NCBI GenBank assembly: GCA_012295275.1
Contig: CM022670.1
Location: 15,872,001 to 15,936,000, forward strand
Source: Chrysomallon squamiferum
Taxonomy: Eukaryota > Animalia > Mollusca
Direction: 5' to 3'
DNA length: 64,000 bases
The notes beneath the pieces were generated by a model, which did no database searches, had not been told where the DNA came from, and saw only the letters and a program-made list of their open reading frames with translations. This document shows, one piece after another, positions 1 to 64,000 of the stretch. Position 1 is the first letter of the stretch, and each line of letters opens with the position of its first letter. A program made the translations under genes and the position numbers.

Positions 1-1501
1 ATATATGCATGAAAAGCATTTTAAAACTCTGTAACACCTTTGTGGTGCATCTTTAGTTTATTGAGTGTGCTCTGTGCAGTATTAAAGTTCTATCTGTGTT
101 ATGTTTCGACTTATCGTGTATATATTTAATTCAGTTAAATATACCTGCTGGTTACTTAATAATTGTATATCCCATGTAGGTAGTGATAAAATTATTGCCT
201 GTTGGCAGTTATGCTATAAATGATGACAATCTTCAACTTTTACTACTGATATTTTTAATAATACATTTTTGTAAAATATTAATTTAAAAAAATAATGATG
301 ATAATAATAATAATAAAATTGTTGTAATCAAGTGGCACATTGCCATTAATTTTTTAAAAGAAACTGATGACAGGCACTGCTTTGTATAAAACGTTATTCT
401 AAAATAACTTAAAACATATATATTAATTTAATGAAAGTAGTGTAATTGTTTTGCCTAGTAGATCATTTCATAAACATGTACTCCAAATCTGGAACGGGAG
501 ATGGCTGGAGTAACCCACATACTTTTTCCTGCAACCAGGGACTTGTTCGTGTTAAGTGACACTTGTTAAAAATAACAGCACTGTCATGCCACACTTAACA
601 AATAGCAGTTTTTTCTCTTCACAAACCTAATTATGTTTTTGACAACACAGGCTCGATGTCGCAGCCTGTTTTATGGCAGTATTCCATGTAGAACTGAGGA
701 AACAGAGACAATGTAAATGTAGTTATTTAAATAATGAATCATATCTGCAGTTTTAATGGTGTTCTTTTCTATAAACAGACACAATATGCTGTTTGTGTCA
801 GTGTTTTTTTAACTTACATCAAATGTCAGAAAATTTATTCTTGTTATATATAGTTGCTTTTCTTTTCTCAAGTTCTTGTTTGCAAAAGAATTAAATATTA
901 TAATTATCTTAGGTAAAATATTGTAGGTTATAAATAAATCTCTTTGAAATGTTTTTTAACTTATTGTTAAAGCATGTTAAATTATTTTAAGATTAATGAA
1001 GATAATTAAAATATAATTTTACTTTTGAAAATAAATGATGTAAAGTAATTTTGACCATAATGTCAAAAAAAATCAATAATTTTTCTGGAAGACAATTAAA
1101 CTACAACGTTTAAACTGTATAAATATTATAATTGTCTGTATTGCTAAAATAATTAAAATAAAATGTTAAAGACATTTGAAATTATATAATTTAAAAGAAT
1201 ATTTGTAGCAATATTAAAAATAATTTTAAATTAGATGCATCTTTTTTTAACAGTAATTTTAATTACTGTGATAACACATTTTAAAATTAAATAATTATCA
1301 GTGACAATAATTTAACTAAATCCATCAAACTGATAACTTTAAAACTGTTTTATTTACTAATGCTACAGTTAAAATGTCTACCACAGGTAAATTTTAACTA
1401 TAGTATGGTAAATAAAACATTTTTACTAGTATTGTGAAACACAGCAATTTTTATCTGTGATCATTACCACTAAAAAATGTTATTAACAAAGTTGTATCTT
1501 G

Positions 1502-1504
<3 letters not shown>

Positions 1505-1585
<81 letters not shown>
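1505..1585. repeat. (CT)n microsatellite, ~40 units
   Basis: Pure TC dinucleotide run; explains the spurious poly-RE ORF at 1451-1639. Confidence 0.98.
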
Positions 1586-1587
<2 letters not shown>

Positions 1588-1699
1588 ATCTGGAATCCTG
1601 AACTGCTGGGATTTTTGTTTCTGACGGAGTAATTGTCACTGGAAATCTATCAGATTATATAGCCCATTACACCTCCATTGAGGAAAGCAGAATACCACT

Positions 1700-1975
1700 T
1701 TCCTAACCCTCCACATGCCTAATGACGTGAACCGCTCGTTTCTTCACCTGGCTGTCAGAAAGTGTTTCGTTCCTCACCGGCCATCTCGCCCACCTATGTT
1801 CTCAGCGCCAGCTCTGATATGTTCATTTTATTTCCCATTTTATTTCCCTTCTCAGTATTCACGCGGAATGTCTAACTGCCGGGCATGAGACTGGAGCTAA
1901 TGCCGCAAGTTTTTCCAGATCGTACAGCGTAAAACATATGGCAGACTCTATCTAGGGAGGTCTCTGAGACGTTTT
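1700..1975. promoter_or_regulatory. CpG-retaining island containing a strong + strand 3' splice site (AG 1854-1855); candidate regulatory element or exon
   Basis: About a dozen CpGs in ~270 bp against a CpG-poor background. CTGAT at 1814-1818 is followed by ttcattttatttcccattttatttcccttctcAG. Confidence 0.35.
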
Positions 1976-3119
1976 TAGGTCTTTGTTAAATTATAGAGAA
2001 AACTGCTTTGTTGTTGTCAGAAAAAATTCATTTTCAATTTCAGATGTAACGTACTGATTTATTTGTTTGTGTATCCAAAACACGCATGTTATATTTTCAC
2101 TCGTACATCTATGTAGCTAAAACATGCAAGTAATAAAATTTTTTTAATACTTTATGATATATCAAAATTTAGTCAAAAAGCTTCATAACATGAATATATA
2201 GAAATAAAAACTGAACACAAACATACATATACATACAAATATGGATACATAGTCAAAAAGCAGGCACATACACACACATATATAATATATATAAAATAAA
2301 AAAGCATTAATTGATTTTATTTTTTTCAAAAAAAAAAGAAGCTATAAGTTTTCAAAGCTTTCCAAGTAGATAAATATTCAAATACAGTTATGCAGTATTA
2401 CAATATATATTTAAAATCAGTTGCCAGGAGAACAAAAAGTGAATGACAGACATTTATGAATAGAAACCTAAAGAGATCATTGATAATTGGTTTTATAGGT
2501 GACACAGGAAATGTTTTCTACATTTCCCACAACACCAATTTAGCATGTCCAAATAATATTCAATACACTGATTTTATATTTGTTTGACATTTAATTTAGC
2601 ACAGAGACTGCCTGTTTGTGATGTCACATCATGTTAGTATTTATCCACACTAATGTATGTGCCTTTGTGTGGCTTATATTAACACACATAAATTCATACA
2701 GTGGGATGAAAAGGGTAGATGCATATATAAAACAAAGGAAATGTTTTGTTATCAGAAATAAAAAAACAAAACAAAAACCACATTATTTTCTTGTTTGATG
2801 CAGTTTCCTGTAGAAACTGGAGGAAATTAAGAAGCTGCATTGAGGCAGGATACAGCATCTGCTGTTGGTATCTCTCTCCCTGCTAACTGACAGCACCTCT
2901 GTATGCCAGAAGTCTTTAATGTCAAGATTCTCTGATAGTGCTAAGAGACAACAGTAAAACGGATGAAACTGTGAAGAAATGAACCTATTTGTTTATGGTG
3001 GTGTTTTACATTTAAGATAAGAAAACAAGCCTAATTTATGTTTGCAGAGGTTAAAAACCTGTCCATTAATATACATTTTGCTCAATTGTTTGAAAGAAAA
3101 AACACTTCTGTTGTAATCT

Positions 3120-3420
3120 ATTTCATCAGTCTGTCTACAGTTACTCTGTCTGTCTGTCTGTTGTCTGCAATCACTCTCTCTCCGTCTCTTACACTGTCTG
3201 TCAGTCTGTTATCAATCTATCTGTATGTCAGTCTGTCTGCTATTTATCCATCCTTTCATTTGTCTCTCTTTTACCTACCAACTTGCCAGTTTGTCAGCCA
3301 TAACATCTATATACAACCATACATGCACACATAGTGTTATATGTGTTTGGTCATACATAAACCAATCCATCTGTAGATTAATCAGTAAAACCCATGTGTC
3401 CATTATTCATTTTCCAGACC
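3120..3420. repeat. Degenerate (CTGT/CTAT/CCAT)n low-complexity tract
   Basis: Repeating tctg, tcta and tcca tetramers; source of the Ser/Leu-rich spurious ORFs at 3038-3533. Confidence 0.75.
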
Positions 3421-6170
3421 CTAAACATTTCTTTTTTTTTCAATCCATCATTATATCTTACATATTTTTAATTCATGATGTTGTTTTTTTTATTATTAAT
3501 TCATTCCGTCTCTTGTTCTACCATCCATTTTAAATGTTTTTGTTTTGGTGTCCATCCTTATTTTATTTTCCTAATATCAATAATTGTTCTCTCTGTTCTA
3601 CAATATGTCTTTTTTTTTTTTCTTCTACTGTCCTTTTTTTTTTTTTTCCTTTTTGTTCAATCATCCATCTTCTTTCGTTTTCATTCATTCTTGTTTAACC
3701 GCACCATTAGCTGAAGAAGACTCCAGCCTTTCCCTACACCAGTGTATAATTACCAGTGTTTTAAGTTAGGAACTGTTGTGTAACTATTACCCGTCTGTTA
3801 TAAGACAGCTGATATGCATTAACTTCGGCATAAGTTGTGTGGTGTATTTCAACTCGCTGAACTGAGCTTATAATGATGAGTTAGGCAATCAAGAGATTTA
3901 TAGTGATAATCCCGGATTGGGTTATTTTGTTTGAAATATGCAGCTGACATGATACAAGTGATATGGAAAATGAGTATGTCTGACCTTTGTTTTGGTTTGT
4001 TGTCAATCTGAACTAAGTAACTCTGGTGTGAGACCAGTTAATACAATTACAGATAACTGCATTGAATGTTAAAGGGGAAGGGAAGGGCAAATATTTCATG
4101 TTATGGATACATGTACAGCAAAACTGTTAGGAGATTCCCAGTGTAAAGTAAAGTGCAGGTAACAATTATTTGAATAAATATATATCAACATTCTAAAAAA
4201 AAATAATATCTGCATGTTCTTTGAATAAGATAAAACAAAGAATTAATGTCAAATAAACAAGTACTATTTAAATTGAAAAGTTGGCAAACTGACAGTATCA
4301 GAAAAATTAAGATATTGTTGGCTGTTTTAATTTATTTTTTTAATATTACTTTTGTAATAAAACCCTAAACATGTAAATTGAATATTCTAAGAAATCTTTT
4401 AATTTTCTTTTTTTTTTCTTAAAAAAAGAGTTGAAAAGTTAAAAAAAGAAAAGAGAAGAGAAACAAAATAGCAAGACAGATTAGAAAAACCCAACTGCTT
4501 TTAAATATTCGAGAAAGAAAAGAAATTGTTTATATTTTTTTATAATCTATATTCCCAACACTAGTTTTTGATTTTTTACAATGTTGATATATATATACCA
4601 TGATATTAAAGCCAAAACAAGTAATAAAATATTTACTATATTGTTATCATAGAAACTTTAGCAATTCTCTCTGTCTTTTTTTCATCTTCAGACAGAATAT
4701 AGAATTTCAACTGACATTTACCAAAAAAATTATAATTTGGATATACAAGAAAACTACTGTTTTAGTTTAAGAAGCATATTTTAAAAAAAAAAAAAAAAAA
4801 AAATATATTATTATTTTTATTGTTTTGGTATTATTTTAAAAGAAAACTATTATCATATATATATATATATATATATTTATACATTATTTTATTTATTTAT
4901 TTATTTATTTATTTTTTTATTATTATTATTATTATTTTTAAATTTTATTATATTTAAATTTTCTTTATCAGTTTAATTTATTTTTTATATTTTTTATATT
5001 TTTAATTTTTTTTTCTGAAATTTAAATTATTTGGCATGTTGATTGACTGGTAATGGATACATATCTACTGATGGGTGTAAAGCATTTAAACTCTTCTAAT
5101 AATATACAGTGCACCGGTCTAACCTGAATGGAGTATAATTATCTGTAATCATGCATGTGAACTCTAAGACTGACTGGAATGGCAGGAGGAGGGGTGGGGA
5201 AGTGAAACATATCCTTTGGGATTAGACTAATATTTTCCAGGCAATGTGCATCATGAGTTTTTGATCAGCTGATGGATAAATGACAGGTTCAGTAGGTTTT
5301 ATACCCTTTTTATACCACATCCAGCAATATTTAATTTTACTCTTGTACTTGCTTATGTGCTGTTGTTTTTGCTACAGCTTTTGAGTATTTTATTATTATT
5401 ATTATTATTTATTACTATTATGATTATTATTATGATTATTATTACTATATTATTATTATTAATGTTGTTGTTGTTGTTATTGTTTTTATTATCAGTTTTT
5501 AAATGTATATGATTATATATACATAGAGAACCATCTGTTTACTGACTTCATTCAAAATGAAAAAAAAATGTGTTAATGTGTGTGTGTGTGTGTGGGTGTG
5601 ATTTATTATTTACAATTTTGCTGAAAATGTAAGAAATCTTCAAATGACCAAATGAAGCTTACAGTGCCTGCCTGTGAATAATAATGTTGTCATAAATACT
5701 TGATACAGATAGGAAGAGAACATGCATTTGCATATTTTAGACAGCAGAACACTTTCAGCATCATGATTATGCTAATTTAAACAATGACTGGATGCATATA
5801 ATGAGAGAGGATGTAATGTTAACTTTTTAACACTGTTGTTTTTGCTCTGTGTTTATTATAATTTAAAAAAAAAATGTTATATTAATTAATTTATTTGCTA
5901 TACTTTTACAGTGTTGTGTTAATAGGTTTTATTTAAAATTAAATGTACTTTTTTATCATCATAGCAGGTAGAATACGGTTTGATCCTGCATATGGTTGCA
6001 CAACTGATAAAAATATTTGCTGTGAACAATAAATAAATCATATATAAATATATATATATATATATATAGATTTTGAAATCCTGGCTTGTTTCTTTTTTTC
6101 ACTTGTAACAAAATTTTTTTTTTAAATTTTTGTAAAATGTAGGGCATTCTTTATTGTTGAAGTAATAACA

Positions 6171-6171
6171 T

Positions 6172-6222
<51 letters not shown>

Positions 6223-6223
6223 T
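6171..6223. repeat. (TTTA)n microsatellite
   Basis: Pure tetranucleotide run. Confidence 0.95.
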
Positions 6224-6260
6224 CCTGCTGCTCTTTGTCTAAGTTGAAAATTGTGTTATC

Positions 6261-6337
6261 TGCATGTTCTATAGAGGCAAAATCTACTGTAAAATAAACC
6301 TACATGTTGTGTAGAAGCAAAATCTACTGTAAAGTAA
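6261..6337. repeat. 40-bp tandem duplication, 2 copies
   Basis: catgtt...tagaRgcaaaatctactgtaaa starts near 6261 and again near 6301. Confidence 0.85.
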
Positions 6338-8320
6338 TGAATAATTAAAAAATAAATGGCAAACAGAGTTTGGTGTTATCAGAGTTTTCTAGACAGGAAA
6401 GCTCAGTTTGTGAGTTCAGACATGTTTTGAGAGTATCAGAGGGTCAGCCCCTTAACACAGGACATGCTAACTTCACTTTGTCTTGACACAAGGCCAGTGG
6501 TCAAGGGTTATCATGCTGGTCAGTTGAACATGTTGGAAGTGGACAAATTGACAGCTATTGCTTGTAATTGGTCTTTTTATAGACCAGCTGAAGAGATTTG
6601 ACATATTTTCATTATGAAATTTTAATGGCACATTAATGTTACATGAATAACATGGCATTTGATGGTGACATTCAGTCCATCTGGAGATTTCAGATTTGTA
6701 AATGTCACCATGTTTCTGAAAGACGTCTTCCATTGCTTTCTGCTGTGATTTTATCAGTGTGTGAACCTATCATGCTATTTCCTTATTTTTAAAATTATCT
6801 TTCAACAAAAAATCTTTTGTATGTTTTTAATGCGCAAGAAATGTAATAAAATTCCTTTGTTCAGAATAAGAAATATATTTATGATTTTGGGATTCAGTTG
6901 AATATCCTAAGACAGTAACGAATAGATTTAGCTCTGTAGCTCTCTGTTCATTTTTCTTAGAAGTGTGTTTTCCTTTTCAGTCAGATCTGTGTAATCATTA
7001 TTCGTAAACAGGTAAAAAAAATAAAAAATCTCGATGCTATAAAATAAGTTTGTATGAGCAGAAGGTACATTTTTTTTAATGTGTTGCTTACAATCAAATA
7101 CTTGTTTCTCTTATATATAGGAAACAATTTTCTTAGCTCATTTCAACCTGCAACAAACAAATTAAATAAATCTGTCTATATGTGTAACGTTTTAAAGATG
7201 ATGAAGCATACATATCATACATGTAACAATGACTGAGTTTTCTTGCAGAATGCTTGAAACTTCCAGAGCATTTTCTCTCGTATAATAACATTCAGTAATA
7301 AAATGTTTGTCCTTGACTTTGAGCCAACAGCCATTAGGCATGGTATGCAGAAGCCAGCGTGTTTTGCATTCACATCAAAGTGTGTGTTATGACCGGCCAT
7401 TAATAGCAACACTACACTCTTTTCTGTTTACTAATGAAGCATGATTTGAGGCTGTCTTCCTGACAAACTGGGCCCTGTCCATGTCCTGCAGATAACCTCA
7501 CACCTGCAGAGAGGAACAAAACATACCTGGATACCTGCATCTACCTAAGGGATGAAGACCAGGTCAAACCCACCTCACTGGAGTGGATAACATATTGCAG
7601 CAGCGTTTTTCAATAGGTTTTTTTTTTATGTCTGTCAGCAAGACTATTATTGTTGTTGTTAACTCAGTGTGTGCATTTGAAACAGTATGTTAGTGAAAAT
7701 GTTAATTAAGAAAGAAATATTTTGAATTCTTAGTAGAACTGAAATTAGTATTGGAAATATCTCAAAATACCCATGATGCTGATTTCACATTAGAATTAAG
7801 AATTTTATGAAATATTCCTAAATCTACTAATCATTTCTATTACAGTTATTAAAAATACTTAATAACATGTTCTGTCTTGTAAAATAAAAAAAAAAATGAA
7901 TTCCATCAAACCCATCATGTTGTATTTTAAGATTCTCTGCTTCATTTATCTTATGGATAGAATAACCTTTAAGTGATAGAAATGTGACCTTGGACAATGT
8001 GCGTAAGATTATTATACAATATTTAATATGGTGGTCGGTGAGGAATCTAATAGGAGGTTAGAGATTGATCGACTGCTAGGGGTGACAACTGTCAGGGTGA
8101 GTTAGGCTGATGTCCACATTCCTGCCAGATACAAGTTACATCACTGCTAATCCACAGCAGATTATCATCAAACAGTGGTGATAGTGAGCCAGATAGAGCT
8201 CGTGGCTTTCTTTACATGTGATACTGGATCAGTCTTTCAAGGAGAGGCTCAGTATATCCCATTATAGACAAAACTTTGTCTTGTTTGTTTTTTTAAACAC
8301 CATAGTTTGCTTTATCTATT

Positions 8321-8352
8321 CTCTTCCTTTCTCTCTTTCTCTCTTGTTCTCA

Positions 8353-8391
<39 letters not shown>

Positions 8392-8396
8392 CTCTT

Positions 8397-8448
<52 letters not shown>
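8321..8448. repeat. Interrupted (CT)n microsatellite
   Basis: Direct inspection. Confidence 0.95.
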
Positions 8449-8979
8449 ACTGTTACTGGAAACAGCATTTAATGGCAGCAATGGGTCCATTCTTTTACTT
8501 AACAATGACAATAATTATTTTAAACACAAATTTCTTCATTCAGTTAATCTAGGAGACAATCAGTGGATATTGTTGATTTCAAACATATCTATGATGAAAA
8601 GTATCAAATTTAAAAAATCAAAAAGATGACACATAACATCATTTTATAAACATGAAAAACCAGCAATACACTTTACCAGTGATACTGATTAACACATTAA
8701 CCACAGATATGATAATTTAAACTGGTTCATGAAATCATTGTTACTGCTGCTGGCTGGATACTAACAGAAAGTGTAGTTATGTCTTTGAACCTGCAGATTA
8801 TTCCAGTCTTATGCAATATAGCAATTAAGTGATAATTTCTCCATCAGACCCATTAACAGTTGAGGAAATTCTTAAACAGCTTCCCTGGTAGTTTATCTCC
8901 CTTGATGCAGAGGTGCTTCTGTTGTCTGTCAGTCAGTCTGACATCTTTGTTTTGTCTTCACTTTGCACTGTTGGTCTAG

Positions 8980-9010
8980 CCATTATGTCATACTGTGCAG
9001 GAGACTAAAG
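8980..9010 (+). other. Candidate 31-nt cassette exon
   Basis: Branch-like CTGAC at 8938-8942, then an AG-free pyrimidine-rich stretch to TAG (AG 8978-8979), and a consensus donor AAG|GTAAGT at 9011. Two frames are open (PLCHTVQETK or HYVILCRRLK). Confidence 0.4.
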
Positions 9011-12000
9011 GTAAGTTTCAGGGATTACAGGAGAACTGATAATTATCAGAGAATTGTAGTTGTAACATGACAGAAATGGTTATCTGGAAAGTATTATTTT
9101 AACAGATAAACATGTCACAGTTGTACAGTTTATTTGGAATATTTACAAGCAATAAAGTTTTTATTTTATTATTATTATTATTTTTTTTTTTTTATGTTGT
9201 TGCATCTTCATATTTCATCATCTATTGAGATGATTTTAAAATGAAATTCAGATTAACTGCAGTTTTCTAGATAAAAGCCTCTACAAGAAGTGAAGAACAA
9301 GACCTATTTTAAACTGTTTAAGTCTTGTTTTAGCTATGCAGTGTTTCGGTGATGATGAATGGCATCGTACTGTCTCATTTCAGTTTAAATACTTTGCTGT
9401 AGTAAATTCCCCATTTCATGACTTCAGTTTCTTTTCATCTCTTCCACTTTGAACATCTTATTTCCTAATTGCATTAGTCTGGAACTGTCATTTTTCAAAA
9501 ATGATGAAGTTACAAAATTAGTTTGGAAAGAAAATTGTCTCCTTGGCAAAAGCTGATGGAGTTACAAGATTTCCATTACCTAAACCAAGACTGAAGACAT
9601 GTGGTCTACCACCTGGCCCAGCAGATGGGAACACCCACTACTTGTCCATTAGCCTCAAAGTGCTGTGATATCTATCTTCTGTAGACCAGCAGCTCAGAGA
9701 CAAACATGAAGAAGAAAGACTCTTAAAGAGGCAGACATGTTTGATGATTGCAGTTTTAAAAGTTTGCTATAAATTGGAGAACACATAAACACAGGGTTAC
9801 TCCAGCCTTTTCCAATTACAATCAACAGTGGCCAGTGGTACTTGCTTATTATCTCTGTTTTCTGGTGAATTAGGAAATGTATAAACAACATAGGCCATCA
9901 GCAGTAAAACTAACAAATGTTTTGATTGGCTGAATTTGTGGCTATTAACTGGCAACCGTCACTGGAGATTAAGTTGCACATGGTTCTGAAAAATTTGGTA
10001 ACATAATTCTGGTCTTTTTATCTTCTGTTTCCTAGATAGCAACATTGAAATATTTTGAAAATTTAAATAACATCAAATAAACTGTTTTGTCCATTTTATA
10101 ACCTCTGAAATTTGGTGCCAAAGAAATTTCCATTTGACAGTAATGGTAAGACCAACATTTAAAAAAAAAAAAAAATATTTTATTATTTAAAAAAAACAAA
10201 CACCTTTTGCTTACAAGTTAATGAAGCAATTATTCTGTACAAAATGATATGGATGGTACACAGATATTTACTGTGGTATCTGAAATATCATAACTGATTA
10301 GTTGTTTGACTCTGTCAATTATTTTCCCATTAATTCAGCACACCTCAGCTAACACAATTACAGGTATTTTGTGAAGTAACAGTGTAGAAGTGTGTTCCGC
10401 CATTTGGCTACAGTTAGCAGCACATTCCTAGGGCAGCTTGTTTGTGTATTTAATACGTGTGTGTGGTTGTGGCTTTTCCTCACAAAATACAGCTTCCATA
10501 GATTACTAACTTCCACAGTTTCTTTTTGTTACAGTCACTGAATATGAAGATTAGTGATAAATCTGTTAAGAATGTGAAATAAATTATTACTGAATATTGA
10601 TTTTTATTTATTTCATTTATTGGTTCATGATTTAATTTGATTACCAGTGAAACATACTTTGATCTATGCACATTTGATCCATCCAGCCATCAAATCTTCA
10701 TTCAGTTATTTAGTTATCGTTTTGTACTAGCGAGGAGTGGCGATTGGTTTTATCTGAATAGCAGATCACTTTCTGAAGGACTTGCAGTTGAGCAGTTTGA
10801 CAAAGGGGAGTTGTATAATTTGTGTAATGCTGTAAAATAACTCTTGTTTCTAACTAGTAGTCGTAACATACACACTGACACTAGTGGGTTTCTTCATTGC
10901 AGCAGGTGAAAAAAAAAAAAAAAAAAAAATCATCATATATCAGACAACTACTGTATAAATATTCCTTCAGCAAACTGAACTGAATTTATATACTCTTACT
11001 TGAGGTTTTTTTTTTTTTTTTTTTTTAAAAGAAAGTTAAATTCAACTTGTAAAAATCTATGGTGACAGATTGTCAAGTTGTGTTACTATGTATGCAGTGA
11101 GCAAGTGTTTGTTTCCATCCAGTTCTGAAAGAAAACAGGTGCTCCTGTCAAATACACCTTGATTCTCTTTGTGATTTATTAATTCCCAGAAATACAGATT
11201 TCTATCGGCATCTTTGTTCTGCAGTAGAACGTTCAGTGGTGTTGGAGATAGGTAGCACAGCTAAAATTAATTTTCACTTTGAAAGTGATAAGAAACAAAT
11301 TGTGACAGGAAGGAAATTGAAAACTTCTGTTACTGGAGTTGAGTTTATTGCAGTGTACATAGCCTCTAATCTTCCAGCCATGTGTGAAAAATCAAGAACA
11401 ATTTGCACTAACTGCACATGTTTCACTTCAACCATGAATGAAGAGTCTAAAAATAGCTGAATAATTGAAATCATTGAGAACAAATTAAAACAAAGCAATA
11501 CAAGTGTATTTCTTATACCCCAAGCCAGTCAGAATTCAGGCCAAGCAAAAACATTTATTGTTTTTACAACATTCAAATACAAAATTGAATTTGTTGTCTG
11601 TTTAATTTACTAGCTTACATCTACAAATATTACAAACAGAACACAAAACATTGCAAATGGAATTCTTTTAATGCTATAATTTTCAGAACTGCCTGCCCAG
11701 ATAAATAATTTCATTACAACAAAGTGGTTTGATAAATTTGATGTATGTTCTGGTTAAAACAAGAGAACAGCCAGACTTGGACCAGGTGTTGGCATGACCC
11801 CATATCTGTCCAGCTGTCTGCTGGTCGGGCATCAGTGACCACATGACAGGACATAAACTGCTGAATCACTTAAAAAGTTAAAATAAAAATGTTACCTCTA
11901 CAGAAATAACATTATTAACTGAAATAGCCTTTTTTTTTTTTAACCAGTCATTAACAATTGTGTGTAGATTATTCCAGGTTCTTTGACCATCAAAATTCCT

Positions 12001-13025
12001 CTGATTTATTTACAAAATCTAAGAAATTTTTTAAAAAACTGGAAATAATATATTATAAATTATTTCTAAAGAAGGACTTTTTAATTTTTTTATATAAGGA
12101 CAGGTTCTTATATGATTTTCAATTAACATCTTCTATTATTATTATTATTATTATTTCTTTTCCTTTTCTATTTTTTTTTTTTTTTCTTCTCACCTTCCAA
12201 CAAGCTATTTTTTGTGTGTGCTAGGTATTTTTTTCTTTCCTGGATGACTGGGTAACATGTTCAGATGCAGTGGTTGGAGAGAACTCAGCAGGGTGTCATT
12301 GCTGTGTCCACAGCTTGGCTATTTCTGCTGTTTGTGGACAAAACACAGCAGGGAGGACGAATTAGGCCAGCAACTTGTTTTATTTATGGGAGAAGACAGG
12401 ACTTGAATAGCAGAGGCAAGCTGATTGTATTCTGTTTATCTTACCCCTGGGGTACTGTCTGAAAAGCCTTGTAATACTGGTCAGTTATTTTATTTATGTT
12501 TATGGGAATCCCATAAATAAAGGAGTAGAAGATAAGATAAGGATGTATTTATTGCGGTGAGTGTGTGGGAGACACACTTTGGACAAGTAATACACGAGGA
12601 ATTTGGTGATGTTGATTGTAACAACCTGTTTGTCTGAAATAACACACTGACATGCTGGTCATGGCAGCTGTTATTAAAATGTCCATAAATAACTTGTCTT
12701 AATGATGTGTGTTCCTTGTGAAATGTCACAAACGACACATAAAGCACTCTGTTAAAAGTAGGGTGGGATTATTATTTCAAAAATCTTTCCTGTTCATAAA
12801 GTCAAATTTTATTCGTTTGTTATTTTAATCGTTCATTCTCCTTCCAGTTTGTTTCGTAACACTGAACTTCTCTAGTGATTAGACTAATTCTTCTGATATC
12901 AGTTCTGAGATGTATTTATTCTATGTCATCAATTAAATTAACATCAGTCTCTCCATCCACCCTCTAAATGTGTCCATCTACATACCTGCATATCCAATAG
13001 TTATTTATATTTTTCTTTGTGAACT

Positions 13026-13267
13026 CATTGATCTATTTCATGTTCCAGCCAGTGCTCTATAACTACAGCAAATGCCATGGTATGTGCTGTTCTGGCTGTG
13101 GGATGGCACATATAAAAAATTCTGAACAACTAGTTGGAACAGAGTGGTCCATCAATTGGTAGCAGCAGATTTTTTCTCATATTCGATGAATAAACCTTAA
13201 ACCATATGATGACAACCTTAGTAAAATTCTAAATTAAAACATTTTAAATAAAACATTTTCTACTTCC
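13026..13267 (+). mobile_element. Decayed, 5'-truncated SINE with a Meta/MESC-like central domain
   Basis: ttccagccagtgc...gccatggtatgtgctgttctggctgtgggatggcacatataaaa...accatatg...aaataaaacatttt is collinear with my recollection of the gastropod MetaSINE consensus (ggccgtggtatgtgctatcctgtctgtgggatggtgcatataaaagatccc...aaataaaacatttcc). No tRNA-derived head is visible. Recalled, not aligned. Confidence 0.6.
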
Positions 13268-13437
13268 ATTTATTCATAAAAAAAACTATGAACAGCCTTC
13301 CTTTCCTACATCAATTCATCCATTTGTCCATCTATCCATCCCACACCCCAGTCTATCCTCATTTCACCCATATCATGTATTAATCTATTAATTTATACAT
13401 TCATTATCCATTGATGTTAAAACTTCAATGTTCCCAG

Positions 13438-13496
13438 ATATCAGAACATGATATCTCAAAGTACACGAGATGTGTAAGCCACCTAGTGGCCATGGG
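13438..13496 (+). other. Candidate 59-nt exon (ISEHDISKYTRCVSHLVAMG)
   Basis: About 85 nt free of AG, ending in ttcccAG (13436-13437); donor GG|GTGAGT at 13497; only one frame is open. Confidence 0.28.
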
Positions 13497-14140
13497 GTGA
13501 GTATCTTCAAAGACCTGTACAAAGCAGGCACCAGCCAGCCAGGCAATGGAGACAAGGATAATGTAGTGGTACCTGATGTGAAGAAATACAAACTGCTTGT
13601 GAAGAAGCCACATGGTTCAGTCCATGCTTCAGTGGTCTCTTGTTTATTGGTTAGTTTGTCTTTATCTTATAAAAGTAGAAAATAAATGTCTCTCTCTCTC
13701 TGATTACAAGTGTTAACACCTTCTTCTGCACTCCACACAGTATCATCTTAACAGCTGCCTATAAACAGTGCTTAAATCAGGTGTTGGGAACATCACCTGA
13801 GTGTGTCATTGTACAATAAAACAAGTAAACTAAAAACGTATCTATGATTTATCTTGCATAAAACAAGTTCAGCTGCATAAGATTGTTTTCTCCCCTGCTG
13901 TGTGATATTTATGTCACTGATACTGTAATAAGAACTCATATTAACTGTAACTGTTTATTAAACACAGTAAAGGAAATAATAGTTAACAGTGGAAAAAAAA
14001 AAAAAATACGTGTATGTAATGGATGCTATTTAATTACTCATTGATTTCTGTAAAATAAAAAGTAAATGAGAGGACAGCAATTATTTCACACACGTGGACT
14101 TTTCATCACTGAACTGCAGTCTCAACATATCTTTACCCGT

Positions 14141-14154
14141 GTTGCCGTGGTTAC
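14141..14154. promoter_or_regulatory. RFX X-box-like motif GTTGCCGTGGTTAC
   Basis: Close to the palindromic RFX consensus GTTGCCATGGCAAC. Confidence 0.3.
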
Positions 14155-14441
14155 TATTATCAGGTGAGCAGTTTTGATTAAAGCCCACATACAGAGATTG
14201 TCTGACCAATTCATCTCCGGTGATAAAGAGATCCTTGAAGATCTGTGCGTCTATTGTCCACTCACCAGTTCTCCCCACTCTATTGCCATTCCATTGCTGT
14301 AGGTAAATAACACACTGCAACACAAAAATAGTTTGAATGGTTAGAGCAGAGGCATGAAGCAGGTCACAATGTAGACATTGGTGTTTTTACCATTCCACAG
14401 TGAAATAGTTCAGTGGTTAGACCAGTGGCATCAAGCTAATA

Positions 14442-14474
<33 letters not shown>

Positions 14475-15040
14475 TATATATATATATACTGAAAACAATA
14501 ACCTGTAAAGTGATTGTGTGTTTCCCTCACAATCTCATTTTGTACCTGAGGTATCAATTAATATTAAAAATGTGTTTAAGTATTCATTTATTCATTTAAC
14601 ATAGGCATTTTAATATGTCACTGGAAGATGAAACATATGGCTTTAATGAGGATGATAATGTATTCAGGTAGACAGTAAAAATAGACGTTAGACTTTACAT
14701 GGCATAAAACAAATATTATTAATATTATATATGTATTAAATAACTCCTGTATATTTTTAGTAAACAGTATGAATATTTTTCTGTCCTAAGATTCACATCT
14801 TCAAGACATATGATAATGAAATCAAATTGTACAGCAGGTTTTACACTAATTTTAATACTCTGTTCAAGTAAGTATTTAATTTTCATTTTTCATATTTGAA
14901 AAAAAAAATATTTTAGATTTTTACAAGTATGAAAGAAAGGTCAAATCAGTTATAAAATATATTACACAGCAAAACTGAGTCTGAAATATTTGTCTTTGTG
15001 CCCTGTTCTGATTTTGGTGTAATATTTATTCCACATAGGG

Positions 15041-15074
<34 letters not shown>

Positions 15075-17197
15075 CTAAAAATTCAAGGAAAAAGTGTATT
15101 ACATGACAAGAAAAAAAAAATGTCTGATATAGTTGCCTTTTTGAAATCAGAAAAACACTGTGCTGACTTCAGTGTGTTATTTTCAGTTATTTAATGGGGT
15201 TTTTTTAAATAAAAAAAATGATAATTTTTTTTTAGCATTTGTTAAAAAACAACCCACAAAATATTATACATTGCAGATATAGTGTTTGAATATGGCCAGA
15301 TGTAGGATTATGTATTTCGCTGCATATGTCGTCTTTCAAAGTCACAGCTGGGCTTTTCAAAAACATGTAGTTTTGGTTTGAATAACCTTGATTTATTTTC
15401 CATATATTTGACTCAAGTTTCGATTTGACTTAACTTCTTAGCAAGCCAGGGTAGGGTGCCAGGCAGTTTCCTCTCAAATCTGCTTCATAATCCTTGAGAG
15501 AGTAAACCAAACTGAATAACCTCCTGTGTTTGAGTTTATTTAATATGTCAGTGTGCTCAGAAGATCTTTTTTTTTAAAGTAAAAAATCCACAAAAAAATC
15601 AGCATTTATTGGCATGGATATAAACAGTCTGTTTAATGTTTGTGTTTGTAACAGGAAAAAGAAACTTAATGGTTCGCTTTAATTTGTTTTTGCTGGATCA
15701 GTGTTAAAAATGTGCAAACAGCTGAGGTTTTTCAATACATTTGATCATTTTAACATTTACATTATTTGATTCTGTTTATTTTTAAAAATGCACTGAGTAA
15801 AATATGAATCAAATTAATGTGTTAGAAACGTTAATAGTTGTTTTTCTTTCATTAGAATTTTTGTATACATAAAAATTGGCTTTTTGTGGTATATACAACA
15901 GTAAAAACATCAGTTTATAAAAAGTTTTGATTATGCAGTGTAAGAATTTTAGACTTGGTTATAACCAATATCTGTAAAAGGTCAATTTACATCTCTCTCT
16001 CGTGCACACATGCACACATACTTACATACACAGATAGATAGCGTGTATGTGTGTGAATATACATATATATATATAGATAGATAGTAAGCAATATTAGACA
16101 ACCCACATTGCATCTATATAAAGAGACATACTTGTCCATGTACTATTTTACATATCATACATGTGAGTGTATATCAGTCAGTGGAAGACTGTTGATGTTA
16201 CATACACAGAAGATTATCATATACTACGGAAGACAGGATACAATGTGACATAAATCATAAATACAGGTAGGCAGGTATGAAGGATATCCATTGTAAAATA
16301 GTCACCAAGTACAAGTGAACTCCACAAACAATTAGTTTATTTATTTGGAGAAAAGAGTATTCCACTGCAGCAACAGTTCTGCTTGGCTTACGCCTGTGTG
16401 AAAACACTGACAGAAGAAAGCAGTGCTTTTTGATGAATGGTTACTACCAATTATCCTGCCAATTGTTGAGGGCAAAATATCCTTTAATTATGCTGAACAT
16501 TTTTACCCAACATCTGCCAGTCATCAATAATGCAGAGATTCTTACTACTTGTGTTTCTATGTTATTATCACATGACACCAAAGATTTACAATCAACTGAG
16601 ATAGGTGTTAGGTTTAAAATAATAAAATTAAAAAAAAAGAGTGAAAGTAAGATGAAGACATTACCTGAATGTCTGCAAAGTTAAATAAATTAGAATTAAC
16701 AAGTCGTAAACTGTTGTAAAATACATGTAGTAATTGCGTTGTTAGTTTAATGTATGTTGAAAGTTATAGTTTTTTTGTATGACTTGATCATTTTTGAAAC
16801 ATACCTGTTTAAATCTTTATAGTTACTTCAAAAAAATTATCTTCTTTTTTTTTTCATAAGCATAATGAGCTAAATAATAAATATTTATTTATATATTTTT
16901 TTTTTTTGGGGGTACATTTTATACAAACTTAATTTTGAAATTACAAAAGGAAACATATCGTAATAACTATTTCATGTTTCATTATTTATGTGTTTATTAC
17001 TCACTGAATTAATGAAATGACAAATAAATCGAAACATAAAAAAAAAAGTGTTGACAAAAATGTGTGCTCAGCATGAACAATAGCCATCAGCCAGGCTGTT
17101 ACATCGACAGTCCAGATTGCATAAAATGACATCCCATACCTTTGTGAAGTAGTGAAATTATTTTTTTCTCTCCTCAAAGAGAAGGCTTAGTTGAGAG

Positions 17198-17200
<3 letters not shown>

Positions 17201-17244
<44 letters not shown>
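17201..17244. repeat. (GT)22 microsatellite
   Basis: Pure run. Confidence 0.97.
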
Positions 17245-17246
<2 letters not shown>

Positions 17247-17981
17247 AAAAGCGATGGATTTATCCACTGTGTCCGACATTACAGCCGATTACCACAGCAA
17301 GGACTGATCTTTACAGTTAGTCGAGGAAATGAGTCTTCTTGTAAATTTACTCCTACAACAACGTTTTGCATTAGTCACGCTTTGTGTAACCAGTGGTGGA
17401 GGCTGATTGCACTTGGCTGTGTTTTATATTACAATTATTGTGTGTGTTGTAAGCATCCTGCCTCCAAGGCAGGTTCATTCAGCTGACAAAGATTACGATG
17501 ATTTGATTAAACTTTTCTAAATGGAAGGGTGGCTGCCAATCACATGCTTTGTAAACCCATTTTAATCTCTCGCTACCTGTTTTCTCACTGCTGAAATCAA
17601 CGTACAGGTGTTAATTGTCGTTTTGTTTGCCATCTACCACAGACGGTGATCTTTGTTACCTCTGTTTATTTATTTATTTTATTTTATTTTATTTTTTTAT
17701 TATTAATGTTGTGAATATTTTTCTTCCGAGAATGATGTTTTATTAGCATTTTGTATGTATTTGTACTTAATTACATCCATTATAAAGCATTCTGTCATTG
17801 TAATGATGAAAATTATTTTTTTGCTGTTCTTTTTTTTTTTGGTCTTTTGTTTTAATTTTAATGCATATGTATCATTTTTTTATTAATCAAAAGAAATAAT
17901 AATTTTAAAAGGTTTGTTATTTATTTCAACATGAGCAAATAAGGTACCAAAATAAATACATAAAACACATTTACTATTATT

Positions 17982-17985
<4 letters not shown>

Positions 17986-18078
<93 letters not shown>
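17986..18078. repeat. (TTA)n microsatellite, ~31 units
   Basis: Pure trinucleotide run. Confidence 0.97.
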
Positions 18079-18080
<2 letters not shown>

Positions 18081-18228
18081 ACTCTTATTATTACTATTGC
18101 AATTATTATTATTGTTGCTATTTCATTTTCATCATCATCATGTGGTTAATATATACCAGTTTTATGTTTAGCAGTTTGAACAGCAAACTTTAAAAAAAAT
18201 AATTAATATTATCTAACTACAAAACAAA

Positions 18229-18275
<47 letters not shown>

Positions 18276-18433
18276 CATGCAATACACTATTAAAATAAAA
18301 AATAAAAAAATCCTAAAAAACTGAACTTTTGAGATCACACACACTAATTAAGTGCCAGACTATTTTCCTCCCATTAGCAGCATCAGAATGAAACTTACAG
18401 CAATCAATTCTCACTGACTAGCAGCACTTTAAC

Positions 18434-18477
<44 letters not shown>

Positions 18478-19723
18478 GGCAGTTGTCATAGATGTCATCA
18501 AGTATGTGCAACACGATGCCAGACAAAGATGGCTTCCTGCTGCTCATTATCTGCAGTGTCACAAGTGCAGACTGATAAACAACAGCTTATTGTGTACCAG
18601 CAGTCAAATTATTAGCATACAAGTAAGTGCACATCTGACTGACTGCAGCATGGTTAGCCGTGTTGGTGTTAATAAACTTGGCCAATCACAGAGTCTGACA
18701 GTTAATATTCAATATGCCAAGCAAAGATATCAAGAAAGGCTGGCACTAATTGGCTAGGTGCATTCTGCACAATTAACTCCCCTGTCAGATGTTTCTCTTT
18801 TAATCTGTTACTTCTTATTTTTTTTTTTTTTTTTTTTTGTTTTCAGTTTCAAATTTAGATATCTGAAAAAAAATATTTTTTTTTTTTTTTATTAGTTTAT
18901 TGGTTTCATACCCAGCTATATGTTTCGAGTATAATTTTTGGTTGTTTTTTTAACAGAAATGATAAAATGGCATTATCTACTTCAAAATCTTGACACCAAC
19001 ACTTACAATTAGATTGACTTTATCTTGTCTTGCTTTTCATTATGAGTTTCAGTCAACAGTGTATAGCCGACAACAAAAATAACAAAAATGTTCCATATTT
19101 GAAAATCTTGTGCAATGTATTAACTTAGATATTAAACATATTTTCTTTCTACACCAACAACATAATTAATATGATTCAAAAAATAAATTTATGACATTAT
19201 ATGCTTTAAATGTATGGCATTAAATTAGAACTTTTTATAAAACATCTTCAGAAAGGTAATGCAGTTTACAATAACTGAATCAGATAGGCTTCTTATATAC
19301 AGATATTTAAGAAAAAGACTCCACTGATAAAGGATGCTTATAATAATAAAATAGGGAATTAAAAAGGAAAATCTTAAAGAAAAAAGCACTTGACTAAATC
19401 ATTTGTTGTTTTTTTTTTTTTTTTTGTTGATCAACAATATTTTTTAAAGAATTTGTTGTTTAATGCAAAATTAATTCTTCTAAAAATACTTGTGACAAAT
19501 AAATTGCTTGATAAATATAAACTAGTTAAAAATTTCTAATTTACAAGAAAATATATGATTATAAACACCAACCCCCACCAAGAATTGGCTTTGTATTTTT
19601 AAAAAAAAAAAAAATCTATCAAGATTGTTTGATGTAAGTAAAAATAGAGAATTCAATATGGTTTATCATGTGGCAGGTATTTTAAGCAGTGATAAAATTC
19701 TCATCCATTTTCTTTTCTTTTCT

Positions 19724-19758
<35 letters not shown>

Positions 19759-22700
19759 TGAAGAAAATTTCAGAAAATGAATGCCTGTGATATGGGGTGT
19801 ATGTTACTGAGATGTATTAAACTTTGATTTGATATGACATGGGAGAATGTACACTGAGACAAAGTGTGCATTTTGACACCCTCGTCCCAGTCATGTGAGA
19901 ATGTGTTTACACAAAGTGTGACCCAACACACAATGTCTTCTCTGTCACTCTTCATGTTTCTCTGGCCTTTTTCAACAAAAAGGTGAAGGTTGCCTCATGC
20001 CACTTCACAGAGTGTTTTGTTCTGCTTTTCTTGTATTGTAATATGCATCATAAATGTCTAACATCTACCTCTTGGCATTTTCATATTTCCCATACCCACA
20101 AGCACCAAATACCAAATATCTTCTCTCTCTCCTTTTAACAGAAACAAACAACAAAAAAAACCCCCACCAAATACATCAACACTTTGCATATTTTGCATTT
20201 TTTTGTACAACTCATTGTACAACTAGATCTTGATTTACATCATGATGTATGCACTTGAAAGACAGGAAACTTAAGTGTATGTGTGAAAAACATGCATAAA
20301 AACATAAAACAGCAAACTAAAATATTAATTGTATTTGTAGACCACAACTTACTTAAACATGAACTTCTGTTGAAAAGCTTTAAATACACAGTATGCAAGT
20401 GTGTATGCATTCACACAAGCGAACATAAAAACATCCACACACATACAAAGAGAGATCTGGGCACATATACATTCGAACTGTATGCTAAGATCCACAAAAA
20501 GCTCCAGAATTAGAAAACTGTATGTCTCATTATCCCAAAATTCTAAATGTGATCATCACACAGCTGTATTAGCAAGATGAACATTATGAAATAAACTAAT
20601 TGGAATTAATAAATCAATATGTTTAGAATATTTGAATAGATTAAATAAATTAATGATTTTGCTATTTGCAGTTTGTTTGAAAATGTGCTTAAAACATTTT
20701 TTTGGAGTACATCTTTATACAGGCCTAATTCTTTCAAGCATCTCTAGGTGAAAAAAGAATGGACACATCTCAGTAGTTGAAGATGAAAACAAAAGCCAGT
20801 CACAGAAAAAAACCAACAAAAAAAAACAACATTTTAACATCTTTTTCACATTTTAAGCAAGATCAAAGCCACTTTGTGATATATCAGTTTTTCTCAGCCT
20901 GGTGAGAACATTAGATAGTGGGGCAGACGTTGCCGTACACTAAACAGACCTGTAATCTTGTTAAAAACCTTCCACCAACAAGAGCAGTGTTTGCTTATTT
21001 CTTCTCAAGCCTGTTATGTGATTTATTTAATCAGCTTAGCATGGAGAAGGTATTTTCCAAGTAGGTATTACATTGTTTGCAGAGGTGAAAATTTATCCAC
21101 ATCAAGAGTGCAGTACAAATGGATGATGAGATTAAATAGGTGTCGACACTGTTTGCTTGAGAACCTCTCACGTTACCGATTAGGACCAGTCTGTGTAGGG
21201 TTTGTTGTCGAGTGCTGTAGCAGAAACATTTCTCTGATACAGTGCTTAACTGCTGATTTTTAGGTTCAAATCTCCATTCTTTTAAATTCTTTTAGAAGAA
21301 CGTAAAAGATTGCAAGATGATTTTCTTTTTTTTCTGTAAAATTTGTATAAACTAACCAGATATTTAAAATGTAACTGTAGGTGTCTAGGATCAGATCTGA
21401 GTATTGGAACATCAAAGATATTCAAAGAAGTTCAAAGATATAGGCTAATGTTTCTGTATTTCATAAATATTGCAGTGTACAGAATGGTGCATTTAGAATC
21501 ATAGACTTGAATTTTAAATAAAACCAAGACCATAATTAAAATTAAACTGAATATTTCACCATGAAAATATCTGAATACCAGGCACTGATCTCAAAATGTA
21601 TATCAGTTGAAAGATGGGTGTGGTGGGGTATACAGCTACTTACACCCACAGTTTGTACAACTCTGTTTTCTACAGTGTACTTCCCTGAACTGGTGTATTA
21701 TCAGCAACAAGCACAAAGAGAAGGAAAAATGAGTCTAATCTGGCTGTGTGAAAAACTCTGAGACAGTTTGTATACACAAACATCAGTCTCCTGCTGGGCT
21801 ACAGTGTAACCAGAGGACTTGTACTTGACCAGGCAGTGCCTCAGTCACACTGGAATAGGTTAGCCTTTTTCACATCATTTTATAGCCCACTGAATCCATT
21901 CTCGCTTGTCAAAGAGAATTTCAAAAGACTTCTTTTAGAAAATGATGCACTGCACATTAGTGTTTGCACTGTGTAACATTTATATAATTACAATATAAAA
22001 AGTGTATTTTGTTATGGTCAAAACAGTAATAATGATGGTATAATAATAATAATAATAATAATACATAACAAATATTTCTGAATTTGGTTTCTTAAAGACA
22101 TTTTGAATTGTATATTCATTTTTTTTTTTTTTTTTTTTTTCTTTATCATATGTATACTCTGAAGTCAGAAAAAATAAATAAATAAATAAATAAAAATAAT
22201 CATCATTTAGAACATATTAAAAAATGTTATGATCAGTTTTCTCTAAACTCAGAGATCATTTCTAAACTGTTCACCAAAGACTTAAATATCTTACACTTGC
22301 TTGTTGTTTCAGCCACATTAGCATCTTCAGGCAGATAAAACTCTATTTTGATAATGGTTTAAAATGCCATTAAAAAGTGAATAATTTAAGAGGATAATGG
22401 AAAACAAAAATCTTTTAATTGATCATTTACTGTACCTTTAAGAGAACATAAACACATTGTTTAAATGAACTGGTTTTATTAATTAACTGATATTAATCAT
22501 TTATATTTGGCACACTGTTCTCTAAGTGCTATGAAACAATGGTGTAGAAGCTGAATCAGACTTGTTAATGCCTGTATGAGAAATGTTGTACTGAAGCAAG
22601 CCTTGTTCATAAAAACATGGAAAGTCAGGATTTCTTAATATAGTGATTTAATTCATTTTAATTCATTTTTGTTTCAAGTAGTTTAAAATCTCATCTTGTC

Positions 22701-22824
22701 CTGACTGTATGAGGACTCTGGTTAAAGAGATCAGACAGGTTCTTTAGCATGAAAGTTTACAGAGTTAAAAAATCTAAGAACCAATTTCTTCTTGATTTGC
22801 TCAAAGTTTCGTCATTTTGGAGGA

Positions 22825-22972
22825 CAGTTGTCCACCCTGCCCAGCCTCCCCCCACCCCTGACTTGCATGTCCATGCATCTTATCAGTTGTTGAGAGCCCC
22901 ATGGACACATTCTCAACAAACAATTCACTGAAAACACTTAAGGGGTCGGAGGTCAGGGAGGGGAGACAACTG
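22825..22972. other. GC-rich imperfect inverted repeat with a nested inner hairpin (~148 bp fold-back)
   Basis: Left arm cagttgtccaccctgcccagcctcc...acccct (22825-22859) resembles the reverse complement of the right arm, cagttgtctcccctccctgacctccgacccct (22941-22972). Inner stem ttgttgaga (22887-22895) pairs with tctcaacaa (22911-22919). Confidence 0.65.
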
Positions 22973-25900
22973 ACAGACAGAGCCCTATAATTATTGGCTT
23001 CTTCATCAAGTGAATCCCCATTTGATCAAGCAACTTTAAATTATACCTCATTATCACCACTGTTTATACTGAGGTTATTTTCTGGTCAAACATTTTTCAT
23101 CTCATTTTTTTTTTTTTTTTTTTTTTCTCTCTTTTCTTTTCTTTGTTAGAAAAACAATCAATTTGAGGCATGTCTCACTTGTGACATGCATATGACTGGC
23201 CTTCTCAGCTGTCATCGGTTCAATTCACTGGGCTACCTGTGTGTCTGCCAAGGTGATGATTATCATCATCTGTGCTGTTGGTACTTCGTCCTGTTTGTGT
23301 AAACGATGTTTATGTTGACAGTGGTGATTTTCACGATGAAAACAATATTGAGAAAATAAAACAAATCTGATTGGAAATAGAGACCATTTGGTGACATGTG
23401 AACACTTGTCTAAAACCGAGACAGTAGATTAAGAATTAAATTTAATTATTTAGAGTTTGATTTCATTGTTAATGTGGAGTCCTCTGAGTGCGGGTATTAC
23501 TTTCAGTACAGTGTGTATGAAATCTCATCCTTTCATTTATGACAGAAGATTGAACAGGCTTTTCTGACAGTGGACTTTGTGCATGTCAGACTCAGAGTGG
23601 AAATTAACTGGAACAATTCACTGATTGTTGAAAGACTTATAATTAACAGATCTGCAGCACATTTTGATGTCTTATTAAAAGAAAATTAAATTGTTTTGAA
23701 AACTCTCTTTCAGTAACATCATTAATATCCAAAAAAACCCATTTATTACCAAAAACATCCACAACAAAACAAACATCAAAATAACAAATAATAAATTATA
23801 AACAGACTTTATAAAATCCATGTCTGTAAATTCAATATATATAAAAAAATATAAAAATTGACAGATGAAATAAATAAATACATTTGAATAAAGAAAACTG
23901 CAAATTCAAATATCTGCTAATTGATGCACAGATGTTTAAAATGAGGATAAAAGCTTGACTTTATCTAACAAGTTGACAAGAATATGATACGTTCAGTTGT
24001 AATGACATAATTGAATGTATGGCGAGGGTTCTGACAAATGTCTGTTAATGACTGTTTAACACAAATGACCAACACAGATAAGACTGTCACACACTGATGG
24101 TTCTATCACTGGACTCAGATCTTGTCTCTCTCTTCAGTTCTGCTGGCCTTCATTTGCATTCAGACCGGCCAGCTGTAACTAGGTGAGGAGAGGTTGTGGG
24201 TTGGGACTAACAAAGTACCAGCTTCATAGTCAGCGACCACTAATTGCCATTGAACTACAGAGTATTGTTTGACACAAAGCAGATTACAACAAATTTGGAT
24301 AATTTGTACAGAAAATGAAATGTTTATTGTTACAGAAATAAAATAGAAAAATTATGATTATTTTGGTAGCAAATAAAGAAAACTGAGATGCTGATCACAA
24401 GAATTAAATCTGAGCAATTTACAAAGCTCACATTACAATACTGTTAATATATGTATATATTTTTACAATAGTGAAATAATAATTTTATTAAAAGAAACAA
24501 AAGAAATGTATTATATAAGATATGAGATGCAAGTTTTAGGCTATAAAAAAAAACAAAAAAAACAAACAAACAAAACAAGCATATTTTGCTTCTTTTCTTT
24601 TCCAAATTTAAATCTTTAAACTCATGGTATTGTCTTGACATCCTAGCAGGAGTATCAATGGAATGAAGCCAACCCAGGCATCATTTAGCATGTAGGTATG
24701 TCATAACATTTAGTTGAGATGATGTATGGCAGTGTGCAGGTATTGTTTTCTCACCTGTACGAGTGCAGACCTTCCACTCAACCTCTGTCAGTGTTTACTT
24801 AGACTGGTAACAGTGGCTGTTTTACTGCACACCAGCAACATAACTCACAGAGCTACAAGTTTACCTACAAGCCAATAACCATAAGAACCAGTGGTTTAAT
24901 GGACACAGAGTCATCAAGTAAGCAGCATATTACAAGCCTAACTAGTGCTTGAGTCAACACCTCTTTCCACAGTCAATGATTTCAGTGTAAATAGTTCTTA
25001 TTGCTTTCTGCTTGCAGCTGAAGGGAGTTAGTGAAACTGAAACTGTAAGACAGAGAAAACATGCTCAGTATCAGTTAATATTTGCTTCACAACAATAAAA
25101 TATTTTGAAATTCTTGAAATTTTGGATTCAGTTTTCCAAAAGAAAAAACTTACTCCAACAGATATGATGTAATAAAAAAAAAAAAACCTGTATTTTAAAA
25201 TGATTTTATTCTTTTTTTTTTATCCTTACAGGGTAGTAAAGAATATTAAGATTTTATAGAAAACATATAAATAAACTTCTTGTTAGATTTCATACAGTTT
25301 AATTTAAAATCACCACCACAATTATTTTTATAATTAGCTACTAGTTACAGACATATTGGCAGCAATAAAAAGACAAATGGCTGGTATGATGTTTAACTAA
25401 AAGAAGCCAACACCATTTTATTAAATCAACAGATTCCACTAAGAGTGTGATAAACTGTTTGATTTTATTGAATCTGCTGAACTGGGAACCATTTCGATGG
25501 AATGATTCATGAATATTGCGGGACAAAGCCAGCTAATGTGTTTGAAATCTCAGTGACAAAACAGGATTAGGTGTTTAATCTTATTTTTCAGTGGCCAGCA
25601 TCAGCGATAGGAGAGTGTTTAGCATTTGTCATGTTTCCTCTGTTTCCTGATATGATATGATTACTACATCTTGATTGAGGATGAAAGAGGTTTAGCGACG
25701 GGATGCAGTTGTATGCACGATGAATCATAAACAGACACAACTTACACATGCTTGTATACACATTAATAATGATCAAATCTGAACATGCACATACATGAAC
25801 AAGCACATACATGAACAAACACAAATAATCACAGTGACACAGTGAGAGAAATTATGTTACACATGTAAATATACACCTACAAATGCACACACAGGGGCTT

Positions 25901-28900
25901 TTGGCTATTCATTTTTCTCATGATATAGGTGAATGAGGATTCTGACTTAATGATAATTATTTTTAATGATAAATGTATACAACTGAGATCAAGTTAAGTC
26001 CTTCCATAGGTAATTAATTATAAATATGTCACAGGTGTTGTAACTGTTATATCAGTGAGAAGTATTACCAGAATGTTGTTCTGTTGAAACAATTCAACTG
26101 TTCATGCAACAGAATTTACTGTGACAAGCAAATACATTTAAACCTACTACATTTCTAAAAAACACAGTATATTAACACACCAGATATGTGCATTTGGCTT
26201 TGAAGTCTTACATAGTTCAACCATTCACTGCCAAAATGGAAAATAACAGGAATTCATTCAACAAGGATGTCCATCAAAGCTATTGGTCATCAACTTGTAT
26301 ATATATAACAAATCACACCTAATCATTCCTGGAGTCTAAGTCTGTATCTGCATGAGCTGAGAGATCACTGGGTGTCCTGTACTTTTAACAGAGCCACCTA
26401 TACTGACTGTGCAAGAGCTGGAAACATGTATCCACACAGTGTTGGAAATGGCAGCATGTTAGAAAAATCTGATGTTTAACTGGAGGGAGTCATCTGGACA
26501 ATTTTAGCTACTGCTGAACCTTTGAATTACAAATGGAATCTGCACACTTGAAGTGATATTTTTTCTCTCTTAGTTGTTTTATGAACTCTGTAACTCCATA
26601 CTTTGATCTCATTTTTGTTTTTTTTTTTGTTTGTATTCAGCTGTAATTTTGATTATGCAGTGATAACATGATTAAAATATCTGAAATGTGATATAATTAT
26701 TATGTTTTCTTATTGCTGGTAGGTTGTTGATACAGATCAAATTTGTTTTTCTCATCTTATTTTACCAGTAATGTCTTGGCTATATTTGTTTTATTAGTCA
26801 CCTGCTGATGCATCATTTTATTCCAGATGTATAGATAAGAAACCATACCACTATTAAAATATATGATTATCTCTTACTTCCTAGCAGACTTCTGGCTCTG
26901 ATAAAGTTTGATGAAAATTCAATATTTTACTGGCAGAAAGCCCTAAAATCAGAAGCACATCTGACTGAAGAAAGAGTACTACACCATACAACTCACGTAC
27001 ACTTTTTTTCTCCCTTTTGTTTAGTTATCTCAACTTTGAAGACATTTCTTCTCCTTAACTAAGATCAACTTAAAAATTGGCAGAGAAACTGAATTGTCTG
27101 GCACCATTTCTGCGCTGGTGGTGTGCTAGGCATGAAACTGTGTACATTGGTGAAATAGTTGATGTAGCTGAAGTTGCACAGCTTGGGGCATGCAGGGGAT
27201 TCTTCTGTCGTGTTTTATTGAGAAAATCCTGTTTTGTTTGATCATTGTGGAACTCCAGTGTGAAATACTACAACATCTGCAGTCTTGTTAGCCCGGCCAT
27301 CTTTCAGCAGAGTCTTCCTCTTTGAGCAGTCCTTTTCTTACATCAAACTCAACTCAACAAGGGGCTGCATGTATGTTCACAGCTTCTCCACTTTTCACAT
27401 TGTTTTTTCTTCTCCTGTTTTTTTTTTATTGTTCGTCATGATACACTGTAAGCCACTGACTGAGGGAGATGGGTGATTATTCAAGTTTTATACAAGTCTT
27501 TGTTTTGTCACATGTACACACGAGGACAACACTTTGCACTTTATCATTATTACTCTACTGTTACTACTACTACTACTATGTTGACAAAGATGATGACTGT
27601 TATTATTTTTTTTTTATTATTTAAAGTTTCAAAAGTTTGTGGGTTTTTTTTTTGTTTTTTTAATTTTTTTTTTTAATAATATTTTTTTATTTTATTTGTT
27701 GTTGTTTGCTGTTAGGGATGTTGTCTTGTTTGGGTTATTTGTTAGAGGATTTTTCAGTCACTGTACAATGACATTAACTGTCAACAGCACACAGACTGAA
27801 AGCCCTGCAGTACACACTGGTTATGAAGAACAAACATGTAGTCAGAAGAAAGATCTAAATCTTTGTCATTTTACAAATAAAGTTAAAATGTTTTTCTTTG
27901 CTGATTACTCATGTTTTCAGTATTTTATTCTTAAGTACCTATTTTTACCTGCCCCCTTCATCTTTTTTTTCCTTTTTTACTACAAAAAAACAAAGACTTG
28001 TAAGTATTATTTACACAAAAAGTTGTGTCTTAAAAATAATAATTACATTTAATTTTAAAAGATTAGATAAGAAATAGAATGTCTTTTTTTTTTATGACCA
28101 TTTTACTTCCCTTTTTTTATCCCTTTTATCTTGTATTCACTGTAATCACAGCATGTTACAGGTTGGCAACAGTTATAAAGAAACATTAAAACATGGCGTG
28201 TATTTTTGCTATATGATTATTTTATATACAATTTTATAGCTGTACAAAGATGTTTTCGTGTTAAACACAGGCACTAGAAGGAGGTTAGTCGAGAAGGGAG
28301 ATCATTCTGGTCCAAGTAACCTTATCAGTTTTGTCACCATAAATCACAGCAGAATCAGAAACAAAATCACAACAGCTGTTTTGAAATAACAGAAATGTCT
28401 TTTTTCTTTCAGATTTACATCATTAATTTTTTTTTTAAATATTCTTTTTCTCTTTTTTTTTCATAATAATTTTTTTCTAAGCAGTTATTTTAACTGAAAA
28501 CTGAGATGAAAATATCTCTTAGTTTTAAAATCGTTGAAACCAGAGAGAAGACGTATTTTAAAATGTTATCTTGTACAGCCTGCTTTGCGTGTAAAAGTAA
28601 TAATATTTCTAAGTGCTTTAACAGTTGCCAGCAAATATGGCTCCAAAGTGTTTTCATTATTTGTTTGTTTTAATTTATATTTTCAAATATTCCAAAAATT
28701 CTTGTTGTAAACAAAATAAACAGGGCCATCTGAATGACCTACAGCATTCGGACCTTTGGTTCTTTGATTATTACATTTTACACAAACAAAATTCAAAATA
28801 ATCACATCCTGCCCACTTATCGACAGCATGTTGAAGAATTTGTAACAAAAATTACAGCAAATATAATCTACAGAATATTAATAGAAATTAATTATAACTG

Positions 28901-30371
28901 ACAATGAATCCATGTTTAATTTTGCACATAACAAGAGTAATTCATTAACTGGTTCCCAGCATTAAAATCTTCAGTAAGAAATTTTGAATCAAAATGTGCC
29001 AGCCCTGTTTTGAAACTCCATCCCAAATTCAGACTGGATTTGAATTTTCTTTAATAGCATCTACAATTTGTAAGGACACGTAATTTTCTGTAACTTCTTT
29101 TTCCAGTTTATTGTTTTAGCTCGGAACACTGTTATCGTAGGACTAATCTCACTCCATAAAGACTAATTTAAAGATGGCTGACTGTTTTGCCAGTGCTGTA
29201 TCACTTCAATCAGCTGCAAGCTAACCATTAAACCAGTCTTCGCAAAGTGTGATGTTTATTCAAATGATTCTGTTGTTCAGAGTATCTACAAGACTAATAA
29301 ACACAGAGGGTTTTTTTTTTTTGTGTAACTAACAGAACTTAACACTGGAATGGAAACACATTATGACTGGTATCTGCTTTCCTCAGCCAGTGCCATGTGT
29401 CCATGTCACATGGGTTTCTTTCATCATTGTTTCAGGTGAAAATTTCCCCATCTTAAAAAATGAGTTCACTAAGAAGACGAATGAAGGAAGACTGACTTAT
29501 ATTATTAGTTATCATCTTCGAGCATGAATGGAATTGTTTTATGTTTTTTTTGGTAAATTAGTCACAACTCAGTGGTTAAATATGAGCTTCAGAATTAATT
29601 ATATTATTTCCAATTGCAGTTCTCAATTTTCTGTTCTGGCACTCCTTTGTTTCTCATTTGATCACTCACCATTACACATTTCCAGTATTTTGTTATATTC
29701 CATTCAAATTTCTATTGATGTCCATGAGTGATTTCATTTATTTTTATTACTATTCATTTCAACAAACCTATTTGATGTATAAAGGTTATCTCTGGGAAAA
29801 TACAAATGAAATAAGTTCTTTTCTTGAATCTTCATTTTTTTACATGCACACACACAGTGATATATATATATATATATATATATATAACCACTGATTCTGT
29901 TGCTATTTTAGAAAATATAGTTGGACTGTTCTAACCTCAAAAAAAAAAAAAAAAAAAAAATCAATCAATGATTTTTTTCCTACGTTACTTAGTTGTTTTC
30001 TAAATTTTATTTTATTTTTTAATATTTTTACTGTTTCTTTGCCAGAACTTTAAACGTTTTTTTTTTTTTTTTTTTTTTTTAATTTTTAAACTGTTAAAAT
30101 AATGAGAAATAGTTTAGTGATTTATGTAAATAAACTTCAGAATATGTGTTTAAATCAAGAGAATATACTCAGTTTTTATCCTTCAAAGTGTTTGTTTTTT
30201 CAAATAACACAACATTAGTCTGAAAGTGTTGACATATTTCTACGGTTTTATCACTCTTCAATCTTTTTCTAATTATATTAAAACAAGATGTCTGCACTGT
30301 GTCACAGTGACATAAACAAAACAAATAGATCTGATGAAAAGTAAAATAAACAAAATAAAAACTCCAGAACA

Positions 30372-30414
<43 letters not shown>

Positions 30415-30560
30415 TAATAATGATAATAATGTTACAGTAATTAAAAAAAAAAAAAAAAGTAGATAAATAAATAAATTAATTAATTAATAAAATAATAATA
30501 ATAATAATGACATTAAAAAATAAAAAAAAATAAATAAATGAGTAAATAAGTAAAGAAAGA
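30372..30560. repeat. (AAT)n / poly-A / (AAAT)n compound low-complexity tract
   Basis: Direct inspection. Confidence 0.9.
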
Positions 30561-30876
30561 ACAAAAAAACGAAAATAGAAAATAATTATTTAATTAAAAG
30601 AAAAACCATCTGAATTATTTGAAAATTATTTTTCATATTTATTTAATCTTTTCTTAACTAAATTAATAAATTATAAATTATAACTTCATTTTTATATTTA
30701 TATTTATTTATACAACAAAATTTAACAATAAAAATAAAAGTTTTAATCTGCTTTAAAAATAGTGTTTATTGAATGCATATTCCACATAAATTTATATACT
30801 GGTTTTAAAATTATTATTTTTGATTTAATTATATAACACATGTATTTTTGCATTTTTAACTCAATTATAAAATAGT

Positions 30877-30920
30877 CTGATTGATGAATTATTCTTTTTT
30901 CTTTTCTTTTGCAGGTGAGT
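30877..30920 (+). other. Candidate recursive splice site (3' splice site joined to a regenerated 5' splice site, AG|GT at 30914/30915)
   Basis: CTGAT at 30877-30881, no AG until ttcttttttcttttcttttgcAG, immediately followed by GTGAGT. Confidence 0.55.
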
Positions 30921-31000
30921 TCAAATTATTCCTGAATATGTAACAACTTTTACAAGATGAAAATATAAACTATTTAGAGTCATCATGATCAACCCAGTTT
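30915..31000 (+). other. Candidate 86-nt RS-exon or non-coding exon
   Basis: Starts at the strong acceptor and ends at TTT|GTATGT (31001). Stop codons occur in all three frames. Confidence 0.4.
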
Positions 31001-31999
31001 GTATGTATGATTTTTTGTTTTTTTTATTGTCTACTTGTAAGAAAATGGGAAATATTTATTAATATTTTAGAGATATTTCCTGCACAAACTGTTAGATAAT
31101 CATTTAAAATAATGAAAGTAGTTAGAAATTTAAAAGTGATAAATATTAAGTGGTACAACATTTGTGTGTGACAAAAGTACATGTGGTATGTATGTAACAG
31201 TCTGCTTTTATTGACATCAAACATCAGAGCAAACAGCCAAGAAAAAAAATAACAATAACAATAATTGAAATAATTAAAATATGAGCTAATGAACATTAAT
31301 GAATAAAATATTTTTTAAAATAAAACTACATGAATACTCAAAATGGATCCAATTTTCTAAACTTTTTATTCTTTTTCTGTCCTAAAAACTATTTATATTA
31401 TTATTTTGCTGCCGTAGAAACCAAGTAATCATTTTTTTTTTTTTTAAAGATAAAGTCTTATGTATAATGTCATCATTTTCCAATTTAAACATGTTTAGCA
31501 TCAGAAAAAAACATGCATGTTTTGTTTGTTTGTTGGCTAGCATCTTGTAGATGAGCTCAGTTTGAAAGCTCTGGGTATCATTATTATTATGAGGATGCAC
31601 AGTATTAATGGAGAATTGTTTATTTTTTTCACTCATTACACATGAGAGGTATTAAATTGACCTCATCGAGAACCTAATGATGATTTTAACACAGTGCTTG
31701 CCTCATCATCATCACCAGGCATGATACAGCAGCTTTTGCAAAAACAGTTTTAAAAAACAAAAATAAAAAATGTCACAAGATGACATCTACCAAAACCTCT
31801 GACATTCTCAGAATTGCCAGTATTTTTGTTTTTGTCCTGGATCAAAGATTTCTCTTCCAGTCATAACAGAACCATTAAGCGACCAAACAAATTAGAAATG
31901 GTGTTGAAATCAGGAATTTCTCTCTCTCCCTCTCTCTCCCTCTTTCTTCCTGTCTCTTCCTGTCTCTTTCGCTGTTTTATCTACACTGAGTGCATATTG

Positions 32000-32160
32000 C
32001 ATGCACATGGAATAAATAAGCCGTATTCCCGAGAGCGTGGAATCTGTTTTGAAAGTTTCGGGTCACAAGTTCCGCTGACATGATGGGTGAGCACAGCTGA
32101 GCACGAATCTAGACAACGTGGAAGTGCAAGAGGATCCCCTCGCCTGCAAACTGAGCTTCT
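32000..32160. promoter_or_regulatory. CpG-retaining island, candidate regulatory element
   Basis: About 8 CpGs in ~130 bp, preceded by a pyrimidine tract (31918-31970). Confidence 0.3.
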
Positions 32161-33483
32161 TTCACATCACTCTACAGCTGAAATAAAAAACTAAAAAAAA
32201 AAACTCCACAAGATACTGACCCAGCCTAATATACTTAATAGTGATGAGGCTAAAAAAAAAAAATATATATAAAAAAATAAAATATTGTAGCATCAAAATT
32301 CTTTGCGGGGTTCTGAGTGCAGTTTTCTCTCCAGACTCTGCTGTCAGGTGTCTGCTGTGTTACACTGTGATGCTTTCATGTCATGCAGTTTCTAGTATTA
32401 TTGCCCATTGGCAGACAGGCTCTCATGATGAATGAAAGAGCAGGGAGGAGATTGGGAAAAAAGGCAGTTATTGTCAGTGTAATGGTAAAAACAGCAGTAG
32501 TAAATTCCCAGTATAAACTGGAGAATTTTGATTGTGCGTAGACTTAGTTTTCTGATTGACTAGTAACAGAGAGAGAAAAAAAAGAAAAGATTAGTTTGAA
32601 AAAGAATGTATTTATTTACATTAATTTTGTTGTTGAGTGAGCTTTTTTTGATTGACTACCAACAACAGCTATATTTTTTTTTTTTTTTTATTATTATTAA
32701 AAGGAATGTTTAACAATAAAAGAAGATTATATGTGAATATCAAACCACAGTTTATTAAAAAGAGAGATAATCTGAAATAAAAAAATTTAAAAAATGAGTT
32801 TATTTTAAAGCATACACAACAGCTTGCGACATATGCATTGGAAATAAAAGGTGTCAATATTTTTTTAACTACAGATTTAAAAACAAAAGAAAAGAATAAT
32901 TTAATTTCAAATATAACTCCTACAAGAATGAAAAAATATTATTATAGCTATTATTATTATTATTTTTTTTTTTTAGAGTAATTTTATGTAATATAGGTTA
33001 CACACAAAAGTGACAGCCATTTTTTTTTTTTTTAAGTAGCCTGGATTTTATAATGATTTAATAATAACATTTGTGTCAGTCTTTGGCAGGTGGTGAGAGG
33101 TCTAATACCAGTTGTTAGTTTGTCTTCTTCAATTATTTCTCTATCAGTCACTCTCATCTCTATCACCATAGAGATTTCTCTAAAAGTGATTCTCTTGCAT
33201 ACAGCTGAACAAATTGTTTATCAATAAAGGTTAATGTTACAGATATTCTGGCATCCAATTTACAAATTTTGTTTCACACATTTTACAGGTGTATTTGTTA
33301 TGTAATAAGTAAAAATAATAATAGGAAACAGAATGTAAAGGTGAAATAAGGAAAACAGAAGTTAGCATAGCTACAAAATTGATAAAGGAAAATGTTTTTT
33401 GTTTTCGTATCTTTAAAGCAATAAAAATGATTTAAAGAATATTTTATTGCCTTTTTTTTCAATGCAAACGAAATTATTCAGTA

Positions 33484-33510
33484 TACTAACCTTTGCTTTT
33501 TCACTTTTAG
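33484..33510 (+). other. Strong 3' splice site with a perfect TACTAAC branch point
   Basis: TACTAAC (33484-33490), ctttgctttttcactttt, then AG (33509-33510); the branch A is ~21 nt from the junction. Confidence 0.4.
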
Positions 33511-33593
33511 ATTTATTTATTTACTGATGTACTTCAACTTTAATATCCAACTGGCATCATGCACTTCTGCTCCTAAATTATGTAATGATATTA

Positions 33594-33607
33594 GTTGCCA
33601 TGGAAAT
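33594..33607. promoter_or_regulatory. RFX X-box-like motif GTTGCCATGGAAAT
   Basis: 12 of 14 positions match GTTGCCATGGCAAC; the identical 14-mer recurs at 62457. Confidence 0.35.
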
Positions 33608-34369
33608 TACATTTGTATATCAACTGTTGCTTTCATCTCTTGCCTGTACCAATATAATCTGTCAGGTCCATTTCACAAATATATCATTTCATTAAGACTA
33701 CTAAGTTCACCGTTCTCTTTGAAAATTCAAAAAGAAAAATCAGAAGAAAAAAAAAAAAACAGAAAAGAAAGTTAGGTAAAAGAAATCTCACACAAAAAAA
33801 GATTAATTGAAAAAGAAAAGTAATGGTGAAATAAGCTGAATGCTTCTGATATATTCTGGAGCTTTATGAGGCTTGTAATTGCGTGAGGTATTTTCAACAT
33901 CACTATTTTTATGAAGGTACTAACGCTTGGTAAAAATTCTTCAAGCTTATGTCGGCCTCCTTTGAGTAAGGAGTGGAAAGTTAATTAACTTTCAAAGACT
34001 TTTTTAAAAAGTTTATTGCTTTTAATTACAAAACACTCAGACAATGGCATTGCTTTAATTATGCACAGATACTTTAATTTTAGACACTAATTTATTTCTA
34101 CTCACACTGGCATATTTATGATTTTTTTTGTTAATTTTATAGGTAATACTTGTTATCTTTTATAATTATGTTGTAGTAAAATAGTAACTATATAAGATAA
34201 AAATTAATATAATTATTTATAATATCTTTGGTTTTTAAAAAAAAATTTAGTTCCCCAAATTAATTTCATAAAGAAGTTTAATAGATAATGCAAATATGAG
34301 ATTTAGAAATATAACTAAAATATTTATTTTTTATTTTATTTTCATTAAATTTACAAAATAAAAATAAGA

Positions 34370-34542
34370 ATAATAGCAGCAGCAACAGTAACAACAACAG
34401 TAACAATAATAATAATAGTAGTTAATGATAATATGGTAATATTATTAATAATAACTAACAACAACAACAACAATTATAATGATAATACTAATAATATTAA
34501 CAACAACAACAACAACAACAATAATAATAATAACAATAATAA
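34370..34542. repeat. Compound (AGC/AAC/AAT)n trinucleotide tract
   Basis: Direct inspection. Confidence 0.88.
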
Positions 34543-36134
34543 CCTTAAAACAAAATCACACATGAAAACCAACAGACTAATATTGGAACTGTTATAGTGG
34601 TTATCATTGAAACAAATTTCAATATGATAAAACTACAGAACTAAGACTTTTTAAATTGTTTTATCATATTTTTTATGATGGTGCCAACATCTGATAGGAC
34701 ACAAGCAAAGTTACTTAATTATGGAAATACAAATTTTAAAATGTTGGTTACTGGCTGTGTTGTGAAATTCTTGCTTTCTACACTACTGATGGTCATCTTT
34801 AGAAAAGATAAGACAAAGATTTTGAACTTTATAAACCAAACAGTCAATATCTGGATGAAATAATTTTAAATACATCTGATTCAGTAAGCTGCAAGAATGC
34901 TGTTATAAGTTACACACATGATTTTGAGATAACAATTTAATGACACTGAAAGAAAATCAATAGTTTACTGTACGATAACTGGAATTAGTGCATGTACATA
35001 TGCCTGCCTCTGTATTATCTTTTCAAAATTTAATTTTATATTTCATTATTGTAGTAATGATAGTCATGGTTAAGCAATTTAATATAACAGTAGGATGAAA
35101 AGTGGTTAAATAACAGTTTTTAGTCGTAACACACATTTCATTTAAAATACCAATTAATATTCATCTTCTGTCTTACTCATTCTGTTTCTATATTCTTTTT
35201 GAATGATCACAGGATAATCCAATAACTGTTAGTAATGAGTGGTGTTAATAAATAATTAAGTGTGCTTGTGAAAATACATTTTCATAATTACTTTTTATGA
35301 GACTTGAAAGCACTTGAGAGCAACAACCAGTTTTATTTTGATGTTGTCTCTCACTCTGCATATATCCCATTTATAAAAATCCATTTTAATCAGCTCAATC
35401 TTTGATTGGATTTCTTGATAAAAGGCTTTTTTTTTTTTTTTTTTTTTTTTACACCCTTCCATTTCACAAGCAGAATTAAAGTGTCAGAAAGTGTAACATC
35501 TCCAACAATACTTCTATCCATCATGTACTTGAGATAAATCAACAGTCTGGAAACAATCTACAGACTGCAGCCTACACACAGCAATCAGGTTAATTTGGTC
35601 GTGCTTCTATCAGGTAGTCATCATCTGCCACACTCTTCACCCAGACACTACAAGAAGCAGACACAGAACCAGAAGATATCCAGTAATTCAGATCTTCATA
35701 AGGAAATTGTCACTGACTCTTCTCTTCAACTTCAACTTTTCAGTTCTAGGGGATCAAAGATACAAGACTGCCTCTCAAACACTGAAATACCTTCATATTG
35801 TTTATATTTTATTTGATCTCCTTCAAACTGTTGTCACAACTGTTTGTTTAATTAGGTCACAATGTCTTGCATTCAGTTTCTTTCAGATTTTAATGCTTGA
35901 CCTGTTGATGATATATCTTGTTATGTGAGTTAGTTTCTCATTTTGTACTTAACTGATAAAGATCAAAGCCTGAATCTGAAGCCCTCAAAAGATACATAAA
36001 CCTCCACTTAAACTATCATATATAATAGTTTAATTGATACTGAGTGTTAACATAATTCACCGCTCATCTGTTGACTTAATTTTTTTTCTTTTCATTAATA
36101 AATAAAACTTATATTTATTTCTCTCTTTTGCTCT

Positions 36135-36480
36135 CCATTCAGAATGTATCCATCCATCCATTTATTCATCCACCTATTTCTGCAGATCTCCACTCGTCCA
36201 TCCATCCATCCATCTATCTATCCACTGATTTATTCATTTATTAAAATCTTTTCATTCATTCATCCATGTATCTGTTCATTTATCTATTAACCATTTTATA
36301 TTCATTGTCCATCCTTCTATATATCCATGTCAGTTCATTCTTTTCTTCGGACATTTATCCTTGTAATCTATTTTAGCAATATGTTTATCCATATCCTTCC
36401 TTTTATCTATCCATCTATCCTATCAGTCAATTTCTTAGACTCACTCAGCCCACACTCTTCATCTGTCCATCTAATGCCAT
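36135..36480. repeat. Degenerate (CATC/CATT/TATC)n tract
   Basis: Dense ccat, tcat and ctat tetramers. Confidence 0.8.
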
Positions 36481-36748
36481 CAGTACAGCCAGCACACAGG
36501 GAGGAACATTCTAATAAAGAAAGAACTGACTTATGAGAGAAATAGGATGTCTTACAGAGAAGTACATACCTCAGTGATTGATAAACTAGTCAGTTCTGTG
36601 CGATGCATAGAAATGTTTGCAGCCATTAAGTAACAATTTGATGTTGATACAGAAAAGTGGTTCTGTTATATAACAAAGTTCAGTGCACATTCCAAAGTAG
36701 CAGATTCCTACAGCAGTCATTTTTCTATCTCTCTGTTTGTTACAGCAG

Positions 36749-36901
36749 CATTCTGATAAACAGTGTGAAAACATTACTGTGTTAAATATAATAGATTTAC
36801 TGTTCATAGTGATATATTAACTCATTCTGATAAACAGTGTGAACACTTCATTATGTTAAACATGATATAACAATGATATTGTTCAGTGTGATCTATTAAC
36901 T
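36749..36901. repeat. ~74-bp tandem duplication, 2 diverged copies
   Basis: cattctgataaacagtgtgaa...tgttaaa...tgttca...tattaact starts at 36749 and again at 36823. Confidence 0.88.
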
Positions 36902-36980
36902 AGTAGAGATATATGTAATTTATGTCATTCAGGGTTCTGTTTGTGGTGTGAGTTTCTATGCATCTGCTTCTGAGCATGTT

Positions 36981-36983
<3 letters not shown>

Positions 36984-37056
<73 letters not shown>
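36984..37056. repeat. (AT)n(GT)n compound microsatellite
   Basis: Direct inspection. Confidence 0.95.
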
Positions 37057-37060
<4 letters not shown>

Positions 37061-37569
37061 TCTGTGTGTCTGTTTTTATACACAGAATATGTTCATAATG
37101 TCAGCAGTAATAGCTGTGAATCTAACATTTCTGTATGGTAAGCGTTTACACATGTGAAACATTCTCAGAATAATTCTTCTGAGGAAAAAAATGGAATAGA
37201 TATTTGTTCTCATAAAACAGCTCATCACCATTTCTCTCTAATAGATATATTAATTTTTAATCATGTTATTTACAAACCAGTTTTTTCTTTCTTTCTTTCT
37301 TTTCTTATCAGATTTTTAAACAATTATCTTATTTTCCAGTTAATAAAAAAACTGTTACGCTCTCATTTTCATTTCATGATTTTAATTGCTTCAGGAACCA
37401 GCATCAAATCTCTGTCATATTATTAGTTTTTTTTTTATTAAAAATTAAAAATTGATTAACTGAGAAGCATGACTCATAAGCTCAGTCATCATCGCCTGGT
37501 ATTTCCCTATCCAAACTAGTGCTCTGTAACAGGCACTGATATATGTTTTCAGTATGTGTTAATGCATGC

Positions 37570-37692
37570 ATGTATGTATGTATGTATGTATGTATGTATG
37601 TATGTATGTATGTATGTATATATGTATATATGTGTGTATATCAAAGAAATGTTGATGTTGACTGTGCTAATATTTTTTACTTATATCATTAA

Positions 37693-37739
<47 letters not shown>
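37570..37739. repeat. (TATG)n tract followed by a (CT)n tract (37701-37739)
   Basis: Direct inspection; explains the ORFs at 37556-37891. Confidence 0.9.
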
Positions 37740-37744
<5 letters not shown>

Positions 37745-38246
37745 CTCTCTCAATTTCTTTCTCTGTATCCACCTCTTTCAGTTCTTGCTTTGAAGTGCAG
37801 CAGCTCCAGCCAGTGTTTTCAGTGTAAAAGCTTGGACATTTCTTTGATTCCACAAGAGCCTTCAGCCACTGCATTCGAAGAATTTTCCTGAGTTATGAAC
37901 TCAGCACTGCATGGCCTCAGAATGGTGCATAATCCTCGAATCACAGAAACGTGGATGCACTTAGGCAATCTCATATTTTGAGAAATAGATCAAGATATGA
38001 GGAAGAGAACATCTACTTGTATGTAACGGAAAAGGGATTGGCATTTACAAGTTGTATAACTGTCTAAGTACATGGTATTTCTATCACTGTAAATTATCGT
38101 AGGTTTCCACTTCGCTGGTCACTTAATTATCAGCCTGAAATAGAAAATAACAACAAAATGAAAACTCAAAGCTACTTAAGATGAAAAGAAATGTAGAGTT
38201 AGGATATTATCCAGGGACTGATACAAACAGTTAGAAACACACTGGC

Positions 38247-38962
38247 ATGAAGAGTTAGATAATTATACATGAGCTGATATGAAGAGTTAGATAATTATAC
38301 ATAGACTGATATGAAGAGTTAGATAATTATACATGAGCTGATATGAAGAGTTAGATAATTATACAAGGACAGATATGAAGAGAAATAATTATACATGAGC
38401 TGATATGAAGAGTTAGATAATTATACATGGACTGATATGAAGAGTTAGATAATTATACATGGACTAATATGATGGGTTAGATAATTATACAAGGACTGAT
38501 ATGAAGGGTTAGATATTTATACAAGGACTGATATGAAAGATTAGATAATTATATATGGATTGATATGAAGAGTTAGATAATTATGTGTGTACTGATATGA
38601 AGAGTTAGATAATTATACATGGACTGATATGAAGGGTTAGCTAATTATACATGGACTGATATGAAGAGTTAGATAATTATACATGGACTAATATAAAGAG
38701 ATAGATATTAGATGGTTATACATAGACTGATATGAAGGGTTAGATAATTATACATTGACTGATATGAAGGGTTAAATAATTATACATGGATTAATATGAA
38801 GAGTTAGATAATTATACACAGACTGATATGGAGAGTTAGATAATTATGTATGGACTGATATGAAGAGATAGATATATTAGATGATTATATATGAAGAGTC
38901 AGATAATTTTGTATTGACTGATATCAGAGTTAAGTAATTATGTATGGAATGAGAGTTAGATG
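38247..38962. repeat. 32-bp minisatellite, ~22 copies (atgaagagttagataattatacatggactgat)
   Basis: Unit starts at 38247, 38279, 38311 and onward; head-to-tail with point variants and no spacers. Confidence 0.97.
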
Positions 38963-39549
38963 ATAATTCAGAGACTGCAGACCTAAATTAAATACAAAAT
39001 AATCTCCTTTTATTATGCTACAGTGATATTACCGTATTAAAATATTTGTGTTAATTTTCTTTTTATTATAATGAGGTTGTAAATAGGACATAATCTGGTT
39101 CTCGCAGCCTGTGTTTGGCAACAGGTATAGGCATGTATGTCTCACCCCAGTTTTCTCTCTTTACTACACTGAACAATATAAATCTCATTTTCTTACCTTG
39201 CTGTCCATGTCTTTGTGATCCTTTATGTTTCATCAGTAAAGAGAAATATGACAGTGAACAGAAAGCAAGACAAAACTATTGTGTTTAAAATATATGGTGT
39301 AGACATATTTTGGTTCAATAGTAAACAACAAAAATATAACTTCAGGGGACAGTTTTCATGTGTTTATTGCAATCATGATGGTATGGAATATAAATTTTTA
39401 TTATCTATATGTATTTTTTTATTGTTGTTGTTATTATTATTTTTGATCTATGAAGTTGTCTTTCATTCTTTATTTCCTTTCTTGTCCTTTTTTCAGTTTT
39501 TTTTTTTTTTTTTTTTTTTTCTTTTTTTTCTCATTATTTCTTTTCAGTG

Positions 39550-39665
<116 letters not shown>

Positions 39666-42600
39666 GAGTTTATATCCTTCCAGATGTTAACTGATTTTGG
39701 ATTATTTAGGAGTATCAGATATATGAGAGGAGGTTTTTTTCTTTGATTTTTCATTCTTACTGAAACTTTTCACAGGGCTATAAACCATTTCCTTAGTATG
39801 TTTCTGTGTCCATGTGTGTGTGTGTGTGTGTATTTTTAACAGTTTTTCTAGTACATTGCCAACATCACAGATAAGACATTTCAGGGAATGTTTGTTTTAA
39901 AACACTCTACATAATCTTAATGGTGATGAAAAAAACAATAGTCTCTGATTTGTTTGCTTATCAGCTTAAAGACACAAGTAAGAGCTTATCAGAAAAGATT
40001 CCTTTTATGATACAGCTTACCTAAATTACCTTTCTTGTTTACCTTCTTGTAAGCAGAATATTTCCATACCAACATTTTTTTTTTTTTTTTAAATGTTTTC
40101 TCAACTGTATCAGGTGATACAAATTATTGGGAAACAAGTAGCTTCTATAAAATAGTTTTAAAAAGAAATGCCACAAATTTATGCATTATTATCTCTTGAT
40201 TGAAACCTAGCTTGGTGTATATTTCAGGCTTTTTAGCGACCAAACCTTCATGTAATTTTATCCGCCTTTGAAGTGTTTTTTAAAAAATAATGTTGCTGAA
40301 CAACTTGTCAGTTATACACAATGGTGACCTGAACTATGTCAAACCTCTCTCCGTTTACCCCAATATTTTACTGATATTTATACATTTCTCCGATTTTTTC
40401 AAATGTTCTGCTTCTTCGAGGTTTTTTAAATAAATATTGTGTGTTTTGGTAACGGTGAAGCAAAACATACTTGAGTGAATTTTTTGAAACGCTGCAAACT
40501 GTTTCTGATGGTGTCTGCGTGTGGGTAGAGTCACTCACTGTGTTACATAATGTTTGGCTTAGAATCAGTCATGCTCCTTGAAAAACATCAAAACAACAAC
40601 TTCTACTGCAGCTGCCGTTTCTGCCATTACTCTACTACTTTTATTATTATTACAGAATAATTAAAACTCTTTATTTTATGTTCTTTTTCAAATGGCATAT
40701 TAATTTGAAAGGTTTTTTGTTTTTTTGTTGGTTTTTTTTTCCTTTTTCTGTTTTAGTCATGACTTCAAGTAACTGTATTCCTGGCTCTGAATTTTCTTTT
40801 TGTTTCAGCCTCTGTTTGCAACATTTTATTAAAAGAGCCTGATTTGTTTTTATTGAATGGTGTCTGCAAAAGAACTTTTCTTACAAAATAATACGAAACA
40901 TCCACATCTATAACTAATGATAGCTAACTTTAGAATACATTAAACAAGTATTATACAGTTTACTTCAGACTGTATTGCTGAATGTTTTTCTTGCCCATAC
41001 AGACAACTTTTTCATGTCATATTGACCACCAGTTCTGTGAAACTGATAGCCTTGTTGATGCAATTTCAAGAAGCATTTGTCTACCATTCTCTGTTATAGA
41101 GACCTAAGCAGAAACCCGAGTTCCACCTTTTCATGATAAAATTGTCATTATTTTTAACCCATCTTTTGTCCTCCATTTTTATGAAGTCTATAAAACATGG
41201 GAAGGATCAGGTTTTATTTCAAAGAGTGCATTTATTTCTATAATTATTGTCTGAGATGAGTAACTGGGGAATTCACTACAGCTGGTATATTCTGTGTTAT
41301 AGATCTTTGAGAGTGATAAAATACACTGATGAATTTAGCTTTTCATCTGTACATGTGTGTGTCTGTGTGTATGTAAACAGACCCAGACCCTCACACACAT
41401 GGACATGTAATTTTAAACAAACATGTTTTAATACATTCATTACTGTTATTATTATTTTTTTTAGATAATATCTAAGTTGCTGTGAGTTTTATGGATTAAC
41501 TGTCCCTGGTAAATTATTGTTGTGAATGTTTAACCAGTAACAAATTTGTAATCCCTTATTGCATGACAAGTGACAGAATATATATTGATATTTACATTGT
41601 TATTCAATTCTAACATGCTGAGAGGAATTAAGGATTATCTGTCCCTAGTGAATAAGTGAATTCAGAGAGCAAAGAACAGCAAATTCCCTGTATGCATTAA
41701 TAATTGACAGTATGTTTTTAATATTTACATAGCTGTTAGATGTCAGTTTTCATTTAGCCTATAACATTTGTTTTAAAACACTTCACCAAAAAAAATAAAA
41801 AATAAAAAATAAAAAAATATTAGCAGCACAAAGAGTATGTATCAGTGATAACATTCGAGCTGATGGTGACATTTTTCAGAGCTGTGATTATACAATATGG
41901 AGAAACCATACCTCTCCATTGGTCCCAGGGTATCTGTAGCAGTCTGACAAGAGGTGCAAATCTGGTAATTACAGACCAGTGCCTGGATGTCATCACATGA
42001 TAGATGGCAGTACCTGATCTCTGCAGTGAAAAGGTGTGAGCTGTTAGCCGCTGACTGTAATTTCACACCACTGATTTATCATCACAAACTTTTCAAACTT
42101 AAGTGCTAACAGTTTATAATAAATTCATTGCCTGTCCTGCAGCTGTGCTTCCACACAGGAGTACCATTGTCTGAAAGTTAGTCATGTCAAAAGTCTTTTT
42201 GTCTGTCTGTCTGTCTACAAGTTAGTCTGTTTTGTTCTTTATTTTTTTTTTTTTTTTTTTAGACATCCAACCAGTATGTTAGGCCATTCATCTACCAATG
42301 CATATATATAGTGTCTTATTCTCTCATTATGCAAGCTATCTTTTCATCTTTTCATCTTTCCATTTATTCTCACATCCATTTATTTCTACATCCAACCATC
42401 CATTCATCCATCCAACCACTCGTGTATGATTCTCATTTCACTTCTGTGAATGAATCTCTGTGCATATTTCTCTTTATCAACATAGATTTCTGAACACTGC
42501 TTCTTACTTTTATACATGTCTATCTATTTTAGTCATTCTCCAAGTCTATCTATCTATCTATCCGTCTGTCTGTCTGTCTGAGAGACCACATGGGTATTTA

Positions 42601-43868
42601 GGTAGCATACATGATGTTTACTCTGCACCATCACCAGAGCCAATTCACTCTGACTTGTTTATAAGATTCAACCCTCCAGCTTTTCACAATGCTATATTCA
42701 GTAATACGACTCACTTTGCCAACACTTGTGTGCTGTAATGTGCTCTCTTTACTCGCCAGCTGTTTGTCAAGTGAACGCTTTCCCTATTTTCATACTGGCC
42801 ACCTATTTTCACTGATGAAACAGAAAAATTTACTTTTTCCAGCCTCCCCATCATTCCTGTTTATGCAGTTGTAGTAAGTTGACTCCACTCCAGCGTGATG
42901 TGAGTTTTATTTTAGGTGAGCTCTCAGCAGATCTCTATATACATTACCCTGCACATTTATCAGTTTTTTATATACTACATTTATCATGTTTATATTACTT
43001 ACTGCAGGAATTTAGCCAATACTGTTTGGGAATTTTTGTTTTTTTATATATATATATATATATTTAAAATTTATTTAATTTTGTAAAATTTTAAAATCAC
43101 ATCTGAATGGTAAATTTATGGGAACATTTTTTTTGTTGCTTTCAGTTGATTCTGTTTTTACTACTACTACTACTACTACTACTGTTATGACTGTTACTAA
43201 GCTATTTCTACCTCTTCTACTATTATTAATACCACTACTTTTTCTGCTGGTAAAACTACCAAAGATTAGATTTAAGGCCCACTTTAAACAATATTATTAT
43301 ATTGTGTTACCCATAATAAATAAAACACACTGGGATTGCATGGGTATTTCTGACACACATTTACACAGAGCTACTTGTCTTTCTGTCTTTACATGTTTTG
43401 TCACCCTACCTATAAGATCTTTACTTCAACATTCCGACATTCATCTCAGTCACAGATTTACTTTATAATTATCACCTTATCATGTTCGACCACCTGTGAA
43501 ATATTTGCTTTGATGTTCAGGTAGTCCGATACCTGTCCTTACCTGACTTTGTGAGAAGGTCAGTTGAGAATTTTGTCACTTGGAATCCGCATGTCAGACA
43601 CAAATTTAATCAACACAAATGTTTGACTTGGTCGTGTTTTGTAAGTCCAACAAACAGGTAACCAATCCAGGCTGTTTTGTGTGCGTTACCTGAATTGTTG
43701 GTGTCAAATACTGGGATTTCCTTGTTGGCACCAAGAGTTATTGTTACAGCTAGAGTCTTATGGTCTTAAGATGATTGACAATGTGTTTAAAAATTAAATA
43801 GTTTATTGTTGTAATGGAATACATTATTCATGACTACATACATACATACAAACATACACCCACACATA

Positions 43869-43874
<6 letters not shown>

Positions 43875-43920
<46 letters not shown>
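43875..43920. repeat. (CA)23 microsatellite
   Basis: Pure run. Confidence 0.97.
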
Positions 43921-43926
<6 letters not shown>

Positions 43927-46900
43927 GACTTTCATCCTTCCACCCATCCATAAAACTTATTTACAGACATAATGTGTTTTAAGGCAAGTGATAAACAAAA
44001 TAGTAATATACTACTTATATTGATTAACAGAGTTTATATTTAAATAGGCTTTGTCTCTTTTCTGATACTGTTTTTAGCTGATTTAACAATTACATACAAT
44101 TTAATAAACTATTTTTCCACTTCATATCCTATAAAAAAATCAAAACTCTTTGACAGTACTATAATTCTAGTGCTGAAACATAAACAATATTTGTTTAAAA
44201 CAGTATTTCACACTAGCAGTATTTTAAAAACCAACCAATTAATTAATAATGAAACTGAAAAGCTGGCTGAACTTGGTTAATTGGCCAGATAAAAGTGTTA
44301 ATGTAGCACGTGCTTCCTCGTTAACAACCTGCACCACCTTTCTTTCACACCTTAATTGATTTCTGTGATTTAACAGCTAACACGTTCCGCGTCTACCTGT
44401 GGTTTACCTGACTTGTTTGTTTTGCGAAGCTCAGCCAAGTTTGCATTGTGAAGACATAACTAGTGTCTTGGTAGCTGTTAAATCAATGTTAAACACAAAC
44501 ACAGCCATGCTGCTGTACCTGTGTACATGTAGCTGATGTTGGGAGCAGTGTTGACTCGGTTGGTTGATGAACAAACCGATCACCTGCAAATTGATTGAGC
44601 CAGTGTTGAGTCATCACACATTTATATCAACGTTCTTCAGCATTTAATATTGTCATGTCTTTTCATGAGATCTAGCACAGTGTCTGGTTTGTTTTTAACA
44701 AGGACTGTAAGAATCATGTAATGTCGTAAAAATATCTTCATACATTTAATAATGTGTTCAGGTGACATTTCAGAATATTAATTAGAAATGTATCTTTTAT
44801 TAACTTTCATGATTCTTTTCTTCCACCATAACTGTCAACACACAGTTACTAAATTATAAACATAACAAACACCAGTGTGTGTTTGTCTGTGTTTCTATCT
44901 CTGTGTGTTTGAGTGTGAACTGGACTTTGTGCAGCACTTTGAATATCAAATACATTGAATATATTATAAACCTGTTCTAAATATTAAAATATATTATATA
45001 TAAGCCTATATATACATTTTTTTTTTTGCCCTGTTACTTATGAGCCATCATTAATGTGTGTATATATGTGTGCATGTGCATGTGTATGTGTGTGTGTATA
45101 TATGTGTGTGTGTTAATACTGAGTATAATTTTTTTTTTTTTCATTTTGGTGACAACATCATCCCACCTGCAGTAATTTGCCGTTGTTAAATGGTTGGTGA
45201 CCTTGTGACCTGCCATGCAGGGTGTATTGTGTGCATGTCCAGGTTGTAATTACCACAGACAATAGAAAAATTAAACAGTTTGTCTGTCACACAGTCACTG
45301 ACACCCACAATACACCATTCTAAACTTCTCCACACAGGAGAAATTTAACATCAGTCTACTTTATTTATTTATTTTATTTCACTGGATAGTGATGTATTAT
45401 CTAAACCAGTTAAAAACTAAATTTCTAAATTTCAAAATGTGTTTGTTCTTCAGATTTTAAATTTTTCAAATCTTTACTGATGGCTATCTGATTTTATAAT
45501 CCGTCAGCCATCAGTAAGCATTGTTAGCAGCATATTAAATTTTAAAAATAAGATTACAATTTTTTTTATAAACAGTTAAAAAAGGTAACACCAAGTGCTG
45601 AATACATATGTGTATGTATTTGTGTCCTTCTTTATATATATGTCTGTATGTGTGTGTGTATATACACACACACACACACACATACACACACATAAACAAG
45701 GACATGTGCATGTATGCATGTATTTGATGTATATATTAATTCTAAATGTGTGTATATATATAAATATATGTATGCATATATAAATGAAAATAATGCATTA
45801 TTTATTTTTTGGAATAATTACACATCAAAAAGTTATGAATATTTATGCAAGAAAAGAAAACATCTGAAACATGTTTGTAAATAAATTCAAGAATATTCAT
45901 GAATACATGGAAAAAACTAACTAAAAAACAAATAGAAGATTAATTTATATTTTTTTTACTGTCAATTGAAACACATTAGGAATATCACGGGATATTTTAT
46001 TTAAATAATATGTTTCTAAACAAGTGATGCGAATAAAAAAAAAAAAAAAAAAAGGAATACAGCTTAGGTTTATCTTTTCAAGCAAAATGGTTTGCCTCCC
46101 GCACATTTGAAAATGGAACTTACATTGGCAAGCCAATAAATCAGAGTTTGACTGCTGAAGCTTGTCCACAGAATCTTTTTTTCTCTGTGGTATAACTTTT
46201 AATTCTCGCAACTGTTTAAATTTGCTTTATGATTACACAAGTTTTAGTTGTCTGAAGCTCACTTTAAAGTTGGAGTTAACAGCAGTGTGATTAAGAGAGT
46301 TCGACTTAATTCTTGTTTTTATGGGGTCAGGATGAACTGCAAGTTGCTCGCAATCACAACAGCATTTCCAGACAACCTGTTAAATGTGTTATAGATAGGT
46401 CCTCCTTTTTTTTTTTAACGTCTGCATCATTACGGAACTTGATAGGTTTTTTTAGTTTATTTTGGTGTGTTCCATAACTGGTTTTTTTTTTTTTTTTTCC
46501 CAATGCATTTTTATTAATTTATTTACACTAAATTCTATTAAAACCAAATGTTGAGTAAATATTAACTTAGCCTCAATAGGTTGGATCTAAACAGAACACA
46601 AAAGCACAAATAAGTTATAGTGATATTCAGCAGAAAATATTTTATTCCTGGTACTGATTTTTTTTTTTTCATCAAGCATTATTAAAAAAAAAAGTTCCAT
46701 TTTTACAACAAAAAATAATATGTCTTTTTTCTTCCATTCATTTTTTCCTAATCATGATCCAGTAACCACATCTAGGACATTTCATGACATTTTCTATGAA
46801 TATAATATGAAAACTTCTTTGTAAAACAGAGAGAAAAATTAATCTTTTTTATTATTATGTGTTGTCATAAGTAACATGATGATGAATGGACAACACAGTT

Positions 46901-47079
46901 CTTTTTGACTAAGAGTAAGAACACAGAATAATATTAATAATCTGCTTCTCCAGTAGCATGTACTTTCTGTTTTTTTAAATTTTATTGTTTGTTTTTTTTT
47001 TTTTTTAATTAATTTATTTATATATAATTATTACATCTATATAAGTGTGTGTGTGTGTTTTTCTGTCTGTCTGTCCACA

Positions 47080-47850
47080 ACTAATTATTATGAATATTTT
47101 ATGTCAAGATGACATTAAAAAACACATTTATTCTGATTCTTTCTACCATTGGTAAATTCACCAGTGGACAAAGCCAATTTTCTGTTACTGTTTTTTTTAC
47201 CTCTTTGTTTTCTTTGCACTGTTGTATTTGTTTATGTATTTATATGTTAATATTTAAAAATGAGGAATATCTTTTCTTGACAGATGTCATTAAAGTAGCA
47301 TTTAATCTGTTTCTGTTAACTATCAGCCTTAAAAGTCAATTCTTAGTTACTGTTTTCATACCCTCTCTTTTCTTTAAACTGTCATATGTGTTTGTTTTTT
47401 TCAACACTGACACTTAATAATCATAAATATTAAAATGTGGTCATTAAATATAAATTTATTAATTTATTCTGATTTCCATCTACCATGAACTGACAACAAA
47501 GTTTTTTGTTTCTGTTTTTTTTAACCCTGTCTTTTCTTTAAACAGTCATATTTAACATTGACACTTAATAATCATTAATATTAAAATGTGGTAATTAAAT
47601 ATATATATATTTGTGAATTTATTCTGAATTCTATTCATAAATAAATTCACCACTGGTCTTACAATTATGCCAGTTACCTATTACTGTATTTTTCCTGTTT
47701 TCTTTAAACTATTGTATTCAGATATATATATATATATATATATTTAATGATTCTTAATAATCATTAATATTAAAATATGATCATTAAGCAAACATTTATT
47801 CTGATTCTGTCCACCAGTAGTAAATTTTACTGGTAATACGTTTTTACTGT
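47080..47850. repeat. Old degenerate tandem repeat, ~5 copies of ~150-180 bp
   Basis: The blocks cttaataatcattaatattaaaatgtggtcattaaa, atttattctgatt and ttactgtttt...ttttctttaaactgt recur in the same order. Confidence 0.8.
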
Positions 47851-48127
47851 GTCCTGGATGGAGTCAGGGCAGCAGACCGTAAAATTATCATAAAATGTGT
47901 TACGCCTCATTGAACTGTTGTTGACATTCTGTCACTTACAAATGATTGTATAGGTGTTTAATTAAGCATGCTGTTTACATTTTTATGTCTGTAGGACAGA
48001 ATCTGTTTATTAAAAGTACACTTGTAAAGAGAATGCTTTCTAGCCATTTGTGTATATATGGATCTGACCATTTAAATACAGACTAAAATAAAATTTACTG
48101 ATTTCTTCATCACTTTCTATTATTAAT

Positions 48128-48131
<4 letters not shown>

Positions 48132-48203
<72 letters not shown>

Positions 48204-48348
48204 ACTGTCTCACTCACTTTGTCTCTCTCTCTCTCTGTCTCACTCATTCACTTTGTCTCTCTTTCTCTCTCTCTCTCACTTACTCTGTCTCTCCTAACTG
48301 TAGCTCTTTCTTTCTCTCTCTCTTTCTCTGTCTTTCTGTCTCTCACTC
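48132..48348. repeat. (CT)n microsatellite with a degenerate 3' extension
   Basis: Pure to ~48197, then interrupted. Confidence 0.95.
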
Positions 48349-50536
48349 TGAGGTTTTTTCTTCAGGTATTATGTTTCTTTATATATTTACATTCTCTATT
48401 GCTCTGTATCTTTAATAATTAAATTATTTAACATTAACTGTGGAGTTAATGTTATATTGATATTTGTATAGTAATTTATACTAACAAGTATAACATTTTT
48501 TAAAAACCCCACTCGGGAAAACATATGATAAGTTGGATACTGTTTGTTTAATTAATTAATCTGATAAAAATTTCAAAAAGGGATAAGAAAAAGCTGTAAC
48601 TTTACAAGCCTTTAATTTCATATAATGATTTAAAATATTCACTGAATTGTTTTACTTCATATCCTTGCATTAAAATTTTTATATTTTGAAATAAAATCTA
48701 GAGTGAGGATTTCATAAATTAATATAAAATTTTTGAAGCTTTATATAAATACACAAAGTGTGGATTTCTGACAGTGAATGAATCCCAGGTGATATCAACA
48801 GCTGTTAGGTATTTTTAATTTTTAATAGGGAGCCATGCAGTATGTTTGGTATGTATATGTGTATAGAATATTTATATTTCTCTTTCAGTTTCAGGTCAAG
48901 TACTAGGGTCACTTCCTGTAAAAGTCAGCCATATTTATTTTATTTCATAAATTGTAATAACTTCATTAATTTGACCATGTTTCAAAAACAAAATAATAAT
49001 TAATATTATATTTTTTTAATTTAATCAGTTTCAAGAATAATAATTTGAAAATGTATTCATCCACCTTCTTCAGTAAGACTGAAATGAGATTGTGTTTTTT
49101 GGGGCACACAATCAAATTCAACCTGTGTATTACTCACACTTATTGTATAATAAATTTAAAAAAATAAAAATAAAATTGATTACCTTCAGTAACAACATTA
49201 AGAAATAGTTTTGTGTATATAGTACCTAGTATAGATCATAATTAGTATAATAATTCTGTTGATGAAATCAAGAGAAACTAAAACATTATTCTGTATCCTG
49301 ATATTTCAGAAGTATCTGAGTTCTGTCTCATTTGCTTAGTCATGTCTAGTTCTTTTTTAACCAAGGTGACATTAAATTATTGAATTAGAAATAAAACTGC
49401 GTCAAATGTAAAATTGTGAGATCACTAATTAATTTACTGTCAGTGAAACATGGATTTTTTTATAAACACATCCTAAATTTCAGAAAAAAGGTGTGAGTGA
49501 AACACACAAAGAATGGGACATTTCTATGACCAGAGTAAATAGTTTTATGTTAAAGTATTATCCTGGATTTGTTTTTGTTAATTGTGTTAAATCTTTGGTT
49601 TAGCCATAGCAATACTTTTTTCTTTGTTATGATCCCATATTTTAAATTAAATTTTCATTTGTTTTTATTCTGATTTTTTCTTTTGTTCTTTTGTTCCAGA
49701 CTTGTAAAAAAAAGTAAAACCATGGCTCTCTTAGGCAACATTATTTTTTTTTTTTTTTTTTTTTGTTGTTGTTGAGAGAAAGGGCATTGTTTAATGCAGT
49801 CTAAATTGTTACATAATGAATTAATAAACTGAAAGCAATTAATAAACCTGCCAATTGTTATTACAGATAAATCACGATAATCAATTTCTGTACATTAATA
49901 ATTAACAAAAGTGAACTTTTGAAGTAAAATATTAAAATATAATATAATTAGCCAATGAAATTTCATAACAACGATTACATCACCACTTCCAGACGACACT
50001 AATAACACTGCACTGATCAGCGAGCAGTGGGTCTTCCTGCAGTGTGATATTTAATATTCCAAATTACTGTCTTTCGCAAATTATCATTTTCACTCAAATT
50101 AAAATAAATTACTAGACTTTATTACGTGAATTTATTCTTGAAGAAACAACGCATTTATTACCATACTTTACACGGAAAACACATTAAATTTATTCACATG
50201 ATTAGTCTAATATTCAGGGTGTTTTTTTGTTTTATCTCCATGTCCTCCTCCATGTTTCCTGTTTCATCTCACAGAGGTAATGACTGAACTCCTGTTGATT
50301 GTGCTTTATTGTTGTTGTGTTACATAACTCGCGAGGTCTTTTGTACCACAGCTGATACCTGTGTGATGGGATCACACATCCAGTCAACATCTGTTGTTAA
50401 TTTTCTACCAGATGGAAGCCAAGAGTCCTGCACCACTGAAAGTCAAAAGGCCATACAGTTTTATATTGGCTGAAAAAAACCACCCAAAAAATTAATTGAA
50501 AAAGATATTAGAGAGAGAAAAAGATGAACCACTTGA

Positions 50537-50577
<41 letters not shown>

Positions 50578-51222
50578 CTATTCCCTTTCCTTTTCTCTTT
50601 TCTTTATCATTTTTTTCATTTTTTTCTGTTACACTTTTTCTCTCCTTTTCTCTCCTTTAATTCACTTTCTGTTTTTCCGCTCTCTGTTTTGACTCAACCT
50701 GCTGCTGCAAAGCTGTCTTTGTCTGTCTGTTTTAGCAGAACATAACTAATAAATAAATAATAGATACTCTTTCTTTGTCCTTCTGTCATTCTCCCTACAT
50801 GTATCCACACATCATTGTCTGTTTTAATTGTTCTGCCAAGGATAAAATCAAAATTATATTTCAGCTCAGTAATGTGTACACTGTTAGCAGTCAGCACAAA
50901 TCCCTAGTGACCAAAATGTCCTGAAGACATCTTCTCTGAATTTAATAAGTTGATTTACAAACCTCCCTTCATTACCAATTATTTTTAAACACATCCTCAA
51001 AAGACAAGAGTAACTTACTTTTTTAACTTTCCCTCTAGGCTAAACACAGATATATATATATATATATATAGGCTAACTGCAGCAATATAGGCTAATTATT
51101 TTCAGTTCAATATAATTACCATGTTTGTTTAACATATTAGTTTTAAAAGTCGGTCAAATTAAATGTACTTGTTGTGATCAGTGATATTTTGAAAATGGTG
51201 GTCTTACTTATAAAACTTCCTT

Positions 51223-51303
51223 TTGTGTGCATAGGTGGAGCAAGTGATCAGAGGAAGTGGAAATTAGGGGTTCAGTTGATCTTGGTCCACCTATTGTATG
51301 CAG
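51223..51303 (+). ncRNA. Candidate pre-miRNA-like hairpin (no known family recognised)
   Basis: ttgtgtgc-ataggtgga-g-caag-tg-atcag pairs with ttgat-cttg-g-tccacctat-t-gtatgcag: ~26 bp including G-U pairs, with a 24-nt loop. Confidence 0.25.
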
Positions 51304-51621
51304 CTGGTTGTTCATACAATATATGTTGCTGATAAACACACACACACACATAAACATACACACTTATTTGTGAACTATATTCAAATCAAAGTGTAATAAT
51401 GTCATATAAATGTAAAATTGTTTATTTTGTTAAAAACAGTCTCAGAGCAGAGTGGTCACCACTGTCATAGTCTCCCCAGACCCTGCAGATTTTCCTCTAA
51501 AGATCAACAAAAACTTTCTTCTGGTGCCTCTGCAGTTTCCTGTCCAGTACCAATAAAAAGTAAAATAATAATATGAAAGCATCAACTCACATATTCATTT
51601 CATTTTTACATATATTTAATC

Positions 51622-51666
<45 letters not shown>

Positions 51667-53105
51667 GGACTTCCCCATTAATAACCAGGTAGGTGGGCTG
51701 GATTCAGTGTTAGCAATGAGCATCCATCCATCTCATACTGACCATCCATTTTACCACTGTGGATGCCAACTTTGACCCTTGATTTTTTTTTTTTTTTTTT
51801 TTTTTTTTCTTTTTCCCTGAACAAAGTTGAGCATGAGTATGAAAATAAGATGAGTACATTCTGAGTAGAAACTGATGCCAACATTGTTCATGGATATAAG
51901 TATGCAGGTAAGTTTTTCATGTTTAGTACTTAAACAGATGCTGAGGCAAGCAGGTACAGACTGGTTTACCTGTGGGTTTTTTTTGTCAGCAGACACATCT
52001 ATCCTCAGCCATGTTAGCCAGGTCTTCCAGCGATAATAGCTTGTTACATCAGACAGTTATTTTCAAACACACAGCAAAATGACTGGTAATAACACATTTC
52101 ACAGAACTCCACATATTTCATTTCTCCGAGGTCAGTTGTATTTATTTTGTGGGCACGATGAAATGGTAAAGAGATCATTTCATCTGATATTGATAAGAAA
52201 TTTACAAGTTTCTCTTCTCGGTTATCCCCAAAAACTAAATTATCTTTGAGAAGATTTGTAATTCATATGGCTGCAAAAGTCATAAAGAATAAGAAAAATG
52301 TGTATCGGAACAGAAAGCTAATTGTAAGTTGTGCGTTTTTTCTCATAGAGTTGAACAAAAGCTGTTTTCATTAAGCAAAAACAATGTATTCTTTGTTCTC
52401 TCTGCTAAATGAGAGATTAATTTGTGTCAGGAACTAGCCATGAAAATGAAAAAAAAAAACATTTAAAGTTTACTTGAGAAAAGAGAAATGTGAAAAATAT
52501 TACAACTATATGTAAGTTATTTACATATAGAATTGTGTGATTTAAATATGATATCTTTCCTGAAACCAAACAATCGGCCCCTTTGTTGACTCTTCTGAAC
52601 AAAACATATCCTGAGAAAAAAGTGCTTGCAGTCAAGAATAGGAATAAATTTCTAGTTCTCTGCAGGTTCATTCATTTTATTCACTGAACCTGGTCTCACT
52701 CCACAGAATAAATCTTCAAAATCTGCACATTAAAAAAAAAAGGGAGAGTGAAATAAAAGTTGACATGAAAAGAAACCGATTCAGTCCCTGTGTTCATATT
52801 CATTTATTTTACATCCTGTTAGCTTGATTTAAGCACAACATATTGTAACAATACCCCACTTGTGAAATAATTCTCAGATGAAATATTAATGCATGCAAAT
52901 TAAGTATTTTTAATTTGTTTGCCTTTTCACCCCCCTGTCATTGTTTGATGGAGTGGACAAGATCATTGATGAATGCACTGAGGGCAATTTTAACATTTGA
53001 CTTTTTGGACTGAAAGAGGGAGATGGCACTTTGTGGCAATTCTCAGTTTAACATTTCTAACCCTGCCAAAAAAAAAAAAAGAGAAATGTTTAAAGTGTAA
53101 TTAAA

Positions 53106-53140
<35 letters not shown>

Positions 53141-53255
53141 CTTAATAAGGAATACATTTATTAAAATTTTCAAAATAAGTATATTTTTTTGAAACTTTAT
53201 TTTTTTAAAATTATGTTTTTAAAAAATGGACCAATTAAAAACAAAATAACTTTAA

Positions 53256-53305
<50 letters not shown>

Positions 53306-54050
53306 GAATAACAATTAAGATAAATAAAATAAAATAAAATAAAATAAAATTAAACTACTTATAAATATATCTCCAAATTTTATATAAATTCAGGATGTTT
53401 CTCAAACAGATGGTATCTCTTGGTGAAAAATCAACAGATAAAAAAAAACTAAAATAAAAAAACTAAAATTAAACATGTCCTTTTTATCAGTCTTTACTTA
53501 GACAGTATTTTTAAGTACATTAAACATCCACTTGCATAAAGTCATTCACTGTGTATTTGATATCAAACTAATATTTGTCAGTGACAGATATATATAAATG
53601 TAGATGCTATTCTGGTGCCATATCCTGCTGGAAAACACTGTCTGCTATAAATACAACCTTGTTTCCCCGAAAAGCCCAATTAAATAGGTGTACTTTGAAA
53701 AAGATTACTCTCTGTTTGTTTACACAGCCAATAATGTACCCATTTCCTTCAACACATGACTTTCGAGAGCCTGATATTTTAACATGGGGGAACTGTGGCA
53801 CTGGCACATCCTTCCTCTGTTACAGAAGATCTCTTTGAAAGAGGAGATAACCTATCTGATGTGGTGGAAACAATGGTTTCTTCTGTGTTTGAGTTCCAAA
53901 TTCAGGTAGTTTGTGTGGCCAACCTACTTCAAGCAGCATGATTAAATTTGTTCTGTCTCTGTATATGTTTAAAAGTTATTGCTATAGAAATATTCATTGT
54001 TTTAATAATAACACTTCTGATTCTTGTCATCCTTGTACAAATGATATTAG

Positions 54051-54088
<38 letters not shown>

Positions 54089-55089
54089 GAAAAATAAAGA
54101 ACAGTAAGAAAACAGGAAAAAAAGGAACAAAATAAATATTTTCATCATTCTACACAAACATTAAAAATACAGGAAAAAAAAACATTTCCTGTTATTGTTT
54201 TAAAAGAAGAAGAAAATAAATTAGTTTCAAAAATGTTTAAATTATGATTAAACCACGGAATGTTTCATCAAGGACAGGAGTGTTCTTTTCGAGAAAAACA
54301 TAGTTGGGCAGATTTTGTGAAATAAACCAGCAGATTTTTATCATTTAAATTACAAAATAAAAAGATTGTATTTCAAAAAGGATTTTTGCATGTGTGCAGA
54401 ATGCAAACATAAATCCATCCACTTTGATACAAAAACCAACTGATTTATCTTTCCCAAATAGATTAATTTATTCATTCCTCAGGCATCGTAATAAAGTCAA
54501 TGTTTTTCAACAGTTCCCTTGTTTCCAAAGAGAGATTAATAACTGTATTGACAGGGATTTCAATCTGAGAAATAAAAAAAAAAAAAATTAATCATAACAC
54601 ATGGCAAGAGAATTGACGGACTGCTAAAACTTTAAATGATGAAAATAAACACACTAATGAAAATAATATCTACTAGTGAATATCTTCTTTTTTTTTTGTA
54701 GTGAAAGATAAATCTCAGTCTAATAAAATATATCTGCTAGTGTATATTTGTTGTGCTGTTATTTTTTTTTAAGGAGTATACTTAAAGTGTTGAAAGTTGC
54801 CAGCTGGTCCCACTTTCTTACCAGTTTCCAGCCATTAAAATCAGTGTACAGTGTTGAAATCTTAATTTATCTTTTTCCTTTCACTTCCATGTTAAATGGG
54901 TTTAAGAACACTACTGGAATTTTTATTTCCTTAACGAGATGTTTTGTGGAAAAATAAAATGCAAAGAGAAAAATCTTTAAAATAAAAAAATTTAAAAAAT
55001 GTTTAAAAGAATTATATATAAAGAATATTGTGGAATAACAAAAAGAGAATTGTTTCACATTTACTAAATAAATAAATAAATAAAATAAA

Positions 55090-55213
55090 ATATATCTGTG
55101 ATTATGTCTATCTATAGCTATATCCATATCTATATCTATATCTCTGTCTATGTCTAATATGATTATATCTATCTGTATCTATATCTATATCTCTGTCTAT
55201 GTCTAATATCATT
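55090..55213. repeat. (TATATC)-rich ~48-bp tandem duplication
   Basis: tatctatatctatatctctgtctatgtctaatat occurs twice. Confidence 0.85.
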
Positions 55214-56035
55214 AATTAATGTATATAGATATGAATATTACACTGTTAAAGAATTAAGGATGAGCTGCATAGGATTTATATTTATTTTATTAATGATTTG
55301 TAAACCAAAGTGAATGTTAAGTAGTATGATAAATAGTGTGAAATACACACTAATCACACTTAACATAGCTGGTCTACCACAAAACCACCACCCACTCACC
55401 ACACAGCAGTAATTAATTTAAATTACATGTCTTAACACTATAACCACACATTACATTTCTAATGCATTTGATAAGGAAATGCAGGTTATTAATCTCTTTA
55501 TAATCTGTATATGTAATGATGTATATGAAATGCTGATAAAACACTTCACCCAGTCCTTATATTTCTAAGATGCTTGGTATGCATACATATATACATGTAT
55601 ATATATATGCAGGTGTTTAATCACTCGTAATCACATAGCGCGATATGCTTGCATGTGAGTGTTTATATATGTATGTAAGTGTGTAACCAAGTGTGTAAGA
55701 TGCTGGTAAATGTGTTATATGAATGCTAACAAATGTTATTAAAACATTTCAGAGGAAAGAGCAGCAGAGAGCCCGCCTCTGATTGATTTTAACAAAAATA
55801 ATTGCAGTAAAAATGTTATGTGATATCGTGTTAGAAATGTGTGCGCTTTTAATGGAGCTGAGAGGGAACAGTTCCTTTTAAACGTATCAGTTACAGCTGG
55901 GTTTTTTTTTTTTTGTTCTTAACAATAAAAGAAAAACCTTTATATAGATTTATTTATGTAGGGATGTGTACGTTTTGCTACTGATTTTAATTCTCTCACT
56001 GAGTTTGTGTGTGTGTACCCAGGAACAAAAATTAG

Positions 56036-56300
56036 ACACACAGACACACACACAAACACACACACACACACAGATACGGTGTATATACAGACATTTACAC
56101 ACACATATGGACCCATACATACATACAAAAACATATATACATACAGACATACACATACATACAGACACTTACACATTTATGCATGCATACATATAAATGT
56201 ATATAATAAACACACAAAAACACAAAGATATCCATACACACACACACACATATACACACATACCTACTACTGACATGCATACAAAAATACATACATACCT
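56036..56300. repeat. Degenerate (CA/TA)n low-complexity tract
   Basis: Explains the stack of overlapping H/T-rich and C/V-rich ORFs at 55940-56466. Confidence 0.9.
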
Positions 56301-59300
56301 ATTACCTACCTATCATTGTTTGACATCCAACAGCCAAAGTAATTTCATGCTAGGTCATCATAACCAGTTCATTATTTCTCCGAATTTTCATCACTCTCTC
56401 TTCATTCGTCTTCATCTTTTAATTTATTCTCCACAGCCGCATCACTTTGTCCCAGCGTTGTTGTAATTTAAATACAAATTGGATTAAGTGAGTTGATTGA
56501 AAGTTACATGTGAAATGACTTCATTTTAAACAAATGAGAGGATATTCGAAACAACTTGCTACTGTTAATTTGTTTCTGCATGATACTGACAAAAGACTTG
56601 ATAATCTTTGTTGTACAAAAAAGAGGAATTTCTGCGGTGTTTCTTTATCAATGGCAGATGGGTTGGAGGTCTGTGTAAGTGAGAGGTGTTGTCATGGGAT
56701 ATGCAAATTAGAAGCCACGGCATCATGGGATTTGGACATGGTGATATTTTTATGCCATGTCATTTGTTAAAATTTCTTAGGCTCAATGAGATTTATGTAA
56801 AACAAATATCTAATTAGAAAACAAATATTTTATATTTTCATTTCTAAAAATAATTTTGAAAATTTTATTTCCCTTTTCTGACATTAATATATTACATTAA
56901 CTGATTACGAGTACAATTATCACAGATATTTAATATACTTTAATGATAATTTAATACAGGAACCTGTTTCAGTTCTGAATAAATACAAAATCTTCAGTGA
57001 TCAATGAAAATGAAATTTATTCTGATATCTGGTTATATTTAACAGTTAATTTCAAACATCAACAGAAGAGAAAAAATTCTGCACTAAAATAAACTATTTT
57101 GTATGATCTGCGGCATTGAGATGTTTGAATTTAATTTTAGCAGTGAATTAAAAATATTTTCTCTCATCTTAGACCATTAACGTGATGGTTTCTGAGTTTT
57201 AAAGATACTTGATGGACATATTGTATCAGTCTCAGACAAATCAATTCTGTGCTCAATTCAATATATTCTAATATATTGACACTGTTAACAAAATATTAGT
57301 ACTGATGGTGCAGAAGATTACAATTATTTCCCAACTGAAATCATTATCAACTTGGACTGTGGTGTGGGACTAGGTGCCCATTTTACAATTTGCTGCTGTT
57401 TTAACATCCCTCGATACAGCTACGTATGAAAACTACAACTGAGGAGTCTTTGTCAATATTGACTCCTGTAAGACACCACGCGCAGGAGCAGCAGAGTCAG
57501 TCTGGTAAAGGGAACAGAAAATAACATTCCGGTCTACTGATACAGACAGAGATGATGCTTCTAATGTTTGGATAAGTACCAGTCAATAAGCCGATGAGCG
57601 TTAACTGGTGAAAATATTGCTGTTACATAGAAAAGTTGATTGAGAGAGAGCACATTAGGTTAAAGACTTCCATCAATGGATAATCATTATGATGTTTGGC
57701 TTAGCCATGATTTTCATCTCAGCTGCCAGTTTGTTTGGTTAATTGATGGAGAATCTCCCCAGCTTTTGACTTTTCTCTCCCCAGACTCTAGGTTTCCCCC
57801 AGATTGTTTCATTTAGATTATTATTATTTTGTTTTCAACCATCGTCACAAATAATGGGTGATTAATTGCTATTAATGGGAAATTTAATTTTGTTAAAGTT
57901 ATCCTGCTATTGTTTTGTGTTTTTTTTACATGTGTTTTTCATTATCTGCAGTTGTTTGCAGAGCTGATTTCACTTGTTACTGCTGCTTTCTGAGGACTGT
58001 TTTATCTGGACAGTTCTCTTGTTGCAGTATAAAACAAAATTTTACTGTGATTGGAGTCATTAATTCTTAAATCTTGTTCTATTAAAGTGTGTTAGAGAAA
58101 TTGGTAATTTCATAAAACTAATATTTATCTTCCTTTAATAGCACTTAGAACATTTTTGTGTTTTCTGTCAAAACAAATCTATTTTTGTTCTGCTGAAAAT
58201 GTGTGAATTCTACTGACGACTGATGATAAAATTCATGACAAGATGATTTTTGTAAATCATAATAAAGATAACCATAAAACAGTGATTATTTAAATTAATA
58301 AGATTTTCATGATCACTTTGTTTCATTATTATTTTTTTTTAATGTTTTCTGTTGTCTTTTTCTTTTGCTTCTTTTTTTTTTTGTTGGGGGGAGATTTTTA
58401 AAACATTATTGGCTTTCACATTAAATTTTATATTTTATAATCAAAAGTCTGAGGAGATGTTTATTATAAGGCCACTGAAGAATTCTTCTGGCAAAATAGG
58501 ATGAAACTAAAAATGTCACATTAATTTCAATAATTTTAAGTTGATCAAAATCGAGTTCACCATCAAGAGAGATGTGTAAGACTTCCTGGATTAACTTCCT
58601 CTTCAGTAGCTTACATCACTTCCTGTCTGAATCTCAATATTTCCTCAGCAGCAGCCAAATACTTTTATTACTTCACCATTCCAGGTTTTACATTCTTGTT
58701 TTATATGAGCATTAAAAGCAAAACAGCCATTTTATACTATCAGAGAATACAGACAAATTGAAGAATCAAATGACCATAATTCCACAAGTCCAAACTAAGT
58801 AGTAATAAAGGTGTATCATTACAGGACTCTAGGTTTTAACTGTTGTTTTAGATCACAGTTATTGCGGAATACTAAATCTACTGTTGTGAAACTGATGTAT
58901 GTAGAACCTGAAAGATTGTAATTCAGTGGGAGTACTTTTGGAAAATGTACAATATATGAAACTTCTAGTATTCTATAAAGCACAGAACAAAATAACTGTT
59001 ATATTTATACATGTTACTGTTTCTGTCTTTTAACACATTTACTTTAATTAAGTTGCCTGTAATTTAATATAAATATACTTAATGATTCGAGAAATTTCAA
59101 ACACATACACATTTTCTCTTTTTCCCCATCTCCTTTCTCTTTCTGTCTCACTCAAAAACACATATATAATGTGTACAAAAAACAAAAACTATTGCAGTAA
59201 AACATTGACAGTGTTCAGCATCAGCTAAAACATGTTTTGTGTCTGTTAATATTATAAAAACCAAAAAAGAGCTTACCTGTATTTTAGTTTATTTTTTTAT

Positions 59301-59530
59301 ATCATTTCAAAAGAAATACATGGAGGATTTGTTCTCCTTTTTAGTTCATTCACAGTCTGTACATTGCATAACTATAGTGTGTTGTTTTACAAGACACCAG
59401 TAACATATCAACCTGATATCATTTTAAACTTTCAATACTAAATTAGTGAATGTCATCACAGCCTATTCTTTTAGGTGATACTGACGTGGACAATTTAATT
59501 AAACTACAAATAAAATTAACCCAAAACATG

Positions 59531-59564
<34 letters not shown>

Positions 59565-59924
59565 TGCATCAAAGAAAAAAGACATATGTCTATGAATATT
59601 AATGTAAATTCTCCAAATATTACATCAGAACTGAACTTTATTTACAGTCAATGGATATTTACGTACAATAATTAATATAATTATCCCAGATGTTTCTTTT
59701 AACATGAGAGTGGTGTGGTGTTTGTCTGGGAGCTGAGTCGTTTTGCCGGGCTGACAAACAAGTGGAGACTGCTGAGTTTCAAACAATGGAATGTGTCAGA
59801 CATAATCCAATATGTCTTATTATACATGACTCAATCCCAGCACCATGATGGCAGTGATGAAGCAAAGTCTGTTATGATCATTTCCACACCCCAGTGCCTA
59901 GTCTGTTTTGATGACTGGTTGTTT

Positions 59925-60455
59925 TTAGTCTGTGTAGTTTATTTAATTATAATTTCTGATAATTCTGATTTTTTAATTTTTTTTTTTGGTCTGTATAGTT
60001 TTTGTTTAAAGCTCTACTAATTATGATTTTTTTTAGCAGTATACTTTTTTTTTAAAATACAGTCTCTACAAATTACGATTGTTTTGTCTGTATACTTTAT
60101 TTAATTAAAATGTCTACTAATTTCTTTTTTACCTGTATATATTATTTAATTATTCTCTACAAATTATGATTTTTTTTGTGTGTGTATACTATTTAATTAA
60201 AATCTCTACAAATTATGATTCTTTGTCTGTATTTTTTTTTAATTAAAATCTCTACTATGATTTTGTTTTTGTCTGTATACATTATATAATTAAAATCTCT
60301 ACTAATTATGATTATTTTGTCTGTATGCTTTATTTTTTTCTTAAATCTCTACTATTATTTTTTTTTTTTAGTCTGTATACTTTATTTAATTAAAATCTCT
60401 ACTAATTATGATTGTTGTTTTGTCTGTATTTTATTTAATTACATTCTCTACTACT
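59925..60455. repeat. ~48-bp minisatellite, ~11 diverged copies (gtctgtatactttatttaattaaaatctctactaattatgatt(t)n)
   Basis: gtctgtata...aattaaaatctctac recurs with a variable T tract. Confidence 0.9.
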
Positions 60456-61159
60456 CTGAGTCTTTATAAACCGAACAAACACAATTTATGTCAGCTTACT
60501 CATTAGTTTTATTGGTTTATGTAATTTGGAGACTATTACTCTGTCTGATGGACACAGTCTGAAATTTTTTAAAGATTTTATTCTGTAGTTTGATTAACCT
60601 ATTTTCATTCTGTTTTCTTAGCTTCAGTATTTTTTTTCAGTTTTTTTATAAATTTTATTTTTATTTAAAAAAAAAACTAGATCATAAAAAAAGAACAAAA
60701 AAAAAAAATGTAACTGAGAAGCTTGTGTCATAAACATAGTATAATAACTGACAAATAAAAGCATAATGAATTACAATAAAATGGTTTAAAAGTGCTTAGC
60801 ACGCAGAGAGTCCAAATAATCTGCAGATCTCCTCTTTTCCTAATATGACAGCGCTCAGCAAGGCAGTAAAGAGCAGTGTTTAGTGGGGACACTGTGTTAG
60901 AACAACTGGGATAAATGAAGATCTGCCGCAAGGAGTACATGTAAAACCACCGTTTCCACATAAATCACAATTCTGATTGAACTGATAATGAGAATAATGC
61001 AGATTTATCAGCATGCCCAGAGTGGATAAAACAAAGCAGAAATGTCGTTTTGTTGTAAAGAAAAAAAAATGTTATGTCACCTGATGCTGCTGATGTGATC
61101 TTTTTTCTCTTCAGAAGATGAAGAAGCATTGAGATCAGTTTTTTGTTAAACACAAAATA

Positions 61160-61510
61160 CATGTTATATAGATGTACAGTGAATGTGACTTTGTTCTTGT
61201 AAAGTCAAAGTAATACTGTCAGTGTACAGTTGTTATATGGATATTCAGTAATGTAGCTTTATTCTTGTAAAAACTAATAAAAGTGTAGTGTTTAGTGTAA
61301 ACTGCTCTTACTGTCAGTAGTTAATGAGATTTTTTAATTAACTCAAATAATGGACACTGGATTCTCATGTTAACCTGATCTGTATGAACTGTTACATGAA
61401 TATGTGACTTTATTCTTGAAAATATTAAATACAAAATTAATAAAATTCTTATTTAACAAGAATGTGTTACACAATAATATAACTTTATTCTGGAGAAATC
61501 AAATTTAATA
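61160..61510. repeat. Highly degenerate direct repeats, ~4 copies
   Basis: tgtta...atgtgactttRttcttg-like blocks near 61160, 61230, 61390 and 61465. Confidence 0.55.
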
Positions 61511-62040
61511 ATTTCAGTGTTATTAAAAAAAAAAAAAAATTTTAAATTCTTATCTTAATATTACTTCTTTTTTTATTAAATCAAAATAAAGGATATAAAA
61601 GGCAACATGTTTCAAGAAAATATTGCTTAAATGCACTTTTATAATAAAATAAAATGATAACCATATTGAAAAAAAAGCTAAACAAGACTGTAACACATTT
61701 TCAAATCATTTCAGTGTCAGGATGAAAAATATATCTTGGTAACGTTACTGATGTTGCCAAATACTCTATACATAACTTGTGTGCAGCTGTTGTAGTTGCT
61801 GTAATTTTTTAACATAATAATTCATGTTCAGCTGTGACATAAATATTATTTAACATTAACAGTTGAAGTCTACATCATTCACAATAAGTATTTTTGCATA
61901 ACTTTTAAATGAAAATTTTAATTGATTTTTTTTTGTGGGTTTTTTTTTTCTCCAGTTTTCTTTTGTTTGGAGTTCATTGCTTTCTTTTATTTCACACAAA
62001 AATGTATTCAAAAGAAAATATTTTTTTCAGATTTTTGTTT

Positions 62041-62280
62041 TTTTTTTAAATAAAATTTTTTCCAATTCTAAAAGTGGTCAAAACTTTACATGTAACAGAT
62101 CAGAATTCAACAATAAATTAATATTTCATAAAATAAAAAAATAAAAATATTCAAAGAAAATGTATTTATAATATTTAAAAACATATAATTTTTTTTTTTT
62201 TTAAAACAAAATGTTAGAATTCTAAATCAAAACTTTATTCATAACAGTTCTGGATTCAACAGTAAATTAATAATTCAAAC
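62041..62280. repeat. Diverged direct duplication, period ~150 bp
   Basis: aattctaaa...tcaaaacttta...taacag...attcaacaRtaaattaata occurs twice. Confidence 0.7.
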
Positions 62281-62456
62281 TGAAGTTTATTATTTAAAAA
62301 AAGTACTAAGAATGGAGGAGACTTTAAGGAGCTCAGGAAGTGAAAGTCTCAGGAGACTATAGGCTGAACAGATTTCTTTAACAGGTGTAAGGTTTGATAG
62401 TTTTAATTGGGTTGTGCTGGCTAACCTGATAGTACTAATATCACTTAGCTTTCTCT

Positions 62457-62470
62457 GTTGCCATGGAAAT
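62457..62470. promoter_or_regulatory. RFX X-box-like motif GTTGCCATGGAAAT
   Basis: Identical to the motif at 33594. Confidence 0.35.
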
Positions 62471-62570
62471 GTAGTATTTTCAATGTAGGTCTGCAGTTTC
62501 ATTTTTTTAAATTTTCTTATAAACTTTAATGTAATGTTTTATTCATCTATTATATTATTTATTACTGTTG

Positions 62571-62571
<1 letters not shown>

Positions 62572-62635
<64 letters not shown>

Positions 62636-62655
62636 TTTATTTATTTATTTATTTT
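62572..62655. repeat. Interrupted (TTTA)n microsatellite
   Basis: Direct inspection. Confidence 0.93.
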
Positions 62656-63092
62656 TTATTTTTATTATTATTATATTTTTTTTTAATGTTAATCTGCAGC
62701 AAATGCTAGCATTAAATTCTTTCTGTACTGCTTAATTTACTTACAAAACGAGGTCTGTTTTATGAATTCTGGAAGTTTTGTTTGTTTTCTTGCTTTGAGA
62801 GATTTTCTGTGGCTATTGATGTGGCAGTGCGATAAATATGGCTGGAAATAAAATAAATACACACACACAGTTTGGTGAATTACTTGTGTTTTCATGGGCT
62901 TTTACCACCTGAAACCTGAAGCAGTGTTTTGGTAACAAAATAGGAGACAATATTTGCTTATTACATTGGTGCTTATTTTGTTTGTATGAAATAGAATTTT
63001 TATGCTGAAATCTGATTCGGAACTATTAACTTATTTTCTAGTTATTAAAATACAAAATGTGAGAAAATGGTACAGTAAATTAGAATGGATTA

Positions 63093-63129
<37 letters not shown>

Positions 63130-63366
63130 CACTTCATCTCTTTGTTTCAGATGTTCTTTTCATCATTCATTAATTATCCAGGTAGCCTTTATAAATCCAT
63201 CCATCCATCCATCCATTCATTCATTATTTTTCTTTTTATCATAGTCCATTCATGCAAATTTTCATCATTTATTGTTGCTCTTTAATTTTCATTTATATTT
63301 ACTAATGCTTGCTGCCATTCCTGTACACTCCTCTCTGCAGCTCCATCAATTTGCTGACCATTTTTT

Positions 63367-63780
63367 GTTGCTCCTACATACTCCTTACTCTTTGTTGTTT
63401 CTACATACTCTACAACTGTTGCTCCTACATACTCCTTACTGTTTACTGTTGCTCCTACATGCTCCTTACTGTTTACTGTTGCTCCTAGATATTCCTTACT
63501 GTTTACTGTTGCTCCTACATACTCCTTACTGTTTACTGTTGCTCCTACATGCTCCTTACTGTTTACTGTTGCTCCTAGATACTCCTTACTGTTTACTGTT
63601 GCTCCTACATACTCCTTACTGTTTATTGTTGCTCCTACATACTCCTTACTGTTTACTGTTGCTCCTACATACTCCTTACTTTTTACTGTTGCTCCTACAT
63701 ACTCCTTACTGTTTACTGTTGCTCCTAGATACTCCTTACTGTTGCTCCTACATACTCCTTACTGTTTAGTTGCTCCTACT
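63367..63780. repeat. 30-bp minisatellite (gctcctacatactccttactgtttactgtt), ~10 near-perfect copies plus shorter flanking variants
   Basis: Exact 30-bp register from 63421 to 63720; produces the LLLLLHTPYC ORF. Confidence 0.98.
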
Positions 63781-64000
63781 TACAAATCACTGCTAACAGC
63801 AACAGCTAAATTGGCATTATTTTCATGGTGATATTTTTGCACACACAGTGACACACTTTTATAGTCACTACATGATTTCATTATTAGCTGTTGCTCTTAC
63901 GCACTTGCGAGATTCTAAGTCTTGCATGTAACACATTCATGTTGACATATCACATTTGTTACACCTCTCTTGTATTCACATACTATGAACTGATACCATA

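What the first reader, a model, noticed from the sequence alone, without database searches (positions are those of the whole stretch)
30877..31006. Textbook recursive splice site (AG|GTGAGT) with a stop-filled RS-exon in a probable mollusc giant intron
Seen: branch-like CTGAT with its A 34 nt upstream, an AG-free interval, a 19-nt pure pyrimidine tract, CAG, and then immediately the consensus donor GTGAGT. A weaker donor (TTT|GTATGT) lies 86 nt downstream, and the segment between has stops in all three frames. Established: recursive splice sites in long Drosophila and vertebrate introns have this architecture, with a cryptic RS-exon defining the site and the regenerated 5' splice site outcompeting the distal one. 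Inference: this window is a very long + strand intron removed stepwise. I am not aware of recursive splicing being characterised in molluscs or other lophotrochozoans. Alternative: an ordinary 5'UTR exon that happens to begin GTGAGT, with ATG ATC AAC CCA GTT near its end.
Basis: partly seen in the sequence, partly recalled or inferred. Interest (0 to 1): 0.85.

Follow-up and report, generated by a model that had tools for sequence, protein, structure and literature searches.

The report
RNA-supported recursive splice site, invertebrate intron
In a long stretch of animal DNA with no recognisable gene, one RNA contig shows outside sequence (likely a distant exon) joined exactly at a fused end-of-intron/start-of-intron signal and running on unspliced, so this very long intron is likely cut out in steps, as flies and mammals do; the second cut and the animal group remain untested.

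Summary
The motif is real and far beyond chance: CAG|GTGAGT at 30914/30915 is the best acceptor and the best donor on either strand of the 64-kb window. RNA supports step 1. A contig of RNA run X6 begins at that AG, carries 26 foreign letters in front of it, and reads on unspliced to 31241. The foreign letters are absent from the window. This is the expected recursive-splicing intermediate: an exon more than 30.9 kb away joined to a regenerated donor. It rests on one contig from one run. Step 2 (lariat, skipping in mRNA) and the saw-tooth were not seen. The 5'UTR-exon alternative is contradicted. Main rival: a terminal exon ending near 31330. 'Mollusc' is untested. The scan already holds 129 notes on similar motifs in at least 13 genomes; 7 of the 8 shown state that they lacked RNA. 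Verdict: a new member of a known kind, with rare RNA support.

The parts
30877..30881 (+). Branch-point-like CTRAY (A at 30880, -34); use inferred
   Evidence: such a motif lies 18-44 nt upstream of 12% of positions; fly ratchet-point branch points lie at -21 to -36 (Duff preprint)
30892..30910 (+). 19-nt polypyrimidine tract inside an AG-free zone (30876-30912), TT at -5/-6
30912..30914 (+). 3' splice site CAG, used in RNA
   Evidence: best acceptor in the window; X6 contig record 17 aligns from 30913 with a 26-letter foreign end before it
30915..30920 (+). GTGAGT: 5' splice site regenerated after step 1 (reads AAG|GTGAGT in the RNA); its use is inferred
   Evidence: best donor in the window, 13.8 bits genomic and 12.5 bits as regenerated
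30915..31330 (+). Stretch present unspliced in RNA contigs (X6 30913-31241; X7 31089 to about 31330): likely the retained downstream intron of the intermediate; under the rival reading a terminal exon
   Evidence: tables 7 and 8
31001..31006 (+).
   Evidence: 0.9 bits; X6 contig reads through it
31037..31042 (+). Alternative cryptic RS-exon donor CTT|GTAAGA (122-nt exon); not seen used
   Evidence: 5.0 bits; read through by X6
31186..31191 (+). Alternative cryptic RS-exon donor GTG|GTATGT (271-nt exon); strongest within 600 nt; not seen used
   Evidence: 7.4 bits; read through by X6 and X7
31302..31307 (+). AATAAA 23 nt before the end of the X7 contig; relevant only to the terminal-exon rival
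1..30914 (+). Inferred first intron segment removed in step 1 (at least 30.9 kb; the donor exon lies outside the window)
   Evidence: the foreign end has no match in the window, best 8 mismatches in 26; no Pfam family at cut-off in 193 frames scanned across the window
30915..64000 (+). Inferred continuing intron segment removed in step 2 (or in later steps)
   Evidence: T-over-A skew, pyrimidine-run bias and CpG depletion continue to the window end

Best explanation
The site at 30914/30915 is likely a recursive splice site (ratchet point) in a very long + strand intron of an animal gene: in RNA, outside sequence (likely an exon over 30.9 kb upstream) is joined exactly at this AG and the molecule runs on unspliced, and the join recreates a near-consensus donor that would then be used to cut out the next stretch of intron. 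Step 1 (shown by one contig): the upstream donor is spliced to the CAG at 30914, removing at least 30.9 kb. Intermediate (shown): foreign end ...AG|GTGAGT followed by at least 327 nt of genomic sequence. Step 2 (inferred from Drosophila and mammalian recursive splicing): the regenerated donor outcompetes the weaker cryptic donors at 31001, 31037 and 31186 and is spliced to the next ratchet point or exon, leaving 0 nt in the mRNA. One of those cryptic donors probably helps to define the site, but which one is not known. If the upstream exon is coding, inclusion would meet a stop within 27 nt in any phase.
For: (1) The motif is far beyond chance. (2) X6 record 17 (355 letters, depth 10.9) aligns 30913-31241 with 1 difference and has 26 foreign letters before 30913; the join falls on the AG and makes sense as a splice only on the + strand. 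(3) DNA run X1 spans the whole stretch in one contig without that join. (4) The foreign letters are not in the window, and match the genomic upstream 26 nt at only 9 of 26 positions. (5) No joint or loose end at 31001, 31037 or 31186 among the 3 RNA records laid. (6) 26 foreign letters + AG + GT = 30, one less than the 31-letter word length (the shortest records are 31). This is what an assembly branch right after exon|GT would give, meaning the same exon end is also followed by another GT-starting sequence such as its own intron (inference). (7) The contig is not broken just downstream of 30915, so unspliced molecules were rare or dropped (inference; contigs drop rare forms). (8) Strand asymmetry and CpG depletion persist for 33 kb downstream (AT skew -0.072 beyond 36 kb; pyrimidine runs 12 against 2). 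(9) No Pfam family at its cut-off in 193 of 193 frames scanned, no Rfam match and no tRNA. (10) In published counts such motifs occur at 0.48-2.2 per 100 kb on the sense strand of invertebrate introns over 50 kb, against 0-0.12 on the other strand (PMC2773006, passages).
Against: One contig, one run. X7 does not cover the join. Only 26 (+2) letters lie on the exon side, below the 31 that the tool asks for before a record counts as bridging. The foreign end is low in complexity and could not be tied to a gene (0 matches in metagenome contigs). X2, the DNA run of the same study as the RNA, has no record over 30800-30988, so that individual's allele was not seen. Step 2, lariats, saw-tooth and skipping in mRNA were not observed; junction evidence does not separate productive from unproductive splicing (PMC6110457, passage). 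The X7 contig ends at a CA 23 nt after an AATAAA (5% of random ends have the hexamer there, 0.4% with CA; post hoc), as a terminal exon would. No orthologous site was found, so conservation is untested.
Confidence: 0.8

Rival explanations
1. 30915 is the acceptor of an alternative or cryptic last exon (about 416 nt, or a longer 3'UTR) that happens to begin with GTGAGT; the RNA is a truncated mature isoform rather than an intermediate. It could also be a side product of a true ratchet point.
For: The X7 contig ends near 31330 at CA, 23 nt after AATAAA 31302. In phase 1 the sequence reads on for 8 further codons and then stops, like a short alternative C-terminus. Cryptic last exons in long introns are described (PMC7997972, start of abstract).
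Against: No A-tail in the loose end of X7; X6 ends elsewhere (31241); both runs are from one study. An acceptor is followed by GTRAGT with probability about 2.5e-4. X6 and X7 hold 0.26 and 0.16 of the words of 28000-36000, several times what 416 nt would give (a low-coverage DNA run holds 0.06), though DNA carry-over or a long UTR could also do this. Asymmetry and CpG depletion do not change downstream.
Confidence: 0.11
2. The join is trans-splicing (a spliced leader or another pre-mRNA) or back-splicing from an exon more than 33 kb downstream.
For: The foreign end is not in the window and its source is unknown. It ends in AG, as donors and many leaders do (recalled).
Against: Two pieces of the foreign end had 0 occurrences in the main text of a leader compilation, which says putative leaders of molluscs and arthropods were unproven (PMC3795323, passage; its supplementary table was not seen). 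None of these readings explains a perfect donor right behind the acceptor.
Confidence: 0.04
3. The join is a DNA difference in the sequenced individual, a reverse-transcriptase template switch or an assembly artefact.
For: Single contig; low-complexity foreign end; no same-study DNA cover at the join.
Against: The break falls on the best acceptor of 64 kb with only 2 letters of shared sequence; depth 10.9; X1 DNA is colinear across the site.
Confidence: 0.04
4. One reading: an ordinary 86-nt 5'UTR exon (30915-31000) ending at TTT|GTATGT.
For: The acceptor is used; an ATG lies near the end.
Against: The X6 contig reads straight through 31001 with no joint or loose end; the donor scores 0.9 bits.
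Confidence: 0.01

Closest known systems
Drosophila intronic ratchet points ('0-nt exons' with cryptic RS-exons: Ubx, kuz, Bx, luna, Ten-m; Duff et al. 10.1101/006163 whole text; Joseph et al. PMC8605326 introduction and section 8; Pai et al. PMC6110457 passages)
   Same: Fused strong acceptor and donor, long pyrimidine tract, TT at -5/-6, branch-like A within -21 to -36, an exon-to-ratchet junction in RNA that runs on into the intron, weaker cryptic donors downstream, a segment within the published 2.6-63.6 kb range as far as it can be measured (at least 30.9 kb).
   Different: The host genome is strongly CpG-depleted (o/e 0.22), unlike Drosophila (recalled). No clear short RS-exon of about 50 nt: the best cryptic donors give 122 or 271 nt. 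Saw-tooth, lariat and conservation are not shown.
Vertebrate RS-exons in long introns (Sibley et al. 2015 and Blazquez et al. 2018, seen only as summarised in PMC8605326; not read)
   Same: Acceptor followed at once by a donor, with competition between proximal and distal donors.
   Different: Most mammalian RS-exons are expressed and only nine fully suppressed sites were noted (PMC8605326). Here no exon inclusion was seen, which is the fly-like outcome.
Computationally predicted RP-sites in sea urchin, bee, beetle and mosquito large introns (Shepard et al., PMC2773006, passages)
   Same: Same motif on the sense strand of a large invertebrate intron.
   Different: That work counted motifs only and did not include a lophotrochozoan; here one site has an RNA junction.
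Cryptic or alternative last exons in long introns (PMC7997972, listing only)
   Same: Acceptor deep in a long intron, read-through with stops, AATAAA downstream.
   Different: They do not need a consensus donor at the exon start; no poly(A) tail was seen here.

Membership tests
Recursive splice site (ratchet point) | Juxtaposed strong 3' and 5' splice sites, AG|GT, above chance | tested here: met
Recursive splice site (ratchet point) | Strong pyrimidine tract, TT at -5/-6, branch point at about -21 to -36 | tested here: met
   (sequence only; branch use not shown); criteria
Recursive splice site (ratchet point) | RNA junction from outside (upstream-exon) sequence into the site, continuing into the intron | tested here: met
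   1 contig in 1 of 2 RNA runs, 26 foreign letters (below the tool's 31-letter bar for bridging)
Recursive splice site (ratchet point) | The joined sequence is an annotated exon of the same gene, upstream in cis | tested here: inconclusive
   not in the window; 0 matches in metagenome contigs; no genome held
Recursive splice site (ratchet point) | Lies within a long intron (over 10 kb) | tested here: inconclusive
   at least 30.9 kb to the donor if in cis; no coding match among 193 frames of 45 aa or more that passed a GC and complexity filter; short or AT-rich exons were not scanned
Recursive splice site (ratchet point) | Second step: lariat from the regenerated donor; 0 nt left in mRNA | not testable with these tools
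   only assembled contigs were served for these runs
Recursive splice site (ratchet point) | Saw-tooth read density with a step at the site | not testable with these tools
   contig depth is one flat figure per contig
Recursive splice site (ratchet point) | Cryptic RS-exon with a downstream donor that defines the site | tested here: inconclusive
   candidates at 31001, 31037, 31186; none is seen used, which is also expected for a suppressed exon; chance rates 6-80% depending on the criterion
Recursive splice site (ratchet point) | Conservation in related genomes | tested here: inconclusive
   2 exact 21-letter matches in metagenome contigs, both without flanking homology; no related animal genome available
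Ordinary internal exon 30915-31000 | RNA spliced at 31000/31001 | tested here: not met
   X6 contig reads through
Alternative or cryptic last exon | Polyadenylated 3' end downstream of a poly(A) signal | tested here: inconclusive
   X7 ends at CA 23 nt after AATAAA but with no A-tail; X6 ends at 31241

The most novel reading that the evidence does not exclude
This is RNA-level evidence that fly-type, fully suppressed recursive splicing operates in a DNA-methylating, non-insect invertebrate (possibly a mollusc or other lophotrochozoan), where our searches found no report of it. With flies and vertebrates this would point to an old bilaterian way of removing giant introns, and it shows that ratchet points can be mapped from loose ends in public total-RNA contigs of non-model animals.
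Probability: 0.55. Interest if true: 0.65.

Novelty: new member of a known kind. Interest (0 to 1): 0.5.

Why it matters
A 2026 review lists recursive splicing as documented in Drosophila, mice and humans and calls its prevalence unknown (PMC13149111, passages). Other invertebrates have motif counts only (PMC2773006). A used ratchet point in a methylated invertebrate bears on whether the mechanism is ancestral to bilaterians or arose twice. It also gives a cheap test, contig loose ends at AG|GTRAG, for the many DNA-only candidates this scan has noted. The mechanism itself is not new.

Tried and rejected
No whole genome is held, so the upstream exon, the host gene and genome-wide motif counts could not be obtained. 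RNA cover was examined only for 30800-31420; what RNA does upstream of 30800 and downstream of 31420 is open. Neither RNA run has a record over 30800-30912 or beyond about 31330, which looks like a step at the site, but DNA run X2 has similar holes and a hole proves nothing; it is not counted as evidence. X6 record 18 matches only short AAC/AAT-rich pieces at 31245-31284 with loose ends on both sides and was dropped as a repeat from elsewhere. The foreign end had 0 matches in the window at up to 3 mismatches, 0 for a shorter motif at up to 2 mismatches and 0 in metagenome contigs. The site's 21-letter core gave 2 loci, L001 and L002; BLAST found no homology beyond 22-24 letters, so they are chance. 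Pfam: 10 of 193 frames had weak hits (best E 0.00095), none at cut-off. Rfam 0; tRNA 0. The 20 largest direct-repeat families shown (of at least 60) were micro- and minisatellites, with no dispersed element to place the animal. A looser pattern showed no series of further ratchet points: 7 matches against 2.98 expected, 4 on + and 3 on -; the next best + strand site scores 10.3, below the simulated mean best of 12.5. All three frames of the foreign end are open; one reads as a leucine run like a signal peptide, but 8 codons cannot decide. The six-term literature search was swamped: none of the 40 papers listed held the splicing term. No earlier scan notes exist on this genome or sequence.

Full report
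Observation. With a rough weight matrix whose frequencies I recalled, this position is both the best donor (13.8 bits) and the best acceptor (18.8 bits) on either strand of 64 kb. None of 300 simulations that keep 1-kb-local third-order composition reached its combined score of 22.2 (max 20.1), and 2 of 300 held the strict pattern. The strict pattern occurs once in the window and in 0 of 100 dinucleotide shuffles. GTRAGT follows CAG with probability about 2.5e-4, and 64 + strand acceptors score above 10, so about 0.02 such sites are expected. The site was picked out of a large scan, so these numbers alone do not prove function.

The accessory claims are weaker. The distal donor at 31001 scores 0.9 bits; donors at 31037 (5.0) and 31186 (7.4) are better. 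The exact hexamer GTATGT lies 30-150 nt downstream of 6% of positions, and some donor of equal score downstream of 80%. Stops in all three frames occur in 54% of all 86-mers of the window and 62% of those with similar GC. The '86-nt stop-filled RS-exon' is therefore possible but not singled out by the sequence.

Surroundings. The window is 30% GC, rich in microsatellites, and shows no gene. None of 193 stop-to-stop frames reached a Pfam cut-off (frames of 45 aa or more with GC of at least 33% and high complexity; shorter or AT-rich frames were not scanned). Rfam and ARAGORN found nothing. CpG o/e is 0.22, and between 0.14 and 0.39 in all sixteen 4-kb bins. T exceeds A both upstream (skew -0.025) and downstream (-0.060; -0.072 beyond 36 kb), with long pyrimidine runs 12 to 2 beyond 36 kb. 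From established knowledge, this fits a methylated gene body transcribed on the + strand on both sides of the site. It argues against a dipteran. With DNA contig sets of at most 737 million letters and 30% GC it argues, by recall of vertebrate genome compositions, for an invertebrate. It does not establish a mollusc.

RNA. Ten runs were listed, 8 holding part of 28000-36000, 2 of them RNA (X6, share 0.26; X7, 0.16; both labelled metatranscriptomic, one study). Four runs were laid on 30800-31420. X6 record 17 (355 letters, depth 10.9) aligns from 30913 to 31241 with one difference and carries 26 letters before 30913 that lie on nothing here. Read with the shared AG, this is an exon end joined to GTGAGT at 30915; on the other strand the break has no GT. 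The contig runs through 31001, 31037 and 31186 without a joint. X7 covers 31089 to about 31330 and also reads through 31186. DNA run X1 spans the whole stretch in one colinear contig. DNA run X2, from the RNA's study, has no record over 30800-30988, so that individual's allele was not seen. The foreign letters are not in the window (0 matches at 3 mismatches, best 8 mismatches in 26) nor in the metagenome collection. If they come from the same transcript upstream, step 1 removes more than 30.9 kb. The arithmetic 26 + AG + GT = 30, one less than the 31-letter words, suggests an assembly branch just after exon|GT, as expected if the library also holds that exon followed by its own intron or by another ratchet point (inference). 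Limits: one contig in one run, 26 letters on the short side (under the tool's 31-letter bar), and contigs show neither depth profile nor rare forms.

Mechanism. Published ratchet points were called from such junctions (an annotated donor joined to an unannotated intronic AG|GT) plus a saw-tooth, and confirmed by lariats; 196 of 197 have TT at -5/-6, branch points lie at -21 to -36, and segments are 2.6-63.6 kb (Duff et al. preprint, whole text). Cryptic RS-exons are recognised first and then skipped because the regenerated donor is usually stronger (PMC8605326, introduction and section 8). Here step 1 and the intermediate are shown by one contig; step 2, exon definition and skipping are inferred. 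The regenerated donor scores 12.5 bits against at most 7.4 for rivals within 600 nt. If the upstream exon is coding, inclusion would meet a stop by 30933, 30941 or 30916 in phases 0, 1 and 2. Junction evidence does not separate productive from dead-end splicing (PMC6110457, passage). I put this reading at 0.8.

Rivals. A terminal exon is the serious one (0.11). The X7 contig ends at a CA 23 nt after AATAAA 31302; 5% of random ends have the hexamer there and 0.4% also end in CA (post hoc). Against it: no A-tail, X6 ends elsewhere, the RNA runs hold several times more of 28000-36000 than 416 nt would give (DNA carry-over or a long UTR could also explain that), the intron-like composition continues for 33 kb, and a perfect donor at the exon start would be a coincidence of about 1 in 4000. 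Trans- or back-splicing (0.04) and an allele or artefact (0.04) cannot be excluded without the source of the foreign end; the supplementary leader table of PMC3795323 was not seen.

What is known. Motif enrichment in large introns is published for fly, mosquito, bee, beetle and sea urchin but not for vertebrates (PMC2773006, passages). A 2026 review names Drosophila, mice and humans (PMC13149111, passages). A lungfish preprint found human-like levels (10.1101/2024.12.11.627982, first third read). Searches pairing recursive splicing with mollusc and lophotrochozoa gave 0 papers. With 'mollus' there were 2 and with cephalopod 1, all incidental on reading the passages. With annelid there was 1, on an unrelated enzyme (listing only). 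With Aedes there were 10, none on this topic by title. The library lacks most subscription journals, so this is not proof of absence. The scan itself holds 129 notes with these words in at least 13 genomes, among them octopod, annelid and sea-urchin cases; 7 of the 8 shown say that no RNA could be examined, and two look-ups for RNA-confirmed cases found none holding all the words. These notes are unchecked and are not counted as support.

Verdict. A real, used splice acceptor fused to a consensus donor, most likely a ratchet point of a giant intron: a new member of a known kind. Its value lies in the RNA junction and in the probable lineage, which is not yet pinned down. Interest 0.5.

Noticed in passing
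window 51905-51913 and 9008-9016 (+): Two isolated consensus donors (CAG|GTAAGT, AAG|GTAAGT). All 3 AGGTRAGT matches of the window are on the + strand, 0 on the - strand. Neither has a convincing coding exon in front, and neither matches the foreign end joined at 30915.
   Followed up: partly
window 31970-32141: Nine CpGs in 172 nt in an otherwise CpG-poor window, behind a TC-rich tract (31920-31968) and with a donor-like TGG|GTGAGC at 32087; possibly a regulatory element, an element remnant or a cryptic exon end.
   Followed up: no
window 63366-63783: 30-bp minisatellite, 14.5 copies, open in several frames (repeating GATVNSKEYV on the - strand); weak Pfam hits only.
   Followed up: partly
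window 38247-38952 and 59979-60453: Minisatellites of 32 bp (22 copies) and 49/100 bp.
   Followed up: no
window 7503 (-) and 29436 (+): Next-best fused AG|GT sites (scores 14.9 and 10.3), within the range of the simulations.
   Followed up: yes
window 31199-31351: Allelic differences between runs and the window (X7: 4 substitutions and 1 deleted letter; X1: 2 substitutions and 1 deleted letter); none listed in 30800-31198, which includes the splice signals.
   Followed up: no
whole window: All long (TC)n arrays lie on the + strand (6 against 0) and T runs outnumber A runs, a strand bias that fits long-standing + strand transcription.
   Followed up: partly
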